Source: Candidatus Woesearchaeota archaeon (GTDB taxonomy: Archaea > Nanobdellota > Nanobdellia > SCGC-AAA011-G17 > CAYFGV01). Taken from it: a DNA stretch of 64,000 bases. How positions within the stretch are numbered: the stretch's first letter is position 1; each line of letters opens with the position of its first letter. Position numbers and translations under genes: made by a program. The stretch covers positions 6,979 through 70,978 of the forward strand of contig CAYVLZ010000005.1 of the NCBI GenBank assembly GCA_964452525.1, written 5' to 3'. Below the pieces are notes generated by a model. It saw only the letters and a list, made by a program, of their open reading frames with translations. It did not search any database and had not been told where the DNA came from. Shown here piece by piece: positions 1 through 64,000 of this stretch.

Positions 1-740
1 GATTTAGATTTTTTAGCTATTGTTGCAGCCTGCTCTGCTGTTAAGTGTCCATATTCTTTTGCTAATTTTTCTAGCTCTGAAAGGAAAGTGGCTTCTGTTA
101 TTAGAATATCTGAATTTTTAGCTAACTTTATTGCATTTTGACAGAGTCTGGTATCTAATATTATAGATATTTTTTTACCTTTTTTAATTTTTGTAGCTTT
201 GGCTGCGGGTATTCTTTTGCCTTTGTATGTAACGTTTTGGCCTTTTTGTAATTTTCCAAGTAAGGGATGATTTTTTAAGCCAAATTTCTTAACGTAGTTG
301 AGATCAATTTTTCTTTTGTCTTTTTCTACGAAAGAATATCCAAGACACTTAGTTAGATGGTCTAGATAATATGATTCAAGTTGGAACTCTTTGTTTTCAA
401 AGAATTTTCCTTGTTTTTTAATCTCTGTTGTTTTTACATCTAATCTTCTTTCTGGTATGAATACTTTGTGTATTATTTTCATGAAGTTTTTTGTTCCTAT
501 TGGACCATAGATTTCTAAAGTTTTCTTTGTCTTGGTTGATGCTATTGTTTGTAATAATCCAGGCAGTCCGAATACGTGATCCCCGTGCCAGTGTGTGATT
601 AGAATCTTTGTTATCTTTGCTGGAGATATCTTGGCTGTTCTTAATTGCCTCTGAGTTCCTTCTGCACAATCCACGAGTATATTTTCATTCTTGTAATTAA
701 TTAAAATTGCAGAAGGATTTCTTTCTTTTGTTGGGAACAT
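1..740 (-). CDS. rnz: Ribonuclease Z (tRNA 3' endonuclease), partial; the C-terminus lies beyond the window start
   Basis: Minus-strand frame is open from the ATG at 738-740 to the window edge and is not in the ORF track because there is no stop. N-terminus reads MFPTKERNPSAILINYKNENILVDCAEGTQRQL...ITHWHGDHVFGLPGLLQT, with the metallo-beta-lactamase HxHxDH motif typical of tRNase Z. The listed 418..669 ORF is a different frame. Confidence 0.75.
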   Translation of the reverse strand, partial: MFPTKERNPSAILINYKNENILVDCAEGTQRQLRTAKISPAKITKILITHWHGDHVFGLPGLLQTIASTKTKKTLEIYGPIGTKNFMKIIHKVFIPERRLDVKTTEIKKQGKFFENKEFQLESYYLDHLTKCLGYSFVEKDKRKIDLNYVKKFGLKNHPLLGKLQKGQNVTYKGKRIPAAKATKIKKGKKISIILDTRLCQNAIKLAKNSDILITEATFLSELEKLAKEYGHLTAEQAATIAKKSK

Positions 741-819
741 GGTTCCTGTTCCAAGGAATATAATTTTCATATCTTTCTTCAGAGAAAGTTTTTTAAATAG
801 TTTACGCTTTAATTTTCTA

Positions 820-1371
820 ATGGCTAAGAAGAAACAGAAAGGTAAAAATAAGAAATTTGATATAATGTTTAGTGGAGAGAGAATCATTGCCGAAGATAGA
901 GGGGAAGCTACTGAATTGTATAATCAGGGGAGATTTGGAGAGTTAAAAGAAGGAAAAATTCAGTATAGTCTTGTTGAGGCCCTATTTCTTTTAGAAAAAG
1001 AAAGAGCTAAGATTTTAGATGGTAGAAAGAAACAACTAGATTTTGAAAGTTTTATTAGGAAAGCTAAGAGATATGAACCAAGGTTTTGGGTGAAATATTG
1101 TGTCTATAGAGATATGAGAAGTAGGGGGTATATTGTTAAAACTGCTTTGAAATTTGGAGCAGATTTTAGAGTTTATGACAGGGGTGTTAAGCCAGGAGAA
1201 GATCATGCTCGTTGGGTTCTTTATCCTGTTCATGAAAGCGAGGTAATGACCTGGTATGATTTTGCTGCCAAGAATAGAGTTGCACACAGTACTAGGAAGA
1301 GACTTTTACTTGGGATAGTTGATGATGAAAATGATTGTACTTTCTATGAGGTTGCTTGGACTAGGCCCTAA
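820..1371 (+). CDS. endA: tRNA-splicing (intron) endonuclease EndA, homotetramer-type, about 183 aa
   Basis: The ORF track gives 739..1371. The in-frame MAKKKQ at 820 avoids overlapping the rnz start. Motifs: YRDMRSRGYIVKTALKFGADFRVYDRG and HARWVLYPV (catalytic Tyr/His/Lys region of archaeal EndA). Confidence 0.85.
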   Translation: MAKKKQKGKNKKFDIMFSGERIIAEDRGEATELYNQGRFGELKEGKIQYSLVEALFLLEKERAKILDGRKKQLDFESFIRKAKRYEPRFWVKYCVYRDMRSRGYIVKTALKFGADFRVYDRGVKPGEDHARWVLYPVHESEVMTWYDFAAKNRVAHSTRKRLLLGIVDDENDCTFYEVAWTRP

Positions 1372-1407
1372 GAAAAGTATTTTATAGTTGTGGTAGTTAC
1401 TTGAATC

Positions 1408-2262
1408 ATGCGAGAAAATAAATCAAAAATTCTAGAGTATATAAGGTTGAACAGTCCTGTGTTGCCTGTACAAGTTTCTAAATATATTGGCACAAATATT
1501 ATCATGGCGGGGGCTTTATTATCAGAGCTTGTTAGAGATAAACAAGTAAGGATCACTAAGGTTAAGAGCGGAGGAAGCCCTTTTTATTACATTCCTGGAC
1601 AAGAGTCTAGGTTACAAAAATTGGTTAGTTTTTTGCCTCAGAAGGAAAAAGAGATTTGTGAGATTTTAAGAAATAAGAAGGTTATCAGAGATAAGACTTC
1701 GGAGCCTTGGCAGAGGGTGGCTTTGAGGTCTGTAACAGATTTTGCGATTCCTTTGCAGGTGACTTCTGATCATGGGGAAGAAATATTTTGGAAGTGGTAT
1801 CTGGTTGATAATTCTGATATTAAAGATATTGTTGATGATATTATTGGTAATAGAAAAGAAATAAAAGAAGAAAAGAAGGATGTTAAAAAAGAAAGTGAAA
1901 TTCAGAAGCCTTTAGTTAAAGAAGAAAAGAAGAAAGTTGAATATGCAGGAGATGATTTCTTTGATTTGTTAAAAAATTATTTTTCTAATAGCAAAATCTA
2001 TGTTGAAAGAGAAGAGATAATCAGAAAGAACAGAGAATTTAGCTTTGTTGTTAAAATTCCTTCTAAGATTGGGTTGTTGAAGTATTTCGTTAAGGCTAGA
2101 AATAAGAAGAGTATTAGTGATGCTGATTTAAGTTTAGCTTATAGTGAGGGGCAACAGGTAAAGTTGCCAGTTCTGTTTTTAACCAATGGAAAATTGACTA
2201 AAAAGGCAGAAAAATACCTAGAAGATAGATTAAAAGGTCAGTTGGTGTTTAAACAAATTTAA
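1408..2262 (+). CDS. Hypothetical DNA-binding protein: N-terminal winged-helix-like domain, K/E-rich linker, conserved C-terminal domain
   Basis: 284-aa ORF. Features are an N-terminal wH-like region, a lysine/glutamate-rich low-complexity linker (KEEKKDVKKESEIQKPLVKEEKKKVE) and a C-terminal globular segment. No confident family assignment. Confidence 0.4.
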   Translation: MRENKSKILEYIRLNSPVLPVQVSKYIGTNIIMAGALLSELVRDKQVRITKVKSGGSPFYYIPGQESRLQKLVSFLPQKEKEICEILRNKKVIRDKTSEPWQRVALRSVTDFAIPLQVTSDHGEEIFWKWYLVDNSDIKDIVDDIIGNRKEIKEEKKDVKKESEIQKPLVKEEKKKVEYAGDDFFDLLKNYFSNSKIYVEREEIIRKNREFSFVVKIPSKIGLLKYFVKARNKKSISDADLSLAYSEGQQVKLPVLFLTNGKLTKKAEKYLEDRLKGQLVFKQI

Positions 2263-2300
2263 TCGTAACCTTTAAATATAAGACTATTAATGTTTAATGT

Positions 2301-2531
2301 ATGGTGAAAAGAGGTAAGGAAGTATCTGATAGAGTGGTAATTATTCTTGTTATCGTTGCTGTTGTTGTTTCCATAGTTGGTACTTATTTAGTTTATACTA
2401 ATGCTACAGATATTGCTAAATCTAGACAACAATTGCTAATTCAGGAAAATGTTGGAGAAACTAATTCTGAAGGACAAGTGGGTCTAGTTGTAAACCCTCA
2501 ACCTAGAGAGGAAGGTGAAGGCGGTGGCTAG
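2301..2531 (+). CDS. Small membrane-anchored protein (N-terminal basic segment plus one TM)
   Basis: MVKRGKEVSDRVVIILVIVAVVVSIVGTYLVY; possibly a class-III-like signal. Overlaps the next gene by 17 nt. Confidence 0.4.
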   Translation: MVKRGKEVSDRVVIILVIVAVVVSIVGTYLVYTNATDIAKSRQQLLIQENVGETNSEGQVGLVVNPQPREEGEGGG

Positions 2532-3216
2532 AAGAAAAAGAAGAGAAATTAGAGAGCATCATGGAATATCTAATAATACTTTATTAATGTTAATAGTTAT
2601 TGCTATAGCTGTTTCTATTGTTGGAACATGGACTAGCTTAAGTAGATTAGCTCCATTGACTGGGGCTGTTGGATTAACTGGTCAAGCTAATGTAAGTGTC
2701 GGATCATTTACAGCTGTTAATTTTACTCGTGATAATATAACTTGGGGAGAAGGTGTTGTTAACGATGGGGATAGTTTTGCTGTTTTGAATACAAGTGATG
2801 GGGTGGTTGGAGGTAATTGGTCTCAAGTTGCTTATGGTTCTGGGAAAGGCTTTTTAATTAGGAATAATGGTAATATTAATGTTAGTTTGGATCTTTTATC
2901 TAGTACTGATGCTGCAACCATGATTGGTGGCGGTTCCCCTGAGTTGATGTGGAATGTTAGTCAGAATGAGGCGGGAAGTTGTACGAATAGTAGTTACGGT
3001 TGGTTGGAACCACAACAAGAGGTAGATGATTCAGAGTGGAGTTTATCAGAGTATCAGGATGTAAATACGACTAGTCCAGGTTCTAGAGTATGTTATGTAT
3101 TTCCTTTTAATAATGATTATGATGAGATAAGGGTAGATGTTCATATGAAGATACCTTCTGATTCTTTAAAAGGAGAATTAACAGCCATATTCACAGCTAC
3201 AGCAACAGCTTTGTAG
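2515..3216 (+). CDS. Secreted/membrane-anchored Gly/Asn/Ser/Thr-rich surface protein
   Basis: N-terminal hydrophobic anchor LLMLIVIAIAVSIVGTWTSL (alternative start M at 2587). Many N-x-S/T sequons (NVSV, NFTR, NITW, NTSD, NWSQ, NVSL, NVSQ, NSSY, NTTS). Confidence 0.5.
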   Translation: MKAVARRKRREIREHHGISNNTLLMLIVIAIAVSIVGTWTSLSRLAPLTGAVGLTGQANVSVGSFTAVNFTRDNITWGEGVVNDGDSFAVLNTSDGVVGGNWSQVAYGSGKGFLIRNNGNINVSLDLLSSTDAATMIGGGSPELMWNVSQNEAGSCTNSSYGWLEPQQEVDDSEWSLSEYQDVNTTSPGSRVCYVFPFNNDYDEIRVDVHMKIPSDSLKGELTAIFTATATAL

Positions 3217-3253
3217 TTTAATAGAAAAATATATAATGCAGTAAAACAGGTTT

Positions 3254-4375
3254 TTGATTATGAGATTGTTTATCTTAATAGTAATGTCTATTTTGATCTT
3301 TATTCCCTTCGTTAGTTCCATAGGTGTTACTCCTTCTAAAGCAGAATACGATTTTGTACCCAATTTACATGAAACAACTAAGTTTACAGTTTTTTCTGAG
3401 TCCGAAGTAGAGGTTTATGTTACCGGTGGTCTTAAAGATTATATTACTCTGAATAAGGATAAACTTCCTATCGGAGGTGGAAACGTCATAGTTGATATAA
3501 GTCTTCCTGCTGAGATGTCAAGACCGGGCATTCATAAAGCAATTATAGGATTTAGATCTGCTGGTAGTGGGGGCCAAATTGGTTCTATAGCGGCTGTTCA
3601 AGCACCTGTAATAGTTAGAGTTCCTTATCCTGGTCCTTATATAGAATCTAGTATGGAAGTAGATAATGTAAGAGTCGGGGAGACTGTAAAGTTTTTAGCT
3701 TCTTTAATTAATTATGGTGATCAGGAAAGTGGCACTATTAATCTTGATGCTGTTGTCTATGATTTGGAATATAATCTTGTTGGTAGTACTTCTGGAAGCA
3801 CTGGTTCTTTAGATCCAAAGGAATCTAGGAAGGTTGCACTCGATTGGTATTCTGTAGATGTTCCCGAGGGAGAATATTTAGTTAATTTGACGGTCGATTA
3901 TGATGGTAATCTGGCTTTTGCTCATGCTCCTTTTAGAATTGGGGACGTTTTAATTAAAATAGAAAAAATTAACGGCACCGAACTTAAAAAAGGAGAAATA
4001 AATATTGTAACCATAAAAGCAAAAAGTTATTGGAATGAAATCATTGAAGGAGTTTATGCTCAACTGGAGTTTGAGGTTGATGGAGATCCTGTAATTGTTA
4101 AGAGTGAATCCCGGGATTTTGATACTTGGAAGGCTTACGATTTTGATTTGTATGTTGATGCTACTGATTTGCAAGTCGGAGATTATAAGGGAATTGCTAA
4201 AGTCATATATAATGATAAAATAGCTGAAGAATCTGTAAAACTATCTGTTAATAAAAATTTTTTAAGCAGTCTGATTTCTACACAATCCATTCTAATATTT
4301 GCTATAACTATCCTAATATTAATAAACTTGAATAATTATCTTAAGAGAAGAAATAGGAAGAAGAAAGTAAAATGA
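3254..4375 (+). CDS. Surface protein with N-terminal signal peptide and C-terminal TM anchor (CARDB/adhesin-like beta-domains)
   Basis: N-terminus MIMRLFILIVMSILIFIPFVSSIG; C-terminus SSLISTQSILIFAITILILINL followed by a KRRNRKKKVK tail. Confidence 0.55.
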   Translation: MIMRLFILIVMSILIFIPFVSSIGVTPSKAEYDFVPNLHETTKFTVFSESEVEVYVTGGLKDYITLNKDKLPIGGGNVIVDISLPAEMSRPGIHKAIIGFRSAGSGGQIGSIAAVQAPVIVRVPYPGPYIESSMEVDNVRVGETVKFLASLINYGDQESGTINLDAVVYDLEYNLVGSTSGSTGSLDPKESRKVALDWYSVDVPEGEYLVNLTVDYDGNLAFAHAPFRIGDVLIKIEKINGTELKKGEINIVTIKAKSYWNEIIEGVYAQLEFEVDGDPVIVKSESRDFDTWKAYDFDLYVDATDLQVGDYKGIAKVIYNDKIAEESVKLSVNKNFLSSLISTQSILIFAITILILINLNNYLKRRNRKKKVK

Positions 4376-4785
4376 AAATAAGAAATATTGTTATCCTTTT
4401 GTTTTTTGTTTTGGTATCTTCTGTCTTTTTAGGCATCTTGTTTTCTAATTTGTTGCTTGTTGATTATACTGAGGTGGATGCTTATCTCACTGTAGGATCT
4501 CATTTAGGTTTTAATCTTGATTCAGATGCTTTATATCTGGGAACGGTTCTTCCCGGTTTTAGTGGCAATAGGGATTTAGTAGTGAATAATGAAGACTGTA
4601 GTAAATGCAAAGTAAACATCAGATCTGAAGGAGATTTGTCTCGGTGGTTGGTTATATCCAATAATAATTTTGTAATAAGAGAGGGGGAAGAGAGAAAAGT
4701 TAATGTTGCGGTATTTGTTCCTCAGGATGCAGAGTTTGGGAATTATACTGCTAAGATAAAGATATACTTTTGGAAAACTTTTTAA
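4372..4785 (+). CDS. Small secreted protein (signal peptide), start overlaps the previous stop
   Basis: MKIRNIVILLFFVLVSSVFLGILFS signal/anchor; ATGA overlap with the upstream gene. Confidence 0.45.
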   Translation: MKIRNIVILLFFVLVSSVFLGILFSNLLLVDYTEVDAYLTVGSHLGFNLDSDALYLGTVLPGFSGNRDLVVNNEDCSKCKVNIRSEGDLSRWLVISNNNFVIREGEERKVNVAVFVPQDAEFGNYTAKIKIYFWKTF

Positions 4786-4808
4786 AATTGAAAAGCTGGT
4801 GAATATCT

Positions 4809-5987
4809 ATGTTTAGGATTAGAAATGATATCATTGCCGTTCTTGTATTCTTACTTATGATTGCTTCTTTGAGTACCATGACTATTATTTCTTATAGAGC
4901 ACAGGAATCTTTAATTAGTGGAGATGTTTCTGGGACGATAAGTTTGAAAGTAGGTGAAACCGGCGTTACTCCGACCGAAGAACCCGGTCCCGGGGGTCCG
5001 GGTGGCGGAGGAGGGGGAGGAGGTCCAGCTACTACTGCTTCAAGATCCGATTTTACAGTGACTCCAGATTTCACTAAAGTCAATTTGATACCTGGTCAAA
5101 CTTCTAGAGCATCTTTAGCTATAACAAATACAGGCGAAACTTTATTATCATTTGGCTTGAAAGTTAATATTCTAGATGCTTATGTTACTGTAGATGAGGA
5201 TAGTTTTTCTCTTTCACCTGGCGAATCTAAGACTATTTATCTGGATTTTAAAATACCTTTAGAAATCCCTTTAGACGTCTATTCTGGAGAATTAATAATT
5301 AGTACTAAGGAGATTACCAAGAAGATTCCTATTGTGATTGATGTTGAATCTAAGGATACGCTTTTAGATTTAAAAGTCACAATACCTGAAGAATTTAAGA
5401 AAGTCAAAGCTGGAGAAACCGTTTATGCTAGGATATCTTTGTTTAATTTAATAGACGAACCTATTAACATTGAATTATATTATGCTATTAAAGATACTAA
5501 TAATAATATTGTTAACTCGGGTACAGAGAGGATTGTTCTGAATGATACTTTGGTTTTAAGCAAGGGTCTGGCTATTAATGGAGCTACTGGAGATTATATT
5601 TTTTATTCTAAAGTAACTTATAAGGGAAAAACTGCTGTAGATAGTGATGTCTTTGAGTTGGTCAGTGAGATAGTTAGTCCGAGATTAAGGATATCTGGTG
5701 TTTATATTTATGCTGGACTTTTTTTAGTATTAATTATTTTACTTTTAATAACATACCAACATAGGAAGTTAAAGAATCTGGAGAAAGGGCAGTCTAGAAA
5801 GTTGAGTACGATGTATAGCAGATATAAGAAGGAGAAAAAAACTATTGAGAATAAGAATTCTATGAAAGATAAATTAGAGAAACAAAAAACTTTATTAGAA
5901 AAAGCTTACAAGGGAGGACATATAGGTAGGAGTGCTTATATCAAAGGTAGAAGTAAGATTAATAATATTCTTGGTAAGATTAAATAG
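4809..5987 (+). CDS. Surface protein: N-terminal anchor, poly-Gly linker, CARDB-like domains, C-terminal TM and coiled-coil cytoplasmic tail
   Basis: PGPGGPGGGGGGGGP tract; ASLAITNTGETLLSF (CARDB-like strand); C-terminal TM GLFLVLIILLLITY followed by a K/E-rich tail. Confidence 0.5.
   Translation: MFRIRNDIIAVLVFLLMIASLSTMTIISYRAQESLISGDVSGTISLKVGETGVTPTEEPGPGGPGGGGGGGGPATTASRSDFTVTPDFTKVNLIPGQTSRASLAITNTGETLLSFGLKVNILDAYVTVDEDSFSLSPGESKTIYLDFKIPLEIPLDVYSGELIISTKEITKKIPIVIDVESKDTLLDLKVTIPEEFKKVKAGETVYARISLFNLIDEPINIELYYAIKDTNNNIVNSGTERIVLNDTLVLSKGLAINGATGDYIFYSKVTYKGKTAVDSDVFELVSEIVSPRLRISGVYIYAGLFLVLIILLLITYQHRKLKNLEKGQSRKLSTMYSRYKKEKKTIENKNSMKDKLEKQKTLLEKAYKGGHIGRSAYIKGRSKINNILGKIK
4985..5026 (+). 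repeat. G-rich low-complexity tract encoding PGPGGPGGGGGGGGP
   Basis: ggtcccgggggtccgggtggcggaggagggggaggaggtcc inside the 4809..5987 CDS; stands out in an approximately 30% GC genome. Confidence 0.8.
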
Positions 5988-6047
5988 AAAAGAGTAACAT
6001 TTATAAATGTGGAAGTTTAAAACTTTTTAAAAAGAGGTTGTTGATAG

Positions 6048-6347
6048 ATGGTTAAAAAGTCTAAGAGAAAAAAAGCATTACTTTCTGAGGCTTTGACGGA
6101 TATTTCTAAAGAAATTACCAAATTAAAAAGAGAGAAGATGGAGATTGCTAAGAAATTAAATCAGATAGATGGTACTTTGGTCAATGTTCAGAATAGAGAA
6201 TCTAGGTTGAGAGATAGGATTACTAGATTAATAGCCGAGGAATCTGCTTTAACTAAGAGGAAGAGCACTTCTCAATCAAAGTTACTTAGGTTGAAAGAGA
6301 AGTTAGCTAAAGTAGAGAAAATTAAAGGTGAGTTAAGAGATATTTAA
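6048..6347 (+). CDS. Small coiled-coil protein (hypothetical)
   Basis: 99 aa with heptad-like K/E/L pattern; no recognised motif. Confidence 0.3.
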   Translation: MVKKSKRKKALLSEALTDISKEITKLKREKMEIAKKLNQIDGTLVNVQNRESRLRDRITRLIAEESALTKRKSTSQSKLLRLKEKLAKVEKIKGELRDI

Positions 6348-6929
6348 TACTTCTAATATTCTTTTAAAATTTTTTTCTGTTTGTTCTTTTTTATAATTCT
6401 TTAGATCTTCTTTTAATTTTTTCTTGTTTATTTTTAATTCTTTATTTAATCTATACATTAAGAACTGACAAAATTGCGTAACGTTCTTAGGACTCTTTGT
6501 AATATAACAACGTTCGAAATCGATTAATTTAGGTTCTTTGTCTATAAGTATATGTTTTTCTGGATGTGTGAATTCCTTTTTGTTTATTTTTAATTTATCT
6601 AAGGTTCTACATTTCAGTAAAATATTTTTAATCGCCTTTGTTACCTCTTTTTTGTTTTTTATCCATTCTGATATTGGTTTTCCTTTGACGAATTCATATA
6701 CAATATATTTTTCCCCTGAGAATAGTATCCTGGGTCCTATATTGTATTTATTTATTTTTTTTAGGAAGAGGGCCTCGTTTTTTATTCTATTTTTTGCTTT
6801 GGTTTCTGGTTTCTCTATTTTGATGGCTACTTTTTTATTTTTATATATACCAGTGTAAACTATGGATCTTTTTCCTTTAGAAAAATATTCTATTGTCTTT
6901 ATTTTGTTTTTTACCTTTGGTGGTATCAT
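6333..6929 (-). CDS. Small atypical Ser/Thr protein kinase, Bud32/RIO-like (possible KEOPS Bud32)
   Basis: 198 aa. Gly-rich loop GKRSIVYTG, VAIK lysine (KKVAIKIEK), a catalytic-loop-like HILIDKEPKLIDFERC (DFG-equivalent DFE), and no activation segment. This is the minimal Bud32 architecture. Confidence 0.5.
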   Translation of the reverse strand: MIPPKVKNKIKTIEYFSKGKRSIVYTGIYKNKKVAIKIEKPETKAKNRIKNEALFLKKINKYNIGPRILFSGEKYIVYEFVKGKPISEWIKNKKEVTKAIKNILLKCRTLDKLKINKKEFTHPEKHILIDKEPKLIDFERCYITKSPKNVTQFCQFLMYRLNKELKINKKKLKEDLKNYKKEQTEKNFKRILEVLNIS

Positions 6930-6996
6930 GTTGTTTTTAAATAGAAAGATTTTTAAATAATTTGCCCTTATATTTCTTTAAAAAGAGGCTTATGAA

Positions 6997-8709
6997 ATGA
7001 AAAGGTTATTTATTTTTGTCATGTTGTTTATATTCTTAGCGGTTAATGTTAATGCTCAAGGTAATTTTAGTGTTTCTAAAAGTTTTAATTGGCTTAATGA
7101 TACCATGGATTCTTCCAACTGGAATAGAGACGTTGATGAAATATCGATGGCTATCTTGGCTTTGAGGAGTGGAGGATATGATGTTAGTGGTGGGGTTAAT
7201 AGATTGCTTGAAATGGAAAGTAATGATAACTGGGGGGACATAGATGATACTGCCCTTGCTGTTCTTGCATTGTCTAAGGAAGGACGCGATGTTAGTAAAG
7301 AGATAGAGTGGTTGGTTGATGAGGAGGAAAGAGGAGATTCTGGAGAATGGTTGATACAAATTGTTGCTGGTGGCGAGGGTACTTGTATACTGGAGCATAG
7401 CGGTGGTCAGGAAGAAATAGAAGTTAATGGTACGGAGGTTACTTGTAGGGGAAGTGGAGAAGGCAGTATGTTTGATGTTGTACATTGTATAGGAAGAAGA
7501 TTAGACCCCTATGAAGTTTTGGATATTGACTGTGGAGATGTTGGAGAAGCAGATGTTAATCTGTTGTATAGAGAGAATTTTAATTATTATTTGTTAGATG
7601 ATGATTTGCCTTTAGAAGTTAAAGATGCTTGTTATGATAATTGCAGGTATAGGGATGCTGCTTATGTTGCATGGGTTTTGTATGCAGTTGGAGAGGAAGA
7701 GCATTCTAGTATTTATTTAGATATAAATAGAAATGATAATGTGATAGGACATTCGGTGCTTTCTTTGATAACGAGGGAGAAGATTTATTCTAATTGGTTG
7801 AAAGATAATCAGCAGTTAAGTGGAAGTTGGAATGGGGATGTTACTGATACTGCTTTTGGTTATCTTGCTTTATCTAATGATTTTGAGAGTAGTAATAATT
7901 TGGATGATGCTGAAGATTGGTTTGCTGATGGGGTGGATGAAGATGGCTCTTTTGATCAGGATATTTTTGAAACTGCACTTGTTTTATATGTCTTAAATCC
8001 ACAGCCTGTTGGAACTGGTCCTTTTTGTGGAGATGGTGTTTGTAGTGCGGGAGGTGGAGAAACAATAAATAATTGTCCTAGTGATTGTGGGGTGTGTGGA
8101 GACGGTTTGATAACTTCTCCCGAGGAATGTGAATTCTCTAGTGATTGCTCTAGTTTTGGTTCTGGTTATGTATGTCAAGAATGTTTGTGTGTTCTTCCAG
8201 ATGAGACAGCTTGTACTGCTGATGATGAGTGTATGAATGATTTTGATTGTGAGGTTGGGGAAATTTGTAATACTGATTCATGCCAATGTGAGGTTTCTTC
8301 ATCAGAGGGTTGTTTAAGTGATTCTGATTGTCCTACTGATTATTTATGTAATGCTGTTACAGGAACCTGTGATTATGTGGGTGGAGAAGGCGAGGATGAA
8401 GGAGAAGGAGAGGAAGAGAGTTCAAGCTTCTTAATATGGGCATTTGTTTTGGTTGGATTCTTTGTATTAGCACTTGGTGCTTATTTCTTTTATATGAGGC
8501 GTAAGGGCGGATCTGGTTTAGGAAAGAAGAAGAAACCAGGAAGCTTTGAAGATTTTTTGAAGAAACGTCAACAGAGTAAACCTGCTTCGAGAACCGGTTT
8601 ACAGAGAGTGGCTCCACCTGCTAGGAAGCCTAAGCAATCTTATTCAGCCACGGAAAGGGCTTTGGACGAATCAATTAAGAAAGCTAAAGATCTTATAGGT
8701 AAAAAATAA
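6997..8709 (+). CDS. Secreted surface protein: prenyltransferase/terpene-cyclase-like alpha/alpha repeats, Myxococcus-type Cys-rich repeats, acidic linker, C-terminal TM and basic tail
   Basis: Signal MKRLFIFVMLFIFLAVNVNA. Repeats DDTALAVLAL / TDTAFGYLAL / DIFETALVLYVL. Cys-rich repeats CGDGVCSAGGGETINNCPSDCGVCGDGLITSPEEC. Acidic linker GEGEDEGEGEEE, then TM FLIWAFVLVGFFVLALGAYFF. Confidence 0.5.
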   Translation: MKRLFIFVMLFIFLAVNVNAQGNFSVSKSFNWLNDTMDSSNWNRDVDEISMAILALRSGGYDVSGGVNRLLEMESNDNWGDIDDTALAVLALSKEGRDVSKEIEWLVDEEERGDSGEWLIQIVAGGEGTCILEHSGGQEEIEVNGTEVTCRGSGEGSMFDVVHCIGRRLDPYEVLDIDCGDVGEADVNLLYRENFNYYLLDDDLPLEVKDACYDNCRYRDAAYVAWVLYAVGEEEHSSIYLDINRNDNVIGHSVLSLITREKIYSNWLKDNQQLSGSWNGDVTDTAFGYLALSNDFESSNNLDDAEDWFADGVDEDGSFDQDIFETALVLYVLNPQPVGTGPFCGDGVCSAGGGETINNCPSDCGVCGDGLITSPEECEFSSDCSSFGSGYVCQECLCVLPDETACTADDECMNDFDCEVGEICNTDSCQCEVSSSEGCLSDSDCPTDYLCNAVTGTCDYVGGEGEDEGEGEEESSSFLIWAFVLVGFFVLALGAYFFYMRRKGGSGLGKKKKPGSFEDFLKKRQQSKPASRTGLQRVAPPARKPKQSYSATERALDESIKKAKDLIGKK

Positions 8710-8711
8710 CA

Positions 8712-9920
8712 ATGAAAATTTTGTATTTTCTCTTAGTAATCTTGGTAATCTTACCTTTTGTTAATGCAGATCCCTTGAGCTTTGATATTGCTAAGAATGC
8801 CTACATGCCTGGAGAAACTTTTCAAGCTGAGATTTTGTTTAATGTTGATCTTGAAGACGGTTTAAGCGTTTCTGACTTTGAGGTTTTGAAGGATGGAAAT
8901 GAAATTGAGGTAGCTTATTCTTTAATTGAATTAAATAGTAGTTATTATTATTTATATTTTGATATTCCTAATGATTTGGACGAAGGAAACTATACGTTGG
9001 TTATTAAGAATTTGGTATATGTTGAAGAAGGAGTTTTACTAGAAGAGAATTATGAAAGATCCCTTGAAATATTTAATAAGCAGGGAAAGGTTTTAGCTGT
9101 CTCCTCTGGGGTTATCGTTGTTGAAAATGTTTGGGACGAAAACATATTTGATTTTGAAGTTAGAAATAATGGTAATGAAACTGTGAATGTTGATATAAGT
9201 TCTTCTAGTTTTATTAAACTATCTAACCAAGAATTAACTATTGATTCTGGAGAAACTGAAAATTTTCAAATATTTGTTGATGCTTGGAACGACGAAATTA
9301 AAGGACATGTTGTTATAGGCTATGGTGGTTTTTATGATATTCTTATTTGGTTGCCTTATTTTGAAGAGGAAGAAGAAAGTATTGAGCAGGTTGATATAGC
9401 TTTTCTGAATATAGACGAGATTAACCAAACTTTGGATCTTGAGGAGGAAAGAAGCGGTCCATTAAAGATCAAGAATACGGGCTCAGTTACTTTACAAAAT
9501 CTTGTTTTTGGGGTAAGTGATGATCTACAGCAAGTACTTCGTATTAAGTTAGAGAATGTTGATTCTATTGGTCCTGGCGAAGTTGTTGATCAGTATGTTT
9601 GGATCAATGAAAGGGATGTTAATCCTGGGTTTTACTTTGGTTATCTAACTATAAGTAATGATCAGATAAGCAAGTCCTTGCCGGTGTCCATAAAATTGTT
9701 ATCGAAAGGTATTGGAGATGATAATGAAACAGTGGTAGTGGATGATGATTTGAATGGAACTACTGATTATAATTATAGTGAAGATGATTTTGTTGTTGAA
9801 GAAGAAAATAGTAGGGTTTGGATTTGGTTTTTGTTTATTTTTGTGCTTTTGCTTATATTGCTATTTGGTTTTGTTTTCTATAGAAAGAAGAAAAGAAAAC
9901 CTGTTTGGCCTATTTCTTAG
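8712..9920 (+). CDS. Surface protein with signal peptide and C-terminal TM anchor
   Basis: MKILYFLLVILVILPFVNA signal; C-terminus WIWFLFIFVLLLILLFGFVFY plus RKKKRK. Confidence 0.5.
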   Translation: MKILYFLLVILVILPFVNADPLSFDIAKNAYMPGETFQAEILFNVDLEDGLSVSDFEVLKDGNEIEVAYSLIELNSSYYYLYFDIPNDLDEGNYTLVIKNLVYVEEGVLLEENYERSLEIFNKQGKVLAVSSGVIVVENVWDENIFDFEVRNNGNETVNVDISSSSFIKLSNQELTIDSGETENFQIFVDAWNDEIKGHVVIGYGGFYDILIWLPYFEEEEESIEQVDIAFLNIDEINQTLDLEEERSGPLKIKNTGSVTLQNLVFGVSDDLQQVLRIKLENVDSIGPGEVVDQYVWINERDVNPGFYFGYLTISNDQISKSLPVSIKLLSKGIGDDNETVVVDDDLNGTTDYNYSEDDFVVEEENSRVWIWFLFIFVLLLILLFGFVFYRKKKRKPVWPIS

Positions 9921-10314
9921 CATCTTGTAGTTTTTTTTCTAATACTTTGTTCTTTATTGCTAGATTGCTGATAGTCATACTGTAATTGTGTAATCTTCTT
10001 AATAATTCATTAAGGAATTCTGATAATTCTACTTCCTTTAATGTGAAATCTTTTGGCTCTATTATCTCTATGGAGGAAGGCATAAAATTAAAAGAGAAGG
10101 CTATAAGAGATTGCATATCTTTTAGTTCTATCTTTATTTCCATAAAAGTAGACCACATCTTTTTTACTTCTTTTACCTCTGCTATTTCTTGTTCCAATAC
10201 TTTTACGTCTTTTAATTCCTTTATTTTCTCTAATACTTTTTTTGTTGATTCTTCTACATGTTCTTTTGGAAAACCAGCTATTTCTATAATTGTCCTTATT
10301 GTTATTTTCGCCAT
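9910..10314 (-). CDS. Hypothetical protein (alpha/beta N-domain plus C-terminal coiled coil)
   Basis: 134 aa; no diagnostic motif. Weak resemblance of the N-terminus to the UPF0201-type pattern only. Confidence 0.3.
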   Translation of the reverse strand: MAKITIRTIIEIAGFPKEHVEESTKKVLEKIKELKDVKVLEQEIAEVKEVKKMWSTFMEIKIELKDMQSLIAFSFNFMPSSIEIIEPKDFTLKEVELSEFLNELLRRLHNYSMTISNLAIKNKVLEKKLQDAKK

Positions 10315-11801
10315 TTTGTTTGAATTATTATCATAAGAATTAACAATACTACAAAAAAGTATATGGTTAATCCTTTTGATTTTGTTTTTGTTGATTCAAA
10401 GACTATGGAGGGGTTTATATTTGTTTCGGCAGCATTTAGATTTGTAGATATTGTTTTTGGACATTCTTTTATTGTTGATTCTGTTTCGGTTTCACATTCT
10501 TTTTCTATTTCTTTACACAAATCTTTGTTTATTCCTTTGAATTCTATTCTTTCTTTTTCTTTGGTGTCTAGGCCTTCCATTATTATGTAATATTCTCCAT
10601 CTTTGTATTTTGAATCACAGTTAGGGTATGTTTGTATTGGTATCGTAACTGTTGTGTTGATGAATTTTCTTTCTATATTTATCTTGCTTGTTTTGCTTAT
10701 TTTTTCTTCATCATCGTTTTCTATGAATATTTTAATGCTTTTTTTAGTTGTATCGCCTTTTGTTATTTCTAGTTTTGTTCTTATCATGTCGCCGAATTTC
10801 GCAATATCATCTGATCCCAGATAGATTTTACTTATTTCTACTTCTGATTCGTTTATATGTTCTTTATAGAAGTTTTCTTCATTTGGTGTTGGAATTGTTA
10901 GATACCATTTCCCTTCTATATTTGACCAGGAAACATCTTCTTTGCTGTTGCTGTAGCTTACCTCATCTATTATTTTTTCCAAGGGGTTGTATAAAGTAAT
11001 CTTATCTCCATCGTTATTGAGTTCGAGTTTTCCATCTTCGTTCCTATATATAACTAGATATTCTTTTGGTTTTATTACAGTTGTTTCTATAACATTTGTG
11101 TCCGATATTGCTAAGCCGTTTCCATAATTATCATTTATTATGAACCCTTCTAAGTCTATTTCATTATCTCCTTGATTATAGATTTCTATCCATTCTCCAT
11201 CAGGTATTGGAGCATCATCATAACCATATGGATCTGGAATAAATTCTGTTATTTGTAATTTGTATTCTGTAGAAAATAGGGAATTAGTAGATCCTGGAGT
11301 TGTTTGACATTCTTGCCAGAAACCCTCGCTGTCTGGAATCTTACATAGTGAAAATCCGTTCCCATTAGCACCCCAAAAATCAAAGTAATGGACGGCTTCT
11401 ACTATCTCTCCTTCAGTGTCTTTTAGAATTAAAACATCTCCTCCATTGTTTAATCCATTGGCTATCTTGGTGTTTTCACATACGTATATTGTTGCATTTA
11501 TATTTGTGTAATTAAATCCGGTGCCTACTATTAACATATGGTTAGAATCAATATGTTTTGCCTCTGTCAATGCATCGTTTCCATTTAAATCTTCTATTAC
11601 ATATCCGCTTAAATTTAAAGAATTTTCAGAAAAAATTTCTATGTATTCTGCATCATAACCGTTAGAGAGTGGATCGTACATAATTTCGTTAATAACAATC
11701 TCTGCTGATATTGTTTTAGTAAGAAGTATTACTATAAATAAGGATAAGAGCGTTTTAGTTCCATATGCCAGGTATTTTCTGTCCACAACTACATTTACCA
11801 C
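10302..11801 (-). CDS. Lamin-tail-domain (LTD) surface protein with two LTD repeats, Cys-rich module and C-terminal TM
   Basis: INEIMYDP...AEYIEIFSENS and ITEFIPDPYGYDDAPIPDGEWIEIYNQGDNEIDLEGFIIND match the LTD consensus (EIMYDP...EWIEIYN). C-terminal TM LTIYFFVVLLILMIIIQT. Confidence 0.65.
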   Translation of the reverse strand: MVNVVVDRKYLAYGTKTLLSLFIVILLTKTISAEIVINEIMYDPLSNGYDAEYIEIFSENSLNLSGYVIEDLNGNDALTEAKHIDSNHMLIVGTGFNYTNINATIYVCENTKIANGLNNGGDVLILKDTEGEIVEAVHYFDFWGANGNGFSLCKIPDSEGFWQECQTTPGSTNSLFSTEYKLQITEFIPDPYGYDDAPIPDGEWIEIYNQGDNEIDLEGFIINDNYGNGLAISDTNVIETTVIKPKEYLVIYRNEDGKLELNNDGDKITLYNPLEKIIDEVSYSNSKEDVSWSNIEGKWYLTIPTPNEENFYKEHINESEVEISKIYLGSDDIAKFGDMIRTKLEITKGDTTKKSIKIFIENDDEEKISKTSKINIERKFINTTVTIPIQTYPNCDSKYKDGEYYIIMEGLDTKEKERIEFKGINKDLCKEIEKECETETESTIKECPKTISTNLNAAETNINPSIVFESTKTKSKGLTIYFFVVLLILMIIIQTKWRK

Positions 11802-12753
11802 CCTTTAAGGTATTTTTGGGTTTTTGGTGGGAATCCCTTTCTATTAATAGCTTTTTGCATTTTGGGCAATATGTGCTTTCATTCTCTTTATTCTGGATAT
11901 TTCCTATATATACATGATTTAGATGCTTTTCGGCTTCTTTTTTAACTTTCTCTAAGTTTTCTGTGGGGGTAGGCATTTTATCCAACATTTTGTAGTGTGG
12001 AAAGAATCTAGATAGGTGTAAAGGAATCTCCCCAAGGTTTTCTTTGATCCATTTACACATCCTGTTAATTTCTTCTGTGCTATCATTTAATCCAGGAATT
12101 ATTAGCGTTGTTACTTCCAACCATACTTTTTTTCTCTTTAATATTTTTAACGATTCTAATACGGGTTCTAACGTTGCTGAACAGTATTTTTTGTAAAATT
12201 CCGTATTGAAGGATTTTATATCTATATTTGCAGCATCAAGATATTTACATAGTTTTGTTAAAGGTTCTTTATTTATGAAACCATTTGAAACTATTACATT
12301 TTTTATTTTATTCTTTTTAGATATTTTTGCTATCTCTAAAACATATTCATAGGATATCAAAGGTTCTGTGTAGGTATAAGATAGTGAAGGACATTTAGAC
12401 TCTTTGGCTAACTTGACTATTTTTTCTGAATTCATTTCTTTGCTTGGGATTTCTTCTGGTCCTTTTTGAGATATTTCAAAGTTTTGGCAATGTTGACATT
12501 TTAAATTACAACTGGCCATGCCCACTGAAAAAGTGTAGGTTCCTGGGAGAAAATGGAATAAGGGCTTTTTTTCAATTGGATCTAGGTGGATTGCAATTGG
12601 TTTGTTATAAGATAAAGTGTATAATTTTCCATCAATATTTTTTCTTACATTACATATTCCAAATTGATTGTTTGCTATCTTGCAGTTATGAGGGCATAGT
12701 TTGCACTGGATATGTTTGTTATTTGACTTTTCGTAGAAGATTGCTTGTTTCAT
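11755..12753 (-). CDS. amrS: AmmeMemoRadiSam-system radical SAM enzyme (AmrS; PFL-activating-enzyme-like)
   Basis: N-terminal CKLCPHNCKIANNQFGICNVRKNIDGKLYTLSY plus the radical-SAM cluster CNLKCQHCQN. 35-nt overlap with the hjc stop. Confidence 0.75.
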   Translation of the reverse strand: MKQAIFYEKSNNKHIQCKLCPHNCKIANNQFGICNVRKNIDGKLYTLSYNKPIAIHLDPIEKKPLFHFLPGTYTFSVGMASCNLKCQHCQNFEISQKGPEEIPSKEMNSEKIVKLAKESKCPSLSYTYTEPLISYEYVLEIAKISKKNKIKNVIVSNGFINKEPLTKLCKYLDAANIDIKSFNTEFYKKYCSATLEPVLESLKILKRKKVWLEVTTLIIPGLNDSTEEINRMCKWIKENLGEIPLHLSRFFPHYKMLDKMPTPTENLEKVKKEAEKHLNHVYIGNIQNKENESTYCPKCKKLLIERDSHQKPKNTLKGGKCSCGQKIPGIWN

Positions 12754-13138
12754 CTTTAATTAGATCTTCAAATCTTATTCCTTTTTTTTGGGCTAGAGTC
12801 AAGGATATAAAATCTACTCTGTTCTTTGTTTTTTCTATATCTCTTGCATGGATAAAAAACCATCCTTTGTTGTTAAATTTTACCCCAACCCAAGGATCGG
12901 CTCCGAATTTATTTGAAAAATCGGTTAATTGTTTGATTTCTCCTTCTTTGAAATATATTGTTGTGCCTTTTAGGGCTTTACATTCTATTGCTAAAGTTTT
13001 TTTGGTGTTTGATGTTATTAAATCCGGTGATGGAAGTGTTGTTGAGCCTGAGCCTGCTGACCTTACTGTGCAGAAATTAGCATTCCATAACATATGGAAT
13101 AGTTCACGTTCAGCTCTTGTCCCCTTTTTTTTCATCAA
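12719..13138 (-). CDS. hjc: Holliday junction resolvase Hjc
   Basis: GTRAERELFHMLWNANFCTVRSAGSGS...PDLI...ECK matches the archaeal Hjc catalytic motifs (E, SAGS, PD..ExK). Confidence 0.85.
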   Translation of the reverse strand: MMKKKGTRAERELFHMLWNANFCTVRSAGSGSTTLPSPDLITSNTKKTLAIECKALKGTTIYFKEGEIKQLTDFSNKFGADPWVGVKFNNKGWFFIHARDIEKTKNRVDFISLTLAQKKGIRFEDLIKDETSNLLRKVK

Positions 13139-13203
13139 ATAAAAGAAGTAGAACTAGATTAAATAATTTTTGAATTTAAAAATAAAAAACAAATAGAAAG
13201 ATA

Positions 13204-13368
13204 TCATAAGTCACGAGCTTGAACTGTTTTTCTTCCGTTAGACTCAGCTCTTTTAACGGCTTTTCCGATCAGACTTTTAACTTCTGTATCTAATGCTTCA
13301 GCGAAGTCTCCAGATACATTCATCCCTTTTGCTTCTTCTTTTACTTTTGCTTTTACAATTAAAGACAT
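13204..13368 (-). CDS. Small histone-fold-like protein (DUF1931-type), 54 aa; absent from the >=60-aa ORF track
   Basis: Minus-strand ORF MSLIVKAKVKEEAKGMNVSGDFAEALDTEVKSLIGKAVKRAESNGRKTVQARDL. The C-terminal A..R.....GRKTV....D resembles the archaeal histone L2/alpha3 region (AGRKTVKAEDI). Confidence 0.45.
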   Translation of the reverse strand: MSLIVKAKVKEEAKGMNVSGDFAEALDTEVKSLIGKAVKRAESNGRKTVQARDL

Positions 13369-13488
13369 ATTTATAACCTCCATTTGTATTTGCTTTTTCT
13401 ATTTTTCAGAAAGGTTACTAGTATATAAATCTTTTGAAAAAAATGCTAAATTTTGATAGTAGAAGCCTTGAGAATGAAGATTTAATTT

Positions 13489-13761
13489 TTAGAATATTAT
13501 TTCGAAAGATTTGAAATTTCCTACGTACTTTTCTATCTTTACATCAACACTTTCAACTTTAGATAGTAGAGGACCCTTTTTGCATACATTGATCAATCTT
13601 TTAACATTTTCATATTCACCTTCAGCTACTACCTCTACATGATTGTTTTTGTTTTTAACATATCCTTTTACATCTAGGGAATTGGCATTGGACTTTATCA
13701 AATATCTAAAACCAACTCCTTGGACGATTCCTTTTATGGTTATTTTTCTTCTTATTTTCAT
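13489..13761 (-). CDS. acyP: Acylphosphatase
   Basis: KGIVQGVGFRY signature at the N-terminus and a second motif GYVKNKNNHVEVVAEG. Confidence 0.8.
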   Translation of the reverse strand: MKIRRKITIKGIVQGVGFRYLIKSNANSLDVKGYVKNKNNHVEVVAEGEYENVKRLINVCKKGPLLSKVESVDVKIEKYVGNFKSFEIIF

Positions 13762-13786
13762 TATAAATAAAAAAAGGAAAAAAGTT

Positions 13787-14110
13787 TTATTTTTTAGCTA
13801 ATGAGAAAACGGATTTTAAAGCTACTATAACTGTTGCTGGTGCGAATAATTGTATCATTGCATTAAATATACCGTTAATAGCGCTAATTGTTGAGAAAAC
13901 TGATCCTCCGAATTGGCCTACGATTACCAATACAACTCCTGCTAATAAGAAGGGCTGTACTTCCTTATCTGTAATGTTTAGGAGACCAACTATTATACCC
14001 AAGACCAATAGTAGCCAAGAGATCGTTGATGTTATCCCTATGAATCCAAATATAATCGCTAAAATTACGCCTATTATGAATGCCCATGCACCTAATCTAC
14101 CTCCTACCAT
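13787..14110 (-). CDS. Small polytopic membrane protein (3 TM), hypothetical
   Basis: Hydrophobic throughout: AFIIGVILAIIFGFIGI, LLLVLGIIVGLL, LLAGVVLVIVGQFGG. Confidence 0.4.
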   Translation of the reverse strand: MVGGRLGAWAFIIGVILAIIFGFIGITSTISWLLLVLGIIVGLLNITDKEVQPFLLAGVVLVIVGQFGGSVFSTISAINGIFNAMIQLFAPATVIVALKSVFSLAKK

Positions 14111-14190
14111 TTTTCACCCCCTTTATCCTAATCTATATGGTATTTCTGGGTTTTTGATTATTTAAAGGTTTTGAGACTACATACAAGTCA

Positions 14191-15180
14191 TTAAACCTTT
14201 TTTGACGGGTATGTAGACCGAGGCAGGAATACCTTTATTGTTTTGGCAGTTATCCCTTTTTGTTTTTGTATTATTTCTTCTGATGAAATTCTTGCTTTTC
14301 CAAGGCATACTAATTCATTCTTGAGACTTAGGATTGCTATTAAATCATCTTTCTGGATTTTTGATTCTATTTTTGAAATTCCGGGGATGGCTAAATCTGC
14401 TCCATGACATATGCTGTCCACTGTAGAATCTGTGATCCATATTTTTGGTAGATGCGATGTAGCAAATTCTAAAGGAACTATTATTCTTTTTAGTTCTTTT
14501 TCATTCCCTTTTTTGTAGATCTCATAAGCGTCTTTTAAGTCGTGTAGAGAGTGCCAATCTTTGTCTTTGAATGGTCCTGCTTTTGTTCTTATTAATGAGG
14601 ACATGTGCGCCTTTGTATTTAATTTAAGACCGAAATCATGACAGAATTTTCGTACATAGAATCCTGCTTCTGATCCTATTTTAAAGAGTACGTCTTTATC
14701 TTTTATTTCTAATATCTTTAAGTAGTAGATTTCCCTTTCCCTTAATCTTCTTTTTACAGCACTCTTTATTGGAGGTAGTTGTTTTATTTTACCTATGAAT
14801 TCTTGAGTTGTGTTGTGTATTTTTTCTTCTGGAATTTTTTTATGTATGTGCATTACTCCAATGTATTCTTTTCCAGCTTTTAGAAGAACCTGAGTTATTC
14901 TTGTTGCTTTATTTAGAGCTATGGGAAGGACGCCCGTAACGTGAGGATCTAGAGACCCTGAATGGCCTACTTTTTCTGAATTTAGGATTTTTTTAACATA
15001 GTCCGAAGTTTGATGTGATGTTGGGCCTTCTGGTTTATTTAAATTAATTACTCCATAATCTAATAGTTGTTGTATGCTTCTTTTTTTTGGGCAAGTTCCA
15101 TATTTTTCTGAAATTTCGGACTCTTTTTTTATTAGAATTTCTCTTTTGGTTTTTTCGAAAGGTAATTTTTCTTCCATCAT
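14191..15180 (-). CDS. cbf5: tRNA/rRNA pseudouridine synthase Cbf5 (H/ACA RNP catalytic subunit)
   Basis: TruB motifs NLNKPEGPTSH and GHSGSLDPHVTGVLP (catalytic Asp), with a C-terminal PUA-like region. Confidence 0.85.
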   Translation of the reverse strand: MMEEKLPFEKTKREILIKKESEISEKYGTCPKKRSIQQLLDYGVINLNKPEGPTSHQTSDYVKKILNSEKVGHSGSLDPHVTGVLPIALNKATRITQVLLKAGKEYIGVMHIHKKIPEEKIHNTTQEFIGKIKQLPPIKSAVKRRLREREIYYLKILEIKDKDVLFKIGSEAGFYVRKFCHDFGLKLNTKAHMSSLIRTKAGPFKDKDWHSLHDLKDAYEIYKKGNEKELKRIIVPLEFATSHLPKIWITDSTVDSICHGADLAIPGISKIESKIQKDDLIAILSLKNELVCLGKARISSEEIIQKQKGITAKTIKVFLPRSTYPSKKV

Positions 15181-15203
15181 CTTATTAGGTAGAACTAGCT
15201 GAT

Positions 15204-15638
15204 TTAATCTTTTTTATTTGTTTTCTTTTCTTTTTTAATTTCTTCTTTAGGTTTTATTTTTTCTTTCTTATCGGTTTTTTCTACCTTCTTTTCTTTTGGT
15301 TCTTCGGGTTTTTTGTCTTGTTTAACTTCTTTCTTTTCTTCTTTCTTAGATTTCTTATCTTCTTCTTTTTTTGAAGTTTCGAAGGGAATATCTATTAATT
15401 CTACTTTTGCTATGTTACCTTCTTTCATAGTATGGACTTTTATTCTTGCTGGAGGGTTCTTTCTTCCGTGTTTCCATAATTCTAGATTTAGTTTTGATCC
15501 TATTTTTACATCATCTGTTTTCATATGTCTTTTAATGAAAGAGCGTACTGCTGTAACAGCCCTTTTAGTTCTTTTGTAGTTTGGAGCTTTTAAGAATTCT
15601 TTTCTTAAAGGTATTGTGTAAATTCTTTCTTCTGCCAT
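15204..15638 (-). CDS. rpl31e: Ribosomal protein L31e with K/E-rich C-terminal extension
   Basis: MAEERIYTIPLRKEFLKAPNYKRTKRAVTAVRSFIKRH matches L31e; the C-terminal roughly 50 aa are a Lys/Glu-rich low-complexity tail. Confidence 0.8.
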   Translation of the reverse strand: MAEERIYTIPLRKEFLKAPNYKRTKRAVTAVRSFIKRHMKTDDVKIGSKLNLELWKHGRKNPPARIKVHTMKEGNIAKVELIDIPFETSKKEEDKKSKKEEKKEVKQDKKPEEPKEKKVEKTDKKEKIKPKEEIKKEKKTNKKD

Positions 15639-15640
15639 TT

Positions 15641-15814
15641 TTATGCTTTGGTTTTAGTTCTTCTCCAGCTTCTTTTTCTTGTAGTTTCCCTTGAAGGGTG
15701 TATTCTTCTCCCTGGACGATATATCTTAGGAATTATCCAAAAAGGGGCCCATTTAGTTTGTTTGGCCTTCTTTGCTAGTCTTTTCTTTTTAGCTCTTGGT
15801 TTGTATCTTGCCAT
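15641..15814 (-). CDS. rpl39e: Ribosomal protein L39e (57 aa); not in the ORF track
   Basis: Minus-strand translation MARYKPRAKKKRLAKKAKQTKWAPFWIIPKIYRPGRRIHPSRETTRKRSWRRTKTKA, the L39e pattern (MARxKPxAKKxRLAKAxKQNxxxPxW). Confidence 0.8.
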   Translation of the reverse strand: MARYKPRAKKKRLAKKAKQTKWAPFWIIPKIYRPGRRIHPSRETTRKRSWRRTKTKA

Positions 15815-16095
15815 TATCTTCTAGATATTTTAAATTCTTTTTTTGGACCTTGAATTTGTTTTAAAAGGTCTTTTAGCTGGTTATCGTTTATTTTTTCTTT
15901 TAACTGTCCTGATTGAACTGCTTGAACTATTATAGCAATTATATTTACTGCTAATTCTGGATGTGCAGTTTTAATGTTTCCATATCTCGTTATTGCTTCT
16001 TTTGTTAGGTGTTGTTTTGCTATATCTTCAAGTTGTTTTATTTGTTGTTGGAGCTTCAATCTTTCTTGGAGCTCCTTTATCTTTTCTTGTTCCAT
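15814..16095 (-). CDS. PDCD5/TFAR19-family dsDNA-binding protein
   Basis: Coiled N-terminus, then HLTKEAITRYGNIKTAHPELAVNIIAIIVQAVQSGQLKEKINDNQLKDLLKQI...KKEFKISRR. The family also typically sits between S19e and L39e in archaea. Confidence 0.75.
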   Translation of the reverse strand: MEQEKIKELQERLKLQQQIKQLEDIAKQHLTKEAITRYGNIKTAHPELAVNIIAIIVQAVQSGQLKEKINDNQLKDLLKQIQGPKKEFKISRR

Positions 16096-16498
16096 TCTCA
16101 GATTTTTTTAATAATAAAATACCTTCCTTGGTAATTATTCGGCCTTTGTGACCTTTCTTTTTTGTTTGTTTTACTAGACCTGCTTTTTCTAATTGTTGTA
16201 ATATCTTTCTGGTTATATTTCCAGATCCTTTGAATACTTTTTCGGGTTTGTATCCTCTGTTTTTCTTTCCACCATATTTTCTTCTTAGTTTTGATACTCC
16301 TATTGGGCCTAGATTAGCTGTTTTGTTTAGTATCGAGGCTGCTCTTGTATACCACCAGTCTTTTTCTATGGGTGGGCGTTCTTTGTGATGGCCTGTTTTA
16401 CAGTATTTTGACCATTCTAGAGGTTTAATAGAGTCTATTTTCTTTAATTCTTGAGTAGTTTTTTTTATTAATTCTTCGTTAGGAATATCATGAACCAT
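16028..16498 (-). CDS. rps19e: Ribosomal protein S19e
   Basis: WWYTRAASILNKTANLGPIGVSKLRRKYGGKKNRGYKPEKVFKGSGNITRKILQQLEKAGLV matches S19e. The basic C-terminal tail overlaps the downstream ORF by 68 nt. Confidence 0.85.
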   Translation of the reverse strand: MVHDIPNEELIKKTTQELKKIDSIKPLEWSKYCKTGHHKERPPIEKDWWYTRAASILNKTANLGPIGVSKLRRKYGGKKNRGYKPEKVFKGSGNITRKILQQLEKAGLVKQTKKKGHKGRIITKEGILLLKKSENGTRKDKGAPRKIEAPTTNKTT

Positions 16499-16533
16499 AG
16501 CTCAGAGATAATTATATTGTTTTAAAAAGTTTT

Positions 16534-17904
16534 CTATTCTGTTTTGATTTTGGGCCCTTTTGCTGTATCTTCTATGATTATGCCTTTTTTCTTTAATCTG
16601 GTTCTTATTTCGTCTGCTTTTTTGTAATCTTTGTTTTTCCTTGCTTTTTCCCTATCCTCCATTAGTTTTTTGATTTCTTTAGTCACTTTTACATTTTCTT
16701 TCTTGAATAAGTCTAGAGCAAGTATTTTATCCATTTCTTTTATTGTATTTTTTTTCCCTTGCGCTTTTTTGTCTCTTACAAGTTTCCATAATAGGGAGAG
16801 AGCCTTTGGCATATCTAAATCATCGTTTACGGCTTTTTTGAATTCTTTTAGGTATTTTTGATTTGTTTTTTTATCATCTTTTGTTTCTGAGATTATATTT
16901 TTAAGTCGTTTGTAAGCATTTTCGGCGTTCTTTAGAGTTTTATTGCCGAATGCTAATTGGGTTCTGTAGTGTGCAGTTAAACATAGATATCTGTAACTTA
17001 AAGGGTTATAATCTTTTTTCTCTAACTTCGATAAAGTATAGAGGTCTCCTTTGCTTTTTGCCATCTTTTGACCTTTAAATAGTAACCAGGAAGCATGTAA
17101 CCAATATTTTACGAATTTCTTTCCTGTTGCAGCTTCGCTTTGTGCTATCTCGTTAGTGTGGTGGATTGGAACGTGTTCTTCTCCTCCGGTGTGTATGTCT
17201 ATTGTCTCTCCGAGATACTTCATTGACATGGCTGAACATTCCAGGTGCCATCCTGGGAATCCTTTACCCCATGGTGATGGCCATTGCATTATGTGTTTTG
17301 GTTGATTTGTTATCCATAATGCAAAATCAGAAGGATTTTTCCTTTCAGGATCTTCCTTAACTCTTGCTCCTTTTTTGAGGTCTTTTAGTTTTAATTTTGC
17401 TAGTTTATCATAGTCTTTGAATTTAGAAGTATCAAAAGTTAAACCTACTTTTGTTTTGTAAGTGTAGTTGTTTTTTTCTATTCTTTTTATAAGGTTAATC
17501 ATGTCCTGGATGTGTTCTGTAGCTTTGCTCCATATGTTTGGTTCTTTGATATTTAATTTTTTAAGATCCTTTTTGAATACCTCTGTGTATTTATTTGCTA
17601 ATTTTAACATTGAATCTTTTGTCAGGGGGAGGTTTTCTCTTTTTAGAGCTTTAACCATCTTGTCTTCTCCTTCATCAGCATCACTAGTAAGATGACCAAC
17701 ATCAGTGATATTCATTACATGTTTTGTTTTATATTTATTGTATTCTAGAACTCTTTTTAGGATATCTACAAAGATGTACGTTCTTAAATTGCCTATGTGT
17801 TGATACCAGTAGACGGTAGGTCCACAACTATATATCGTAGCTATACCTTTTTTTAGTGGTTTAAATTCTTCTTTTTTTCTTGTTAATGTGTTGTAGAGTT
17901 TCAT
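16534..17904 (-). CDS. cysS: Cysteinyl-tRNA synthetase
   Basis: YSCGPTVYWYQHIGNLRTY (HIGH-type) and KMAKSKGD (KMSKS); 456 aa. Confidence 0.85.
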   Translation of the reverse strand: MKLYNTLTRKKEEFKPLKKGIATIYSCGPTVYWYQHIGNLRTYIFVDILKRVLEYNKYKTKHVMNITDVGHLTSDADEGEDKMVKALKRENLPLTKDSMLKLANKYTEVFKKDLKKLNIKEPNIWSKATEHIQDMINLIKRIEKNNYTYKTKVGLTFDTSKFKDYDKLAKLKLKDLKKGARVKEDPERKNPSDFALWITNQPKHIMQWPSPWGKGFPGWHLECSAMSMKYLGETIDIHTGGEEHVPIHHTNEIAQSEAATGKKFVKYWLHASWLLFKGQKMAKSKGDLYTLSKLEKKDYNPLSYRYLCLTAHYRTQLAFGNKTLKNAENAYKRLKNIISETKDDKKTNQKYLKEFKKAVNDDLDMPKALSLLWKLVRDKKAQGKKNTIKEMDKILALDLFKKENVKVTKEIKKLMEDREKARKNKDYKKADEIRTRLKKKGIIIEDTAKGPKIKTE

Positions 17905-17939
17905 TAAACGGTAAGAGAATTAAAGGTTTAAATGTTTTT

Positions 17940-18419
17940 TTATATGATTATTATGACTATTGATTCTGATCCAACGTCTGGATTAGACATTACTGTGGCA
18001 GTGTAAGTATTTCCAGGTATTTCACTTTTCGGTACTTTCAATACAATTGGGATCCCTTTCACTTCCCCAGCTTTAACAGATATTGGATCTGGTGTTTGGA
18101 ACCATGCCGCTTTTTCTCCGCTGACGGATATTGCAAAATTGGAATCGCTTCCCAGTATGTTTCTAACTCCGACATTGATTGTCGTTATGTCTCCTGGTTC
18201 TACTTCAAAAGTTTGACCTGAAACATAAAAGTTAGTCCCTTCCCTCATTCTATCTCTGATTTCTTTATCAGCGTTTCTGAAAGCTTCTTCACTTAATTCG
18301 CTTATGTCGCTGAATACACCTTTTACCCAGACCAAAGCTAGGCTTAGTAAAGTGATACCTATTACTATTACTATAATGGTGGTCATAGAAAGTTCAATTG
18401 CACCTTCTTTCTTTTTCAT
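17940..18419 (-). CDS. Class III signal peptide (type IV pilin-like) protein
   Basis: MKKKEGAIELSMTTIIVIVIGITLLSLALV: basic N-terminus, G|A cleavage-like site, Glu at +3, about 20-residue hydrophobic helix. Confidence 0.5.
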   Translation of the reverse strand: MKKKEGAIELSMTTIIVIVIGITLLSLALVWVKGVFSDISELSEEAFRNADKEIRDRMREGTNFYVSGQTFEVEPGDITTINVGVRNILGSDSNFAISVSGEKAAWFQTPDPISVKAGEVKGIPIVLKVPKSEIPGNTYTATVMSNPDVGSESIVIIII

Positions 18420-18453
18420 GTTAGAAATTTTTGTGTTAAGATGTTTATAAATG

Positions 18454-20274
18454 TTATGGTGGATAGTATTCTACTTCTGCTTTTATCATAAACGATGATT
18501 GTTCTCCAAATATTTCTCTTGGTTTCATATCTGATGTAGAGAAAATGTAATTATTTTCTTTTATTGCTTGAGTATCTCCACCTAGACAGGGTTTCTGATT
18601 CTCTACAAATTGCATTCCAATATAAAATGAACCTTCGTTTATCTGTATGTTATAATCTGATACATCTACTTTTTCCCAATAACCTTCTCCGTAATTTATT
18701 CTTCCTTCTACATCTAGAGAAAGTATTACTTCGCCGTTATCATCAAATATATATGCTTTGAAAGGGGTGTCTGATTTGTGGCAAGGATACCATTCTCTTC
18801 CGTTTAGGAAATATTCTGCTTTTCTTATCTTTGCTGGATATTTTTCTGGATGGAATTTTACTGTAAATCCCATTCCTTCGTCTGCTGTATTTGCGTATTC
18901 AGGATTTCCGTCATCATATCCCAATTCAGCTATCTCTGGTTCTTGTGTTACAAAATATTCTAGGTTAGATTCTGTTTCGTTTATTATTGTATCGTCTTTA
19001 ACTTTTACTTGAGCTTCATGTTGTCCTGCTGGCAGGTTATTTATTGTAATTGATTTTCCTTCAACATATCTCCAATTTTCGTATGGACTATTGCTTACTC
19101 TTACCCAATAAAATAAATCACTTCCGGATGTTGGGCCTTGGCATATTAATGATCCGTCTATAGTTCCATCGGCGTAATAATCTCTATCGAATCCTGACCA
19201 GCTTAAAGTTACAGCGTCTCCGTTTACTTCGGGAGGATTGAGAGTTACTTCCGGGATTTGGCTTGCTCTTAATATGTTGCCTGTGAATGTTCCGGTTATT
19301 GGTGATAAATCTCCTTGTGGAATTTGTTTGTATTTGTCCCAGTTTTCATCTTCGAAATTTATTTCACTTCCCAGAATATTGGATAGTTTTTCTATGTTAC
19401 CTTCTAGGGTTGATATTTGATATATCACATTGCTTGTTCCAGGGATTATTGTGTAGATCTCTGCCATTGCTTTTTCATGATCTTTAATTTGTTGTCCAGT
19501 GAATGTTCCTATGTAATAAAGTTCATTATCTAGCTCACATATCTTGAATCCTTCTCCCAGATTATCTAAGAAATTTATTATTGCTTCTATTGTTTCTGGA
19601 TTTGTTATTTTTTCTAATACATAGTTTTGTAACCCTTTTTTAGTCATTTCTAATATGTGCCCAGAGTTGTGTGTAAAGTAGAATTGGTCTGGAAAATATT
19701 CTTTATTTGGGTCTTCTACGGAAAATACTTTTGCATCTGGTTGACTATAGTATGTTACCTCAAAACCTTCTAATGATTCTCCTGAATTTGTATCTATTGT
19801 TGTAACAAATGTGTCTGAGAAATAGGCATTACCTTGTTCATCGGTAATTCCTGGTTGTATTGGGTCTCCTGGATCTCCCGGACCAGGTATATTTACATTA
19901 AAGGATCTTTTTGATAATTTGGAAAGAGCATTTTGATTGTCTTCTGCTCTTAGATAGAAGGTATTAGTACCATTGCTTAAATTAGTAAACTTGTACTTCG
20001 TTTCTGTAGTCTCTATATCTGGAGTATCATCGTTAATATCTATGTAATATTTTATTATTTCTCCGTCTTCATCGGATCCTTTCCATTCAAATGTAGCATG
20101 ATTTTCTTGTATTGTTCCTGATGGCCCAGAAATTATCTCAACTATCGGAGGTTGGTTTCCTGTATTTGGATCTGTTGGGTTTTTCTTTCCGCAAGAAGAG
20201 TATAGAAGGAATGTAGAAGTTATAATTGGGATTGTAATCTTGCTGGTTTTTCTTACGAGGTCTGTTAAAGACAT
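18454..20274 (-). CDS. Large secreted protein, probably lipoprotein-like (beta-rich, Ig/PKD-like)
   Basis: The ORF track gives a start at 20343, but those first 10 codons overlap the tRNA gene at 20314-20421. The in-frame MSLTDLVRKTSKITIPIITSTFLLYSSCGKK (lipobox-like LYSSC) at 20274 is the more plausible start. Confidence 0.5.
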   Translation of the reverse strand: MSLTDLVRKTSKITIPIITSTFLLYSSCGKKNPTDPNTGNQPPIVEIISGPSGTIQENHATFEWKGSDEDGEIIKYYIDINDDTPDIETTETKYKFTNLSNGTNTFYLRAEDNQNALSKLSKRSFNVNIPGPGDPGDPIQPGITDEQGNAYFSDTFVTTIDTNSGESLEGFEVTYYSQPDAKVFSVEDPNKEYFPDQFYFTHNSGHILEMTKKGLQNYVLEKITNPETIEAIINFLDNLGEGFKICELDNELYYIGTFTGQQIKDHEKAMAEIYTIIPGTSNVIYQISTLEGNIEKLSNILGSEINFEDENWDKYKQIPQGDLSPITGTFTGNILRASQIPEVTLNPPEVNGDAVTLSWSGFDRDYYADGTIDGSLICQGPTSGSDLFYWVRVSNSPYENWRYVEGKSITINNLPAGQHEAQVKVKDDTIINETESNLEYFVTQEPEIAELGYDDGNPEYANTADEGMGFTVKFHPEKYPAKIRKAEYFLNGREWYPCHKSDTPFKAYIFDDNGEVILSLDVEGRINYGEGYWEKVDVSDYNIQINEGSFYIGMQFVENQKPCLGGDTQAIKENNYIFSTSDMKPREIFGEQSSFMIKAEVEYYPP

Positions 20275-20313
20275 ATTTTGGGGAACAGAATTAAAGTTAT
20301 AAATGTTTTGAAA

Positions 20314-20421
20314 TGGAGCCGGTGGGATTTGAACCCACGACACCTAGATGGCTGCTCTTGGAGATCTTCAGTTTCACTTACTTTTGGAGTAGCTAGTGCT
20401 CTCCCCCTGAGCTACGGCTCC
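20314..20421 (-). tRNA. Intron-containing tRNA gene (about 108 nt; roughly 36-nt insertion in the anticodon-arm region). Anticodon uncertain; candidate CCA (Trp). CCA end not encoded
   Basis: Reverse complement GGAGCCG-UA-GCUC-AGGGGGA-GAGC-A-CUAGC...UCUAG-GUGUC-GUGGG-UUCAAAU-CCCAC-CGGCUCC-A. Acceptor, D-arm and T-arm (GUGGG/UUCAAAU/CCCAC) are canonical. The intervening 43 nt contain two CUCCAA copies (a C-U-CCA-A-A loop would be Trp), but I could not fold a clean 5-bp anticodon stem by hand. Confidence 0.7.
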
Positions 20422-20507
20422 TTAATAAGGTTCTCTGTAGGTTTGTTAATAAAGTTTACGATTGGGGTAAAGAAAGGTTTAAATATTGTTTTAAGAAACA
20501 TAGTTTA

Positions 20508-22853
20508 ATGGAACTAGAAAAAACTTATGATGCTAAGAAAATAGAATCTAAAATCCAGAGTTTTTGGGATAAAAACAAGATATATAAATTTAGAAATAAA
20601 GGAAAGGTGTATAGTATAGATACTCCTCCCCCTACCGTTTCTGGAAAGATGCATATGGGTCATGTTTTTTCTTATGCACAACAAGATTTTGTAGCTAGAT
20701 TTAGGAGAATGGTTGACAATGTTTTTTATCCGTTTGGTACAGACGATAACGGGTTGCCTACTGAAAGATTGATTGAGAGATTAAAGAAGGTTAAGAGTGA
20801 AAACCTTTCAAGATTAGATTTTATTAAATTGTGTCTTAAGACTTTAAGCGAGATAACTCCCGGATTCGTAGAGCAATGGAAAAATTTGGGAGTCTCTGCG
20901 GATTATGATGTTTATTATTCTACTATTGATGATCAGTCTAGGCAAATCTCTCAGAGATCTTTTATTGATTTGTATAAAAGAGGTTTCGTCTATAAAAAAG
21001 AGTTTCCTACCATATGGTGTCCTGAATGTCAAACAGCTATTGCTCAAGCGGAATTGGATGATGAGGAAGAAACAGGTTTGTTTTCTACTTTGAGATTTAA
21101 AGTTGATGGAGAAGATCTACTGATTGCTACTACACGACCTGAACTTTTAGCAGCATGCGTTGCAGTATTTGTTAATCCTGCTGATAAAAAAAATAAAAAA
21201 TTTGTAGGAAAAAAAGCTAAGGTTCCTTTATTTAATTTTGAAGTGCCTGTTTTAGAAGATGCTTCTGCTGACATGGAAAAAGGTACGGGGGTTCTGATGG
21301 TCTGTAGTTATGGAGATAGGTTTGATGTCGATGCTATTGCTAGACATAATTTGATACCTAGATTAATAATGAACCCCGATGGTACTATCAATGTTGTGGG
21401 TTATAAGGGTTTAAAGGTTAAGGAAGCTAGAAAGAAAATTATTAGAGATTTAAGGGAGAATAATCTTATTAAGGAAGAAAAACAGATTAGCCATGTTTTG
21501 AATGTTCATGATAAATGTGGTACTCATGTAGAATTCATAATGACGGAGCAATGGTTCATTAAAATTCTACAAAATAAAGTTAAATTGATAAAACAAGGTA
21601 GAAAGTTAAACTGGTATCCTGATTATATGTATAAAAGATATGAGAATTGGGTGAAGGGATTGGAATGGGATTGGAGTATATCTAGAGATAGACATTTTGG
21701 AATTCCTATTCCCGTATGGGTGTGTAAAAAATGTGATGAGATTATTTTGCCTAAATTAAATGAGTTGCCTGTTGATCCCTTACAGATTAAAAAAAGATGT
21801 AGCAAATGTAAACAATTTGCAGAACCAGAAACTAAAGTTTTAGATACTTGGGCTACGTCTTCATTAACACCTCAGATAGCTTCTAGTCTTGTTAAAAATA
21901 AAATTAAGATACCTTATTCCTTGAGACCACAAGCACACGATATTATAAGGACGTGGGCTTTCTATACGATAGTTAAATCTTTTTATCATGATAAGAAAAT
22001 ACCTTGGAATGATGTGATGATTTCTGGTTTTGTTACGTTGCATGGAGAGAAGATGTCTAAGAGCAAAGGTAATGTTATAGAGCCCGAGAAAGTTTTACAT
22101 AAATTTGGTGTTGATGCGTTAAGGTTTTGGGCAGGAGGGCCTAAAATAGGAGAGGATTTAGATTATAGGGAGGAGGATTTGATAATTGGTAAGAAGTTTA
22201 TAACTAAATTATGGAATGCTTCTAGACTTGCTTTTATGAATTTGCAGGACTATAAGGGAAAGAAAGTAAAATTAGAAATGATGGACAGGTGGTTACTTTC
22301 TAAGTTGAATAATGTTATAAAGGAGTCTACAGATAGTTTTTACAAGTACAATCCCGGAGAATCTAAAAGGGTTGTAGAATACTTTTTCTGGAGCGTTTTT
22401 TGTGATAATTATTTGGAAATTGTTAAGGATAGGTTGTATAATCCTAAGATAAGGGGGAAGCGAGCTAGAGAATCTGCGCAATATACATTGTATATTTCTT
22501 TATTAACCGTTTTAAAATTAATGGCACCTATTGTTCCCCATGTTACTGAAGAAATCTATCAGAAAGGGTTTAGAAAAAGAGAAAAAGATAAAAGTATACA
22601 TATTTCTAAATGGCCGAAGTATGATAAAAGAATGTTCGATAAAAAAATAGAAAAAATAGGCGATGATGTTGTACATATTGTATCCAAAGTTAGACAATTT
22701 AAAGCCAAAAATAATCAGTCATTGAAAGTACCTGTAGTTTTGACTTTAGAGAAAAGATATAAAAAAGAATTTAAAGATGTTATGGAAGATTTAAAAGCAA
22801 CACTAAATGCCAAAAAAGTTAACTTTGGGTCCAGTTTTAATGTGAGATTCTAA
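20508..22853 (+). CDS. valS: Valyl-tRNA synthetase (class I; compact 781 aa)
   Basis: TPPPTVSGKMHMGH (ValRS-type HIGH region), WCPECQTAIAQAELD editing/CP region, KMSKSKGNVIEP...GVDALRFW (KMSKS). Confidence 0.7.
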   Translation: MELEKTYDAKKIESKIQSFWDKNKIYKFRNKGKVYSIDTPPPTVSGKMHMGHVFSYAQQDFVARFRRMVDNVFYPFGTDDNGLPTERLIERLKKVKSENLSRLDFIKLCLKTLSEITPGFVEQWKNLGVSADYDVYYSTIDDQSRQISQRSFIDLYKRGFVYKKEFPTIWCPECQTAIAQAELDDEEETGLFSTLRFKVDGEDLLIATTRPELLAACVAVFVNPADKKNKKFVGKKAKVPLFNFEVPVLEDASADMEKGTGVLMVCSYGDRFDVDAIARHNLIPRLIMNPDGTINVVGYKGLKVKEARKKIIRDLRENNLIKEEKQISHVLNVHDKCGTHVEFIMTEQWFIKILQNKVKLIKQGRKLNWYPDYMYKRYENWVKGLEWDWSISRDRHFGIPIPVWVCKKCDEIILPKLNELPVDPLQIKKRCSKCKQFAEPETKVLDTWATSSLTPQIASSLVKNKIKIPYSLRPQAHDIIRTWAFYTIVKSFYHDKKIPWNDVMISGFVTLHGEKMSKSKGNVIEPEKVLHKFGVDALRFWAGGPKIGEDLDYREEDLIIGKKFITKLWNASRLAFMNLQDYKGKKVKLEMMDRWLLSKLNNVIKESTDSFYKYNPGESKRVVEYFFWSVFCDNYLEIVKDRLYNPKIRGKRARESAQYTLYISLLTVLKLMAPIVPHVTEEIYQKGFRKREKDKSIHISKWPKYDKRMFDKKIEKIGDDVVHIVSKVRQFKAKNNQSLKVPVVLTLEKRYKKEFKDVMEDLKATLNAKKVNFGSSFNVRF

Positions 22854-22854
22854 C

Positions 22855-23943
22855 ATGGAAGCTAAGAGTAAATTAAAATTAAGGAAATTTATAGAAGAGT
22901 TAAAACCAATTAGAGGGAGACATACGGAGTTGGTTACAGTCTATATCCCCACTGGTTATGATATACATAAAATCATAAATCACCTACAGCAAGAGCAGGA
23001 TACTGCTTCTAATATTAAGGATAAGACAAATAGAAAAAGAGTTCAGGATTCCTTGGAAAGGATGATTAGGCACCTTAGGATTTATAAGAAAACTCCCGAG
23101 AATGGATTAGCTGCATTTTCTGGTAATGCTTCTGGTTCTGATACTAAGGTTGATATTAAAGTTTGGAGTATCGAGCCACCCGAGCCCATTAACACAAGGT
23201 TGTATAGATGTGACCAATATTTTGTTTTGGATATTCTTGAGGACATGGTGGAATATAAGGAGACTTATGGTTTGATAGTTATCGATAGGAGAGAAGGCAA
23301 CATTGGTTTGTTGAAAGGTAATACTGTTAACGGGGTGGCTAGTTTTAGTTCTGATGTTCCTGGAAAAACAACCAAAGGAGGCCAGAGCCAACAACGTTAC
23401 GCAAGAATAAGGGAAGCTGCTGCTAAGGATTTTTTTAAAAAAATTGGAGATGCAGCAAATAAAGAATTCTTGGAAATGAAAGATTTAAAGGGAATTATCA
23501 TTGGAGGTCCCGGTCCCACTAAGGAAGATTTTCTTAACGGGGATTATTTAAACAACGAGGTCAAGAAAAAAGTTTTAGGAACTCTTGATTTGAGTTATAC
23601 TGGAGAATTTGGTTTGAATGAGTTAGTTGACAAGAGTCAGGAGTTGTTGGCTGAAGAGGAGGTCATGGAAGAAAAAAAAGTAATGCAGGAGTTTTTTACA
23701 ACTTTAGCTACAAATCCTCAAAAGACTGCTTATGGAAAGGAAGTTGATAAAGCCTTTGAGTACGGTGCAGTTAAGATTGTTTTACTTTCCGATAGTTTGG
23801 ATAGTAAAGATATTGAAGAATATGAGAAGAAAGCAGAAGATACGGGAGCAGAAATTAAGATAATATCTACTAAGACTAGAGAAGGAGAGCAACTAAAGGA
23901 GATAGGAAAAGTTGCTGCTATTCTCAGATTTGTTGTTTCGTAA
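22855..23943 (+). CDS. prf1: Peptide chain release factor aRF1
   Basis: NIKS-type motif TASNIKDKTNR and the GGQ motif KGGQSQQRYARIR. Confidence 0.85.
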   Translation: MEAKSKLKLRKFIEELKPIRGRHTELVTVYIPTGYDIHKIINHLQQEQDTASNIKDKTNRKRVQDSLERMIRHLRIYKKTPENGLAAFSGNASGSDTKVDIKVWSIEPPEPINTRLYRCDQYFVLDILEDMVEYKETYGLIVIDRREGNIGLLKGNTVNGVASFSSDVPGKTTKGGQSQQRYARIREAAAKDFFKKIGDAANKEFLEMKDLKGIIIGGPGPTKEDFLNGDYLNNEVKKKVLGTLDLSYTGEFGLNELVDKSQELLAEEEVMEEKKVMQEFFTTLATNPQKTAYGKEVDKAFEYGAVKIVLLSDSLDSKDIEEYEKKAEDTGAEIKIISTKTREGEQLKEIGKVAAILRFVVS

Positions 23944-23956
23944 ATAAAACGAAAGT

Positions 23957-23988
<32 letters not shown>

Positions 23989-23999
23989 GAGATTTAATT

Positions 24000-24359
24000 A
24001 TGAAAAAAGAGATTTTAGTAGCGATTTTAGTTATTACTGCTATATTCATAGTAGGGTGTACATCAGAAGCACAACAGAGTCCGAGGAAAGCAGCAACAAG
24101 TATACAAACATTTACAATAGGGGATGTATTAGAGAGAATACAAAATGCAGAAGTTATAATTGATTATGCTCCCAATTGTACTTATGCTTGTAATCCTAAT
24201 GTTTGTGTTGATGCTTTTATGTTTAATGAGACTCGTATAGTTGAACATGATAACGGTAGGAAAAATGTGTTGGAACCACTGGGATGTGGAGATACTGCTT
24301 TCTATGACAATGGTGATGTAATGAATCGACCTATGATGTGCGAGTGTGCACAAACTTAA
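24000..24359 (+). CDS. Small secreted Cys-rich protein, lipoprotein-like
   Basis: MKKEILVAILVITAIFIVGCTSE (lipobox-like); 8 Cys in 119 aa. Confidence 0.45.
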   Translation: MKKEILVAILVITAIFIVGCTSEAQQSPRKAATSIQTFTIGDVLERIQNAEVIIDYAPNCTYACNPNVCVDAFMFNETRIVEHDNGRKNVLEPLGCGDTAFYDNGDVMNRPMMCECAQT

Positions 24360-24412
24360 CTTTTTTCTTTTTTTTCATTAATTTTATAAACTCTTAGCTT
24401 TTTTGTTAACCT

Positions 24413-24919
24413 ATGGTTGAAGATATTAATAAGATAGAGACTATATTGTTTACAACTGGAAAATTTTTGAATCTGGATGAGATATCTCAGTTAACGGGTG
24501 TTGCTAGTATTGGTTATTTGAAGGACTTGTTAGTTGAACTTAAGAATAAGTATGAGTCTTCTAACTCTGCCTTACAGGTTATTAATGAGAATAATAAATG
24601 GAAGCTTGGGATCAAGAAAGAATATCTTTATTTGACTGAGAAATTATTGACAACTGCCGAATTAGATATGCCTGTACAGGAGACTTTGGCTGTAATAGCG
24701 TATAAACAACCCGCCATTCAAGCTGATGTTGTTAATATTAGGGGGAACAAATCTTATGACCATATTAGGAGATTAAAAGAGGAGGGTTTTTTGGTTTCAG
24801 AGAAATTTGGAAGAACTAGAATATTAAAGTTAACCAATAAGTTTTATGATTATTTTGATGTATTGGATGATCAATTAAAAGAACAATTAGTTAATAAATC
24901 AGATGATAAAAAAGATTAA
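24413..24919 (+). CDS. scpB: Segregation and condensation protein B (ScpB)
   Basis: Tandem wH pattern: ETLAVIAYKQPAIQADVVNIRGNKSYDHIRRLKEEGFLV...GRTRILKLTNKFYDYFDV matches ScpB. Confidence 0.7.
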   Translation: MVEDINKIETILFTTGKFLNLDEISQLTGVASIGYLKDLLVELKNKYESSNSALQVINENNKWKLGIKKEYLYLTEKLLTTAELDMPVQETLAVIAYKQPAIQADVVNIRGNKSYDHIRRLKEEGFLVSEKFGRTRILKLTNKFYDYFDVLDDQLKEQLVNKSDDKKD

Positions 24920-26390
24920 AGTTAATTGGCTATTGCTGCTGATATTTGTATTTGTGTTGTCTTTTAGGTTATTTTTTGTTTTTCAGGTAGATGGATTTTC
25001 TCCGGATGCTTATTTTAATATTAAACACATAGATTACGTTTCTGATAATTGGCATATTATGGATCATGACTGGTTGAGTTATGGTGGAAGAGATGTTTTA
25101 TTGACCCCTGGTTTTTATTATTTTATTGCTTTTTTTGATATTTTCTTTTCTTTTGACTTACTTTTGAAGATTCTCCCGGAGATTCTTTTAGCAAGTTTGG
25201 TTATTATAGTTTATCTTATCTCTATGGAAATAACACAAGATAAAAATTCTTCTTTAATTGCCGCTTTAATCTCGGGTTTTGTCCCTTTGCTTGTAGAAAA
25301 AACTTTGAATGCAGTTTCTGTTTATTCTTTGGTCTTGCCCTTGATGTTCTTTATGTTTTATTGTTTTATCAAGTTAGTCGAGGATAGAAGGTATGTTGTT
25401 CCTTTTGTTGTTTCTTCTTTTATTTTACCTTTAATACATCCTAGTGTTTTGATATTTGTTTTTTCCTTAATATTTTACTTTATATTGTTAGTTAGCGAAG
25501 GATTGAGAATGAATACTTTAAGAAAAGAGGTTTTATTATTCTCTTTTTTCCTAATATTATTAATCCAGTTCATTATTTTCAAATCAGCTTTTATCCAATA
25601 TGGTTTAGATATTATCAAATACAATATCCCCTCTAAGATTCTTGAAGATTATTTTAGAAATGTGGATGTCTTTTCTTTAGTGTACGCTGTGGGCATCTTA
25701 CCTTTTGTTTTAGGTACTATTGGAGTATTCTATGGGATTTTTTCTAATAAAAAAAGAAAGATATTTTTGATCACTAGTATTATTCTATCAGTTCTTTTAT
25801 TACTCTTAACCAAACTTGTTGAATTTTATACTGGTTTAATCTTTCTTGGAGTATCTTTAGCAATATTATCTGCATTTACTCTATCTAGATTGTATCGTTA
25901 TATAAGATTAACTAAGTTTTCAGATTATAATAGTTATCTTACTTATTTTATTTTATTTTTGGTTACTTTGTTCTCGATTGTTCCTTCCTTTTCAGTTGCT
26001 AAAGAGGTTACTGAGAATTCCCTTAATTCTGAAGAGTTAGAAGCTTTGGAATGGTTTAGAGATAGTTCCGGAGACAGGGAAGTTGTATTGGCTGACATCT
26101 CTGAAGGTCATTTAATCAATGTTGTTGCCGAAAGGAAAACCGTTATGGACGATTATTTTTTGTTGGTTGATGACGCCTTCATGAGATATAATGATGTTAA
26201 CAAGGTTTTTACTACAGGTAGCGAAGCTGTAGCTCTCGGCATAGTTGATAAATATAATATAAGATATTTCTATATTTCAGAGAGAGTTAAAGAAAGATAT
26301 AATATAGAATCTATTAAATATTTAGAAAATAGGAATTGTTTTGATAGGTTGTGGAATAATGAAGTCCAAATTTATAAAATTGTTTGCTGA
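24903..26390 (+). CDS. Polytopic membrane protein, GT-C-like (PMT/ArnT/AglB-N-like glycosyltransferase fold), paralog A
   Basis: More than 10 predicted TM segments; extracytoplasmic loop after TM1 with DHDWLSYGGRDVLLTPGF, shared with the next gene; C-terminal soluble domain. Confidence 0.45.
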   Translation: MIKKIKVNWLLLLIFVFVLSFRLFFVFQVDGFSPDAYFNIKHIDYVSDNWHIMDHDWLSYGGRDVLLTPGFYYFIAFFDIFFSFDLLLKILPEILLASLVIIVYLISMEITQDKNSSLIAALISGFVPLLVEKTLNAVSVYSLVLPLMFFMFYCFIKLVEDRRYVVPFVVSSFILPLIHPSVLIFVFSLIFYFILLVSEGLRMNTLRKEVLLFSFFLILLIQFIIFKSAFIQYGLDIIKYNIPSKILEDYFRNVDVFSLVYAVGILPFVLGTIGVFYGIFSNKKRKIFLITSIILSVLLLLLTKLVEFYTGLIFLGVSLAILSAFTLSRLYRYIRLTKFSDYNSYLTYFILFLVTLFSIVPSFSVAKEVTENSLNSEELEALEWFRDSSGDREVVLADISEGHLINVVAERKTVMDDYFLLVDDAFMRYNDVNKVFTTGSEAVALGIVDKYNIRYFYISERVKERYNIESIKYLENRNCFDRLWNNEVQIYKIVC

Positions 26391-27771
26391 AAAAAAATTT
26401 TTAATAATATTGTTGGTTATATATGTAGTTATTCTTATCTCTGTACATGTGGTTAGAGGTAATTTCTTGATTGGAGAAGAGGCTTATTTTAATTCTAGGA
26501 TAGCTAATCAATTCTTGGAAACTGGAGAAATTGTCCATGATGATTTTAGTTATGGTGGAAGAAACTTATTGATACCTTTAGCTTTTCCACTTGTTTTGGC
26601 TGGTTTTAGTGCTTTAACCGGGACCACGGTTTTTTTTGCAGCCAAAGCAATTCCTTTTATTTTGGGATTCTTTTCTATTATTTTGTTTTATCTAATTTTG
26701 ACTTTCTTTAAGGTCAATGAGAGAGTTAAATTATTTTCTTTAATATTTTTGTTACTTTCTCCTACTTTTTTATACTTGTTTATTACTTCTACTAAATTCT
26801 CTTCCGTAATCTTTCTTTCTTTTTTGGGTTTTTATTTATTGTTGAAGAATAGAAAAATTTTAGCCGCTATATCTTTTATTCTTATTCCATTACTCAATCT
26901 TCTTTTATCTTATTTCATATTTTTTATTTTATTTTTCTATGTTCTTAAGCAAAGAAAGAACCTGAGATGGTACTTTTTAGTTTTATTTTTAACTTTTAGT
27001 ATTGTTTTTACTTTATATGGCTATGGTGTTGGATATAGACCAGAAGTTCCTTTTAAATCTCTAATTTCTGATTTTGGTGGACAATTCGGTCTGAGTATTT
27101 TTTCCGTTACTCTGTCTTTTATAGGCCTTGGTAATCTTTGGAGAAGAAAATACAGGAATTTTTTAGTTTATTTAGTCTTCGTTGTACTTTTGATTTCTAG
27201 TCTTTATTATGTCCAAAATTTATTTTTATTTAATTTTTTGGTTGTTGTTCTGGCTGCTTATGGTTTAAACTATCTTGTTAATAGGAGTTGGAGTAGTTTT
27301 TTGATAAAAAGATTCACATTGTTTATACTTTTATTGGGCGTATTGTTCTCAGGAATATCTTATATCAATATTTTGGAGGATGTGAGACCGGATCAACAAG
27401 ATATTAAAGTTTTAAGGTATTTAGAAGATGTTACTGGTCCTGGCGATATGGTTTTCTCTCATTACAGTATGGGAAATTGGATTAGTGGAATTGCTCATAG
27501 AAGAAATTTTATGGATTCTAATTTCATTAATGCCCCTTCTTTAGAAAAAAGACTTAGATACTCGGATGTTTTATTTTATTCAAGAGATAGACAGTTGATG
27601 ATTAGTATCTTAGAAGAATATGATATAGATTATATCTGGATAGATTATGAAATGATAAGAGAGTTGGACCTTGATAACAGGGGAGGATTGTTGTTATTGT
27701 TTTTATATGATGATAGATTTGAAAATCTTTATAATAGGGACGGCATAGAGATCTGGAAATTTAATGGATAG
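26341..27771 (+). CDS. Polytopic membrane protein, GT-C-like, paralog B (likely start MKSKF at 26359)
   Basis: Same architecture and DDFSYGGRNLLIPLAF loop motif as paralog A; C-terminal soluble domain. Confidence 0.45.
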   Translation: MIGCGIMKSKFIKLFAEKKFLIILLVIYVVILISVHVVRGNFLIGEEAYFNSRIANQFLETGEIVHDDFSYGGRNLLIPLAFPLVLAGFSALTGTTVFFAAKAIPFILGFFSIILFYLILTFFKVNERVKLFSLIFLLLSPTFLYLFITSTKFSSVIFLSFLGFYLLLKNRKILAAISFILIPLLNLLLSYFIFFILFFYVLKQRKNLRWYFLVLFLTFSIVFTLYGYGVGYRPEVPFKSLISDFGGQFGLSIFSVTLSFIGLGNLWRRKYRNFLVYLVFVVLLISSLYYVQNLFLFNFLVVVLAAYGLNYLVNRSWSSFLIKRFTLFILLLGVLFSGISYINILEDVRPDQQDIKVLRYLEDVTGPGDMVFSHYSMGNWISGIAHRRNFMDSNFINAPSLEKRLRYSDVLFYSRDRQLMISILEEYDIDYIWIDYEMIRELDLDNRGGLLLLFLYDDRFENLYNRDGIEIWKFNG

Positions 27772-27805
27772 AAAAGCTTTAATATATTTTAGCTTTTAGG
27801 ACCTT

Positions 27806-29011
27806 ATGATAGCAGATTTTATAGTATATCCTGTTTATTTTATAACTATTTTTGTTAGTGTATTTTATCTTGTAACTTATTTTCAAAGTAAGAAATATTT
27901 TCATAGCAATATTACAACAAGATTCCCTTTTATTACAATAATAATGCCTGCTTATAATGAAGAACAGGTGATAGCTGATTCTATTACAGGTTTATTGAAT
28001 ATAGATTATCCTAAAGATAAGTTTAAAGTTATTGTAGTTGATGATGGAAGTAAAGATGATACTTATAATCTAGCTAAAGAATTTGAAGGTGGAAATGTTT
28101 TCGTTTACACTAAAAAAAATGAAGGTAAAGCTGCTGCTATGAATTTTGGTATAGATAAGGCTGAAGGAGAGTTTATGGTTACTATTGATGCCGATAGTTA
28201 TATGGATCCTGATTTATTGAAAAAGGCGATACCCTATTTTGATGATCCTGAAGTTGGTTTGGCGGTTCCCACTCTTAAGCCCCATAAACCCAAAAAAATA
28301 ATAGAGAAAATACAGCTTATGGAATATGTTATGAGTAGTTTTAATAGAAAAGTTTTAACTTTCATCGGAAGTATGTTGGCTGCTCCGGCATGTACCATAT
28401 TCCGAGCACAAGTTTTTAAGAAGATAGGCAAGTTTGATGTGGGTAATCTTACAGAGGATTTTGAGATAGCTCTGAGAGCGCAAAAACATAACTATAAACT
28501 AGCACACATTTTAGATTCTACTACGCATACGCATGTTCCAGATACTTTAAAGAAATTATTCAGACAGAGATTGAGATGGGATTACGGTACTTTTTATAAT
28601 CTTAGAAAACATAGACAGTTGTTTAGTTTGAAGTATGGAGATTTGGGTATATTTTATCTTCCTGTCTTTGTTATAGCTATAGGTATTGGAATTCTTATTT
28701 ATAGTCTGTTTACATATGATTGGTTGACAAGATTCATAAGAAGATTTCATTTACTCTCATTAACTAATTTTGATTTGGATTTGAGTGGGCTTAGTCCATG
28801 GGATTTTGTTCCTGGAGCAAGGGTCATACTTGGTGTTATAGTATTGATATTTGCTTTATTGCTTTATAGATATAGTAAAAAATATACTAATGAGAAAAGA
28901 GTTAATTTAATAAGTTTGACCGCATACTTCACTATCTTCAACTTTGGCATGGTTATTATTTGGATAGTAGCGTTATTTTATTTTATCTTGGGTAAGAAAC
29001 CAAAATGGTAA
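27806..29011 (+). CDS. Processive family-2 glycosyltransferase (cellulose/chitin/NodC-type synthase fold)
   Basis: IIMPAYNEE, VIVVDDGSKDDT (D,D), TIDADSYM (DxD), NLTEDFEIALR (TED), FRQRLRWDYG (QxxRW), with N- and C-terminal TM helices. Confidence 0.75.
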   Translation: MIADFIVYPVYFITIFVSVFYLVTYFQSKKYFHSNITTRFPFITIIMPAYNEEQVIADSITGLLNIDYPKDKFKVIVVDDGSKDDTYNLAKEFEGGNVFVYTKKNEGKAAAMNFGIDKAEGEFMVTIDADSYMDPDLLKKAIPYFDDPEVGLAVPTLKPHKPKKIIEKIQLMEYVMSSFNRKVLTFIGSMLAAPACTIFRAQVFKKIGKFDVGNLTEDFEIALRAQKHNYKLAHILDSTTHTHVPDTLKKLFRQRLRWDYGTFYNLRKHRQLFSLKYGDLGIFYLPVFVIAIGIGILIYSLFTYDWLTRFIRRFHLLSLTNFDLDLSGLSPWDFVPGARVILGVIVLIFALLLYRYSKKYTNEKRVNLISLTAYFTIFNFGMVIIWIVALFYFILGKKPKW

Positions 29012-29643
29012 GAACAGTAAGTAAAAGAAAATATGCAATCGTTTATGTATTCACAGCTCTAATCTTTCTTGTTGGTTTAGCAGTGGGATGGCAAATTAGT
29101 AACTATTTGGTTTCGGATGTTAAAGAGAGCAATGATGTTTTGAGAAGTCAACTTATTGGTCTAGATTTAAGAGACGAGTTGTTAAATGAAGATATTTGCG
29201 ATGTTCCCGAGTATATATTGTTTGAAGAGAGACTTAGGATAGCTAGAGAAATAACAGAGTTAGAAGATCGTCTTGGTAAATATGATAAGGAAGTATTAGT
29301 ACAAAAGGAATTTTATCAATTAATTGAGTTGAAAACTTGGTTACTAGTTAAAAATTTAAACGATAATTGCATAGAGAATTATGATTGGATATTGTTTTTT
29401 TATAGTAATAGTAAAGAGAATAATTTAGATAAAATAAGTGAAGATCAAGGTTATGTTTTAGATAATTTTTATTCAAATAACAGAGACGTGGTTGTATTTT
29501 CGTTTGATATTGACACGAGAAATCCTGCTTTGAATACCTTAAAAGAGATATATAACATTTCTGTAGTTCCTAGTTTGGTTATTAATGAAGATTTATACGA
29601 AGGGTACCAGAATTACTACCAGATAGAGCAGGCTATGGGATAA
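29005..29643 (+). CDS. Membrane-anchored hypothetical protein
   Basis: N-terminal TM YAIVYVFTALIFLVGLAVGW; no motif recognised. Confidence 0.35.
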   Translation: MVRTVSKRKYAIVYVFTALIFLVGLAVGWQISNYLVSDVKESNDVLRSQLIGLDLRDELLNEDICDVPEYILFEERLRIAREITELEDRLGKYDKEVLVQKEFYQLIELKTWLLVKNLNDNCIENYDWILFFYSNSKENNLDKISEDQGYVLDNFYSNNRDVVVFSFDIDTRNPALNTLKEIYNISVVPSLVINEDLYEGYQNYYQIEQAMG

Positions 29644-29680
29644 ACAAAATTTATTTAAGTAAAAAAGTATTCTTATTATC

Positions 29681-30130
29681 ATGGGTACTTGTGATTTGTG
29701 TGGTGTTGAAGAAGAACTTGTTGAAGCTATAGTTGAGGGTGCTTTGTTATCTGTTTGCGATAGATGTTCTAAGCATGGAGAAGTTATAAAAGTTCAACCT
29801 AAGATTATAACTAAAAGAGTTGAGAAGGAGAAGAAATTAGATATTGGTCCTGTTAAAATGGTTGTTGATGATTATGCGGAATTAGTAAGGAAAGCCAGGG
29901 AGAAAAAAGGGCTAAAGCAGAAAGATCTTGCTAGAAGTATTGGAGAAAAAGAATCTACAATTCATAAAGTTGAAACCAGCCATCTTAAACCCAGTTTAGT
30001 TTTAGCAAAAAAATTTGAAGTTTTCCTTGGTGTTAAACTTATTGGAGACTATGAAGACATGCCTAAGAAGAAGATAGATTTTAGAGATAGTAATCTGACA
30101 GTTGGAGATTTGATTAGAGCGGGCAAATGA
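29681..30130 (+). CDS. MBF1-type transcriptional regulator (N-terminal Zn ribbon plus XRE-family HTH)
   Basis: CDLCG...CDRCSKHG zinc ribbon; HTH KKGLKQKDLARSIGEKESTIHKVETSHLKPSLVLAKKFEVFLGVKL. Confidence 0.65.
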   Translation: MGTCDLCGVEEELVEAIVEGALLSVCDRCSKHGEVIKVQPKIITKRVEKEKKLDIGPVKMVVDDYAELVRKAREKKGLKQKDLARSIGEKESTIHKVETSHLKPSLVLAKKFEVFLGVKLIGDYEDMPKKKIDFRDSNLTVGDLIRAGK

Positions 30131-30180
30131 TTAATTTTCAAAAACGAAAGATTTAAAATTGGTTTATTTTTCTTTAATTC

Positions 30181-30453
30181 ATGGAAATAACTATTCTAGA
30201 AGAGTCTAAAAATAAGATTAGGTTTAAGTTAATTGGAGAAGACCATACCCTATGTAACGCCCTTAGAAAGGAGTTATGGAAAGATAAGCATGTAACCGTT
30301 GCGGGTTATAATGTAGAACATCCTATGGTTAGCGAACCGGTGATGGTTGTAGAAACCTCTGGTGAAGATCCTAGAAAAGCTTTATTTAGAGCTGTAGAAG
30401 GTTTAAAAAGCAATAATAAGGAAATAATAACACAGCTTAAGAATATAAAATGA
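30181..30453 (+). CDS. rpoL: DNA-directed RNA polymerase subunit L (Rpo11)
   Basis: GEDHTLCNALRKELWKDKHVTVAGYNVEHPMVSEPVMVVET matches RpoL/Rpb11. Confidence 0.85.
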   Translation: MEITILEESKNKIRFKLIGEDHTLCNALRKELWKDKHVTVAGYNVEHPMVSEPVMVVETSGEDPRKALFRAVEGLKSNNKEIITQLKNIK

Positions 30454-31004
30454 TGCTCAATTCTGAGCAAGGAAAGGCACTTCTCCAGTTAGCGAGACAT
30501 TCTATAAGCTCTTATTTTTTAAAAGAAGAATTAAGTTTACCAGGTAAATTTAATATTAAGCAAGGGGTTTTTGTAACGCTTCATGATTCTACCGCTAGAT
30601 TAAGAGGTTGTATTGGATTTATAGATCCTATTTTTCCCTTAGAAGAAGCTGTTTTCAGAGCAGCCAGAGCTGCAGCATTTTCTGATCCACGGTTTAAACC
30701 GTTAGATAAGGAAGAATTACAAAATATAGTTATAGAAATATCTGTTTTAACAAAACCAGAGTCTTTACAGCTAGATCGTGGTGATTTTAAGAAGATCGTT
30801 ATTGGTGAGGATGGTTTGGTTGTGGAAAAGGGTAATTGTAAGGGCTTATTGTTGCCTGTTGTTGCTGTAGAACAGAACTGGGATCAAAGGAAGTTTATAG
30901 AGAATTGTTGTGTTAAGGCTGGTTTAGACAAAGATTCTTGGAGAGACCAAGAATGTAGAATTTATAGATTTCAAGCACAGGTTTTTTCTGAAAATGATGG
31001 ATGA
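30450..31004 (+). CDS. AMMECR1-domain protein
   Basis: GVFVTLHD...LRGCIGF..P signature of AMMECR1; ATGA overlap with rpoL. Confidence 0.8.
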   Translation: MMLNSEQGKALLQLARHSISSYFLKEELSLPGKFNIKQGVFVTLHDSTARLRGCIGFIDPIFPLEEAVFRAARAAAFSDPRFKPLDKEELQNIVIEISVLTKPESLQLDRGDFKKIVIGEDGLVVEKGNCKGLLLPVVAVEQNWDQRKFIENCCVKAGLDKDSWRDQECRIYRFQAQVFSENDG

Positions 31005-31641
31005 GAGATTAGATTATGAGGATCATGAAGAGAATAAAAGAAGTCCTATAATATATATTTTAACTACTTTTTTGTTTTTGTTGGTTGTTTTAATGGCCAT
31101 ACCTTATTATGGTATAAGATCTGATCCTAGTCCTACTTATATTCCTGAGTTGGAAGATGTCATGTCTGGTCTTGTTATTGATAATGCGACTAGGTTAAGT
31201 GACATTGAACAAATTAATTATGTTCAGGTAGATCCTTTTTTGAAAACAGTTTCTGCTAGAGTTGCTAGGTCTTGTGATACTAGCAGGAAGGTTTGTTACT
31301 CTAAAGCTTTTTTTATTTTTGTTAGAGATGAGATCAGTTATATTAGTGACCCTGATTTTGAGTACATAGAGAGTGCTGAGCTTGTTTTAAATAGTGGTTC
31401 TGCTGATTGTGATGGTAAAAGTATTTTGTTAGTTAGTTTTTTGAAAAGTGTGGGTGTTCCTAGTAGAATTGTAATTGGGAACAACCATGCTTTTGTTCAG
31501 GCTTATTTGCCGGATGCTCTAGAGTCTTACAAGACTGAGGGTGAATGGGTGAGTTTAGATCCTAGTTGTAGCAATTGTGAGTTTGGGGAAGTAAATCCTA
31601 GGTATCTGAATAATATTTATGATGTGGTTTATGTGAATTAA
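30994..31641 (+). CDS. Membrane-anchored transglutaminase-like (papain-fold) protein
   Basis: N-terminal TM IIYILTTFLFLLVVLMAI; core GSADCDGKSILLVSFLKSVGVPSRIVIGNNHAFVQ (Cys...His...Asp). Confidence 0.6.
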   Translation: MMDERLDYEDHEENKRSPIIYILTTFLFLLVVLMAIPYYGIRSDPSPTYIPELEDVMSGLVIDNATRLSDIEQINYVQVDPFLKTVSARVARSCDTSRKVCYSKAFFIFVRDEISYISDPDFEYIESAELVLNSGSADCDGKSILLVSFLKSVGVPSRIVIGNNHAFVQAYLPDALESYKTEGEWVSLDPSCSNCEFGEVNPRYLNNIYDVVYVN

Positions 31642-31682
31642 AATAGAAAGTTTTTTATGTATCCTGTTTAGTAAGTTAAAAA

Positions 31683-32273
31683 ATGGTTTCTTGGTCTAGG
31701 GTGTTGAGGAAGTTCTGGAATTTCATATGGCATGACAATAGTGTTTGGAGTTGGCTTGCTAATATAGCTTTAGCATTTGTTTTAGTTTACTTTATTGTAT
31801 ACCCTGGTTTGGGTTTATTTTTAAGCACTACTCATCCTGTTGTTGCTGTTGTTTCTGGAAGCATGGAGCATGGATCTGATTTTGATGAATGGTGGGATAG
31901 TAATAGGGGTGCTTGGTATGAGAAGAATGGCATAGATAAAGAAATGTTTAGTCAATATATTTTTAAGAATGGTTTTAATAAAGGAGATATCATGGTTTTG
32001 ACTGGAGCGGAGGCTCCAGAAATTGAAGTCGGGGACGTGATTGTTTTTAGGAGCAATGCTAATGATCCTATAATTCACAGGGTGGTGAATAAAACTTATG
32101 AGGATGGAGAATATGTTTTTCAGACTAAAGGAGACCATAATGCTGGAATTAGTAGTCCTTTGGGGGAGGACGATATAACGGAGAATGAGATTGTAGGTAA
32201 GGCAGTATTTAGAGTTCCTTGGTTGGGATGGTTTAAAATTATATTTGTAGATTTATTAAACTTTATAGGGTGA
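31683..32273 (+). CDS. Signal peptidase I (archaeal/ER Sec11 type)
   Basis: N-terminal TM, box B VVSGSMEHG (catalytic Ser), GDIMVL, and box D IIHRVV (catalytic His). Confidence 0.8.
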   Translation: MVSWSRVLRKFWNFIWHDNSVWSWLANIALAFVLVYFIVYPGLGLFLSTTHPVVAVVSGSMEHGSDFDEWWDSNRGAWYEKNGIDKEMFSQYIFKNGFNKGDIMVLTGAEAPEIEVGDVIVFRSNANDPIIHRVVNKTYEDGEYVFQTKGDHNAGISSPLGEDDITENEIVGKAVFRVPWLGWFKIIFVDLLNFIG

Positions 32274-32279
32274 TAAAAG

Positions 32280-32588
32280 ATGTTTTGTCCAAAATGTGGA
32301 AGTATTTTAATTGTAGACTCTGATAAAAAGAAGTTAAGATGTAAATGTGGGTACACTCCTAGATCGAAGAAAAATGTTATTTTGAAAGAGAAGACTAACT
32401 TGAAAGAAGGTTTTGGTGTTCTTGATGAGAAGGATCTTAAGACTTTGCCAAAAGTTAAAGAAACTTGTAAAAAGTGTGGTAATAAACAGGCTTATTATTG
32501 GTTAGTTCAGACAAGAGCTGCTGATGAAGCAGAGACAAGGTTTTTAGAGTGTACAAAATGTAAGCATAGGTGGAGAGTCTATGAATAA
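32280..32588 (+). CDS. tfs: Transcription factor S (TFS) / RNAP subunit M
   Basis: N-terminal Zn ribbon CPKCG...CKCG; C-terminal CKKCGNKQAYYWLVQTRAADEAETRFLECTKCKHRW (QTRSADE-type acidic hairpin). Confidence 0.85.
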   Translation: MFCPKCGSILIVDSDKKKLRCKCGYTPRSKKNVILKEKTNLKEGFGVLDEKDLKTLPKVKETCKKCGNKQAYYWLVQTRAADEAETRFLECTKCKHRWRVYE

Positions 32589-32871
32589 TTTTGTTGAAAA
32601 AAGAATAAGGAATGTTAAAGAAGGAGACTTTAAAGTAGCTGTTTCAGGTATTGTGGTTAGTAAGGGGCAGAATAGTTTCATGATTGATGACGGAACAGGA
32701 CAAGCAGGAGTTTTTTACGGCGGAGAGATTGAGCAAGGAAAGTATTTTAGAGTATTTGGCAGAGTTTCTAGATTTGGAGAAGGCTTAGAGATTGAAGCAG
32801 AGTTTATACAATCTTTGGAAGGTATAGATAAACAATTACATCAACAGATTGTTGACATTATGAATAAATAA
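32581..32871 (+). CDS. OB-fold nucleic-acid-binding protein (RPA-associated-like)
   Basis: 96 aa; FKVAVSGIVVSKGQNSFMIDDGTGQAGVF...YFRVFGRV has the OB-fold pattern. Confidence 0.45.
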   Translation: MNNFVEKRIRNVKEGDFKVAVSGIVVSKGQNSFMIDDGTGQAGVFYGGEIEQGKYFRVFGRVSRFGEGLEIEAEFIQSLEGIDKQLHQQIVDIMNK

Positions 32872-32902
32872 TCTTTATATATTAGTAATTTAAGTTAGTT
32901 AT

Positions 32903-33301
32903 ATGGTAGCTTTAACTACTGGGAGTTTGTTATTGATTCCCTCTTTAGCATTGGGAGTAATAATTGGTTTAATAGAGGTAATATTTGTGCATTCTGATGA
33001 GCCTGGAATGGGTTGGTTTAAGCATGGGTTGCATGCTTTTCCTTTTGCTGTCCTTTTTGTTTTTATTAACATGAATGTTCAATACGTTTTGGATTTGTTT
33101 AATTTAGTTTTGCCTTTTAATGTTCTTTATGTGTATCTTGGTGTTGGAGTAATAGCTTTTATTAAGATTCAAGGAGCAGCAGCTATAGCTGGAAGTACTG
33201 GAGAAAAGCTTTGGCACACATTGATTATAGCTTTGTTGATTGTAGGGGCCCCTTACCTTTGGCAATATATCGGACCTTTGATGCCTGCTTATTTACAATA
33301 G
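32903..33301 (+). CDS. Polytopic small membrane protein, hypothetical
   Basis: 4 predicted TM helices; no motif. Confidence 0.35.
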   Translation: MVALTTGSLLLIPSLALGVIIGLIEVIFVHSDEPGMGWFKHGLHAFPFAVLFVFINMNVQYVLDLFNLVLPFNVLYVYLGVGVIAFIKIQGAAAIAGSTGEKLWHTLIIALLIVGAPYLWQYIGPLMPAYLQ

Positions 33302-33349
33302 ATGTTCTAAAACAACAAACTATAAATATTAAATGGTATTTCTGCATTT

Positions 33350-34093
33350 ATGAAGTTAGTTTTGGCTGAACCTAAATATCTGAAGGATAGTGTTTTTATT
33401 TTATCTGAGCTTGTAAATGATGTGCAATTAAAAGTCACTAAAGATAAGATAGAAGTTATATCTATGGATCCTGCTAATGTTGCTATGGTTATTTTTAGAT
33501 TATTGAGTAGTGCATTTGTTGAGTACAATGTTGATGGGGATAAAACTATCGGAGTTAGTTTAGATAGTTTGAAGAATGTACTTAGAAGAGCAAAACCTAG
33601 TGATACAGTAGTTATAGAATTAGATGAAGATAAGAATAAATTAAAGGTTCAATTGAGAGGGGATAGTACAAGAACTTTTAATCTTGGTCTGATTGATATT
33701 GAGGAGAAAGAACATAAGATTCCTGATTTAAATTTTTCTGCTAATATAGAAACTAATACAATCTTCTTTGATGAAGCAATAGAGGATATGGACGTTGTTT
33801 CTGATTCTGTTAATCTAAGTAGTGATAAGAATAATTTCATTATCCAGGCTACTGGTAACATTCATGAAGGTAATGTTGTAATGAATAATGATAAAGACAC
33901 TTCTATTATTCTGAATGGTGATTCTGCAAAGGCTAAATATAGTATTGAATATCTGAAAAAAATAATAAAAGGAAGTAAACTAGTTGATAAGGTAAAATTG
34001 CAGTTTAGTAATGATTATCCTTTAAGAGTAGAATATAATGTTAAAGATAAATTGCAATTGGTTACTATTTTAGCTCCTAGAGTTTCTGAATAG
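33350..34093 (+). CDS. pcn: DNA polymerase sliding clamp PCNA
   Basis: 247 aa, MKLVLAEPKYLKDSVFILSELVNDVQLKV...QLRGDSTRTFNLGLIDIEE; two-domain PCNA pattern including an interdomain linker. Confidence 0.8.
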   Translation: MKLVLAEPKYLKDSVFILSELVNDVQLKVTKDKIEVISMDPANVAMVIFRLLSSAFVEYNVDGDKTIGVSLDSLKNVLRRAKPSDTVVIELDEDKNKLKVQLRGDSTRTFNLGLIDIEEKEHKIPDLNFSANIETNTIFFDEAIEDMDVVSDSVNLSSDKNNFIIQATGNIHEGNVVMNNDKDTSIILNGDSAKAKYSIEYLKKIIKGSKLVDKVKLQFSNDYPLRVEYNVKDKLQLVTILAPRVSE

Positions 34094-34140
34094 GCTTTTG
34101 GAAGGGAAACCTTTATAAGTTTATTATCTTAAATAGTTGC

Positions 34141-34896
34141 ATGAGTAAAAGAGGTCAGGTTACTGCTTTTATATTAGTTGGTATTGTTGTTTTAGCTATA
34201 TTGGGTTTTGTTTTTTATGCTAGAGGTTATTTTTCTAGAATTTCTATTGGTGGAGAATCCGGACAGAGGTATGTTAATTCTCAGTTGGAATCTATTACTG
34301 AATATTTAGATGATTGCGTTAATGAGGTTGTAGAAGATGATTTAAAATTGTTAATAGATAATGCTGGTTTTTTTCAATTGACAAGCTATTATATTATTTA
34401 TGAAGGCGGAGAAGTTAATTATTTGATTTATGAAATAGATGGAGAAAAAGTTAATGGAATGAATTTAAAGAGTTATATTGAAGATCAGATTTCTGATCAT
34501 GTTAAGAATAAATTAGTTAATGAATGTACTTTGAAAGAATATGAAGATCAGTTTACCTTGAATAGAGGAAATATAAATGTAGATACCTTAATTGTTGATG
34601 AAAAGATATTGGTGGTACTAGATTATCCTGTTACAGTTGTCAGGGGAGATGTTAGAGGAGAGATAAGAGAGGTTGAAGTTGATATAGATACAGATTTTGG
34701 AAAGATTTATGATGCGGTTACTGATATTGTAAATGGTGAAATGGAGAATGGAGACTTTGATAAAAATAGTTACGAATTAAGTCATAGAGATATTGTTATA
34801 AGAAAAGATAACCTTTATTTATCTGATGCTGTTTATAGTATTACTACTACCGAAGATGGAGAAGATGAGTTTGTGATATTCGCGGTTAGAAGATGA
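34141..34896 (+). CDS. Class III signal peptide (prepilin-like) protein 1
   Basis: MSKRGQVTAFILVGIVVLAILGFVFYA: K-R-G|Q followed by a 20-residue hydrophobic helix. Confidence 0.55.
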   Translation: MSKRGQVTAFILVGIVVLAILGFVFYARGYFSRISIGGESGQRYVNSQLESITEYLDDCVNEVVEDDLKLLIDNAGFFQLTSYYIIYEGGEVNYLIYEIDGEKVNGMNLKSYIEDQISDHVKNKLVNECTLKEYEDQFTLNRGNINVDTLIVDEKILVVLDYPVTVVRGDVRGEIREVEVDIDTDFGKIYDAVTDIVNGEMENGDFDKNSYELSHRDIVIRKDNLYLSDAVYSITTTEDGEDEFVIFAVRR

Positions 34897-36605
34897 AAAA
34901 AAAGAGTTTGATATTAATTTTTGTGTTTTTTGTTAGTTTGTTAACTATTTCTGTTGATAAGGTAAATGCGGCTAGCGTTTGTTGTGAAAAAAGTAACGGA
35001 GATTACTGTGTATTTACTGATATTGGTGCATGTGATACTGCTTATAGTAGCAATCTTCAGAGAAATTATGGTTTTTCACAGTTTTCTTGCTCATCTGTTA
35101 ATTATTGCCAACAAGTTTGTTGTATAGATACTGGTGGAGTTTGTTCCGAGGGTATGACTGAAGTACAGTGTTTAGATCAGGGGGGAACTGTTAGAAGTGA
35201 AGGTTGTGACAATTATTTAGAATGTCAGGTTGGAAGTTGTGTTATTGGTGGGCAATGTAGCACCGGAGTAACGAATAGGGAATGTAGATTAAATGCTGAT
35301 AAATTTAATGTTACTTATATTTTTGATCCCAATATTAATGATTTGGATGAATGTAGGGATAAGTATTCTACAGAAGAGGGTTGCTGTATTACTGAAAACG
35401 GTTGTGTAAGAACAACTTCTGCCGTATGTGAAGGTGATTTTAAAGCTGGAAAATTGTGTAGTAATACGGATTTCGTTGGGTTATGTACTAATCAAAAAGA
35501 GTTCGAGAGAAGATGTGGACCTGATGGTGAAGATGTTTATTGGTACGATTCTGAAGGGCAGTTAGAGAATATTGTCGGCGTTCCTTATGATGGAAATATT
35601 AGGACGAAGCAACAGTCTATGGGGGTTGTTGGTGATTGTGATTATGTTGCTGGGAATACTTGTGGGATAAATGAAAGGGGTGATTATTCTTGTGTAACTA
35701 TAGATTGTGTATCGGGAAATAAATTTAGCATTCCAAGGCCAATTCCAAGTACTGGAGAGGTGTTGAATATAGAAGTTGATATAAGTAATGATCTTTTAGG
35801 TGGAAAAAATATTAGGAAAAATGGAGAAAGCTGGTGTTTTATGAGTAGTTATAATTGGGATCAAACAAGTATGGATAGAGGTTACTATCTTGGTGACCAG
35901 TCTTTGGATAGTACTGGATTGGTTCATCAAAAATATTCGGCTGGATCTAGGCATTATATTATGAGTTGTAATCTTGGAAGAGTTGAGCCGGAATTTTGTA
36001 GTGCTTTTAGAGAAACGGTTTGTAAAGAAAACACGGTTTCAGGACAAACTTCTGCCAAATGTGTTGAGAATGAGGCTGATAAATGTAGAAGTATAACAAG
36101 TGATAGTGTTTGTAAGAATGAAGATAATCGGGAGTTTTGTGTTTTGAATACGGGAGGTATTAATGAATGTTGGCCTAGACCAGAATATGCCCTTGGTTTT
36201 GAGTTTTGGTTAGATTCTAATGTTAATAGTCAAAATGAAAGACAATGTCAAAGTAAATGTGGCAAGGGCGTAGATGTTTGTGATGATGATGAGTGTTGGA
36301 GTTTGGGAGATTGTACTATTGAAGATAGGGGCATGTTTGGTGGAGGTGGAAGTGCTTTGGCTGGTTGTGCTGTTGGAGCTGGTATCGGAGGTTTTGGAGC
36401 CCATATTCCTGTGGTTGGCGGACAGTTTGAATCTGGATTATTGAGATTGAGAGAGATATTTGGGTTGGTTCCAGATTTGGTAGGCCCTCCAGCACCCTCT
36501 TCTCCTCTTAGAGAAGATGTAGAAATCACTTGTAATACTGATGATGATTGTAATGAAGGAGAGAAATGTTTGTATCAGTTTGGAGGATGTGTTAAAGTAA
36601 GTTAG
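34893..36605 (+). CDS. Large cysteine-rich secreted protein (about 60 Cys; Gly-rich hydrophobic segment near the C-terminus)
   Basis: Sec-type signal MKKKSLILIFVFFVSLLTISVDKVNA; CC/CxxC-dense throughout; GGGGSALAGCAVGAGIGGFGAHIPVVGG Gly-zipper-like segment. Confidence 0.55.
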   Translation: MKKKSLILIFVFFVSLLTISVDKVNAASVCCEKSNGDYCVFTDIGACDTAYSSNLQRNYGFSQFSCSSVNYCQQVCCIDTGGVCSEGMTEVQCLDQGGTVRSEGCDNYLECQVGSCVIGGQCSTGVTNRECRLNADKFNVTYIFDPNINDLDECRDKYSTEEGCCITENGCVRTTSAVCEGDFKAGKLCSNTDFVGLCTNQKEFERRCGPDGEDVYWYDSEGQLENIVGVPYDGNIRTKQQSMGVVGDCDYVAGNTCGINERGDYSCVTIDCVSGNKFSIPRPIPSTGEVLNIEVDISNDLLGGKNIRKNGESWCFMSSYNWDQTSMDRGYYLGDQSLDSTGLVHQKYSAGSRHYIMSCNLGRVEPEFCSAFRETVCKENTVSGQTSAKCVENEADKCRSITSDSVCKNEDNREFCVLNTGGINECWPRPEYALGFEFWLDSNVNSQNERQCQSKCGKGVDVCDDDECWSLGDCTIEDRGMFGGGGSALAGCAVGAGIGGFGAHIPVVGGQFESGLLRLREIFGLVPDLVGPPAPSSPLREDVEITCNTDDDCNEGEKCLYQFGGCVKVS

Positions 36606-36607
36606 AA

Positions 36608-38227
36608 ATGAATAAATCAAAGAAGACTTGGATGAAGCATGTTGTTGTTTTGGGAGTAGTTATGCTTTTGTTGATTCCTTCTGCTTTTGCTATCTGGAAT
36701 TATGTTATTGGATGTGGCGTTGGTGCTGTAGTTGGTCTTTTTGTCGGGGGCATTGGAGTAAATTGTTATGATTATCAATGGACTCCTGATATGGATAAGA
36801 GTAAAGATAATTATCAGTGTACTTTATGTAATAATTTTAATGAGTTTGGTTTAGATGAAGATTTGACTTCTTATTTTGAGCCTTGTACTGAGTATAGATG
36901 TAAGAGTATAGGTAAGTTATGTGAGTTTAAAGAGTTTGAAGAGGAGGAAGGAGCTGGTATCTGTGTAAGAAAAGATTGTAGTAAAGAATTTGATGCACCT
37001 AAAATTACCAATTGTGAGGTCAGGGATCCCGATACTACAAATAAATATAATGTAGCACAGACTGAAAATGGTTGTAAAATTCTAGATCCTATACCAGAGT
37101 TTGATGGTGCTGCTATTATGTTAAATATAAGCGAGGCTGGCCAGTGTAGGTTTAGTACTGTTCCTGATTTTACAGAAACTAATAGTGTTTGGTTTGGCAG
37201 TCCTAATTTTGATACAGCACATTTCTTTTTACTAAGTGTTTATGATGCCAATGAAACGGTTATTCAAGAATGTAATTCTGGAGATTGTAATTTATATGTT
37301 AAATGTGGTGATGTTTGTGATAATACAATGGGTAGTAGTTATGCTATTAGTTTCAATATAAAAGAAGGTCCTGATTTAGAATCTCCCAGGATTGTTGATA
37401 CTTTAGTTGAGAGTGGTGCTATGGTACCTGCTGGTATTGAAAATATAGAATTTAGTATGAGTGTTTTTGATCATAGCAATATTGAAAGTTGTAAATGGGC
37501 AACTGATGAATTTGAAGAATATGAAGATATTAAGAATACCTTTGATTGTAAGAATGATTTTGGCAATGTAGATGTTGTAGCTAATTTTCTTGAAGAAGGT
37601 ATATTTTGTGAAACTACTTTAACTGGATTAGAGGATGACGAAGATAATATATTTTACTTTAGTTGTAGAGACGATTCTGAACAGAAAAATACCTTAAAAC
37701 CTTATGTAGAGTTTATATTGAAAGGAACTACTCCCTTAAATATTACTAATTCTCATATGCCAGAAGGCACCCTTTATAGTTTGAATTATACCGTTACTGC
37801 TGTAACTAATAGGGATGCTAATTGTTATTATAAGATCAATAATAGAGACAGGGAAGAGTTTAATAATACTGGATTGACTTCACATAGCGCTGAGGTTAAA
37901 TTTGATCCAGGACAGGTTAATTTAGAAATTTTATGTCATGATATTGCTGGAAATGAAGATAGTGTTACAGGTACATTTAGAGCGGAAGAAGATACTAAAC
38001 CACCCACGTTGGTAAGGTTGTATTCTGATGCAAGTTATTTAACAGTTGTTTTAGATGAAGAAGCTAAATGTGAGTATTCTGATGAGCAATTTATATTTGA
38101 AGATGGTACGGTTATGGTTCCTGCAGATTATAGTAAAGAGCATAGAGCAGCAATAGGACAGGATGTTTATTACATCAAATGCAGGGATGTTTATGAGAAT
38201 GAGTTAAGCTTCACAGTTTATCCTTAA
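36608..38227 (+). CDS. Large cysteine-rich secreted/membrane-anchored protein with N-terminal glycine-zipper TM
   Basis: HVVVLGVVMLLLIPSAFAIWNYVIGCGVGAVVGLFVGGIGV N-terminus; about 35 Cys; acidic. Confidence 0.5.
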   Translation: MNKSKKTWMKHVVVLGVVMLLLIPSAFAIWNYVIGCGVGAVVGLFVGGIGVNCYDYQWTPDMDKSKDNYQCTLCNNFNEFGLDEDLTSYFEPCTEYRCKSIGKLCEFKEFEEEEGAGICVRKDCSKEFDAPKITNCEVRDPDTTNKYNVAQTENGCKILDPIPEFDGAAIMLNISEAGQCRFSTVPDFTETNSVWFGSPNFDTAHFFLLSVYDANETVIQECNSGDCNLYVKCGDVCDNTMGSSYAISFNIKEGPDLESPRIVDTLVESGAMVPAGIENIEFSMSVFDHSNIESCKWATDEFEEYEDIKNTFDCKNDFGNVDVVANFLEEGIFCETTLTGLEDDEDNIFYFSCRDDSEQKNTLKPYVEFILKGTTPLNITNSHMPEGTLYSLNYTVTAVTNRDANCYYKINNRDREEFNNTGLTSHSAEVKFDPGQVNLEILCHDIAGNEDSVTGTFRAEEDTKPPTLVRLYSDASYLTVVLDEEAKCEYSDEQFIFEDGTVMVPADYSKEHRAAIGQDVYYIKCRDVYENELSFTVYP

Positions 38228-38229
38228 AG

Positions 38230-38709
38230 ATGAAAAAAGCACAGATATTTTCAACGCCATTATTATATATTTTTATTTTAATCGTTATGGCTTTTGTTAT
38301 ATTTTTTGGAGCTAAAGCAATTAAGAACACTACTGAAATTAGTAAAACTGTAGATTATGAAACTTTTATCGACGATGTTCAGGAAAGATTTGATAGTGTT
38401 TCTATTTTGGATTATGGTAGTACAGTTTCTTTAAGAGAGGTATATGTTCCTACGGATGTGAAAGAGGTGTGTTTTGTAGATTCAGAAGAGAGGATTAATA
38501 TTGGTAATGTTAAGGATGAAAAATTGAAAAAAATTATTGATTCTGGTGTTGATGCAGACTTATTTTTTGTTAATGGAAGGGTAACCTATAATAATGTGGG
38601 TAGAGTTTTTGAACTAGAGGAAAATCCTTTATGCGATTCTACTTTTGATGATAGGTTGGATGTTAAGTTGATAAATCAAGGAAATGTTATAAGGGTAGAG
38701 AAAGCTTAA
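38230..38709 (+). CDS. Class III signal peptide (prepilin-like) protein 2
   Basis: MKKAQIFSTPLLYIFILIVMAFVIFFGAKA. Confidence 0.5.
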   Translation: MKKAQIFSTPLLYIFILIVMAFVIFFGAKAIKNTTEISKTVDYETFIDDVQERFDSVSILDYGSTVSLREVYVPTDVKEVCFVDSEERINIGNVKDEKLKKIIDSGVDADLFFVNGRVTYNNVGRVFELEENPLCDSTFDDRLDVKLINQGNVIRVEKA

Positions 38710-38734
38710 TATATCAATAAAAAGAAATATTCTT

Positions 38735-39610
38735 ATGAGAAAAGGGCAGGTGCAGTTTAATTGGATTTTTATTTTGGTTGCTGGAGCTATTCTTTTGGCT
38801 TTCTTTGCTGGTTTTATAGTTAAGTACACACAATTACAAGACGATAAGTTAAATGTTCAGGTTGGTATGGGCCTAGATGAGATAATAAGTAATTTAAGAG
38901 GAACTACCCTGTATAAGAATTTGAGTACAGAAGTTCCTTTTAATGTTAATTTTGGTTGTGATGGTTTTTCTATTGGTGAATATCAACAAGATATTGGAAC
39001 GAAAGTTGTTTTTGCTTCTAAGAATATTAGTAGTGATAATGTTTTTACTTGGACTAGAGAATGGAGAGGACCTTTTAGGATTGATAATATGATATATTTT
39101 GTGAATGGAGATTCTAAATATTATTTATCTAACGATCCTTTAAACTTATTACAGGATATGTCAGGACATATCAGAGAAAATTTCGTTGGAATGAATAATG
39201 CAGATATTTTTGTTGTTTTTTCTTTAACAGATTTTAATCATTTTAAACAGAGAGGTAATACTGTTTATATTGAGCCTAGGGAAATCGGAGAAGTTAGGTT
39301 TTATAGAGAAGGTAGAGAGGAAAGAAGTTATCATCTGGGAAAAGAATTTATTTATGGTGCTATTTTTTCAGCTAATTATGATAATTATTATTGTAATGTT
39401 CTAAAATTAGAGGAGAAATATGATAATTTAAGACAAATTTATGCTAAGAAGGCTATGTATTTGGACAGTATTTATCCTGAATGTGATTATAGTACTGTTG
39501 TTTCAGATCTTAATATTGTTTTTGATAGTAATAAATTTGATGTTGTCAGCAATAATTTAGCAAGTGCTAATAGCATTTTATGGGAAAAAGGTTGCGAGGT
39601 GGTATTTTGA
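38735..39610 (+). CDS. Class III signal peptide (prepilin-like) protein 3
   Basis: MRKGQVQFNWIFILVAGAILLAFFAGFIV. Confidence 0.55.
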   Translation: MRKGQVQFNWIFILVAGAILLAFFAGFIVKYTQLQDDKLNVQVGMGLDEIISNLRGTTLYKNLSTEVPFNVNFGCDGFSIGEYQQDIGTKVVFASKNISSDNVFTWTREWRGPFRIDNMIYFVNGDSKYYLSNDPLNLLQDMSGHIRENFVGMNNADIFVVFSLTDFNHFKQRGNTVYIEPREIGEVRFYREGREERSYHLGKEFIYGAIFSANYDNYYCNVLKLEEKYDNLRQIYAKKAMYLDSIYPECDYSTVVSDLNIVFDSNKFDVVSNNLASANSILWEKGCEVVF

Positions 39611-40056
39611 AGAAAGGGCAATTGCAGATACAGGAAACAATTATTGTTATTTTTGTGTTTACTGTTATATTTGTGATTGGTTTAATGTTTTTTTATAGAT
39701 ATACTGTAAATAGTATAGAGCAGGATATAGAGAGACATAAGGAGGCTAATTTTAGACAGTTAATTGGTTATATTCCCAGTATGCCTGAACTTAAATGTAG
39801 TAGATTTTATGTTGAAGAGGAATGTATTGATGTGGCTAAGATGAATGCTTTTAAGTTTATCTCTGGAGATTATGATTTCGGAGAGATAAAACTTAATGTA
39901 AAAGAAGTATATTTAACAGGTAACGAATGGCAGATTTATGACGGTTCTCCTATGGACTATGAAAATGTTTTAGTTATATCTAGTCCTATTAGTTTATATT
40001 ATCCTGATACAGGTAAATATGGTGTGGGGGTTTTAGAGATATCTAAATATGATTAA
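39607..40056 (+). CDS. Class III signal peptide (prepilin-like) protein 4 (probable TTG start overlapping the previous stop)
   Basis: The ORF track gives ATG at 39580 inside the upstream gene. The in-frame TTG at 39607 gives (M)KKGQLQIQETIIVIFVFTVIFVIGLMFFY, a canonical KG|Q prepilin N-terminus. Confidence 0.5.
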   Translation: MKKGQLQIQETIIVIFVFTVIFVIGLMFFYRYTVNSIEQDIERHKEANFRQLIGYIPSMPELKCSRFYVEEECIDVAKMNAFKFISGDYDFGEIKLNVKEVYLTGNEWQIYDGSPMDYENVLVISSPISLYYPDTGKYGVGVLEISKYD

Positions 40057-40060
40057 GATG

Positions 40061-40495
40061 AAAGGGCAAATAGAGACTATGGGTTTGTTAATCATTGTAA
40101 TTTTACTGATATTTATGGCTTTAATTGCTTTAGTTTTCACGAGTAAAACTGAGAGAAATATCGACGAGAGTTTTTATAGTGTAAAAGCGAATAATCTTTT
40201 AAATGCAATACAAAAAGTAAGTGTTTGTGAGGAAAATATTGAAGAAGGAATAGGTAGTTGTTTAGAGGGAAGGGATTTTTGTGGTTCTGATGATGTTTGT
40301 GGTTTGGTTGAGCAGGAAATTAACAAAATAATTGATGTTACTGTCCAAGAGCAGGTTAGGTTTAGCGTAAAAGGGCAATATGGGGCTCCTGTGATTGAGA
40401 TTGGTGATTGTGAAGAGGGGGTTAGTTCTGTTTCTAGTGTTCTGAGAACAGAAGTTGGAAGTTATAATCTTGGTTTGTTGGTTTGTGAAAAATGA
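40061..40495 (+). CDS. Class III signal peptide (prepilin-like) protein 5
   Basis: MKGQIETMGLLIIVILLIFMALIALVF (ORF-track start 40049 is MIKMKGQ...). Confidence 0.55.
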   Translation, partial: KGQIETMGLLIIVILLIFMALIALVFTSKTERNIDESFYSVKANNLLNAIQKVSVCEENIEEGIGSCLEGRDFCGSDDVCGLVEQEINKIIDVTVQEQVRFSVKGQYGAPVIEIGDCEEGVSSVSSVLRTEVGSYNLGLLVCEK

Positions 40496-40567
40496 ATATA
40501 GATTTAGCTAATTTGGGCCTTATAGGCCGTGAAAATAAGGAATTCTTGTTTCAAATGTATTTTGTAG

Positions 40568-40586
40568 TATATAAATATTTATAAAC
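40568..40586 (+). promoter_or_regulatory. Candidate BRE/TATA promoter for the S-layer gene
   Basis: tatataaatatttataaa about 105 nt upstream of ATG 40692 in a 200-nt intergenic region. Confidence 0.35.
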
Positions 40587-40691
40587 ATAATCTATGATTT
40601 AGAACCATATTTAGACGACAGAATCTCAATAATAGTCACTACTAGGAACGTGGATGCTCAAAATATAATAAAATTCGGAGGTGTAAACCAC

Positions 40692-42899
40692 ATGAAAAAG
40701 ATGATTAAAAGTATTGCGGCTCTGGGAGCTGGAGTTGCTATGCTTGGAGCAACATTAGGTGGAGCTTTAGCAGTGAATGATTTAGGAAATTTACCTTCTC
40801 CATTTGTACAAGATAGTGCATTGGTTGATACTGCTATAGTTCTAGGAGAAACAGGTAACGACGCAGCAGCAAGAGACGATATAAATAATTACCTTGGCGG
40901 TTTAGCAACTGCTGGAGGTGTGACTGTTACTGGTGGAGAGGATAAGGATATTCCTCTTAACAACCATTTAGCTAATCCTACATATGGTTGGACGAGTCCA
41001 GTACAGGATCAAGATGTAGATGCTCTACAAGATACAGTGATTGATGTAGATATAGGAGATGTTTCTAATACTTACGATGTACATGATCAGGTGTACTTTG
41101 GAACAGGTATTAGAGTTGAAACTGGTTTGACTATAGGTACTCCAGATGACGATTTTGGTAGTGAACCATTTTTAAAGGTAAACAAAGATTCTGTAAAGTA
41201 TTCTTATGTATTTGATGACTCCATAAAACAAGATAACTATTTTGCGAATACAAGTACAGACGATTCGATAATAATAAGTTTCTTGGGTAATGAACTGGAA
41301 ATTATCGGTTCTGATGCCGCTAATAAATTTACTGCACTGGTTGGTGAAAAAGTTACACTGCAAGTAGATGAAACTTATACGGATCCTGATACTGGTGCTG
41401 TAGTTACATTGGTTGATGTAGCCAGCGGAGGAGCTGTATTTGTAGATGTTGATGGAGAGACGGATACAATCTCAAGTGGACAGTCAAAGCAAATAGGCGG
41501 TACTAAGATTAAAAATCAGAACCAGTTCTATACTGCTGATAGAGAAGATAGAAGAGCAACCTTGGTTATTGGTTCTGATACAACTAAGACGTATACTAGT
41601 GGTGACTATTATATTGGGTCTTCATCAAGTCCTGTTTGTGATGAAACAGATACTAGTGACCCTGACTGTTGGAAATGGGAAATTTCTGGATTGAACACTG
41701 CAACACCTACAATAAACATAACATTTGCAACTACTTTGGATAGTTCGGATGAAGTTATAAGAAAAGGTGACGCATTGAGATTACCAGATGACTTCATTGT
41801 TGTATCTTTGACTGATTATGTTATAAATGATTGGTTAGAGTATGAGTTTGAAGAATGTACAGAGGAACTACACAATAGTACTGGTGGAACTGGTATTGTT
41901 GCTGGTGAAGGGCCTGCAGGAACAACAAGTGAAAAGGCATTGTGCGTTAAAGCACTTGGTGGTACGGATGATGGATTTAAAGTTGGAACAACAGAGACAG
42001 ACGATGTTTTAATATTTGCTAATAACACTTGGGAAGCTGGAACTGGTGATGCTAGAGGTCCTTGGGTATATTATAAGGATCCTAATGATGTTGGTTCTGG
42101 TTGGAAATACAGAGCAAATGATACAGTAGAGCTATTCAACCACAAAGCAGGTAGTGTACTGTACAACCATTCCTTGACGAAAGTTACCATGCAATTTGAT
42201 GACACTAAATTGACAGCTGTAGTGACTACTGATAATGTTACGGATGAAGCTGGTTCCATTGGAGTGGGTTTCCAAATAGATGGTACTGCTGCTAATGACA
42301 TTAACTTTACAGCGAATGTAACGGGTAATGGTATTGAATGGTTGGGTGCTGTTGATGGAGATGCTAAGTCTAAGGATCTTACAGCAAACAATACAGAGAT
42401 AGGTACTTGGGAAGATGATACCATGACATATGATGGTATAAAAATATTTAACCCAGACTCTTATGGAGACTCTGATAAATGGAGAGTAGCTATCCCTGGT
42501 GATGTTGGAACTGACTTTAGAATGACTGTAACTGTATCTGGCGAGTCTACAACAGGAACTACTTCAGCGGCTTTGATGACTGCAGATGATGTAAGTACAC
42601 CATCTGACTACAACTTAATCCTTGTAGGTGGACCATGTGTCAATAGCTTAACTGCTTCATTCTTAGGAGTAGCAGCTAACTCTTGTGGTGATTCCTCTGG
42701 ATTTAACCCAGGAGAAGGTTATGTTGAGCTTATGGACAATGGCAATAAAGTAGCGATGATTGTAGCAGGATGGGAAGTAGACGACACTAGAAGAGCTGCT
42801 AAGGTTGTAGCTAACCCAGGTAGTTTTGACTTGGCAGGCAAGTCTTCAGTAACTGTAACAGGAACATCAACAAGCTTGAACGACATAACAGTTGTTTAA
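40692..42899 (+). CDS. Candidate S-layer (major surface) glycoprotein
   Basis: Signal peptide MKKMIKSIAALGAGVAMLGATLGGALA; 735 aa, acidic, Thr/Gly/Asp/Val-rich with few Cys; multiple sequons (NTST, NHSL, NVTD, NFTA, NVTG, NTEI); long 5' leader and T-rich terminator. Confidence 0.55.
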   Translation: MKKMIKSIAALGAGVAMLGATLGGALAVNDLGNLPSPFVQDSALVDTAIVLGETGNDAAARDDINNYLGGLATAGGVTVTGGEDKDIPLNNHLANPTYGWTSPVQDQDVDALQDTVIDVDIGDVSNTYDVHDQVYFGTGIRVETGLTIGTPDDDFGSEPFLKVNKDSVKYSYVFDDSIKQDNYFANTSTDDSIIISFLGNELEIIGSDAANKFTALVGEKVTLQVDETYTDPDTGAVVTLVDVASGGAVFVDVDGETDTISSGQSKQIGGTKIKNQNQFYTADREDRRATLVIGSDTTKTYTSGDYYIGSSSSPVCDETDTSDPDCWKWEISGLNTATPTINITFATTLDSSDEVIRKGDALRLPDDFIVVSLTDYVINDWLEYEFEECTEELHNSTGGTGIVAGEGPAGTTSEKALCVKALGGTDDGFKVGTTETDDVLIFANNTWEAGTGDARGPWVYYKDPNDVGSGWKYRANDTVELFNHKAGSVLYNHSLTKVTMQFDDTKLTAVVTTDNVTDEAGSIGVGFQIDGTAANDINFTANVTGNGIEWLGAVDGDAKSKDLTANNTEIGTWEDDTMTYDGIKIFNPDSYGDSDKWRVAIPGDVGTDFRMTVTVSGESTTGTTSAALMTADDVSTPSDYNLILVGGPCVNSLTASFLGVAANSCGDSSGFNPGEGYVELMDNGNKVAMIVAGWEVDDTRRAAKVVANPGSFDLAGKSSVTVTGTSTSLNDITVV

Positions 42900-42979
42900 A
42901 TAAACAACTATTTTTCTTTTTCTTTTAATTTTTAATCAACCATAGAAAGATTTTTATTTGATTACAATTTACTTTATAT

Positions 42980-43528
42980 ATGAAAGAGACATCTAGTAAA
43001 AAAAATATGTTCTTTGTTCTATTTATAGCACTAATAATGATAACTAGCGTTCTTGGATTTGTGATGAGGGGCGATTCTTCTAATAGTAGTTATGAGTATA
43101 ATGGCTATGATTTCATTAAGGTGGAGGGCAAGTGGGTAATTTATATAGATGATAAGTACTTTTCTTTTGATTATCTTCCCTCTGAAGTAAGTGATGTTGA
43201 TGTAGGTAATTTTGAGTTGGGTTCTGGAAAAATTTATATTGCTTATCTTCCTGCTGAAAAAGATTCCGTTATAGAATATAATATGTTAAGACTGTACGAT
43301 ATTATTCAGTACAGGGGGGTTTTGCCTGTATTTGCTTGTACTGGAGAAGATGGATGTCCTGATATTCCTGTCGTTACTTGTGATAATGAGAATAAAGTTA
43401 TTCGGTTTAAGAAGTTAGATGATTATGGGGTTGCTATTGAAGATAATTGTGTTATTCTTCGGGGTGAGGGAACTGATTTGACTAAAGTAACAGATAGGTT
43501 TATATATCATTTGTTGGGTGTTATGTAA
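42980..43528 (+). CDS. Membrane-anchored protein, paralog 1 of a two-gene pair downstream of the S-layer gene
   Basis: N-terminal TM MFFVLFIALIMITSVLGFV; C-terminal ...GVAIEDNCVILRGEGTDLTKVTDRFIYHLLGVM. Confidence 0.4.
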   Translation: MKETSSKKNMFFVLFIALIMITSVLGFVMRGDSSNSSYEYNGYDFIKVEGKWVIYIDDKYFSFDYLPSEVSDVDVGNFELGSGKIYIAYLPAEKDSVIEYNMLRLYDIIQYRGVLPVFACTGEDGCPDIPVVTCDNENKVIRFKKLDDYGVAIEDNCVILRGEGTDLTKVTDRFIYHLLGVM

Positions 43529-43530
43529 AA

Positions 43531-44190
43531 ATGGATAGTAAAGATAGATTCGTTACGGGATTGATATTGTTCTTTGTATTTGTTTTAGCTTTTGTTCTGA
43601 CTTTTGCTTTTTATAGTAGATCAAAAGGTCCTGAAACTTATACTTATTCAGGAAAGGATGGTAAGGAGTATAAGTTTACTATTGATGAAAAGAATGATGT
43701 GACTTTTCATGTATTAAGTATGAGAAGGAATTATGTTGATTATAATATTCCCTTTGAGTTTGGTCCCGCTGAGCTTTCTCATGTATATTTAGAGGAAGAT
43801 ATAGATGATAAGATCTTATATAATGATAATGGAAATAAAAAGAGGGCGATATTTGTCACACAGGATCCTGATCTAGTATCACAGACTAGACAAAGATCTG
43901 TGATTGCTCTGTTGACTATTAGTAGAATTACTGGCCTGGATAACCCCGGGTTTTTTAAAATACCTTCTTACCAAGCTTTTACTGAAACTACGGATGTAAT
44001 AAATGAGAGAGACCATTTTATTAGAACTTGTGAGGATGCATCTTCTTTGAGGGGGGTTGTTCTTTTACGTATAGGTGATGAAAATAGAATATATTCTGAT
44101 GGTTATTGCGTGATTGTTGAAGGTGTGGATGGTGATGGATTAGTTGAGGGAGCTACTAAGTTAGTTTATAATTTGTTAGGAATAGTATAA
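43531..44190 (+). CDS. Membrane-anchored protein, paralog 2
   Basis: N-terminal TM LILFFVFVLAFVLTFAFY; C-terminal ...DGYCVIVEGVDGDGLVEGATKLVYNLLGIV, same ending pattern as the upstream paralog. Confidence 0.4.
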   Translation: MDSKDRFVTGLILFFVFVLAFVLTFAFYSRSKGPETYTYSGKDGKEYKFTIDEKNDVTFHVLSMRRNYVDYNIPFEFGPAELSHVYLEEDIDDKILYNDNGNKKRAIFVTQDPDLVSQTRQRSVIALLTISRITGLDNPGFFKIPSYQAFTETTDVINERDHFIRTCEDASSLRGVVLLRIGDENRIYSDGYCVIVEGVDGDGLVEGATKLVYNLLGIV

Positions 44191-44228
44191 ACAAAAACTT
44201 AAAAAGGGAATTCTTTTACTTCTTAATA

Positions 44229-44361
44229 TGCCGAGGTCGCATAACCTGGTATTGCGCAGAATCTTTTTGAGAAAAAGTTTCATCAAAAAGGTGCGTAAGC
44301 CTTGAATATGCGAGTAAGCCTGTTTCCTTCGGGATATCTGGGTTCGAATCCCAGCCTCGGC
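44229..44361 (+). tRNA. Intron-containing tRNA gene, 133 nt (about 55-60 nt of insertion). Type-II-like features; identity unresolved (Ser/Leu candidates)
   Basis: GCCGAGG-UC-GCA-UAACCUGGUAU-UGC... (3-bp D stem, 11-nt D loop with GG)...CUGGG-UUCGAAU-CCCAG-CCUCGGC-G with canonical T-arm and acceptor. A UUCC-UUCG-GGAU hairpin precedes the T-stem (variable-arm-like). Internal CUUUUU/AAAAAG hairpin and duplicated GCG(A)UAAGCCU(U)G segments. Confidence 0.7.
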
Positions 44362-44370
44362 GTTTGTTGT

Positions 44371-45147
44371 TTAGTTATTCTTTTGCATATTGTAAAAGAA
44401 TTCGAAATTGTTATCGGGGGAGGCGTGGTATATATCTAAGTAAGGAGAATATGTTTTAACTTCTACTTTGTTGTCTTCTGGATAAAAGGTCATAATTCTC
44501 AACCATCCGTTTCCACCATTTTCATAGGCTTGATAATTTGATAGGATTTGATGTACTTCGTTGCCTTCTTCTCCCAATGTTTTTAGATAAGCCGTTCCCA
44601 AAGGTTTATCTACATGTCCGCTAAGTACTAAGAATATATTTTTGTTATTTCTTATTAATTCACGCCATATTAGTTCTCCATGGTTTCTGCAAGTAGGTTT
44701 AACTAATGGATCTCCACCATCTATTCTAGTATTGTCGTAATTCATGTACATATGAGTTACAATAATCACTCTTTTATTGATATTTTCTTTTAAAATATTG
44801 TCTGCCCATTCCAAGATTTCATCTCTTGGACAATACTCTAAATGGAAAATTAAGAAATCTTTGTCTTCAATTGAGAATGTTTGATATGTGTTATCTATTG
44901 TATTATCATAACTTCCTCCCCACCAATCTTTTTTATTATAATCTTGTATCTTAAAATATTTGTTGAGGTAATTGGAGTTTCTTCCATCTGTCCAATTAAA
45001 CTCTATGTCATGATTTCCTGGACTTATTGCATAGGGTATGTTGGCTTTATCTAGAATTTCCATGCTTTTTTTGGCTAGTTCCCATTGACTATCGTTGTTA
45101 TAATCTTCTACTATGTCTCCTAGATGGGTGACGAATTTTATATTCAA
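44371..45147 (-). CDS. Calcineurin-like metallophosphoesterase; N-terminus extends upstream of the listed ATG without a canonical start
   Basis: Motifs HLGDIVED (GDxxD), GNHD, VTHMY, SGHVDKP. The same frame stays open upstream to about 45270 and encodes ...ILIFIIITIVLINQNPLRRILQPSATIIVLPDTQKYT (motif I D-x-Q plus a signal-anchor-like segment) with no in-frame ATG/GTG/TTG. Confidence 0.6.
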   Translation of the reverse strand: MNIKFVTHLGDIVEDYNNDSQWELAKKSMEILDKANIPYAISPGNHDIEFNWTDGRNSNYLNKYFKIQDYNKKDWWGGSYDNTIDNTYQTFSIEDKDFLIFHLEYCPRDEILEWADNILKENINKRVIIVTHMYMNYDNTRIDGGDPLVKPTCRNHGELIWRELIRNNKNIFLVLSGHVDKPLGTAYLKTLGEEGNEVHQILSNYQAYENGGNGWLRIMTFYPEDNKVEVKTYSPYLDIYHASPDNNFEFFYNMQKNN

Positions 45148-45415
45148 TTTATTTTTATTTTCTGCAATCCATTTTGTTTGTTCAAAAAATATATCTTGAT
45201 TGGATACAGTATATTTCTGGGTGTCTGGTAATACTATTATGGTTGCAGAAGGTTGTAAAATTCTCCTTAATGGGTTTTGGTTAATTAGAACTATGGTTAT
45301 AATTATGAATATTAATATATATATATAAATTTAAAATTATTAGATATCTCCTTTTTTTCCATGTTATGAATCAACCAATAAAGTATTTAAATTTATCTTG
45401 TTTAACTATATATAG

Positions 45416-46183
45416 ATGAAACTTGAAAAATATCCGAAAGTCTTGGTTGGTTGTCCAACTTCCAGTCATAAAGAGTATTGTATTGAAGAATATTGGGAGA
45501 GGTTGAAGAATCTTACTTATCCTAATTATGACGTTTTACTGGTGGATAATTCTAAAGATGATGTTTATTTTGAAAAATTGAAAAAGATGAATATTCCTGT
45601 TATTAAATCTAAATATTTTGATTTTGCTAAGGATAGAATTATCTTTTCTAGGAACATCATTAGACAAAAGGTGATTGATGGAGATTATGATTACTTTTTA
45701 AGCCTGGAGCAGGACGTTATTCCTCCTAGAGGATTAATTGAGCGTTTATTATGGAGAAATAAAGATGTTGTTTCTGGATTAGTTTTTCATTTGGTTCCTA
45801 AAGTTGATAAAAATGGAAAAAAATATTTATTACAGATTCCCATGTTGGGAAGAAATGTGGATAATACAGATAAGATTTCTATGTTTCGTACAGAACAGGT
45901 TTTATCTTCTGGTTCTTTGGTGGAGATTGATTATGCTAGTATGGGTTGTTTATTGATTAAAAATAATATTCTCGATAAGATAAAATTTAGATATGAAGAA
46001 TATGGGAGCGATGATGTAGATAATGTGATATGGGATGATTTTTGTTTTTGCAGGGATGCTAGGAAACTAGGATATTCTTTATTCGCTGATCTGGGTGTGA
46101 GATGTAAGCATCAGGTTTTACAAGGGCATACCGTTTCTATTGGTGATGCTTTACATATTAAAAATTTAAAAAGAATTAATTAA
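45416..46183 (+). CDS. Glycosyltransferase family 2-like protein (soluble)
   Basis: VLVGCPTSSHKEYCIEEY...VLLVDNSKDD...LSLEQDVIPP, a GT-A fold with a DxD-equivalent. Confidence 0.5.
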   Translation: MKLEKYPKVLVGCPTSSHKEYCIEEYWERLKNLTYPNYDVLLVDNSKDDVYFEKLKKMNIPVIKSKYFDFAKDRIIFSRNIIRQKVIDGDYDYFLSLEQDVIPPRGLIERLLWRNKDVVSGLVFHLVPKVDKNGKKYLLQIPMLGRNVDNTDKISMFRTEQVLSSGSLVEIDYASMGCLLIKNNILDKIKFRYEEYGSDDVDNVIWDDFCFCRDARKLGYSLFADLGVRCKHQVLQGHTVSIGDALHIKNLKRIN

Positions 46184-46195
46184 AGAAAAAAGAAA

Positions 46196-47845
46196 TTATT
46201 TTTTCTTTTTGCTCATGAAGTAGTAGGCTACTCCAATTACTACTACAGCTATTATTAATATCCATAGCCATATCAAGCTTGTTCCTTCTTCTATTATTTC
46301 GCCTTCTCCTTCACCTTCTTGTCCTGTTGCCATTCCTGTAAATGTTATGTCTGCTTCTCCGTTAGATACGCTGTTTAGAGTTATGCTTAGGTCTTCTGTA
46401 CCGTCCTCATTTACATCTAATTCTCTTGTTTCTCCAGTATTGATTGTTATTTCTTGTGGATTTGGTGATGCTACTGTTAGAGTTACATAACTTTCTCCTA
46501 TTGTCTCAATTTTGAAAGCATGTGTTTCTCCTGCTAATACAAATCTACCACCATCTCCTTGCATTACTTTTTGTGATTTTCCTGTTGTACTTATGGTTCC
46601 TAGATCATGTGTTTCTCCTGTTACTTCATTAAGCAGGTCTTCTACATCTTCCGAGATATCTTCTCCTTCACCTTCACCACCGCTTCCTCCTCCGGTGGTT
46701 TCTGAAGCTGATACATCAAAGTTGTATGTTGAACTATCTGTTGAGTATCCTACTTCGTCTGTTACAGTACATTTTACATCATATTCTCCAATATCATCTA
46801 TTGTTGTTCCGTTGAAGTTTACGGAGCTTGATCCGTTGAAAGTTGTTGTATCGTCTGATGGGTATGTTAGTGTCCATGTGTAGTCTATGCTTGACATATC
46901 ATCGCTACCTTGACAACTATAAGTTATTCCTGATGATGATAATGCGTCTACGGTTGTGTCTGATGGTGCTGTAACTGTTGGTGTTGATGGTGCTGTAGCA
47001 TCTATTGTGAAGTTAAATCCTTGATCGTTTACACCATCTACTATCGAAATATTTCTAGCACTTGTATCATTTACTACTACTAAGAAACTGAAGTTTGTAC
47101 CGTGATCGAACTGTGATGGTGCGAAGGTTGCATTGAATTGTTTTATTGCTCCTGTTGCTGTAGATAGATTAGTTAGATTTACATAGTCATGATGTATACT
47201 ACTGAAGTTTGCAGTTTCTGTTACGTTCCAATATAATTTCGGGGTCACACCAAAAGCAACAGTTTCATTTATGACTACTGTTACGGTAATAGTAGCATTC
47301 TTTAGATATCTTGTACCTTTTAAGTCAGAATCGTTCCAATGTGTACTAACTCCATCACTTACATTTATTTCTATTACTGTGGGCGGACTATTGTCGATGA
47401 TGATGTCATCTAATGTTGTACTGTTTACTGCTACTCTTTGTGCGCTGTAGTTTGTTGCATATACCGTGACATTAATGGTATAATTACCATCTGGGATTAA
47501 TTTTGTGCTGTTCGTATTAAGCATAGAGACAACCCCTTCAGCTCCATCATTGGGTGTAGCAGATTCATTTATCAGTTCTATTCCAGAATCTGTCCATGCT
47601 CCTGCTGTACCATTATCTCTATAGAAGATTGTTGCATTGTAAACAAGATTTGCAGCTCCTGATGCATAAATTTCGGTAAAGTTTCCCGTTACAGATGTAT
47701 TGAAAACATAGGTACCGTTAATAGTACTTGGAGAAGATGGATCTACCCAATTTACTGTTTTAATCTCCGATGCCATAACAAATATTGCTAGAAGCAATAA
47801 GCATATCGTTGGTATTATTAAAGATATATTTGACTTTTTAATCAT
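46196..47845 (-). CDS. Heavily N-glycosylation-sequon-rich surface protein with N-terminal signal/anchor and C-terminal TM
   Basis: More than 25 N-x-S/T sequons (NGTY, NTSV, NFTE, NYTI, NVTV, NYSA, NSTT, NVSD, NATI, NETV, NVTE, NFSS, NLTN, NLST, NFSF, NDTS, NFTI and others). GGGSGGEGEGED linker. C-terminal LIWLWILIIAVVVIGVAYYF plus KKKK. Confidence 0.55.
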   Translation of the reverse strand: MIKKSNISLIIPTICLLLLAIFVMASEIKTVNWVDPSSPSTINGTYVFNTSVTGNFTEIYASGAANLVYNATIFYRDNGTAGAWTDSGIELINESATPNDGAEGVVSMLNTNSTKLIPDGNYTINVTVYATNYSAQRVAVNSTTLDDIIIDNSPPTVIEINVSDGVSTHWNDSDLKGTRYLKNATITVTVVINETVAFGVTPKLYWNVTETANFSSIHHDYVNLTNLSTATGAIKQFNATFAPSQFDHGTNFSFLVVVNDTSARNISIVDGVNDQGFNFTIDATAPSTPTVTAPSDTTVDALSSSGITYSCQGSDDMSSIDYTWTLTYPSDDTTTFNGSSSVNFNGTTIDDIGEYDVKCTVTDEVGYSTDSSTYNFDVSASETTGGGSGGEGEGEDISEDVEDLLNEVTGETHDLGTISTTGKSQKVMQGDGGRFVLAGETHAFKIETIGESYVTLTVASPNPQEITINTGETRELDVNEDGTEDLSITLNSVSNGEADITFTGMATGQEGEGEGEIIEEGTSLIWLWILIIAVVVIGVAYYFMSKKKK

Positions 47846-47981
47846 GTAGTCTCACCCCTTTATTTTTATAATGAACATAATCTAAACATTAACTACCTAA
47901 TATATAAACCTTTCGAAATTAAAATTTATTGTCTGTAGCTGTTCTCTTCTAAAGATTCTTAAAATCAGTATTTTTAATTGT

Positions 47982-49448
47982 TTGTCAGTGAAATTAAACA
48001 AAAGGCTTAAATATATGTTAAACCTTGATTCTTGTTGTGACCATATGATGAGACAATTTAAGCTACCTCTTTTTATTACTGTACTATTTTTATTATTAGT
48101 TTCTTTTAGCTTTTTAGCTTATGCCAGGGATATAGAGGTTAGTATAGAACCTATAAAAGATACAATTTTTGGAGATCAAACTGCTATTTTTAATGTTACT
48201 ATTCAGAATAACCAGTTAAGAAGTGATAATATAAGGATAAGTAGTTTAGATATTGAATGGGATGTAAATCCTAGCAGTATTAAGATTGATTCTAATTCGG
48301 AGAAGACAATAGAGATTAGATTAATGCCTGTTGGAGAAAGAGAACCTGGAATCAATAGGGCCAATATTGTTTTCTCTTCTTTGACAGACCAGAATATTTT
48401 AACAGAACATTTGTTTAAAATAAAGGTTATTGATCCTAATGAGTTATTATTAATAGATTTTGAGTTGCCTAGTACTATAGATCCTAATGAAGAAAATCTT
48501 ATTCGAGTTATCTTGAGTAATAAGAATGATATTACTTTAGATAACATTACCTTGGAGTTAAAGACAAGTTTCTTTGAAGAAAGCAGGATTTTAAGTTTTG
48601 AGCCTTTTGAAGAAAAAACAGAATTTTTTGTTATTGGATCTGAGCAAGGAATTAGTGAGGGTATGCACGATCTAACTGCAAACATATATTATAATGGTGA
48701 ATTGTATGTTAAAGAAGTAACAGAGCTTGCAGTTGGTTATGGTTATGGTATAGTTGAGGTTGTAAGTCCTGAGTCTGGTTTTTTGGTTACTAAACTGGAA
48801 GTAACTAAGGCGAATAATGGAAATATAACGACTTATGATTTATATAGGAAAGAATTTAGTTCCTTTGAAAAGTTCTTTACTTCTTCTGAACCCGAGCCTG
48901 ATACGGTAAGCAAAGAAGATGGTTATTATGTGATGGAGTGGGAGTTCAATTTATCTCCAGGAGAAGTTAAAACTGTTGTAATAGAAACAAATTATACATG
49001 GTTCTTAATTGGATTGATAGCTTTAGTTTTAGCAATAGTTCTTGTTTATTTATACACCCAAAAGGATATTGTTATAACCAAGAAAATTGGGAGAATAAGT
49101 AGAAATAAGGAGGGAATTTCTACTTTTAGAGTTATGCTGAATATTAAAAATAAGAGAATGAGAGTTTTAAGGAATGTCAAGGTTATGGATAGATTACATG
49201 GCGTTCATGAAATTCCTAAGGACTTTGGTACAATTAAACCTAATAAGGTTATTAAGAAAAATGGAAGTGCAGAATTGATTTGGTATATTCCTCACCTTGG
49301 AAGGGGGGAGGAGATTGTTATTTCTTATAAGCTTACGTCTAAGATAGATACTATTGGTAAATTACATGTGCCTGTGGCTCATGCTAGATATAGTAGAGGA
49401 AAAAGGAGCGTTATTGTAACTTCTAATAAAGTTAAGTTGTTTTCTTAA
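47982..49448 (+). CDS. Surface protein with CARDB-like domains, TM segment and cytoplasmic C-terminal domain
   Basis: Probable start at MMRQFKLPLFITVLFLLLVSFSFLAYA; AIFNVTIQNNQLRSDNIRISS (CARDB-like); TM WFLIGLIALVLAIVLVYLY. Confidence 0.5.
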   Translation: MSVKLNKRLKYMLNLDSCCDHMMRQFKLPLFITVLFLLLVSFSFLAYARDIEVSIEPIKDTIFGDQTAIFNVTIQNNQLRSDNIRISSLDIEWDVNPSSIKIDSNSEKTIEIRLMPVGEREPGINRANIVFSSLTDQNILTEHLFKIKVIDPNELLLIDFELPSTIDPNEENLIRVILSNKNDITLDNITLELKTSFFEESRILSFEPFEEKTEFFVIGSEQGISEGMHDLTANIYYNGELYVKEVTELAVGYGYGIVEVVSPESGFLVTKLEVTKANNGNITTYDLYRKEFSSFEKFFTSSEPEPDTVSKEDGYYVMEWEFNLSPGEVKTVVIETNYTWFLIGLIALVLAIVLVYLYTQKDIVITKKIGRISRNKEGISTFRVMLNIKNKRMRVLRNVKVMDRLHGVHEIPKDFGTIKPNKVIKKNGSAELIWYIPHLGRGEEIVISYKLTSKIDTIGKLHVPVAHARYSRGKRSVIVTSNKVKLFS

Positions 49449-50942
49449 TCACTTTATTTTTATTGTTTCTTTAACAAAACTTTTTGCATAATTTAAGTTG
49501 GTTTTGTTGTCAGAATATATCGTAAATAGTTTGTGCCCTTTATTTACCTTATCTTTTGTTTTTACGTATAGATATATTCCGGCTTCTTTGTCCTGAGGAG
49601 ATCCGGCAATTCTTGCAATCTTATTTATTTTTTTTATATCTATTGAACTAATGATTCCGGTTTTGCTCGCTTTGACTGTATGGGAAAATTTTCCTATTCT
49701 TAATTGTGAGGGTAGGATGTTGGGGTTTCCTTCTTGTGCTTTAATTATTTCCTTCATCCTTTTGTAGGCAAGACCTGAATCTAAAATACTTTTAACAAGA
49801 GTTTCTGATTTTTTTATCCCAACCATTTTTAAGATTATGCTAGCCATCTTGATGGATTTTCTTTCTAAGTCTTTTGGCGCTTTTTCATCTCTTTTTAATA
49901 TGTAAAGTACGTCTCTGGCTTCTAGGTTCGGACCTATTCCGTTTCCTATTGGTTGTGAACCATCTGTTAGTATTACTTTTATCTTTATACCTAATCTTCT
50001 CCCTATTCTTTTGAATTTTAATTTTAGTCTCTTGCCTTCTCTTATTGATTTTATTTTAGAATCTTTTCCGATTGGTAAATCTATTAGTACATGGGTTGCA
50101 TTAACTGCAGCTTTTTTTGCAAGTATACTGCTAATTAACATTGCTTCTGGGTCTAAGCTTAGAGAATGTCTTACTTTTATGAGTTTGTCATCTGCGCTTG
50201 CTAATTCTATTGCACCTCCCCATGCTATAAAGGCGTTTGTTTTTTTGATTATTTTTTTTAATTTTTTAATCGGCAAGTTTACTTTTGCTAAACTTTCCAT
50301 GGTGTCTGCGGTCCCGCTCGCAGAAGTTATGCTTCTTGAACTTGTTTTGGGAATGGTTAGATTGGCTGCAGCTAGAATTGGTACTACTATCATAGTTGTT
50401 CTATTTCCTGGAATTCCTCCAGAACAATGTTTGTCTACTATTATCTTTCTATTAATCTTTATTTGAGAGCCATTTTTAACTATGGCTTTTGTTAGGTAGG
50501 TAATTTCTCTTTCATCTAGCCCATGATTATAACAAGCAGAAACAAAATATGCTAGTTCTATTTCTGTTAGTTCGTTTGCTACTAGATCTTTCACTATAAT
50601 ATTGATCTCTTTTTCATTTAATTTTTTACCTTCAAGTTTTTTCTTTATCAATTCTATAGATTCTGGTATTGTTACTGGGAAGATTTTTACTTTTTGTTTA
50701 TCTTTAACTTTTAAAATATCTAGAACTTCTTCAAACAATCCTATTTTTCCTTTTTTAATGCCCTTGTCACTCTCTGATATATCTACTGCTGCTATTATTT
50801 GTTTTTTTCCTTTTTTTATCTTTATTCTATCCAATGCTTGGAGATCTAGTTTTTCTGCATCTTTATAGTTGAGTATTACTATTAACGGACCTCCAGAAGA
50901 GATATCTACGTCTTTAACTTTTAATAACATTTTTTTCCTCAT
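49449..50942 (-). CDS. deoA: AMP phosphorylase (thymidine-phosphorylase family, archaeal DeoA type)
   Basis: N-terminal extension characteristic of AMPpase, then the nucleoside-phosphorylase-II core HCSGGIPGNRTTMIVVPILAAANLTIPKTSSRSITSASGTADTMESLA; 497 aa. Confidence 0.8.
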   Translation of the reverse strand: MRKKMLLKVKDVDISSGGPLIVILNYKDAEKLDLQALDRIKIKKGKKQIIAAVDISESDKGIKKGKIGLFEEVLDILKVKDKQKVKIFPVTIPESIELIKKKLEGKKLNEKEINIIVKDLVANELTEIELAYFVSACYNHGLDEREITYLTKAIVKNGSQIKINRKIIVDKHCSGGIPGNRTTMIVVPILAAANLTIPKTSSRSITSASGTADTMESLAKVNLPIKKLKKIIKKTNAFIAWGGAIELASADDKLIKVRHSLSLDPEAMLISSILAKKAAVNATHVLIDLPIGKDSKIKSIREGKRLKLKFKRIGRRLGIKIKVILTDGSQPIGNGIGPNLEARDVLYILKRDEKAPKDLERKSIKMASIILKMVGIKKSETLVKSILDSGLAYKRMKEIIKAQEGNPNILPSQLRIGKFSHTVKASKTGIISSIDIKKINKIARIAGSPQDKEAGIYLYVKTKDKVNKGHKLFTIYSDNKTNLNYAKSFVKETIKIK

Positions 50943-51921
50943 AGAATTTGAAGAAAGTGATAGTCAATGCTAATATTAAAGGACCGATTATAACACCCAC
51001 TAAGCCGAACATTTTTATCCCTCCTACTAATCCTAGTAAGACAATTATTGGATGTATCTTGATCTTTGAGCTTATTAATCGAGGTTTTATTACATTATCC
51101 ACAGAGCTGATTATTATTGTACCATAGATTAGGAGCAGGATACCATTTATTACGTTTCCAGTGAATAATAAATATATTCCTGCTGGAACCCAGATCAAAA
51201 ATGGACCCACGATGGGAAGTATGGACATTGTGGCCATTACCACACCCCAGAACAAAGCGTTTGAAATACCAAATATTTTGAAACCTATTGCTCCCGCTAT
51301 TCCCTGTGCTATTCCAGCTACGATTAGACCAAATATAACAGACTTTGTAACTACGGCAAATTCTTTTATGACCTCTTCTTTATGTTTATTGTCTACAGGT
51401 AAAACTCTCTTTAATGTTTCTAGTAGATTTTCTTTGTCCTTAAGAACGTAGAAGAATGTAAACAGTATTACGAAGAGGGAGAATAACTTTCTTGGTATTG
51501 ATAATAAGAATTCTGGTATGGTTCCTGTTATTATATTAGTGATCTCTGATCTTGCTTCAGAAATATAGGTGCTGACGTCTATCCTGCTTCCTATTACCGA
51601 ACTTATTGCGTTAGATATCTCAGCTTCATCAATAGATCTTATTGAAGAATAAATGTTGAAGACCTCTTTTAATAATATGTTTGCTGCGAATATTGCTGGA
51701 ATTAATATTAAGATTATTAGAATAATTAACATTACGTAAGATGTTATTTTTTTATTTTTTATTTTTTTGTTCAGTTTTTTGAATAGTGGATAGAAGACGA
51801 AAGCTAATACTATTGCGGTTAGTACTGCATTTATGAAAGGGAGAATTATTTTAAATGATAAAATTATGAGTAATACTAACAATGCTAGAAAGAAATATTT
51901 TCTATGATTTCTGTTTTTCAT
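50914..51921 (-). CDS. AI-2E (PerM/UPF0118) family transporter
   Basis: 8 TM helices; C-terminal conserved pattern ...GPFLIWVPAGIYLLFTGNVINGILLLIYGTIIISSVDNVIKPRLIS typical of the family. Confidence 0.55.
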   Translation of the reverse strand: MKNRNHRKYFFLALLVLLIILSFKIILPFINAVLTAIVLAFVFYPLFKKLNKKIKNKKITSYVMLIILIILILIPAIFAANILLKEVFNIYSSIRSIDEAEISNAISSVIGSRIDVSTYISEARSEITNIITGTIPEFLLSIPRKLFSLFVILFTFFYVLKDKENLLETLKRVLPVDNKHKEEVIKEFAVVTKSVIFGLIVAGIAQGIAGAIGFKIFGISNALFWGVVMATMSILPIVGPFLIWVPAGIYLLFTGNVINGILLLIYGTIIISSVDNVIKPRLISSKIKIHPIIVLLGLVGGIKMFGLVGVIIGPLILALTITFFKFYEEKNVIKS

Positions 51922-51997
51922 ACTACCTTTTTGGATTATGGTTATAAAAGCTTTTTGTTTACGCTGGTGTAGAAATGTTTATAAAAAACTTTGACTT

Positions 51998-52342
51998 GTG
52001 TTTACTATGGTTCCTACTATAGTTGGTTTTGTCGAGAAAGTTAGAATAGCAGATAAGCAAATAATGGCTAGAGTAGATACTGGAGCTACAATTAGTTCGA
52101 TAAACAAGACTTTGGTGGATAGCCTTGGTCTAGGGCCTGTTGTTAGAACTACTAAGGTTGCTAGTGCTCAAGGAAAGCAGGTTAGGCCGATTGTCATAGT
52201 TGATTTAGAAATTGCAGGGAAGAATCTTAAAGCAGAGTTTAGTGTAGCTAATAGGGACCACATGGAATATCAGATATTGATAGGAAGGAACATCCTGAAG
52301 CATGGTTTTTTGATTGATCCTAGGAAGGAATTTAAAAAATGA
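51998..52342 (+). CDS. Retropepsin-like aspartic protease (RimK-associated type)
   Basis: ARVDTGATISSIN contains the D-T/S-G-A catalytic motif; 114 aa; ATGA overlap with the downstream ATP-grasp gene. Confidence 0.65.
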   Translation: MFTMVPTIVGFVEKVRIADKQIMARVDTGATISSINKTLVDSLGLGPVVRTTKVASAQGKQVRPIVIVDLEIAGKNLKAEFSVANRDHMEYQILIGRNILKHGFLIDPRKEFKK

Positions 52343-53412
52343 AAGTGGCGCTGATTGGTTTGGGAGGAGATACTACTAAGTCAATAATCAGAGAATGTAT
52401 CGGATACTTCAAGAAGGCAGATTTTTTAGATATAAGGAAATTAAAGTTACATATAAGTTCTGATAGCGTTGAGGTATTTTATGATGATAATAATCTTGAG
52501 GATTATGATTGCGTTTATTGTAGAGGAAGTCATAAATATGCCTTGTTGTTGACGGGGATTACGGAGGCTTTAAATAGCAAATGTTATATGCCTGTCTCTA
52601 GTAACGCTTTTTTAGCTTGCCATAATAAATTTTTAACTTCTATGGAACTTCAAAAGGCCAATATTCTTATGCCTAGGACTTTCTTGGCATCTAATAGTAA
52701 TGCTGCTAAGAAGATTTTAGAAGAGATCCACTACCCTGTTATTATTAAAATACCTAGTGGAACTCATGGAAAAGGTGTAATGTTTGCTGATAGTAGGAGT
52801 AGTGCTAAGAGCGTCATAGACACCTTAGAAGTTTTTAATCAATCCTATATCATACAGGAATATGTTGAAACTGATGCTACAGATATAAGGGCGGTAGTTC
52901 TTGGAGATAGGGTTATTTCTGCTATGAAAAGAAAAGCTGCTAAAGATGAATTAAGAGCTAATCTCCACATGGGAGGAATGGGAATTGCTACCAATGTTAG
53001 TGAGGAAGTAGAGAGATTGGCTGTAAGGTCTGCAAAGGCCTTAGGTCTTGATATTTGCGCTGTTGATCTACTAGAGGGAGCTAAAACAAGCGTTTTAGAA
53101 GTTAATGTTAGTCCAGGTCTTAGGGGGATAAGTGAAGTTACTAAAAGAAATATAGCTAGAGATGTTGCTAAATTTTTATATGATAAAACTTGTAATTTTA
53201 AAAACATTAAAAAGAAAGAAGGATATGATGACATAATTAATGGTTTAGATAAGAAGATTAACAATCAGTTTCTGTCTAACCTAGATATAAAATTAGGTAG
53301 GATAAGATTGCCGGGAGCAGCCACTAAGTTAAGTGGTTTAACTGAGCATGACGAAGTTATGATTAAGGCTGATAGAGGAAAGATAATTATAACTAAGTCA
53401 GATGTTAAATGA
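52339..53412 (+). CDS. RimK-family ATP-grasp ligase (alpha-L-glutamate ligase-like) with about 90-aa C-terminal extension
   Basis: ATP-grasp core YPVIIKIPSGTHGKGVMFA...IIQEYVE...DIRAVVLGDRVISAMKRKA...LHMGG...AVDLLEG...VLEVNVSPGL. Confidence 0.7.
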   Translation: MKVALIGLGGDTTKSIIRECIGYFKKADFLDIRKLKLHISSDSVEVFYDDNNLEDYDCVYCRGSHKYALLLTGITEALNSKCYMPVSSNAFLACHNKFLTSMELQKANILMPRTFLASNSNAAKKILEEIHYPVIIKIPSGTHGKGVMFADSRSSAKSVIDTLEVFNQSYIIQEYVETDATDIRAVVLGDRVISAMKRKAAKDELRANLHMGGMGIATNVSEEVERLAVRSAKALGLDICAVDLLEGAKTSVLEVNVSPGLRGISEVTKRNIARDVAKFLYDKTCNFKNIKKKEGYDDIINGLDKKINNQFLSNLDIKLGRIRLPGAATKLSGLTEHDEVMIKADRGKIIITKSDVK

Positions 53413-53448
53413 AAAGATTTTTAAATCATTAACTTTCTGCTCTTTAAG

Positions 53449-54138
53449 ATGAAAGTTGCAATTTTGTTTAGCGGAGGAAAAGATTCTGTTAATGCTGTAG
53501 CTTTAGCTAAAGAAAAAGGATGGGATATTGATTATTTGCTTAGTGTTAAGCCTTCTAGAACAGATTGTTATTTGTTTCATTACGCTACTGTTGAATATAC
53601 TAAAGAGTTAGCTGAAATATTTGGTTTAAAGCATATATTAACTGGATGTGATGTAGCTGATCCTGAGAAGGAAGCAGAAATTATTAAAAATATTGTCAAA
53701 GATAATCCAGTTGATGCTGTTGTACTTGGAGGTGTTGGACTTCAGGAAACTCAGATCAATAGCATTAGAAAAGCTTTGAGTTCTTTAGGAGTAGAAGTTT
53801 TTGCTAGTCATGCTGAAGAAGATTCTTTAAAGTTGATGAATGAGATGATAAAGAATGGTTATGAGATTGTGATTACCGAGATAGCTTCTGATGGATTAAC
53901 TGAAGAACATATAGGTTTAAAGTTAGATGCTGAGAACTTCCCAAAATTTGTTGAATTGTCTAGAAAATATGGCTTTGAGGTTTTGGGAGAAGGTGGATAC
54001 TATAACACCTTGGTTGTAGATGGTCCTATTTTTGATAAAAGATTAGAAATTATTGACTCTGAGAAAGTTATGGAATCTGAAAATGTTGGATATCTAAAAG
54101 TGAATCAAGTTAAGATGTCTAAAAAAGTCATTCAATAG
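53449..54138 (+). CDS. Diphthine-ammonia ligase-like PP-loop ATPase (Dph6/MJ0570 family)
   Basis: VAILFSGGKDS PP-loop; about 229 aa alpha/beta ATP-pyrophosphatase domain. Confidence 0.6.
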   Translation: MKVAILFSGGKDSVNAVALAKEKGWDIDYLLSVKPSRTDCYLFHYATVEYTKELAEIFGLKHILTGCDVADPEKEAEIIKNIVKDNPVDAVVLGGVGLQETQINSIRKALSSLGVEVFASHAEEDSLKLMNEMIKNGYEIVITEIASDGLTEEHIGLKLDAENFPKFVELSRKYGFEVLGEGGYYNTLVVDGPIFDKRLEIIDSEKVMESENVGYLKVNQVKMSKKVIQ

Positions 54139-54685
54139 GGTCCACTTCATATAATTCTTGTCCATACTCTACGGGTTCTCCATTTTCAACTTCTACTTTT
54201 TTAATTTTTGCCTTATTGACTTTTTCTGATACTCTGTAATCTTCTGGTTCTATTTCTTCGTAGAAACAAGTTCCCAGGTTTACGTTTCTTCTTTCCTCCG
54301 GTTTTACTAATTTTACTTCGTTTGGTATTTTGAGAGCTTCTATTATTCCTATTGTGTCTCCAATCGATACTTCTTCTCCTTCTTCTATAGATATTCCAAG
54401 TATTTTATCAAATCTATAAAAGGTTCCTACTGAGGGGGATAAAATAAAATATCTATTTACTTTTCCTTCTAGATTTTCTTCATCACTCTTTATTGTTAAT
54501 TTTTCATTTTTTTTGTCTTTAACCATTGTTATTTTTAAGTTTATTTTGGATAGTGCCGGGATTATTTTTCCTTTATAATCTAGATACACCTCATGACCTT
54601 TTTCTTTTTGTTCTTCTAATAATTCTAGTAATTTGTTTAAATAATGCTTTCCAGATAGATATTCTTTTATAAGTTCAAAGCCCAT
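54128..54685 (-). CDS. Protein with C-terminal biotinyl/lipoyl-like hybrid-barrel domain
   Basis: SPSVGTFYRF...EEGEEVSIGDTIGIIEALKIPNEVK resembles biotin/lipoyl attachment domains (GD..IEAMK) but lacks the AMKM biotinylation motif. Confidence 0.45.
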   Translation of the reverse strand: MGFELIKEYLSGKHYLNKLLELLEEQKEKGHEVYLDYKGKIIPALSKINLKITMVKDKKNEKLTIKSDEENLEGKVNRYFILSPSVGTFYRFDKILGISIEEGEEVSIGDTIGIIEALKIPNEVKLVKPEERRNVNLGTCFYEEIEPEDYRVSEKVNKAKIKKVEVENGEPVEYGQELYEVDPIE

Positions 54686-54729
54686 CTGCTTTGGTATCTT
54701 TTCAAACTATATAAATATTAAGAAAATTT

Positions 54730-55992
54730 TTATAATCCCCATTTTTTAATTGCTGTTTTTAGTTCTGGATGCGACTGTGCGTACTTCTTTAGAGTTATGT
54801 TCTGTAGTGATGCGTCTAGAGCTTGTTTAATTGCTTTTGCACCTTCTTTTGGCCCTCTGGGATGTCCGAATAAACCCCCCCCAAATTGGCATATTATGTC
54901 GTTTCCAAGGTATTTCATAAGTTTGGGTATTTGTGTTGGATATAAACCTCCGCTGCAAATTGCGAAAGTTGGTTTGATGTGATGCCAATTTTCAGCTAGA
55001 GTGTGGTTTGCTTCATCTTCCTTTATTATTTTCTTTTCTATTTCTTCTCCTATGTGCTGAACCTCTCTTTTACTTCCGGACATTTTTCCTATTATTGTGC
55101 CTATGTGGAGTTGGTCTATCCCTAATAATCTTGAAACATCAGCTATTACTAACATTGATACTCCGTGTTTGGGGTTTCTGGTTATTGCTGCGTGCCCGCT
55201 TCTATGGCCATGAATTATTAATTCTAGATTTTCATCCCTTAATGTTTGTAGAGATGACCAACCAGAAGTTATTATGTCTATCATGCAAAATCTTCCACCA
55301 TTTTCTTCTACAAATTTAGCTCTTTTAATCATTTCTTTAGTTTCTGCTGTTATGTTTGCTACGTAACCTTTTTTTTCTCCCGTTTCCTTTTCTACTTTTT
55401 TTCTCATCTTGAGAGTTAGTTTTACTCTTCTCTTAAATTGGTTAAAATTTAGGTTTCCTAGATTTTCGTCTTCTTTTATCATATCCATTCCGTTTTTCCA
55501 GAGAATGTAAGCGTTTTTAGCCTGTTCTTGAGAAGATAGCCCTACTTTTGGTTTTATTATGCTTCCAATTAGTGGACGTTCATGTACCTTTAGAATTTTT
55601 CTTATTCCAGGAATTCCGTATCTAGGTCCTTTAAAGCTTTTAATTATTTTATAAGGCCATTGTATATCTTCTAATCTCAGATTTTTAATTGCTTTCATAC
55701 CAAAAATGTTCCCTGCAATGCTTGAAAGTATTTGCGGCATATTTCCTTGTTCAAATAGTTGAGAAGGGTAAGCTATTTTTGTCCAGTTGCCTTTTATAGA
55801 GAATACCTTTGCTCCTATTTTTCTTATACTGGGTTTCATGGTTGATATTTTTGTCCAGGTTCCTATAGAAGATTCAGAAGCAATTTTCTCTGAAGCACTC
55901 TTAACACTTAACCCTTTTACGGGTTCTATGTAAAATGAACAGATTAGATCGTTTTGGGTTGGCTTATAATTTAGATTTACATATTTTAACAT
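54730..55992 (-). CDS. rbcL: Ribulose-1,5-bisphosphate carboxylase large subunit, form III (archaeal)
   Basis: SESSIGTWTKISTM (ESSTGTWT motif), GMDMIKEDENL (GLDFTKDDE-type), CQFGGGLFGHPRGPKEGAKA (C-terminal GG..GHP); 420 aa. Confidence 0.85.
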   Translation of the reverse strand: MLKYVNLNYKPTQNDLICSFYIEPVKGLSVKSASEKIASESSIGTWTKISTMKPSIRKIGAKVFSIKGNWTKIAYPSQLFEQGNMPQILSSIAGNIFGMKAIKNLRLEDIQWPYKIIKSFKGPRYGIPGIRKILKVHERPLIGSIIKPKVGLSSQEQAKNAYILWKNGMDMIKEDENLGNLNFNQFKRRVKLTLKMRKKVEKETGEKKGYVANITAETKEMIKRAKFVEENGGRFCMIDIITSGWSSLQTLRDENLELIIHGHRSGHAAITRNPKHGVSMLVIADVSRLLGIDQLHIGTIIGKMSGSKREVQHIGEEIEKKIIKEDEANHTLAENWHHIKPTFAICSGGLYPTQIPKLMKYLGNDIICQFGGGLFGHPRGPKEGAKAIKQALDASLQNITLKKYAQSHPELKTAIKKWGL

Positions 55993-57431
55993 TTTAGCAC
56001 CTTAGGAAGATCTTTTAAAGTTTTAATTATAAAATCTGGATTTTTCTTTTTTAAATTTTTCTTTGGAGTATTTCCACTAAGTACCGCAACAGTTCTTATT
56101 CCAGCTTTTTTTCCAGCTATTATATCATAGATTGAATCGCCTACCATGTAATCAGCTCTGATGTGTAGAAGCTTTTCTGCCCTGAATATCTCATCGGGAG
56201 CTGGCTTTGGTTCTTTTACGTCATCGTAACCGACTATTACATCAAATAAATTTATACTTATTCCTGCTGTGCTTAACAGTATTTCTATTTGCCTATGGGT
56301 GCAGTTTGATACTATAGCAAGTTTGTATTTTTTTCTTAATCTTTTTAGAGTAGACACTACTCCTTTGAAGGGTTTGATGTATTTTTTTGTCTCTTTTATT
56401 AGTATTTTATGCCTATCTTTTCTTATTTTTTCTATTTTTTTCTTCGATAACTTCGGATACAGTTTTTTTATAATCTTTGTTCCTAACATGCCAAACATAC
56501 TTTTAAGTTTTTCTGGATCTGTTTCTGGTAAGTTGTTTTTTTTGAAAGCTTTGTTGTAAGATAGAATATGTGATTTATTTGCATCTAATAAAGTATGGTC
56601 CATATCTAGACATATTAATTCTTTTATGGATTTGTATTCTTTTTTGACTTTTTTAATAAACTCTTTTGGCTTTAGGATTCCTAGTTCAGAGATTATGCCT
56701 GTTATGTGTTTTGGATTTATTATTTCAAAAGCAGGGTTTTTAATTTTTATTTTTCTGGGTGCATTTTTCCAAATCTCTTTGAAATTTCTTTGTTCTATGT
56801 CTACTCTTCTTGGCGAGAATTTCCAAGAGTCTGTTACTATGTAAACGGGAATTTTATGGTGATAAGCTATCTCAGCAAACATTCCCGAGCCTATTTTATT
56901 TATTACGGAGCCATCTGATAGTATAGCATCACAACCTAAAAGAACTAAATTTACTTTTTTCATTGTTTGGCTTTTTTTTAGCGCCACTCCTGCAGCAGAG
57001 TCCACCACTTGTGTTACATCTATTCCTAGTTTAGACAGCTCTTTTGCTGTTTTTCTTCCTTGATATAATGGACGCGTTTCTGTATTAAAAACTTTAAAAT
57101 TCTTACCTTGTTTTTTAGCCTCTTTTAATACTGAAATAACTGTAGAGCTGTGACAATGTGTAAATATTGTTGAATTGTTCTTTATTTTTCTGGTACCGAA
57201 TTTGTTTATTTTTTCTAGTGCTTCATTAAAGTGGTTCAGGGTGGTTTCAATTCCGTAGTCTTCTGCATAATCAAGAGCATTTTTTAGCATAGGTTCTGTG
57301 GGCCTTAAGCTTAGAAGCTTCTTTTTTGAAATCCCCTTTAACTTTAAACATTTAACGGCAGCTTTGGCTATATTCTGTGCACCCTGAATTCTTAAGGTTT
57401 TAATGTCTTTATACAACTTAGAAGTTTGCAT
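55986..57431 (-). CDS. Fusion protein: ribose-1,5-bisphosphate isomerase (eIF2B-like, e2b2) N-domain plus HAD-IA phosphatase C-domain
   Basis: N-terminal about 300 aa eIF-2B alpha/beta/delta-like (TIFTHCHSSTVISVLKEA...VLLGCDAILSDGSVINKIGSGMFAEIAYHHKIPVYIV). C-terminal about 170 aa with HAD motifs ICLDMDHTLLD (DxDxT), IVSNCT, KEPKPAPD, GDSIYDIIAGKKAG. 7-nt overlap with the rbcL start. Confidence 0.7.
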   Translation of the reverse strand: MQTSKLYKDIKTLRIQGAQNIAKAAVKCLKLKGISKKKLLSLRPTEPMLKNALDYAEDYGIETTLNHFNEALEKINKFGTRKIKNNSTIFTHCHSSTVISVLKEAKKQGKNFKVFNTETRPLYQGRKTAKELSKLGIDVTQVVDSAAGVALKKSQTMKKVNLVLLGCDAILSDGSVINKIGSGMFAEIAYHHKIPVYIVTDSWKFSPRRVDIEQRNFKEIWKNAPRKIKIKNPAFEIINPKHITGIISELGILKPKEFIKKVKKEYKSIKELICLDMDHTLLDANKSHILSYNKAFKKNNLPETDPEKLKSMFGMLGTKIIKKLYPKLSKKKIEKIRKDRHKILIKETKKYIKPFKGVVSTLKRLRKKYKLAIVSNCTHRQIEILLSTAGISINLFDVIVGYDDVKEPKPAPDEIFRAEKLLHIRADYMVGDSIYDIIAGKKAGIRTVAVLSGNTPKKNLKKKNPDFIIKTLKDLPKVLKC

Positions 57432-57496
57432 AACAGATTTCTAATTTTTCGTTATTTAAACTTTTCCAAAAATTATATAAAGTCGGTACTTACAAT

Positions 57497-58354
57497 ATGG
57501 TTATGGTTTTAGAATCTTTTAGAAGTCCCTTGAAAGCTATTGAAAAACCTTGGCATATGTTCTTTGTTGGATTACTTTATTCTATAATAGCTATATTTCT
57601 TGGAGTTTGGATATTTAAACAAAACTCTAGTTTGATAATGGTTTTCTTAGCTGTTTTAGCTACTGTTCCTTTAATGTATAAGACTATGAAGCAGCAAGAA
57701 AGTATGGACATAAAAGTTAAAGATGAAAGGGTTATAATGAAGAACCACGCTAGAGTCTTGGAATTTTTAATGTTTTTATTTTTAGGATTTTTAGTGGGTT
57801 ATTCTTTGATGTTCGTGTTACTCCCTGCAGGTATAGTGGCTGATCTATTTAGGATACAGTTAGACACTATAGCTGCTATAAATACAGAGATATCTGGAGA
57901 CATAATTCTATCACCTGGATTTTTTTCACAAATATTTTTCAATAACGTAAAAGTTCTGATGTTTTCTGTATTCTTTGCTTTCTTTTATGGTGCAGGTGCT
58001 ATATTTATTCTTACATGGAACGCTTCAGTAATTAGTGCGGCCGTAGGATCTTTTGTTAAAAATAGGATTGCAGAATATATGGCTGCTATTGGTTCTTTAA
58101 ACGCTTTTAATTACTTTCACCTTTTTTCGTTAGGTTTATTAAGGTATACCATTCACGGTATTCCCGAGATTGCTGCTTACTTTATGGGCGGGTTAGCAGG
58201 GGGTATCATATCTGTTGCTATGATAAATCATGATTTGATGACAGAAAGATTTAACATTATTATGAAAGATGCTTTAGAGTTATTGGTTTTGGCGATATTT
58301 GTGTTGTTTGTAGCAGCGCTGTTGGAAGTTTTCATAACACCTATGTTCTTCTAA
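57497..58354 (+). CDS. SpoIIM/DUF95-family polytopic membrane protein
   Basis: 6 TM helices; conserved IHGIPEIAAYFMGGLAGG near the C-terminus. Confidence 0.45.
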   Translation: MVMVLESFRSPLKAIEKPWHMFFVGLLYSIIAIFLGVWIFKQNSSLIMVFLAVLATVPLMYKTMKQQESMDIKVKDERVIMKNHARVLEFLMFLFLGFLVGYSLMFVLLPAGIVADLFRIQLDTIAAINTEISGDIILSPGFFSQIFFNNVKVLMFSVFFAFFYGAGAIFILTWNASVISAAVGSFVKNRIAEYMAAIGSLNAFNYFHLFSLGLLRYTIHGIPEIAAYFMGGLAGGIISVAMINHDLMTERFNIIMKDALELLVLAIFVLFVAALLEVFITPMFF

Positions 58355-58355
58355 A

Positions 58356-60980
58356 ATGGAGGATAAACAATCATTAGATGCTCTGGAACAGAGAAAAGAG
58401 AGATTATCAAATTATCTTAAAGATAAATATAACTATTTTGTTTATATAATCTTAGCTTTCTTGATTTGGTTTGGTTATTATATTAGAACAAGGAATCTTG
58501 ATCTATTAAAGGATGTTACTACAGGCAAATATATTCCTTTGGCCTTGGACCCTTTTGTTTTTTTAAGATATGTTAGATATATTCTAGAGCATGGGGCTTT
58601 AATGGTAAATGATGTTATGAGATATTATCCCAAGGGGTTTGATCCTAGAGCAGAGTTTTCTTTCTTGTCTAATTTTGTAGTTTATTTATTTAAATTTTTA
58701 AATACCTTTAATTCAGGTTTGACCCTTGAGAAGGTTCATGTTTTGTATCCGGCCATTGCTTTTGCTATCAGTCTTATATTCTTCTTTTTACTAGTTAGAA
58801 AGTTATTTGATTATAGAGTTGCTTTATTAGCTACAACTTTTTTAGTTATACTACCTACTTATCTTTATAGAACTATGGCAGGATTCTCAGATAAAGAAAG
58901 CCTTGCTATGTTGTTCATTTTTATGTCTCTTTACTTTTATGTCAGTGCTTGGAAATCTAAAAAATTGCAAAGAAATCTTCTTTTCGGGGTTCTATCGGGA
59001 ATTACAACAGCATTTGCGGCTTTGATTTGGGGAGGAACTACATTTGTATTCTTTACAATAGGTTTATTTGTTCTTGTTGAAGTTATTCTTAATAAATTTG
59101 CTAAGAAAGACTTTTATGTGTATCTTAGTTGGATAATACCAATAACAATCATATTGCCAATATATGGTAACTATACTCTTGATAGTTTAGTTACATCCTT
59201 ATCTACTGGTGTAGCTTTCTTTGCTTTATTAATGGGAATATTAAGCTTCATGGTTAGAGAGAAGAACATATTTAATCTTAAAACTAGGTTGTCCAAGTAT
59301 CCGACAGGATTGGTCTTATTTGTACTGACAGCTGTTGTTGGTTTGGTCATAATATCCATCTATAGTGGGCCTTCTTATCTCTTTGAGAGATTATCTTCTT
59401 CATTCACTACATTCATAAGTCCTTTTTCTGGGAGTAGGTGGTCTTTGACTGTGGCAGAAGCGCATCAACCTTATCTTATTAACCTAATAGGTAATCTTAA
59501 TTCTTGGTATTTTTATTCCGTATTAATTGCTTCTGTTCTTTTATTCTATGAAATGATAAGATCTTTGAAGCATTCCAAGAAATTGACAGCGCTTTATACT
59601 TTATTTATTTTTTCCTTTGTATTTAGTAGATACTCTCCAGATTCTGTTCTTAATGGTGTGAATTCTTTATCTAGTTTTCTGTTTGTTGGAAGTTTAACTT
59701 TATTTGCTTTAGCTTGGATTGGAATTTATGTATATTCTTTTTATAAGGATAAGGATCTTTTTGGTCAAATTCTCGGTATGGACAAGACATACATATTTGT
59801 ATTGATTTGGTTCTTATTGATGGTTGTTGCAGCTAGGAGTGCAGTTAGATTATTCTTTATATTCACTCCAATAACTGCGGTATTGTTTTCTTATTTAGTC
59901 TTTAAAGGAGTAGACTTTCTCTATGGTGTTAAAGACAATTTATATAAAATCCTTGGTTATGGATTTATTATACTTGTAGTTGTTTTATTGTTTAATGGTT
60001 TTGCTAAGTCTACTTTTGCACAATCAGCGGCATTAGGTCCTAGTTATAATCAACAATGGCAACACGGAATGTCTTGGGTTAGAGAGAATACTCCTGAAGA
60101 TTCTGTATTTGCTCACTGGTGGGATTATGGTTATTGGGTTCAAACCGGTGGGGAAAGAGCAACAATAACTGACGGCGGAAATACCGGAGGGGCATCTTTA
60201 AACTATTTTATGGGTAGAAATGTTTTAACAGCACCAAATGAAGAAGATGCTTTAGAGTTTTTGAAGACTAGGGGAGCTACTCATTTGTTAATGATATCTG
60301 ATGAGGTGGGAAAATATCCTGCTTTCTCATCTATAGGTTCAAATTATCAATATGACAGGTACAGTTGGATAGGTACTTATTCTTTAGATCTTAGTCAGAC
60401 TCAGGAGACTAGAGATGATGTGATATATTTCTATGGTGGCGGTTCCGGTTTAGATGAAGATATGGTTTATAATGGACAGTTATTGCCTAGAAGAAGTACA
60501 GTTATATATGGATTTTTTGTTCCTATGGCAGGGTCTGAAGATGGTTCAGCTTCTATAGGACAGCCTATGGCGGTCTTATTCTATAATGATCAACGATTCG
60601 ATATTCCTGTTGAATGTATCTTTATAGAGAACCAGGAGATTAATTTTGGGGGAGAAGGTTTAAAGGGTTGTTTAAGATTTATCCCTTCAATAAACTCTAA
60701 TAATGAAGCGAACCCCCTTGGAGCAATTCTTTATCTTTCTGAGAGGGTAAGAAATACTTTATTCACTAAACTTTATTTGTATGGAGAAGAGTCAAATAAC
60801 TTTAAGTTGGTTTATAATGACGAGAATTCTATGCCTCTGGCAGTTTACAGAGGAAGTGTCATAGGTCCTTTGAAGATATGGGAAATTAGTTACCCTGGCC
60901 ATATAGAAGAAAATCCCATATACTTAAATTCTTCATTCCCTGACCCGAAGGCAAATTTGGTTAATCCAGAATATTATTGA
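58356..60980 (+). CDS. aglB: Archaeal oligosaccharyltransferase AglB (STT3 homolog)
   Basis: 13-TM N-domain, periplasmic WWDYGYW motif (FAHWWDYGYWVQTGGERATITDGGN) and MI-type motif LLMISDEV. Confidence 0.85.
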   Translation: MEDKQSLDALEQRKERLSNYLKDKYNYFVYIILAFLIWFGYYIRTRNLDLLKDVTTGKYIPLALDPFVFLRYVRYILEHGALMVNDVMRYYPKGFDPRAEFSFLSNFVVYLFKFLNTFNSGLTLEKVHVLYPAIAFAISLIFFFLLVRKLFDYRVALLATTFLVILPTYLYRTMAGFSDKESLAMLFIFMSLYFYVSAWKSKKLQRNLLFGVLSGITTAFAALIWGGTTFVFFTIGLFVLVEVILNKFAKKDFYVYLSWIIPITIILPIYGNYTLDSLVTSLSTGVAFFALLMGILSFMVREKNIFNLKTRLSKYPTGLVLFVLTAVVGLVIISIYSGPSYLFERLSSSFTTFISPFSGSRWSLTVAEAHQPYLINLIGNLNSWYFYSVLIASVLLFYEMIRSLKHSKKLTALYTLFIFSFVFSRYSPDSVLNGVNSLSSFLFVGSLTLFALAWIGIYVYSFYKDKDLFGQILGMDKTYIFVLIWFLLMVVAARSAVRLFFIFTPITAVLFSYLVFKGVDFLYGVKDNLYKILGYGFIILVVVLLFNGFAKSTFAQSAALGPSYNQQWQHGMSWVRENTPEDSVFAHWWDYGYWVQTGGERATITDGGNTGGASLNYFMGRNVLTAPNEEDALEFLKTRGATHLLMISDEVGKYPAFSSIGSNYQYDRYSWIGTYSLDLSQTQETRDDVIYFYGGGSGLDEDMVYNGQLLPRRSTVIYGFFVPMAGSEDGSASIGQPMAVLFYNDQRFDIPVECIFIENQEINFGGEGLKGCLRFIPSINSNNEANPLGAILYLSERVRNTLFTKLYLYGEESNNFKLVYNDENSMPLAVYRGSVIGPLKIWEISYPGHIEENPIYLNSSFPDPKANLVNPEYY

Positions 60981-62488
60981 TTATGGATAGAACAAAAAAT
61001 ATTGGTATTCCGAATAAATGGTTGTATTTTCCAATAATCTCTTTATTGGTTTATTTAGTTATTAGGTTTTTTGATCAATCCCGGATAATAAGATACTTTC
61101 CCTTAGACCAGGTTAATGACATTGCTTCTTACATGGCTCAGCTTTTTTTCTTAACTAGGTGTGGTTTTCTCGAACTCTGTCCTTATTGGTATAATGGTTT
61201 TATTACATTCCAATTTACTCCACCGGGATGGTTTTTCTTTTCACTTCCTTTGTATTTAATTACTGGTGATGTGCTTTTCACCTCCTTTTTAATGTTAACG
61301 TTAAGTTATGTTTTCTCTTTCCTTAGCTTTTATTTTTGGGGAAAGATATTCAGATTTTCAGGAATTAAGAGAATTGCATTCTTTTTATTTTTCTTGGCAA
61401 ATGCTGTTGCTATAGGTAATTTTGTTAGATTAGGAAGACTTCATGAGCTTCTAGCTTGGTTGTTTTTTATTAATTTTGCTTTCCTTATTTTGTGGTATAA
61501 AAATAATAGGTTTGATGGAAAGAGTTTATTTCTGCCGTTTTTATTTGGGTTTATTATATTAACTCATCAGACTGTAGCTGTTTTATCTTCTGTTTTGATT
61601 TTGTCTTTATTTTTGGTTAAGAAAGGAAAGGAGAAATTTATTCTTGTAGGTTTGGCTATCTTGGGGTTCTTAGTTTCTTCTTTTTGGTCAGTTCAATATA
61701 TAATGTCTTTTAATAATGCTTGGGCTTCTTCCTTGGTAAAGACTAAGACTCTTTTTGATTTTAGTCAGAAAGTTTTATTTGAGAATCTTGTAACTATTAT
61801 GATCCCTATTGTGTTATGGATAATCTTTTATTATTATTGGGTGTCTAGAAACAAGTCTAAAAGCGAACTCTTGTTTTTCTTGCCTATTTTTATCCTTAGT
61901 TTTTTATTAATTTCTAGATTGGTTTATTTCGTTCCTATCTTTAAGCATGTTTTCCCTGATTCTTATAATCTCTTCTTTTTATTTTTTATTTTATTTTACT
62001 TATTCAAGACTGATTATAAAGTATTTAATCCTCTGGTTAAAAAATTATTATTGTTAGGCCTTGTTTTATTACCTATTATGAGTATAGGAGCTAATATTTT
62101 CTTAACACCACAGTTTACGATTCCAGGAGAATTGGAAAGAGATACTTTATCGGTGATTTCAAAGGTAGAAAATAAATTTTTCATAGTTAGAACTCCTTCT
62201 GAAAACAGTTATCCGATGGCTTATTATTCATATGCGTCAATCTATTATAATCTTTCTTCTCCTCTTGGTTTTCATAAGGAAGTAGTTTCTAAGGAATATA
62301 GAGATAGAATCAATACTGCTGGAGATTTTCTAGATTTTAAAGATTGTGAAGGTTTTGTTAGTTTGCTTGATGAATATCAAGTTTATGAAGTAATCTCTTA
62401 TAATGATGATTGTAAAATTTTTGAACAATGTGATTTTACAGAAAGGTTTAGAAAAAATGATGTTTGTTTGTATGATCTAGATCCTTAA
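60977..62488 (+). CDS. Polytopic membrane protein downstream of aglB (ATGA-coupled), hypothetical; possibly glycosylation-related
   Basis: More than 12 TM helices followed by a C-terminal soluble domain; stop-start overlap with aglB. Confidence 0.4.
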   Translation: MIMDRTKNIGIPNKWLYFPIISLLVYLVIRFFDQSRIIRYFPLDQVNDIASYMAQLFFLTRCGFLELCPYWYNGFITFQFTPPGWFFFSLPLYLITGDVLFTSFLMLTLSYVFSFLSFYFWGKIFRFSGIKRIAFFLFFLANAVAIGNFVRLGRLHELLAWLFFINFAFLILWYKNNRFDGKSLFLPFLFGFIILTHQTVAVLSSVLILSLFLVKKGKEKFILVGLAILGFLVSSFWSVQYIMSFNNAWASSLVKTKTLFDFSQKVLFENLVTIMIPIVLWIIFYYYWVSRNKSKSELLFFLPIFILSFLLISRLVYFVPIFKHVFPDSYNLFFLFFILFYLFKTDYKVFNPLVKKLLLLGLVLLPIMSIGANIFLTPQFTIPGELERDTLSVISKVENKFFIVRTPSENSYPMAYYSYASIYYNLSSPLGFHKEVVSKEYRDRINTAGDFLDFKDCEGFVSLLDEYQVYEVISYNDDCKIFEQCDFTERFRKNDVCLYDLDP

Positions 62489-63871
62489 TTTTAATATAGA
62501 TAGAGCAGCTTTAAGGTTTAATCTGAATCTGTGTACGGATTTCGTCCTTGTTATTTGTTGTAATATCTTTTTTGGTCTGAAATAGAATTCTCTATATGCC
62601 TTTTTTTCTATTTCTAACATTCTTTGTGGACTTACAGTAGGTAATTTGTGTACTGGAGTATGATAGACTCCGTATTTATCATAATCCTTTTCCAGTATTA
62701 ATCCTTGTTCATCTAGTTGTTTATAGACTTCACTTCCTGGGAAAGGTTTTAGTATGAGGAATTTTGCTAGGTCTGGATCTAATTCTTTTGCGAAATCTAT
62801 TGTTTGTCTTATCGTTTCTTCTGTATCTCCTGGTAACCCTATCATAAAGAAAGCCCATATCTCAAATTTGAATTTTTTTGCTAGGCTAATAGCTTTTCTT
62901 ATCTGATCTGTGTTAGTGTTCTTCTTTACAATCCTTAATATTTCATTGTTTCCAGATTCTACTCCGAATCCTAGACTATAGACTCCGATTTCTTTTAATG
63001 CTTTTAAAGTCTCTTCATCTACTTGGTCTACTCTTAATCCTTGTGGGATTGATATCGGGATATCTATGTTGCGTTCTTTGAATTCTTTACAGAAATCTAA
63101 AACTCTTTTTTTATTTACAGTGAAATTGTCGTCCCAAATGTGGATTTCTTTTGCCTTATATTTTTCTATTAAATGTTCTATTTCATCTAGGATATTTTTT
63201 GCACTTCTGAATCTGTATCTAAGTCCGCAAATCTGTTTTGTCTGACAATAAGTGCATTGCCCTGGGCAGCCTCTGCTTGTCATTATTGGTATTGTTGGAG
63301 AATACATTGCATCTGGATATGTGTACTTGAAATGTTTGAATAGATGTCTTGCTGGGAAAGGTAAAGAATCTAGATCGTTTATTAGTTCTCTATTTTTGTT
63401 ATTCTTTATCTTACCTTTTTCCTTAAAAGTTAGACCATCTATATCACCTAATTTTTTGTTTTTTTCTTCTAACTTCTTTAGAAGTTCAGACATTGTTATC
63501 TCTCCTTCGCCTCTTATAACGAAATCTACGTATTCTGAGGAGATTACTTCTCTAGGTTTTATTGTTGGGTGTATTCCCCCTATTGCAACGTACGGAACTT
63601 TATTTTCCTTGCACGTCTTTGCTAATAGTAAAGATGTTTTGAATAGTGGGGTTGCACAGCTTATTCCTACTATCTCTGGACAATATTCATTTAAGAATCC
63701 TTTGAGTTGATTTATGTCCATCTTTTCTATATCCATATCTAGGATATGTACTTGATGTCCGTCTTTTTCTAAAACTGCACCTATGTAAGCTAAGCCTATT
63801 GGAGGGTAGTCTGGGGGATCCATATCTCCGTAAGCTATTCTCTTTGATGGACTGATCAGTAGAGTCTTCAT
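62477..63871 (-). CDS. B12-binding-domain radical SAM protein (class B rSAM, methyltransferase-like)
   Basis: N-terminal B12-binding Rossmann (ISPSKRIAYGDMDPPDYPPIGLAYIGAVLEKDGHQVHILD) and MTSRGCPGQCTYCQTKQ (CxxxCxxC). Confidence 0.7.
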   Translation of the reverse strand: MKTLLISPSKRIAYGDMDPPDYPPIGLAYIGAVLEKDGHQVHILDMDIEKMDINQLKGFLNEYCPEIVGISCATPLFKTSLLLAKTCKENKVPYVAIGGIHPTIKPREVISSEYVDFVIRGEGEITMSELLKKLEEKNKKLGDIDGLTFKEKGKIKNNKNRELINDLDSLPFPARHLFKHFKYTYPDAMYSPTIPIMTSRGCPGQCTYCQTKQICGLRYRFRSAKNILDEIEHLIEKYKAKEIHIWDDNFTVNKKRVLDFCKEFKERNIDIPISIPQGLRVDQVDEETLKALKEIGVYSLGFGVESGNNEILRIVKKNTNTDQIRKAISLAKKFKFEIWAFFMIGLPGDTEETIRQTIDFAKELDPDLAKFLILKPFPGSEVYKQLDEQGLILEKDYDKYGVYHTPVHKLPTVSPQRMLEIEKKAYREFYFRPKKILQQITRTKSVHRFRLNLKAALSILKLRI

Positions 63872-64000
63872 TTTAATAGTATATGTGAAATAATCTTTTA
63901 AGCAACTTTGGATATAACGAAGGGGTATAAGCTATTGTATTTCCTATCGCGCATTCGAATGTACAATGACATTTGTTATTTTTAATAAACTTTTTTATTC

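Follow-up and report, generated by a model that had tools for sequence, protein, structure and literature searches.

A conserved woesearchaeal gene block predicted to encode two miniaturised STT3/AglB-family proteins, a PgaC/BcsA-like glycosyltransferase and a thioredoxin-fold protein

In oligosaccharyltransferases (OSTs) of the AglB/STT3/PglB type (CAZy GT66), recognition of the +2 Ser/Thr in the N-x-S/T sequon falls to the WWDYG motif, metal binding to the second DxD/E motif jointly with the TIxE glutamate of EL5, and the lipid phosphate is held by an arginine. Metal-independent GT-C enzymes with the EL1 acid alone also exist (DPY19, PMT, ALG6), and the PMT and Emb enzymes act as paralog heterodimers. 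The WWDXG motif is common to AglB, PglB and Stt3 (PMC11407970), and multiple AglB paralogs are present in some archaea (PMC3703281). Here, we describe a locus in which two small relatives of these proteins are predicted to be encoded beside a membrane-embedded family-2 glycosyltransferase. It lies in a window of 64,000 nucleotides (the whole stretch of DNA that was analysed) from a Candidatus Woesearchaeota archaeon. The three ORFs listed in the initial annotation (P1, P2 and GT2) are all present on the + strand, and the AglB and S-layer ascribed there to the organism have their counterparts in the window:

24903-26390, + strand: P1, 495 aa; predicted miniaturised STT3/AglB-family GT-C protein, about 11 TM helices and an AglB-S-like C-terminal domain
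26341-27771, + strand: P2, 476 aa from a TTG start; P1 paralog, predicted fold as in P1
27772-27805, + strand: intergenic spacer between P2 and GT2, with the TATA-box-like TTTAATATA
27806-29011, + strand: GT2, 401 aa; predicted membrane-embedded family-2 glycosyltransferase of the PgaC/IcaA-BcsA-NodC-HAS type
29005-29643, + strand: P4, 212 aa; predicted N-terminal membrane anchor and extracytoplasmic thioredoxin fold
40650-42899: S-layer-like protein (window context)
58356-60980, + strand: canonical AglB, 874 aa; all OST motifs intact

The end of P1 and the start of P2 overlap by 32-50 nt, ATG at 26359 being a more likely P2 start than the TTG, and the GT2 stop and P4 start overlap by 7 nt. 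Overlapping P1 and P2 ORFs were also found in loci L001, L003 and L004, and the 7-nt overlap in L001 and L003. The TATA-box-like element of the spacer precedes the GT2 ATG by about 26 nt, and L004 (TTTATAAA), L003 (TTTAAAAA) and L001 (TTTAATAG) have similar elements 27-37 nt before the start of GT2. The spacer may hold a separate promoter for GT2-P4, a weak signal in a genome of 30% GC, and the elements suggest that ScpB-P1-P2 and GT2-P4 are transcribed separately.

P1 and P2 had been proposed to be paralogs, and an hhalign alignment of their family profiles spans 442 columns (probability 100%, E 7.9e-52); this is far more than chance would give and indicates paralogy over the full length, while by BLASTP the two match in the C-terminal domain only (27% identity, E 1e-10). 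The loop motif noticed in both proteins is found as 'DWLSYGGRDVLLTP' in P1 (56-69) and 'DDFSYGGRNLLIP' in P2 (67-79), and its 'SYGGR' part corresponds to the STT3 EL1 motif 'WYPLGR'. By DSSP of the models and by hydropathy, both are indeed polytopic with a C-terminal soluble domain of some 120 residues; the 'more than 10 further TM helices' of the initial annotation were slightly generous, the total being about 11.

The original GT-C assignment was right as to the fold, but it was too general: profile searches, profile-profile alignment and AlphaFold models place P1 and P2 in the STT3/AglB oligosaccharyltransferase family. The P1 family profile matched STT3 (E 6.7e-8) and the AglB-S2 C-terminal domain 3vu0 (7.5e-6), and the P2 profile matched AglB-S2 3vu0 (1.8e-7), 3vgp and AfAglB-L 3waj (8e-4). 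Against 78 canonical AglB sequences, hhalign gave a probability of 99.7% and E 4e-26 for P1, and 99.8% and 2e-29 for P2. The AlphaFold (AF2) model of P1 (pLDDT 91.1, pTM 0.89) found yeast and human STT3 as its best PDB matches in Foldseek (E 5e-14, TMq 0.75), followed by AglB and PglB; for the P2 model (pLDDT 88.4, pTM 0.87) the top matches were STT3 and AglB. Foldseek probability was 1.0 for both proteins against STT3, AglB, PglB, DPY19, AftA and ArnT, and since it was below 0.1 for transporters, a transporter reading was rejected. Matches to Pfam PMT_2 and PMT stayed below threshold and occurred in a minority of members. Of the types named for comparison (PMT, ArnT, the AglB N-terminal part, DUF2206, DUF2079), P1 and P2 are divergent miniaturised STT3/AglB homologs and not PMT, ArnT or DUF2079 proteins. 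The P1 family is large, with 672 clusters at 50% identity (E<=1e-30), with a uniform length of about 440-540 aa among the best 150 of them; its members were seen only in Woesearchaeota/Nanoarchaeia genomes, and it has no Pfam or NCBIfam model.

With AglB, STT3 and PglB, especially the short AglB-S of Archaeoglobus fulgidus, P1 and P2 have in common full-length homology and the GT-C fold (TMq 0.61-0.76), an EL1 catalytic-position acid followed by Y/W-F/Y-x-x-R, a second EL1 motif D-x-x-x-[WS]-Y-x-x-G-R, and the landmarks K/P in TM2 and P in TM3. By alignment, the first acid (P1 D35, P2 E47) corresponds to STT3 D47 and D65 of the window AglB, and the second (P1 D56, P2 D67) to AglB D86. The minimal external domain is like that of AfAglB-S2 (3vu0), and both proteins retain the 'ER....D' residues that follow the position of WWDYG. 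However, P1 and P2 have only about 480-495 aa and some 11 TM helices, against at least 590 aa and 13 TM in the OSTs, and the OST motifs are lost, as judged from a residue mapping which, for the central part of the TM domain, is a low-identity profile alignment. WWDYG (AglB W588-W589-D590-Y591-G592) is replaced in P1 by 'x-hydrophobic-[ED]-E-G' (D398-I-S-E-G402 in the window, 'DISEG') and in P2 by 'HYSxG' (H374-Y-S-x-G378). The second DxD/E motif (AglB D179-K-E181) has become SxY in P1 (S139-V-Y141) and N/T in P2, and the lipid-phosphate arginine is not conserved in either protein, AglB R498 aligning to a variable P1 column. The EL5 TIxE/SVSE segment, with AglB TVAE368, falls in a P1 gap of about 75 residues; the equivalent loop of P2 has a conserved acid, D244 (89% D/E), and loss of the EL5 glutamate is firm for P1 only. 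We conclude that P1 and P2 are most readily seen as ancient lineage-specific paralogs of archaeal AglB, reduced to some 11 TM helices and a minimal AglB-S-like external domain.

The canonical AglB of the same genome (Pfam STT3 6.8e-18, and STT3-PglB_core) carries 'LDPF', 'SDKE', 'TVAE' and 'WWDYG' ('AHWWDYGYW'), and conservation of these motif residues among its 78 canonical DPANN relatives is 95% or higher, except for the SDKE (DxE) acids, which fall below 95%. Since this gene is present with its WWDYG intact, P1 and P2 are not its replacement; they always form an adjacent paralog pair, additional to canonical AglB. It is still conceivable that they are genuine extra oligosaccharyltransferases with a very divergent sequon pocket, comparable to the three AglB paralogs of A. 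fulgidus. Their full-length homology to AglB, a C-terminal domain closest to AfAglB-S2, the AglB multiplicity of some archaea, and an acid (E/D) at the WWD aspartate position in about 59% of P1 homologs (Ser in the window P1) would all agree with such a role. We nevertheless hold it to be highly improbable, as a complete AglB is already encoded and what is missing (both WWDxG tryptophans, DxD/E, the lipid-phosphate Arg and, in P1, the TIxE loop) reaches 95% conservation or more in those 78 sequences, the DxE acids excepted.

The absence of four OST catalytic/substrate motifs might instead mean that P1 and/or P2 are inactive STT3-derived pseudoenzymes that serve the synthase, the S-layer or canonical AglB as a scaffold, a lipid-carrier/glycan-binding platform or a membrane anchor. 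The behaviour of P2 is in line with this: identity to the window copies is 24-36% for P2 and 27-47% for P1, so that P2 is the faster-evolving partner, its 'SYGGR' stretch is absent by deletion in 8-11 of the 36 orthologs (about a quarter), and its EL1 acid wanders, this acid being D/E in only 78% of members in the P1 and P2 families alike. P2 has its own motifs, 'ISDFG..G...F' and 'FSHYSxGFWI', and conserved positions (G246 100%, S243/D244 89%, S373 94%; n=36). P1 is better conserved. Among 189 homologs we found D35 (D/E) at 78%, Y37 at 97%, R41 at 94%, D56 at 99.5%, K89 at 94%, N136 at 92%, E209 at 98%, N241 at 94%, G402 at 97%, D416 at 99%, and C479 and C495 at 99.5%. The near-invariant polar residues, namely D56, R41, K89, N136, S139 and N241, lie in the external loops of the GT-C active site, both window proteins hold the catalytic-position acid, and metal-independent GT-C enzymes with this acid alone are known, DPY19 being among the structural matches. 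Loss of activity is, in our judgement, very unlikely; the conservation pattern shows a new set of motifs under purifying selection and not decay, and P1 is probably the catalytic member of the pair.

Among the structural matches of P1 and P2, the OSTs are followed by DPY19 and ArnT. Like the DPY19 C-mannosyltransferase, the PMT O-mannosyltransferases, ArnT and H. volcanii AglS, which are metal-independent and use polyprenyl-monophosphate sugars, P1 and P2 keep the EL1 acid without a metal site of DxD/E plus Glu. At the sequence level they are not members of these families, and they have an AglB-type external domain, neither MIR nor of the DPY19 type. The paralog heterodimers of PMT and Emb would, by analogy, be the arrangement of P1 and P2.

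GT2 was annotated with the full processive signature, and D79-D80-G81, D128-A129-D130, T216-E217-D218 and Q254-R-L-R-W258 are all there, together with a QxxEY motif; among 44 homologs, there is no variation at D128, D130, E217, D218, Q254, R255, R257 or W258. It shares the invariant D, DxD, QxxEY, TED and QxxRW with PgaC/IcaA, BcsA, NodC, class I hyaluronan synthase and chitin synthase, and is like them in size, with 401 aa, and in topology, with one TM segment at the N-terminus and three at the C-terminus. Beside a Pfam GT2 match (E 3e-35), GT2 aligns to NCBIfam PgaC_IcaA over 6-398 of 407 (E 3.9e-43), with 148 bits against a cut-off of 422, and its score is far under every equivalog cut-off; PgaC_IcaA is the best full-length family for 44/44 homologs. 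The clade to which GT2 belongs occurs in DPANN groups (Nano-, Woese-, Pace-, Aenigm- and Micrarchaeota) and in Altiarchaeota. In membrane architecture GT2 is PgaC/BcsA-like. A grouping with Dol-P-mannose/glucose synthases, raised at the outset as the finding that would speak against a processive enzyme, was not seen: DPMS, GtrB and ArnC match the N-terminal ~110 residues only, and a Dol-P-sugar synthase identity was rejected on these grounds (5mlz, 5ekp, ArnC).

A related reading is that GT2 is a lipid-directed glycosyltransferase like AglC-like PcManGT, ceramide glucosyltransferase or MGlcDG synthase. Its product would then be a polyprenyl-phosphate- or lipid-linked sugar for P1 and P2 to transfer outside, in a relay like ArnC/ArnT, GtrB/GtrC or AglD/AglS; such relays classically have a GT2 next to a GT-C. 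The profile of GT2 matches PcManGT 6yv7 strongly (E 3.7e-33), but that alignment ends before QxxRW and PcManGT has 'DD' in place of TED; ceramide glucosyltransferase is matched over 3-261 (E 2e-12), with (Q/R)xxRW and similar size and topology. The lost metal and pyrophosphate ligands of P1 and P2 would also fit a monophosphate-sugar donor. However, the alignment to BcsA (15-323, E 1.7e-29) takes in TED and QxxRW as well as the interface helix and the TM helices, and with the PgaC_IcaA and Dol-P/Und-P synthase results above it makes the lipid-directed reading quite unlikely.

In comparison with the PgaC and BcsA systems, GT2 has no PgaD/IcaD, BcsB, PilZ or c-di-GMP module; the partner conserved with it is the thioredoxin-fold membrane protein P4. 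The window P4 has no Pfam family; when 27 orthologs are combined into a profile, it matches thioredoxins (3ul3, E 4.6e-7) and its CxxC column falls on WCxxC, and 3-10 members match the Thioredoxin and TraF Pfam families. CxxC is present in 15/27 orthologs and lost from the window copy, while C65, C122, Q148 and P189 are invariant. Ost3/Ost6 (TUSC3/MagT1) offers a likeness at the level of analogy only, as a membrane-anchored extracytoplasmic thioredoxin fold beside STT3-family genes. Ost3/Ost6 consists of a signal peptide, Trx and four TM, whereas P4 has a single N-terminal TM, a helical linker and Trx, is translationally coupled to GT2 and not to P1/P2, and also accompanies GT2 where P1/P2 are absent.

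The best explanation of P1, P2, GT2 and P4 as a whole, to which we give about an even chance, is a non-OST GT-C pair and a synthase with P4 in a cell-surface glycan module, which would be a core module of Woesearchaeales. P1 and P2 would not be N-oligosaccharyltransferases but a translationally coupled heteromeric GT-C enzyme (presumably a heterodimer), with P1 catalytic and the faster-evolving P2 auxiliary, as in Pmt1-Pmt2 or EmbA-EmbB. Acting at the outer membrane face without metal, the pair would transfer a polyprenyl-phosphate-linked donor sugar to a non-sequon acceptor. The initial annotation had suggested a beta-linked homopolymer exported as EPS or a pseudo-cell-wall. GT2 would polymerise a nucleotide sugar into a beta-linked glycan threaded via its own TM channel, assisted by P4 as an external subunit, and outside the cell the GT-C pair may decorate, extend or attach this product or a surface protein. 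The conserved four-gene block suggests an undescribed cell-surface sugar pathway.

The link between P1-P2 and GT2-P4 is drawn solely from conserved gene order, from which we infer functional coupling. P1 and P2 are adjacent in every informative genome, and GT2 (with P4 in most) follows directly downstream in 28/36. The two pairs look separable: L011, L019 and L045 (3 genomes) have P1-P2 without an adjacent GT2, and an Aenigmarchaeota contig has GT2-P4 without P1/P2; in the Aenigmarchaeota locus L005, GT2 is flanked by two P4-like genes. Moreover, ValRS-aRF1-ScpB-P1-P2-GT2-P4-HTH-RpoL-AMMECR1-...-PCNA is collinear in distant relatives, and since the ValRS-to-PCNA region is syntenic across the lineage, the adjacency in part belongs to the genome backbone. 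These observations, and the TATA-like element between P2 and GT2 while the ORFs overlap inside each pair, would agree with two independent modules in unrelated processes, neighbours through the frozen gene order of this Woesearchaeales region. We regard such independence as unlikely, though not far-fetched, because the four-gene block is kept in nine loci where the upstream ValRS-aRF1-ScpB context is lost (L004, L030, L033, L034, L037-39, L041 and L042), and in five further, non-collinear genomes a GT2 is still found within 1-4 kb on the opposite strand, in L013 inverted together with P4.

P1 and P2, paralogous GT-C-like membrane proteins, are encoded on the same strand as the membrane family-2 glycosyltransferase GT2 and the thioredoxin-fold protein P4. 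The three open reading frames described in the initial annotation (P1, P2 and GT2) were all found where it had placed them, and the four genes are as follows:

24903-26390, + strand: P1, ORF of 495 aa
26341-27771, + strand: P2, ORF of 476 aa
27806-29011, + strand: GT2, ORF of 401 aa with one N-terminal and three C-terminal TM segments
29005-29643, + strand: P4, ORF of 212 aa whose start overlaps the GT2 stop by 7 nt

The ORFs of P1 and P2 overlap by 32-50 nt, and both proteins carry a loop motif behind the first TM helix (DWLSYGGRDVLLTP in P1, DDFSYGGRNLLIP in P2). By BLASTP, the similarity between them is confined to the C-terminal domains (27% identity, E 1e-10). When the alignments of the two families (43 P1 homologs and 36 P2 homologs) were compared, they matched across 442 columns (E 7.9e-52), and judged by this match P1 and P2 are true full-length paralogs of ~20% identity. 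Neither protein reached any Pfam or NCBIfam model at threshold, nor STT3 (PF02516) or the STT3-PglB core domain above the gathering score. In Pfam, DUF6541 (E 0.003) and AglB_core-like (E 0.11) came up for P1 without reaching the cut-off, and P2 gave no match. The sub-threshold matches all belong to the GT-C clan (DUF6541, PMT_2, DUF2079, AglB_core-like and STT3, the last through PF02516 in one of the 43 homologs). Comparison of the single P1 and P2 sequences with PDB sequences returned nothing useful, and STT3/AglB was reached there by family profiles only. These profiles matched STT3 8i9p (E 6.7e-8), human STT3A, the C-terminal domains of A. fulgidus AglB-S2 3vu0 (7.5e-6 and 1.8e-7) and AglB-S1 3vgp, and full-length AfAglB-L 3waj (E 8e-4). 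Using hhalign, we obtained partial alignments of the P1 and P2 profiles with the single AglB of the window, its canonical oligosaccharyltransferase (OST), at a probability of 87-88%. Global alignment to 78 canonical AglB sequences, taken from metagenome loci related to the window AglB, was full-length (P1: 99.7%, E 4e-26; P2: 99.8%, E 2e-29).

The AlphaFold models were of high confidence (P1: pLDDT 91.1, pTM 0.89; P2: pLDDT 88.4, pTM 0.87) and had yeast and human STT3 (E 5e-14, TMq 0.75), AfAglB and PglB as their best PDB matches, followed by DPY19, AftA and ArnT. Foldseek probability was 1.0 for STT3, AglB, PglB, DPY19, AftA, ArnT, ALG and PMT; transporters stayed below 0.1. Both models have the GT-C fold with an acidic residue in external loop 1 (EL1), D35 in P1 and E47 in P2, and homology to the STT3 family was found in sequence and fold alike. 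The profile, hhalign and Foldseek matches bear out the GT-C identity proposed initially and sharpen it, since they place P1 and P2 very probably within the STT3/AglB family. A transporter, a Wzy/WaaL-type protein and a PMT/ArnT protein were rejected as identities because every top structural or profile match was STT3, AglB or PglB. Annotation pipelines label genes of this type 'hypothetical', 'GT39' or 'DUF2079'; they would be better labelled STT3/AglB-like and flagged as lacking WWDYG.

The loop motif lies in EL1 and is the counterpart of 'D-x-x-x-W-Y-P-L-G-R' in STT3 and 'D86-x-x-R-Y-Y-P-x-G' in AglB. Ahead of it, 'SPD-AYFNIK' of P1 and 'GEEAYFNSR' of P2 align to 'EFDPWFNFR' of STT3 and 'ALDPFVFLR' of AglB, an alignment that places D35 and E47 at the position of the catalytic EL1 aspartate. 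The WWDxG motif in the external domain of STT3, AglB and PglB binds the +2 Ser/Thr of the sequon. It has been described, as WWDXG, as common to AglB, PglB and Stt3 (PMC11407970). The window AglB has WWDYG, at least 95% conserved in its 78 relatives. P1 and P2 do not have this motif: WWDYG aligns to 'DISEG' in P1 and to 'HYSMG' in P2, neither Trp is conserved in either family, and the column of the WWD aspartate holds E or D in 59% of P1 homologs and Ser in the window P1. The second acidic motif of OSTs (DxD, DxE or DxH), a metal ligand in EL2, was also absent from both proteins by alignment, the DxE of the window AglB ('SDKE') and of STT3 ('SYDNE'/'YDNE') falling on 'S139-V-Y141' in P1 and 'T/N-x-x' in P2. 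AglB R498, conserved there, falls on a variable position, and the AglB TVAE (TIxE) segment, with a gap of ~75 residues, and about two TM helices are gaps in P1. The P1 loop matching the TVAE region has no conserved acid, and P2 has D244 (D/E in 89%) within 'ISDFG' in the loop equivalent to EL5, the alignment being of low confidence there. DSSP strings and alignment gaps give ~11 TM helices in P1 and P2 instead of 13. In canonical AglB (n=78), D65, D86, TVAE, R498 and HWWDYGYW are all at least 95% conserved.

The P1 and P2 families are strongly constrained on a motif set of their own. The 189 P1 sequences keep D56 (99.5%), Y37 (97%), R41 (94%), K89 (94%), N136 (92%), E209 (98%), N241 (94%), G402 (97%), D416 (99%) and the C479/C495 pair (99.5%). 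Among 36 P2 sequences, G246 (100%), S243/D244 (89%), S373 (94%) and D392 (92%) are conserved; 8-11 members have lost the SYGGR stretch by deletion, and the acid of EL1 is held less strictly. P2 diverges faster, with 24-36% identity to the window copy versus 27-47% for P1. Two rival explanations have to be weighed here. If P1 and P2 were pseudoenzymes, their lost OST motifs would stand beside the retained EL1 acids and a conserved residue set; if they were divergent true OSTs, their membership of the STT3/AglB family would stand beside the loss of WWDYG and of the EL2 acidic motif. We favour a third reading, a metal-independent GT-C: the ligands for metal and pyrophosphate seem to be gone along with the sequon pocket, the EL1 acids are kept and the external loops have acquired invariant polar residues, a combination that would fit such an enzyme. 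DPY19, PMT, ArnT and AglS transfer a sugar from a polyprenyl monophosphate onto a non-sequon acceptor, and we infer the same donor type, with a non-sequon acceptor, for P1 and P2. Obligate pairing, overlapping ORFs and unequal conservation suggest that the two may form a heterodimer in which P1 would be catalytic. The acceptor could be a glycan extruded by GT2, or a surface protein.

An exhaustive search with the P1 profile yielded 672 clusters (50% identity) at E<=1e-30, a number that rises to 1370 when E<=1e-10 is allowed; the best 150 matches were all full-length, of about 440-540 aa. A search of species-representative genomes with a 10-sequence alignment gave 42 P1 loci, all in Woesearchaeota/Nanoarchaeia MAGs, and homologs of the studied genes occur almost only in MAGs labelled Woesearchaeota, Nanoarchaeota or Nanoarchaeia, a distribution that marks the source of the window as a DPANN archaeon of Woesearchaeales type. 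Some P1-family members (P0036, L034, L038 and L041) come from records named 'Bacteroidota bacterium' or 'uncultured Methanosarcinales'; the genes around them are Woesearchaeales-like, which makes binning errors the probable origin of these names. P1 and P2 stand for minimal STT3 paralog pairs without OST motifs, a large family that is unannotated and found throughout the lineage. In the literature searched, we found no mention of WWDYG-less AglB paralogs or of synthase-type GT2s in DPANN. The large P1 family is a stripped-down derivative of the universal oligosaccharyltransferase for which Pfam and NCBIfam have no model; its members always come in paralog pairs, in most cases linked to a synthase of the cellulose/PNAG type.

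GT2 carries DDG (79-81, with D79/D80 counted for the D motif), DAD (128-130), TED (216-218) and QRLRW (254-258), as the initial annotation had reported, and these motifs show little or no variation among 44 homologs; the invariant residues are D128, D130, Q170-x-x-E173-Y174, E217, D218, Q254, R255, R257 and W258. The protein has the complete processive-synthase set (D, DxD, TED, QxxRW), aligned with the motifs of BcsA, and a GT-A domain flanked by TM helices. Its best model was the NCBIfam equivalog PgaC_IcaA (TIGR03937), matched over residues 6-398 (E 3.9e-43) with a score of 148 bits where the cut-off is 422, and the best of the 44 homologs (E 3e-58) also stayed below the cut-off. XrtG-associated GT, NodC, MftF and CelA followed, with AglJ and ArnC types far lower, and the ranking was identical for all 44 homologs. 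The profile search of PDB sequences gave BcsA over 15-323 (E 1.7e-29), through 'TEDAETAL', 'QRGRWATG' and the next membrane helices, hyaluronan synthases over 43-363 and ceramide glucosyltransferase over 3-261 (2e-12). The match to crenarchaeal PcManGT (6yv7; 38-254, 3.7e-33) stops before QxxRW and shows 'DD' at the TED position; the proposed mannosyltransferase function of PcManGT is reported as not experimentally confirmed (PMC8993221). A Dol-P-sugar synthase of the DPM1/GtrB/ArnC/AglJ type was rejected: 5mlz, 5ekp, ArnC and AglJ cover ~40-150 only and match much more weakly, and QRxRW is invariant in the GT2 family. GT2 did not group with the dolichyl-phosphate-sugar synthases, such matches being partial and low-scoring. 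Model ranking, the BcsA alignment and the invariant motifs point to GT2 as a candidate synthase of the PgaC/BcsA class, not a Dol-P-sugar synthase, and its TM helices may form a glycan channel. As a rival, GT2 could be lipid-directed and non-processive and feed P1 and P2, a role for which the ceramide glucosyltransferase match may be cited on one side and the BcsA-type motifs on the other. The likeness of the candidate synthase to the PgaC/IcaA system has its limits, as the cut-off was not reached and no PgaD/IcaD partner was found, the conserved downstream partner being the thioredoxin-fold P4. No nucleotide-sugar biosynthesis genes were present among the window ORFs scanned. The GT2 family is widespread in DPANN (Nano-, Woese-, Pace-, Aenigm- and Micrarchaeota) and in Altiarchaeota.

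P4 has an N-terminal TM anchor and a positively charged N-terminus, so that its domain should face outward. The window copy had no match in Pfam. A profile of 27 orthologs matched thioredoxin 3ul3 (E 4.6e-7), and in this alignment its CxxC column falls at WCxxC. The family has the thioredoxin fold, with P189 invariant along with C65, C122 and Q148; C65/C122 form a second cysteine pair. CxxC is present in 15 of the 27 orthologs and replaced by Ser/Glu variants in the others. The window copy reads 'ISED' and, lacking CxxC, is probably redox-inactive. On an Aenigmarchaeota contig (L005:3675-8884), the same GT2 type has P4-like thioredoxin-fold genes on both sides and no P1/P2 homologs; the opposite strand carries two more GT2 genes, and a gene for an S_layer_C protein is close by.

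Most Woesearchaeales genomes have the four genes linked, and a normal AglB coexists with P1 and P2. Relatives at ~40% identity keep the order ValRS-aRF1-ScpB-P1-P2-GT2-P4-HTH-...-RpoL-...-PCNA. Gene order could be judged at 36 of the 42 genome loci, those of sufficient extent; P1 and P2 are adjacent in all 36, GT2 lies directly downstream on the same strand in 28, and P4 was detected in most. Five loci have a GT2 no more than a few kb away on the opposite strand, and in L013 P4 has been inverted along with it; three (L011, L019 and L045) have no GT2 nearby. The four-gene block is kept despite different upstream housekeeping genes in L004, L030, L033, L034, L037-39, L041 and L042, which speaks for a functional module and against synteny of the backbone alone. 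P1 overlaps P2 and GT2 overlaps P4, and the P2-GT2 spacer of 34-67 nt holds a TATA-like element, an arrangement that fits two putative transcription units, ScpB-P1-P2 and GT2-P4. Such units, and the loci without a GT2 nearby, are what one would expect if P1-P2 and GT2-P4 were independent modules; the block kept in different surroundings speaks for the joint module. Counts from a sigma-70 promoter/terminator scan were those expected by chance, and for an archaeon such a scan carries no meaning. ScpB (24413-24919) overlaps the P1 start (24903) by 17 nt and is directly upstream of P1 in most related genomes, an odd but conserved pairing of a chromosome-segregation gene with genes of membrane glycosyltransferase-like proteins.

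Overall, the observations of the initial annotation stood, and its interpretation is supported in part, for the GT-C proteins and the synthase-class GT2. The picture of a surface-glycan module made of an STT3-derived pair, a synthase-type GT2 and P4 has, in our judgement, an even chance of being correct, and its mechanistic part is still tentative. We consider it improbable, though worth stating, that the locus encodes a second, STT3-derived glycosylation machine beside AglB, in which a P1-P2 heterodimer with a thioredoxin-fold subunit would have exchanged the Asn-sequon for a new acceptor. This acceptor might be the polymer emerging from the PgaC-like synthase, or Ser/Thr or other residues of surface proteins, and P1-P2 with P4 would echo the STT3-Ost3/6 arrangement of eukaryotic OST. 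Such a machine would be the first case in archaea of neofunctionalised OST paralogs linked to a synthase-dependent glycan pathway, and it would serve Woesearchaeales episymbionts as a core system for the envelope or for attachment. The genomes of DPANN archaea are very small and the organisms live attached to other cells; to our knowledge almost nothing is known of how they build their cell surface. If the P1-P2 pair is active, it shows how an STT3 scaffold can be turned to an acceptor without a sequon, and it defines a minimal GT-C; if the four genes cooperate, they would represent a kind of surface-glycan pathway new to archaea, with a possible role in host attachment.

The window has a GC content of ~32% and contains housekeeping genes for ValRS, aRF1, ScpB, RpoL, a TFS-like protein, PCNA and tRNA-splicing endonuclease. 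It also encodes form-III RuBisCO with AMP phosphorylase. Further features are:

20314-20421, - strand: tRNA (Rfam, 108 nt, 51.7 bits), missed by ARAGORN
24000-24359, + strand: cysteine-rich protein of 119 aa with a lipoprotein-like N-terminus 'FIVGCTSE'
49449-50942, 54730-55992 and 55986-57431, all - strand: archaeal AMP-salvage gene set
60977-62488, + strand: polytopic membrane protein of 503 aa with a C-terminal soluble part, overlapping the AglB stop by 4 nt

The AMP-salvage set comprises an AMP-phosphorylase-like protein, form-III RuBisCO and an IF-2B-family domain, ribose-1,5-bisphosphate isomerase-like, fused to a HAD hydrolase domain. The 503-aa membrane protein had no Pfam match and, at an hhalign probability of 1%, was rejected as a third P1 paralog; possibly it is an uncharacterised partner of AglB. 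The 119-aa protein had no family match, and its position in L003 is taken by a 284-aa gene without a Pfam match. Two long runs of same-strand ORFs (1408-9920 and 34141-40056), with ORFs of up to 570 aa, matched no Pfam family at E<=1e-4. The 108-nt Rfam match that ARAGORN missed suggests an intron-containing archaeal tRNA, and the ORF at 18454-20343 probably starts further downstream than its listed GTG, since that start runs into this tRNA.

Follow-up and report, generated by a model that had tools for sequence, protein, structure and literature searches.

The archaellum proteins ArlF and ArlG (FlaF and FlaG) are pilin-like, N-terminally anchored and contact the S-layer. Among archaeal type-IV-filament (TFF) systems, the clade-1 loci (Epd or System 1) of the Methanococcales, Methanobacteriales and Thermococcales (Makarova et al., 2016, PMC4858521; Nair et al., 2013, PMC3875500; Sivabalasarma and Albers, 2026, preprint) encode five or more minor pilins along with two large proteins that resemble adhesins (PMC4858521); in M. 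maripaludis, the pilins cut by EppA have leaders of 5–13 aa that end in Gly and are followed by Gln at +1 and Glu at +5 (PMC3875500). Archaeal pilin sets are often encoded apart from their ATPase and TadC genes (PMC4858521). Here we analyze a 64-kb stretch of archaeal DNA (the window) that carries an unannotated, conserved set of genes; this set is the best candidate so far for a cell-surface or host-contact apparatus in Woesearchaeota/Pacearchaeota. We lean, if only slightly, toward the view that the operon encodes the minor-pilin-plus-adhesin part of a TFF-like structure, with the motor encoded elsewhere.

The operon (34141–40495, plus strand; Table 1) lies between the genes for PCNA and an S-layer protein and consists of seven co-directional genes, P1 to P7, that overlap or nearly abut. 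An earlier, sequence-only reading had described this arrangement, and all seven ORFs, their overlaps and spacers, the quoted N-termini and the Gly-zipper segments were confirmed. The P1/P2 and P5/P6 junctions are ATGA and TTGA overlaps, respectively; the spacers are 2 nt (P2/P3 and P3/P4) and 25 nt (P4/P5), and the P6/P7 junction is an 8-nt overlap or a 1-nt spacer, depending on the start of P7 (probably ATG 40058). A GAGGTGG sequence lies 5 nt upstream of the TTG codon that starts P6. Judged from its sequence and position, the TTTATAA element is likely to be the promoter of an operon transcript with a short leader or none. The number of Cys residues is even in all seven products, as expected of extracellular disulfide-bonded proteins.

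Table 1. Features of the operon and of related genes in the window (a slash marks the putative cleavage site).
Feature	Coordinates	Strand	Description
Conventional-pilin candidate	17940..18419	-	159 aa; MKKKEG/AIELSMTTIIVIVIG...; Ig-like C-terminus; 16 kb from operon
TATA-box-like element TTTATAA	34113..34119	+	22-28 nt 5' of P1 ATG; read from sequence
P1	34141..34896	+	251 aa; pilin-like; canonical class III signal, MSKRG/QVTAF...
P2	34893..36605	+	570 aa, 46 Cys; Sec-type signal peptide
P3	36608..38227	+	539 aa, 24 Cys
P4	38230..38709	+	159 aa; pilin-like; MKKA/QIFSTPLLYIF...; opens P4-P7 quartet
P5	38735..39610	+	291 aa; largest pilin-like product; MRKG/QVQFNWIFILVAG...
P6	39607..40056	+	149 aa; TTG start; pilin-like; (M)KKG/QLQIQETIIV...
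P7	40049..40495	+	145-148 aa; pilin-like; MKG/QIETMGLLIIV...
S-layer protein gene	40692..42899	+	Pfam S_layer_C, 30.3 bits (cut-off 23.9)
D1	42980..43528	+	182 aa; N-terminally anchored membrane protein; conserved neighbour
D2	43531..44190	+	219 aa; D1 paralogue; N-terminally anchored

The sequence-only reading did not recognise the gene set as a described system; the set is not described in two archaeal TFF censuses, but its architecture resembles the Epd/System 1 pilus loci of Methanococcales and Thermococcales. In both, a single operon codes for at least five different minor-pilin-like proteins and for large secreted proteins of adhesin type, and leaders ending in Gly are followed by Gln at +1 and by an acidic residue near the mature N-terminus; further points of likeness are that the major pilins are small and encoded elsewhere and that S-layer-like genes are often associated. 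Unlike the Epd loci, this locus and its flanks have no ATPase, TadC gene pair or EppA peptidase; the large protein has a Cys-knot and Ig domains with a hydrophobic middle instead of a DUF2341/PilY-like domain; and the acidic residue occupies +3 in P7 and +6 in P6 rather than +5. Furthermore, neither the operon proteins nor the scanned family members have a significant match to the Pfam archaeal pilin families, and the globular domains of the pilin-like proteins form five new families.

The operon can also be compared with bacterial minor-pilin and pseudopilin complexes, that is, GspH-I-J-K of the T2SS and FimU-PilV-W-X-E plus PilY1 of T4aP (in part after PMC3875500). As there, a fixed set of four unrelated small pilin-like proteins includes one that is clearly larger (P5), a very large non-pilin surface protein is co-encoded, as in sets with a tip adhesin, and the motor genes are often unlinked. 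The differences are the archaeal-type leaders (no G/F(M)TLxE with Glu5), the lack of detectable sequence or fold similarity, and a large protein that has its own hydrophobic region and Ig domains and no beta-propeller. By this analogy, P4–P7 might instead form a T2SS-like piston that exports or inserts P2/P3, perhaps also the S-layer protein, and has no role in adhesion; such a device would suit an operon that keeps four or five different pilin-like proteins in constant order, lacks an obvious major pilin and is tightly coupled to genes encoding very large secreted proteins. We regard this as unlikely: P2, P3 and the S-layer protein carry the usual Sec-type signal peptides or anchors, an archaeal cell has no outer membrane that an exported protein would have to pass, neither an ATPase nor a platform gene is linked to the operon, and the searches detected no likeness to Gsp pseudopilins in sequence or fold.

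The likeness to ArlF and ArlG would lie in small size, a hydrophobic helix at the N-terminus, a beta-rich ectodomain and a presumed functional link to the S-layer. The operon differs from them in having no archaellum genes nearby, five families vs two, and a conserved cleavage-type motif; we detected no sequence similarity between its products and ArlF/ArlG.

P1, P4, P5, P6 and P7, the N-termini of which the sequence-only reading took for prepilin-type signals, belong to five mutually unrelated families. All five have a conserved Lys or Arg at −2, Gly, Ala or Ser at −1 and mostly Gln at +1, followed by a hydrophobic helix. The motif [KR][GA][QFYEML], immediately N-terminal to the first hydrophobic helix, occurs in 63–91% of the members of these families, compared with 3–9% of the D1/D2 neighbours (3% of D1 members) and 4% of 164 other ORFs with an N-terminal TM segment from the same loci. 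Alignments made independently of the motif place Gly, Ala or Ser at −1 in 92–99% of the pilin-like family members and Gln at +1 in 94–100% of the members of the P1, P6 and P7 families. The P1 consensus is K85-[R/K]-G92/A6-Q100-x-T92-x-F97; P4 has Ala at −1, and its family N-terminus reads K-[RK]-[GA]-[Q/E] before the hydrophobic helix; the P6 family has G64/A24/S11 at −1, Q94 at +1 and E52/Q47 at +6; and the P7 family has G58/A35 at −1, Q98 at +1, E98 at +3 and G100 at +6. From the sequences, the motif is similar to the class III signals of EppA type found in Methanococcus. Thus, the N-termini are conserved, class-III-like and rare in control membrane proteins; however, the strict FlaFind-type pattern (applied in an approximate form) is satisfied only by P1 (84% of 80 family members vs 0–11% for P4–P7), and P4–P7 have 3–6 polar or mixed residues past the putative cleavage site.

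In its predicted structure (pLDDT 94.7), P5 starts with a helix of 46 residues that leads into a globular head; neither this head nor P2 matched any solved structure, whether pilin or adhesin. The best PDB match of the P4 family profile is the alpha1 helix of the type IV pilin PilE1 (8pfb_G), a marginal hit (E 0.007), and the best match of P7 is to the same chain (E 0.59, not significant); sub-threshold matches to Pfam Pilin_N occur in 3 of 49 P7 family members. No relative was found for P1 in Pfam, NCBIfam or the PDB, or for P6 in the PDB. Archaeal sugar-binding proteins also carry class-III-like signals, so the proteins could on that ground be solute-binding proteins that feed a transporter (a bindosome), a possibility that the sequence-only reading had raised against itself. 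This is the only point in its favor, and we consider the possibility very remote and close to refuted: the seven proteins and the scanned family members have no match to a substrate-binding-protein family in Pfam or NCBIfam, the window encodes no ABC transporter or other P-loop protein of ≥150 aa, the proteins are small (145–290 aa) and the P5 model does not have a solute-binding-protein fold.

The sequence-only reading counted P2 and P3 as two large Cys-rich secreted proteins. Both ORFs, their Cys residues and their Gly-zippers are present, but in many relatives they are two halves of one protein: comparison of the sequences identifies P2 as the N-terminal half and P3 as the C-terminal half of a single surface protein of ~1200 aa that is split here. 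The two are fused into one gene in 28 of 62 loci, and P3 aligns to residues 717–1187 of a fused homologue. The ~1200-aa protein combines a signal peptide and a Cys-knot ectodomain with a hydrophobic, Gly-rich middle and with Ig-like domains; P2 ends with a Gly-zipper segment (about residues 486–513) and a tail, and P3 begins with a hydrophobic region and Gly-zipper (residues 6–54) that precede a Cys-rich module and Ig-like domains. Among 32 sequences (the P2 of the window and 31 fused homologues), domain matches were to Big_13 (24), DUF4625 (14) and Y_Y_Y (7). The alignment contains 71 invariant columns, including 24 invariant Cys. P1 is the cognate partner of this protein: a P2/P3-family gene lies within 150 nt 3' of the P1 gene in 62 of 83 cases, and 21 of 79 loci carry a duplicate of the P1-P2/3 pair. 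The proposed location of the Cys-rich proteins at a filament tip is unproven, and it is complicated by the finding of a single protein with its own hydrophobic membrane region.

The gene order is strongly conserved in related DPANN genomes, in answer to a question that the sequence-only reading had left to synteny. P3 has relatives at no fewer than 525 loci (at least that number) in species-representative genomes, and the P5 family comprises 2254 representative clusters; the source names of the homologues place the organism among the DPANN archaea of the Woese/Pace/Nanoarchaeia group. The 81 fetched loci show the order PCNA – [P1 – P2/P3] – P4 – P5 – P6 – P7 – S-layer – D1 – D2, and P4-P5-P6-P7 is retained in 47 of 47 loci. 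Within the clade the cluster is nearly universal, and its neighbours are housekeeping genes (e.g., PCNA, TFS and signal peptidase). In a divergent locus (L082), homologues of P4–P7, recognised by their globular domains alone (P4, E 9e-12; P5, 5e-32; P6, 2e-11; P7, 5e-9), lie in a single operon together with three canonical pilins of ~90 aa and several additional class-III-like genes; no S-layer gene is near this quartet.

The statement that the window has no assembly ATPase, platform protein or prepilin peptidase held up in motif and Pfam searches: the 64-kb window encodes no P-loop protein of ≥150 aa and no multi-TM protein with the A24-type GxGDxK motif, and Pfam T2SSE, T2SSF and Peptidase_A24 gave no match (for the upstream half, among the best 25 of 44 families). 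Motif scans for secretion-ATPase Walker A and the A24 peptidase, the two components covered, gave no match within ±10 kb at the 81 loci (1.19 Mb). The literature is divided on whether DPANN archaea have an assembly ATPase/platform and prepilin peptidase. One preprint says that their genomes are missing type IV pilus components (10.1101/2020.05.14.094862). System 1 is reported in DPANN archaea in the archaeal TFF literature.

In the TFF-like model that we favor, the operon has two modules. The fixed quartet P4-P5-P6-P7 would form a heteromeric priming/tip complex or short pseudopilus, by analogy with GspH-I-J-K, FimU-PilV-W-X and the Methanococcus Epd minor pilins; P1 and the giant disulfide-rich Ig-domain protein, held by its Gly-rich hydrophobic middle, would form the second module, the latter as adhesin or receptor-binding component and P1 as its adaptor. 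The sequences show that each pilin-like protein starts with a short basic leader whose last residue is Gly or Ala; a prepilin (A24) peptidase would then cut the leader before the conserved Gln, the N-terminal helices would bundle, an ATPase/platform pair encoded elsewhere would push the structure from the membrane, and the adhesin would be displayed at the S-layer or through it, for contact with cells or a host. Sequence and modelling support for this model comes from the class-III-like signals, the predicted pilin-like N-terminal helix, the strict conservation, the pilins of L082, the adhesin-like large protein and the known precedent. Against it are the lack of assembly genes nearby and of matches to known pilins, and the large protein's own membrane region, which is unusual for a subunit that leaves the membrane at a filament tip.

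The candidate S-layer gene that the sequence-only reading placed ~200 nt past the operon has an S_layer_C match. Its mechanical ORF opens at GTG 40650; the likely start is ATG 40692, 196 nt past P7. Upstream lie a TATA-like region rich in AT and a Shine-Dalgarno sequence, GGAGGTG, and the gene is probably a separate transcription unit because it has an apparent promoter of its own and a long leader. It follows P7 in 26 of 30 loci with enough downstream sequence, and D1 or D2 (paralogous by hhalign: probability 98.4%, E 4e-15) comes next in 22 of 26.

This steady position beside an anchorless S-layer protein (a C-terminal hydrophobic anchor was found in 0 of 32 family members) and housekeeping genes suits a constitutive envelope component no less than an adhesion pilus and leaves room for a non-filament reading; the dedicated filament or adhesion apparatus of the sequence-only reading agrees with the class-III-like signals and the conserved operon. 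In this main alternative, which seems to us possible but doubtful, the small proteins are type II membrane proteins whose helices, cleaved or uncleaved, stay in the membrane; with the giant Cys-rich/Ig protein they would form a fixed scaffold across the pseudo-periplasm that anchors or organises the S-layer or builds a contact site, with no ATPase-driven filament assembly. In its favor, the S-layer protein would need a separate anchor, the large protein has its own membrane region, the cluster is near-universal and no TFF core gene was found nearby; also, ArlF and ArlG bind the S-layer and are not known to be filament subunits of the archaellum proper. However, a plain signal anchor would not explain why four or five families with no relation to each other keep Gln at +1 and a small residue at −1, the motif is missing from the adjacent D1 and D2, which are true plain anchors, the L082 quartet has canonical pilins but no S-layer gene nearby, and the S-layer gene is probably not co-transcribed with the operon.

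The window contains only one other small ORF with a FlaFind-like N-terminus (17940..18419). Its product is a possible filament subunit, although its tie to the operon is unproven; it matches Pfam FixG_C (an Ig-like fold) with 24.8 bits, just under the cut-off of 25.6, and its N-terminus is similar to those of the three ~90-aa pilins beside the P4–P7 homologues in L082.

The sequence-only reading had drawn seven co-directional genes on the + strand of the window, and all seven were found as ORFs at the positions listed in the table when read from the sequence; we designate their products P1–P7, that is, five small pilin-like proteins (P1 and P4–P7) and two large cysteine-rich proteins (P2 and P3). 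Successive genes are separated by 4-nt overlaps, 2-nt spacers, and one 25-nt spacer; a TTTATAA element is located 22–28 nt 5′ of the P1 ATG, and each of the seven proteins contains an even number of cysteines. The gene encoding PCNA is located upstream of the operon. Shortly 5′ of this PCNA-operon region, window 30994–32270 (+) encodes a membrane-anchored transglutaminase-like protein (PF01841, E 9e-12) as well as a signal-peptidase-like protein that was recognized by eye from the sequence and has no Pfam match.

Coordinates of the operon genes in the window and of HVO_A0114-family genes in related loci
Feature	Locus	Coordinates	Strand	Product or position
P1	window	34141-34896	+	251 aa
P2	window	34893-36605	+	570 aa, 46 Cys
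P3	window	36608-38227	+	539 aa, 24 Cys
P4	window	38230-38709	+	159 aa
P5	window	38735-39610	+	291 aa
P6	window	39607-40056	+	149 aa; TTG start, GAGGTGG ahead
P7	window	40049/40058-40495	+	145-148 aa
HVO_A0114-family gene	L001	8108-8461	-	between P7 and S-layer gene
HVO_A0114-family gene	L083/L084	22784-23143	-	just after P7

With P3 as the query, a homologue of 27% identity was identified in a Nanoarchaeota MAG, and its locus has the ten genes of the window in identical order. When a single genome was scanned for each GTDB species, at least 525 stretches were found to encode a P3 relative, and their labels are nearly all Woesearchaeota, Pacearchaeota, or Nanoarchaeia; a search of 1.84 billion representatives places 2254 representative clusters (50% identity) in the P5 family at E≤1e-3. 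Every named homologue of the cluster proteins is labeled ‘hypothetical’, and we found no prior description of the cluster in Woese/Pacearchaeota in the literature. Gene order was analyzed in 81 fetched loci (1.19 Mb total), with ORFs called mechanically as the longest ORF and assigned to families by iterated HMMs, the E-values of which relate to small local databases. The common layout is PCNA–[P1–P2/P3]–P4–P5–P6–P7–S-layer–D1–D2, where D1 and D2 are N-anchored membrane proteins. This synteny check established that the operon is conserved in relatives: the order P4-P5-P6-P7 is retained in 47/47 loci, and PCNA is found ≤600 nt upstream in 16 of 32 loci and anywhere in the locus in 31. A rearranged cluster is located on a complete Woesearchaeota chromosome (L039, CP066683.1, 7949–17883), in which the order is P1, fused P2/3, P4, P5, a second large P3-type gene, P6, P7, and S-layer, with an additional P1 copy 5′ of PCNA. 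Two contigs with the cluster carry other labels: CAZADO010000237.1 (‘uncultured Alphaproteobacteria bacterium’), which is probably mis-binned, and DYHK01000047.1 (‘Candidatus Aenigmarchaeum sp.’).

When ten window proteins were compared with Pfam and NCBIfam, the sole match was S_layer_C, with P1–P7 left without a family; no window protein matches a pilin family of Pfam (Pilin_N, Class_IIIsignal) or of NCBIfam at E≤1. Among the relatives, Pilin_N matches three of 49 P7 members, all below threshold, and no P1 member. The possibility that P1 and P4–P7 are paralogues was rejected: their globular parts are unrelated (hhalign probability <4%), and iterative HMMs merged the small-protein families only via the N-terminal helix and fused proteins. 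Sequence-profile searches of the PDB with P1, P3, P5, and P6 found nothing; the best match for P4 is the α1 helix of the type IV pilin PilE1 (8pfb_G; E 0.007, marginal), and the top match for P7 is the same chain (E 0.59). These profile matches are hints, not proof. Structure models were made for two proteins, P5 and P2. The P5 model (pLDDT 94.7) is predicted to have an N-terminal helix (residues 8–53), then a β region, and finally a helical head, that is, the long N-terminal α-helix and globular head that are a feature of pilins; no solved structural counterpart of this model was found.

The N-termini of the five small proteins had been read as archaeal class III signals. In N-terminal alignments built independently of any motif, the consensus is K85-[R/K]-G92/A6-Q100-x-T92-x-F97 for P1, K-[R/K]-[G/A]-[Q/E] for P4, K-[K/R]-G80/A12 for P5 (with +1 variable, mostly F), K-[K/R]-G64/A24/S11-Q94 for P6 (with E/Q at +6), and K-[K/R]-G58/A35-Q98-x-E98-x-x-G100 for P7. 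The part of the reading that holds is the conservation of the −2/−1 columns: K/R occupies −2, and G/A/S occupies −1 in 99% (P1), 92% (P5), 99% (P6), and 96% (P7) of the members, whereas the controls D1 and D2, despite their basic stretch and membrane helix, lack the class-III-like columns. A loose form of the motif is found in 63–91% of the five families vs 3–9% of D1/D2, P2, and P3 and 4% of 164 other ORFs with an N-terminal transmembrane segment. The strict form divides the families: the FlaFind-type pattern, taken as [KRDE][GA][ALIFQMVED][ILMVTAS]x3, is frequent in P1 only (84% of members; P4 11%, P5 5%, P6 0%, P7 0%). In P4–P7, matches are few because residues +2 to +4 are frequently polar. 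Q is found at +1 in 100% of P1, 94% of P6, and 98% of P7 members (Q or E in P4), and the acidic residue at +3 in P7 (98%) and the E/Q at +6 in P6 are both displaced from +5. The pilins of M. maripaludis that are processed by EppA are reported to have Gly at −1, Gln at +1, and Glu at +5 (PMC3875500). The leaders of the five families would, we infer, be cleaved at this boundary.

The two large cysteine-rich proteins are encoded by real genes in the window, but in many relatives they are the halves of one protein. A single ORF of 950–1550 aa adjoins P4 in 28 of 62 loci; in one such fused protein (from locus L003, 1187 aa), residues 12–370 align with P2 and residues 717–1187 with P3, that is, the gene has undergone fission. 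From N to C terminus, the fused protein consists of a signal peptide, a cysteine-rich ectodomain of ~600 aa, a Gly-rich hydrophobic middle, and a cysteine-rich module ahead of Ig-like domains; the middle has two hydrophobic segments in L003, the number varies elsewhere, and 0–5 were counted across the fused proteins. Pfam matches in 32 sequences of the P2/P3 family are to Ig-like families only (Big_13 in 24/32, DUF4625 in 14/32, and Y_Y_Y in 7/32), with DUF2341 not among them. For P2, the AF2 model has confident small disulfide-rich β modules (residues 28–440) and a disordered Gly-zipper tail; no solved structural counterpart was found. Of 83 P1 genes, 62 have a P2/P3-family gene ≤150 nt downstream, and 21 of 79 loci carry a tandem duplication of the pair; P1 goes with the giant P2/P3 protein.

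The interpretation that we favor, at somewhat better than even odds, is that P4–P7 would be the minor-pilin-like core of a type-IV-filament-like structure and P1 with P2/P3 its adhesin module, the peptidase, ATPase, and platform being encoded elsewhere in the genome. The products would assemble into a complex or a filament and may serve in adhesion. The sequence-only reading had also stated that no assembly ATPase, platform protein, or prepilin peptidase is located in the window, and motif scans and Pfam agree. Neither the window nor ±10 kb in the 81 loci contains the secretion-ATPase Walker A motif, and no multi-TM protein with an A24-type motif was found in the window or the 81 loci; Pfam T2SSE, T2SSF, and Peptidase_A24 gave no match in the rest of the window (for the upstream half, among the best 25 of 44 families). 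The 81 loci were scanned for the Walker A and A24 motifs, and the platform protein (TadC/FlaJ) was sought in the window via Pfam. The literature on type IV pilus components in DPANN conflicts: one preprint describes them as missing from DPANN genomes (10.1101/2020.05.14.094862), another paper reports FlaIJK from one Nanoarchaeia member as well as type IV pili from several further DPANN lineages (PMC8561730), and according to a 2026 census some DPANN have System 1, Aap-like, and 4A systems (Sivabalasarma & Albers 2026 preprint). A pseudopilus for secretion would also be built from pilin-like proteins, and we consider it improbable, less likely than a filament or a static complex in the envelope. 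A bindosome, that is, pilin-like signals on solute-binding proteins, was rejected and is very improbable, again less likely than both of those, because no solute-binding-protein family was matched in Pfam/NCBIfam and no P-loop protein of 150 aa or more, hence no linked ABC transporter, was found in the window.

Among known architectures, the pilus locus termed Epd/System-1 (clade 1) in Methanococcales and Thermococcales (PMC4858521) comes nearest: it encodes at least five minor pilins together with two large adhesin-like proteins, its small major pilins are encoded elsewhere, and position +1 is Q. The likeness is that at least five different minor-pilin-like genes (P1, P4, P5, P6, and P7) occur in one operon here; the differences are that no ATPase, two TadC genes, or EppA was found in the window, that no DUF2341 (PilY-like) domain was found in the large proteins, and that Glu is not at +5. 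No component of the operon has sequence or fold similarity to a described family, and membership in Epd/System-1 is not established. The cluster would work like a minor-pilin/adhesin set, and by sequence and fold it comprises new families in a new clade-wide arrangement.

The placement of a candidate S-layer gene directly downstream of the operon was confirmed: it starts ~196 nt after P7, and its product matches Pfam S_layer_C above the cut-off (30.3 bits vs 23.9; residues 649–721); the homologue from locus L001 belongs to this family too. The gap contains an AT-rich promoter-like stretch and a GGAGGTG Shine-Dalgarno sequence. The S-layer gene directly follows P7 in 26 of the 30 loci with enough flank and is followed by D1/D2 in 22 of 26. 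D1 and D2 (window 42980–44190, +) are paralogues (hhalign 98%) and are possible candidates for S-layer anchors. In several loci a small gene of the HVO_A0114 family (PF25212), on the opposite strand and just after P7, may encode a local regulator; it is absent from the window.

The filament's main rival is a static complex in the envelope, linked to the S-layer: the neighborhood beside the S-layer gene is fixed, 32/32 S-layer proteins of the family have no anchor, and no motor genes are nearby. We judge this rival possible and less probable than the filament, to which the cleavage-type motif in the five small proteins and the company kept by P4–P7 in a divergent locus point. A more speculative proposal, which we regard as doubtful, is that the cluster encodes a core, motor-independent envelope organelle of Woese/Pacearchaeota rather than an accessory pilus. 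This would be a short pilus-like stalk, self-assembled from the five prepilin-like proteins and hairpin-anchored P2/P3, that crosses the pseudo-periplasm, holds the otherwise anchorless S-layer in place, and provides the site of host contact; it would be derived from pilins and no longer need a dedicated assembly ATPase, with the Gly-rich hydrophobic hairpin of P2/P3 replacing pilin helices in the core.

The strongest evidence that the P4–P7 quartet works with ordinary pilins is the locus that encodes the most divergent P5 homologue on a long contig (L082, 9465–21128; JGI metagenome 3300064746, contig Ga0606640_0000373; GC 44%). Homologues of P4, P5, P6, and P7 are encoded in one operon in the usual order and are matched by HMMs of the globular domains only (E 9e-12, 5e-32, 2e-11, and 5e-9); P1, P2/P3, PCNA, and the S-layer gene are all absent from this locus. 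Behind the quartet come at least nine more genes of the class-III-like type, among them three canonical pilins of ~90 aa (KKG↓VEISMNVLIV..., KRG↓AEIALNVVIF..., and KRG↓MEMTISMVIM..., with the arrow at the predicted cleavage site) and two proteins with long C-terminal Gly-zipper regions. Next is a 1098-aa protein (18358–21128; MNKKG↓MEFFIWLVVF...) with Glucosaminidase and Peptidase_M23 domains. From its domains, this last protein looks like a ‘modular pilin’ bearing peptidoglycan hydrolases; the fusion of a prepilin-like leader to such hydrolases suggests that related machines may attack bacterial cell walls. Scans of metagenomes found no relatives of the 1098-aa protein and no continuation of the contig. 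In the window itself, a 159-aa ORF 16 kb from the operon (17940–18419, −) starts like a conventional archaeal pilin (MKKKEG↓AIELSMTTIIVIVIG...) and ends in an Ig-like domain (Pfam FixG_C, 24.8 bits, just below cut-off); it adjoins the gene for a 629-aa fn3/Y_Y_Y lipoprotein-like protein (18457–20343), and its product is a candidate for a subunit of the filament.

Woesearchaeota and Pacearchaeota rank with the most abundant and diverse DPANN archaea of groundwater, lakes, and sediments; to our knowledge none has been cultivated. For these cells the cluster is a concrete, clade-wide candidate apparatus for building the envelope or attaching to a host, and seven ‘hypothetical’ families would gain a function. 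If the pilin interpretation is correct, the diversity of archaeal type IV filaments would reach a major uncultivated clade; the model predicts a priming core of four proteins and an adhesin that has a pilin-like adaptor of its own. If the complex is static, it would reveal how these cells tether an S-layer that has no anchor.

Several other loci in the window were recorded. A 108-nt tRNA (20314–20421, −) was identified by Rfam (51.7 bits) and missed by ARAGORN; it is probably an intron-containing archaeal tRNA, and it overlaps the annotated start of the lipoprotein-like ORF, so the start of this ORF is probably further downstream. Secreted or N-anchored proteins with weak matches to Ig-like/CARDB families form two more runs (2515–5984, +, with proteins of 233, 373, 137, and 392 aa; 6997–9917, +, with proteins of 570 and 402 aa), which may be further surface-protein clusters. 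The downstream part of the window contains a match to the STT3/AglB oligosaccharyltransferase, which we guess to be the 874-aa ORF at 58356–60977. Genes for an AMP phosphorylase-like protein, a RuBisCO large chain, and an IF-2B-family (ribose-1,5-bisphosphate isomerase-like) protein occur together at 49452–57431 (−); these constitute the archaeal nucleotide-salvage pathway that is common in DPANN, and because of this context the RuBisCO is probably form III.

Follow-up and report, generated by a model that had tools for sequence, protein, structure and literature searches.

The tRNA gene described here lies in a window of 64,000 nt (the whole stretch of DNA that was analysed), where its neighbours encode an S-layer-like protein, two hypothetical proteins, a glycosyltransferase, an AMP-phosphorylase-like protein and RuBisCO (see Table 1 for the coordinates of the features). 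We consider it very likely that this locus is a functional class-II tRNA-Ser(UGA) gene of a Woesearchaeota-type (DPANN) archaeon, with a 133-nt precursor from which two introns are removed by endonuclease splicing. An earlier note, made from the letters of the same DNA, had recognised a tRNA gene of exactly this length but placed it at 44229-44361, one base upstream of its actual position (base 44229, read from the sequence, is a T).

Table 1. Features of the tRNA-Ser(UGA) locus, the endonuclease gene and the second tRNA, with positions numbered from the first base of the window.
Feature	Position	Strand	Description
TATA-like box CTTAAAAAG	44198-44206	+	About -32 to -24 from G1; read from the sequence
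tRNA-Ser(UGA) gene	44230-44362	+	133 nt; G1 at 44230, discriminator G73 at 44362
Exon 1 (positions 1-29)	44230-44259	+	30 nt; acceptor 5' strand, D arm, G26 and C27 A28 G29
Helix H 5' strand of intron 1 (G24 C25 G26 C27)	44254-44257	+	Pairs with GCGU at 44293-44296; overlaps the D-stem 3' strand
Intron 1 AAUCUUUUUGAGAAAAAGUUUCAUCAAAAAGGUGCGUAA	44260-44298	+	39 nt, at 29/30; relaxed HBh'
Exon 2 GCCUUGAA (positions 30-37)	44299-44306	+	8 nt; anticodon UGA at 44303-44305
Intron 2 UAUGCGAGUA	44307-44316	+	10 nt, at canonical 37/38; relaxed hBH (bulge-helix-loop)
Exon 3 (positions 38-73)	44317-44362	+	46 nt; anticodon-stem 3' strand, variable arm, T arm, acceptor 3' strand and G73
T-rich tract TTTGTTGTTTAGTTATTCTTTTGC	44363-44386	+	Read from the sequence
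EndA, tRNA-splicing endonuclease	820-1371	+	Single alpha-type unit; 183 aa from M28; mechanical ORF from 739
Second tRNA	20314-20421		Rfam match at the gathering threshold

The gene has an acceptor stem (GCCGAGG with CCUCGGC), a T arm (CUGGG-UUCGAAU-CCCAG) and a D arm with a 3-bp stem (GCA with UGC) and an 11-nt loop, and the D and T arms are 82 nt apart, all of which had been seen earlier. U13 and U22 are left unpaired at 13:22, the bases U8, A14, G18, G19 and A21 are at their normal positions, CCA is not encoded at the 3' end, and the long variable arm (UUUCCUUCGGGAUAU) forms the hairpin UUUCC-UUCG-GGAUA-U. The gene strand folds far more stably than shuffled sequences (z = -5.85), and UCA codons are used at a rate of 10.6 per 1000. 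The TATA-like box upstream may act as the promoter, and of the 21 relatives whose upstream sequence is long enough, most have a box of the TTTATAA or TTTAAAA type at about -33 to -26; the T-rich tract directly downstream of the gene is probably an archaeal terminator.

Standard searches deal poorly with this gene. The Rfam tRNA model matches the full length of the gene with 34.8 bits (the gathering score is 29) under permissive filters only, and places 75 nt as an insertion where the anticodon arm belongs. A default Rfam scan at the gathering threshold misses the gene because of its filters and reports the second tRNA as the only one in the window. The check by ARAGORN proposed in the earlier note gave a divided answer: the default mode found zero tRNAs over the whole window and the intron mode reported a tRNA-Lys(CUU) at the locus, but the predicted spliced product of 84 nt is called tRNA-Ser(UGA) when the intron mode is not used. 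At low stringency, ARAGORN makes about 118 calls which are mostly spurious.

In order to place the introns, we enumerated all ways in which the 81 nt that separate G26 from the T arm can supply a 17-nt anticodon arm, requiring five paired positions, U33 and a purine at position 37. Exhaustive enumeration of single deletions produced zero valid anticodon arms, confirming the suspicion that no single canonical intron would yield a standard arm, while 46 placements of two deletions satisfy the requirements, and among these the Ser(UGA) solution is the one which agrees with the relatives described below. In this solution the anticodon arm reads CAGGC-CU-UGA-AA-GCCUG and leads into the variable arm, and the gene is interrupted at 29/30 and 37/38, so that the type-II tRNA with a non-canonical intron position or with two introns which had been suggested turns out to have both, with a match of 81/84 to an intron-less relative. 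The Ser-UGA-like loop CUUGAA(U/A) noticed earlier is present as well. The intervening sequence had been estimated at 55-60 nt and is in fact 49 nt (39 + 10 nt), with the remainder forming the variable arm. Moving the cuts of intron 2 by one base gives an identical or near-identical product, and the position of this intron is set by the geometry of the splice motif instead.

After splicing, none of the conserved tRNA positions is lost and no stem is broken, and the 84-nt product has a minimum free energy (MFE) fold of -34.2 kcal/mol, a cloverleaf that includes the long variable arm. The product has the long variable-arm hairpin, 3-bp D stem, G73 and UGA anticodon of a class-II tRNA-Ser, and the long variable-arm hairpin and G73 fit archaeal Ser identity.

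Relatives of the gene were collected in two scans. The first used the exact 3' end of the gene as the query against one genome per species and returned 19 loci, mostly from Woesearchaeota metagenome-assembled genomes, and the second used exon-only anchors against metagenomes and added further genes. A decisive comparison is provided by Woesearchaeota B29_G15 (locus L012), which has an intron-less tRNA-Ser(UGA) of 84 nt identical to the predicted spliced product at 81/84 positions and to the window gene over the first 27 nt, and which differs at position 37 and by one compensatory pair in the variable arm, where U-A is replaced by C-G. L020 and L006 lack introns as well, the anticodon loop of L002, L008 and L011 is interrupted once, by an intron of some 14 nt, and L005, L007, L018 and L017 are interrupted twice, at the positions seen in the window gene. 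The 29/30 intron is present in 23 distinct genes (the window gene and 22 relatives), which all have the 37/38 intron too except L053, and the 8-nt exon 2 (GCCUKGAR) is common to all relatives. The predicted introns were removed in silico from the 19 genes whose limits could be defined (that of the window and 18 relatives), and each spliced product is called tRNA-Ser, with a UGA or GGA anticodon. A single consensus cloverleaf fits these 19 and the three intron-less genes, and its acceptor, D, variable and T stems show compensatory changes. Homologues of the window neighbours flank the tRNA in many of the relatives, including the intron-less L020, and these genes are therefore positional orthologues which differ in intron content. 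In this conserved and syntenic tRNA-Ser family, members that have the 29/30 and 37/38 introns stand beside others that lack them, and the family provides a natural series for the study of intron gain and loss.

We took the geometry of the splice motifs from a review (PMC4090602) and from motif symmetry. The central helix consists of four exon bases ending two before the 5' cut and four intron bases ending two before the 3' cut (PMC4090602), and both introns agree with this, having a 4-bp central helix and each cut two bases into a symmetrically placed 3-nt bulge. The two near-identical segments GCG(A)UAAGCCU(U)G pointed out in the earlier note are indeed present, and each of them consists of the 3' strand of a central helix, two bulge bases and the first bases of an exon (GCGU-AA/GCCU and CGAG-UA/AGCCU, where the slash marks the cut).

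Intron 1 is the strongest bulge-helix-bulge candidate found in the gene by a motif scan. Its central helix H pairs GCGC with GCGU, the 3-nt 5' bulge is A28 G29/A and the 3' site is AA/G30, and directly after the 5' bulge follows the 10-bp helix h' formed by AUCUUUUUGA with UCAAAAAGGU (44261-44270 with 44283-44292). A generic bulge-helix-bulge scan of this AT-rich 133-nt sequence returns many weak chance matches, and the long flanking helix is found at the 30/69 site only. No exon helix is found beyond the 3' site in any of the 23 genes, as position 23 opposite C31 never pairs, and the motif is therefore of the relaxed HBh' form. Over this set of genes the pairing of helix H is complete (92/92 cells) and the bulges are AG/A and AA/G in 22/23. 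The first six pairs of h' are 87% paired, compared with 42-58% when the partner is slid and 52% when it is shuffled, a level of pairing reached in 0 of 2000 shuffles, and each h' column that was tested shows 3-6 standard pair types, while the length of the intron ranges from 22 to 48 nt. The hairpin CUUUUU-GAG-AAAAAG and the second AAAAAG copy described in the earlier note are both in the sequence, but the hairpin is probably not the relevant fold: it competes with h' and is absent from the MFE structure, in which CUUUUU pairs with the second AAAAAG as part of h', as it does in the relatives. In the homologous intron of L051, an A-U pair of this long-range helix is replaced by G-C.

Intron 2 has a central helix formed by C32 U33 U34 G35 (44301-44304) with CGAG (44311-44314), with four out of four positions paired. 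The 3-nt 3' bulge UA/A38 adjoins the anticodon stem and the 5' cut A36 A37/U lies inside a 6-nt loop, which makes this the hBH or bulge-helix-loop form. This helix is fully paired in 13/22 genes with intron 2 (counting the window gene), and the remaining genes, with introns of the type UUAUGCAACAGAA, have just 2-3 pairs. At 10 nt the window intron is the shortest in the set and one nt below the range of 11-129 nt given for archaeal tRNA introns in the 2014 review (PMC4090602). Neither junction has the strict hBHBh' form, and both match documented relaxed forms (PMC4090602, PMC3239211). The earlier note had named a single canonical intron, or the lack of any bulge-helix-bulge motif, as evidence that would count against its suggestion; no such intron was found, and motifs of this type are present and conserved.

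The most direct rival to the Ser(UGA) reading comes from ARAGORN run with the -i option, which reports a tRNA-Lys(CUU) that has a single intron, of 39 nt at 37/38 and given as i(38,39), and a long unstructured variable region. We regard this as highly improbable, as the anticodon stem then contains a G.A mismatch and 26 nt of the variable region are unpaired. Lys tRNAs belong to class I, whereas the variable-arm hairpin and discriminator base favour Ser, and the intron-less relative with the identical 5' half is plainly a tRNA-Ser(UGA). It should also be noted that the single-intron calls made by ARAGORN are unreliable here because the two-intron Ser relatives are assigned to six or more wrong amino acids (Val, SeC, Lys, Leu, Ile, Phe and others). 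We attach next to no credence to the idea that the CUUUUU-GAG-AAAAAG hairpin is itself the anticodon arm of a tRNA-Leu(GAG) with insertions on either side. Arms of the form UCUUU-UU-GAG-AA-AAAGx are formally possible among the two-deletion solutions and Leu tRNAs are also class II, but these arms need deletions of 5 nt and at least 44 nt which are not accompanied by bulge-helix-bulge motifs, and the discriminator is G73 where Leu has A73. The hairpin, besides not being part of the MFE fold, is absent from most relatives, and in the homologous intron of L041 and L051 the GAG of the loop is GGG.

A decaying pseudogene, in which a tRNA-Ser has been disrupted by insertions and has lost its processing, would be in keeping with the relaxed form of both motifs and with the fact that the sole endonuclease seen in the window has none of the known broad-specificity loops. 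However, this is improbable because the exons, motifs, promoter and synteny are conserved with compensatory changes. The conserved positions and stems survive splicing intact, 22 more genes have kept the interrupted architecture with compensatory changes in the intron helix as well as in the exons, the promoter box and gene neighbourhood are retained, and a compensatory pair is among the few differences from the intron-less orthologue. Self-splicing is not indicated either: catalysis by group I and group II introns needs a core of at least about 200 nt in which paired regions are conserved, and the two introns found here are of 39 and 10 nt, with zero Rfam intron matches in the window.

We also considered a box C/D guide RNA nested in an intron of the gene, as in tRNA-Trp, where boxes C (RUGAUGA) and D (CUGA) are found on the intron strand. 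The sole match is to snoZ194 on the antisense strand with 19.1 bits and E = 1.5 (the gathering score is 50), and we rejected this candidate; the intron sequence varies among the relatives with no conservation.

Processing of the two-intron tRNA-Ser(UGA) precursor can be outlined as follows. Transcription from the TATA-like box would produce the 133-nt precursor, in which intron 1 separates G29 from G30 in the 5' half of the anticodon stem and pairs with G24-C27 through the GCGU at its 3' end. An archaeal splicing endonuclease, such as the copy encoded in the window at 820-1371, would cut all four sites at the predicted bonds, and we infer that a ligase of the RtcB type would join the exons of 30, 8 and 46 nt to give the 84-nt tRNA, to which CCA would then be added. 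Intron 1 would be removed first, allowing the cloverleaf to form and exposing the motif of intron 2.

The predicted order comes from folding energies. The full-length precursor can adopt the conformer needed to remove intron 1 at a cost of 0-0.2 kcal/mol over its MFE structure, and the intron 2 helix costs about 10 kcal/mol in it because UAUGCGA in intron 2 pairs perfectly with U8-A14. When intron 1 is removed in silico, the MFE structure of the 94-nt intermediate is a cloverleaf with the intron 2 bulge-helix-loop. Among 18 genes, including that of the window, the intron 1 helix costs 0-2.6 kcal/mol over the minimum in every case, and the cost of the intron 2 helix is 1.6-15.7 kcal/mol before the removal of intron 1 and 0-3.7 kcal/mol after removal in those genes with a complete helix. 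These thermodynamic models predict that intron 1 would leave before intron 2. The pairing between intron 2 and the D arm is significant in the window gene (6/500 shuffles) and in some relatives, and we rejected it as a general rule, as elsewhere the complementarity follows from the match of the intron to the CUKG anticodon loop.

The window has a gene for a tRNA-splicing endonuclease, EndA, with protein matches to the Pfam catalytic domain PF01974 (2.7e-27) and N-terminal domain PF02778 (7.5e-12) and to the PDB structures 3IEY_A (1.8e-37) and 1A79 (4.7e-31). The catalytic Tyr-His-Lys residues align with those of 1A79 and 3IEY_A (the M. jannaschii and N. equitans enzymes), and M28 (window position 820) is likely to be the true start because an identical protein of 183 aa is found in a public collection. 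Many of the best 120 EndA homologues, with 63-74% identity, are labelled Woesearchaeota or Nanoarchaeota; together with the tRNA relatives, which carry the same labels, these bear out the hint of a DPANN lineage in the earlier note. No endonuclease genes were found in the 57 loci that were retrieved, and no RtcB-like ligase was found among the window ORFs that were scanned.

Cleavage of relaxed motifs has been tied to loops in the catalytic subunit, namely the Crenarchaea-specific, the ARMAN-specific and the Nanoarchaeum/ARMAN-2 loops, the last of which contains the catalytic His (PMC3488258, PMC5829648, PMC12397907). None of these three loops is present in EndA, the one endonuclease seen in the window, and a second subunit may be encoded elsewhere in the genome. 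Compared with the M. jannaschii alpha4 enzyme there is no insertion at either specificity-loop site, and the Tyr-His spacing is nine residues in EndA and in all of the best 120 homologues, with nine in M. jannaschii and 15 in N. equitans according to the alignment. EndA does have an acidic L10-like loop, IVDDEND, which fits the expectation for a homotetramer, and a conserved Trp near the C-terminus. An Arg-plus-Trp pair involved in substrate recognition is typical of the broad-specificity types according to a 2019 review (PMC6379350), and this Trp is a candidate for one residue of such a pair.

As a lead, then, the EndA family, as seen in the protein sequences of the window and its homologues, would sit outside the current account of relaxed-motif cleavage. 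A more far-reaching proposal, which we offer tentatively and consider possible rather than probable, is that the loop-less alpha unit of about 180 aa in Woesearchaeota may be a broad-specificity enzyme cutting HBh' and bulge-helix-loop motifs at non-canonical positions, with a fixed order of intron removal enforced by pairing of the introns to both strands of the D stem. If so, the enzyme would offer one more structural solution to the cleavage of relaxed substrates, and the gene would illustrate tRNA maturation gated by folding. With EndA and the tRNA-Ser gene in one window, a matched enzyme-substrate pair is available on which the specificity-loop rule for relaxed motifs can be tried in Woesearchaeota.

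The elements of this architecture are known from other archaea. Position 29/30 is a listed non-canonical intron position and HBh' and hBH are known relaxed motifs (PMC4090602), and tRNAs with multiple introns and relaxed motifs are established in the Crenarchaeota, Nanoarchaeota and ARMAN (PMC4090602, PMC3239211). Kaneta et al. have reported more tRNA disruption in DPANN genomes, including a Woesearchaeote, with incompletely predicted tRNA sets (PMC5829648). The gene described here is a poorly annotated example of a documented phenomenon and is not new in kind. As in the Thermoproteales and other Crenarchaeota, a canonical intron is combined with at least one non-canonical intron in a single gene with bulge-helix-bulge or relaxed HBh' and hBH sites (PMC4090602), and Pyrobaculum islandicum tRNA-Pro(UGG), for example, has introns at 25/26, 37/38 and 56/57 (Sugahara 2007, as cited in PMC4090602). 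The crenarchaeal enzyme, however, is an (alpha-beta)2 form with the Crenarchaea-specific loop, whereas the window is from the DPANN and encodes a single alpha unit.

Intron 2 is similar to the 13-nt intron at 59/60 in the pre-tRNA-Cys(GCA) of ARMAN-2 (Ca. Micrarchaeum), which has the hBH or bulge-helix-loop form and is cut by the epsilon2 enzyme (PMC3239211, PMC3488258, PMC12397907), with cleavage of this form shown experimentally (PMC3239211). Both are very short introns from the DPANN in which a 3-nt bulge holds one splice site and a hairpin loop the other, but the ARMAN-2 intron is in the T loop and that of the window is in the anticodon loop, and the three-unit epsilon2 enzyme carries the ARMAN-specific loop required for that substrate while EndA has no insertion of that size. 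The pre-tRNA-Glu(UUC) of Methanopyrus kandleri, with a canonical intron and an HBh' intron in the D loop (PMC5829648), resembles the window gene in having one canonical and one relaxed HBh' intron and in being served by an endonuclease with no specificity loops. In M. kandleri the canonical intron leaves first and the HBh' intron is cut poorly, whereas folding predicts that the non-canonical intron would leave first in the window precursor, and the M. kandleri enzyme is an alpha-beta heterotetramer in contrast to the single alpha unit of EndA.

Disrupted tRNA sets are described for Ca. Woesearchaeota RBG_13_36_6 and Ca. Pacearchaeota RBG_13_33_26 in the text to Fig. 7 of PMC5829648, which notes multiple-intron tRNAs and incomplete tRNA predictions for those DPANN lineages; these belong to the same superphylum, and probably the same phylum, as the window. 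The text of that paper does not describe a tRNA-Ser family with introns at 29/30 and 37/38, and credits the disruption to alpha4 enzymes with an 'L3' loop, which the EndA family of the window appears to lack.

The miscalled identities among the two-intron Ser relatives have consequences for annotation, as tRNA inventories produced by such tools for the DPANN will contain false gaps and false isoacceptors, and these can mislead inference on codon capacity or host dependence. The second tRNA in the window may be a further case. No strict motif was found for the single 38-nt intron proposed for it by ARAGORN, which led us to a reading with two introns, and the call of Gly is probably a miscall for Phe, with the gene reading best as a two-intron tRNA-Phe.

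The second tRNA gene that we identified in the window is called by ARAGORN as a tRNA-Gly(GCC) with a single 38-nt intron, but this model requires an A.G mismatch and leaves position 26 missing. When two introns are removed instead, a perfect 72-nt tRNA-Phe(GAA) is obtained from the sequence of this gene alone, and the cloverleaf is the minimum-free-energy fold of the product spliced in silico. Intron 1 of this tRNA-Phe model has the central helix CACU/AGUG and the bulges AGC and AAA, each with the predicted cut after the second base, and three of the four pairs are present in the central helix of intron 2.

Features of the window and of L058, a locus from the same organism
Feature	Location	Strand	Remarks
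Metallo-beta-lactamase-fold protein	L058 1058-1951	-	RNase Z-type Pfam matches
tRNA-splicing endonuclease	window 739-1371, likely start 820	+	single alpha-unit type, catalytic triad intact
Second tRNA gene	window 20314-20421	-	Rfam, 51.7 bits
Second tRNA intron 1	window 20392-20373	-	20 nt at 30/31
Second tRNA intron 2	window 20365-20350	-	16 nt at 37/38
AMP-phosphorylase-like protein, e2B2-like isomerase fused to HAD domain, RuBisCO large subunit	window 49449-57431 and elsewhere
AglB/STT3, aRF1, PCNA, Cbf5/TruB, ribosomal protein S19e, CysRS, ValRS	window 49449-57431 and elsewhere

Loop insertions of the Crenarchaea-specific, ARMAN-specific or Nanoarchaeum type are absent from the splicing endonuclease encoded in the window, and their absence appears to be at odds with the relaxed-motif introns of the same window. 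Its 120 closest homologues all have the 9-residue Tyr-to-His spacing, and all 120 likewise carry the C-terminal W-x-R/K-P. The metallo-beta-lactamase-fold gene of L058 (Pfam Lactamase_B_2, with a faint Lactamase_B_4 match) lies just upstream and adjoins the endonuclease gene divergently, and the two may form a small tRNA-processing gene cluster. The gene content of the window, which has a GC content of 32.7%, is archaeal; we take the AMP-phosphorylase-like protein, e2B2-like isomerase and RuBisCO large subunit together to suggest the archaeal AMP/nucleoside-salvage pathway.

In the two-intron tRNA-Ser(UGA) gene, UAUGCGA of intron 2 (44307-44313) is fully complementary to UCGCAUA at tRNA positions 8-14 (44237-44243), a complementarity equalled by 6 of 500 shuffles, and this pairing is a competitor of the splice motif. 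UUAUGC/U, which is complementary to positions 10-15, opens the intron in four relatives (L028, L040, L030 and L043).

Other intron arrangements were seen among the tRNA-Ser relatives. L021/L055, L039 and L051 have a third insertion of some 30-40 nt in the T loop after GGUUCAA/GGUUCGA, additional to the 29/30 and 37/38 introns, and these are putative three-intron tRNA-Ser genes. In the tRNA-Ser(GGA) of Woesearchaeota CG08_land_8_20_14_0_20_47_9 (L010), the 29/30 intron is lacking and 34 nt are instead inserted around the D loop or D stem (~20/21). A GC-richer tRNA-Ser(GGA) group from metagenome contigs (L022, L033, L048 and L050; acceptor GCCGGGG) has the 29/30 intron with the central helix GCGC/GCGC, the intron helix being shifted by one or two bases, and a poor intron 2 helix (2/4).
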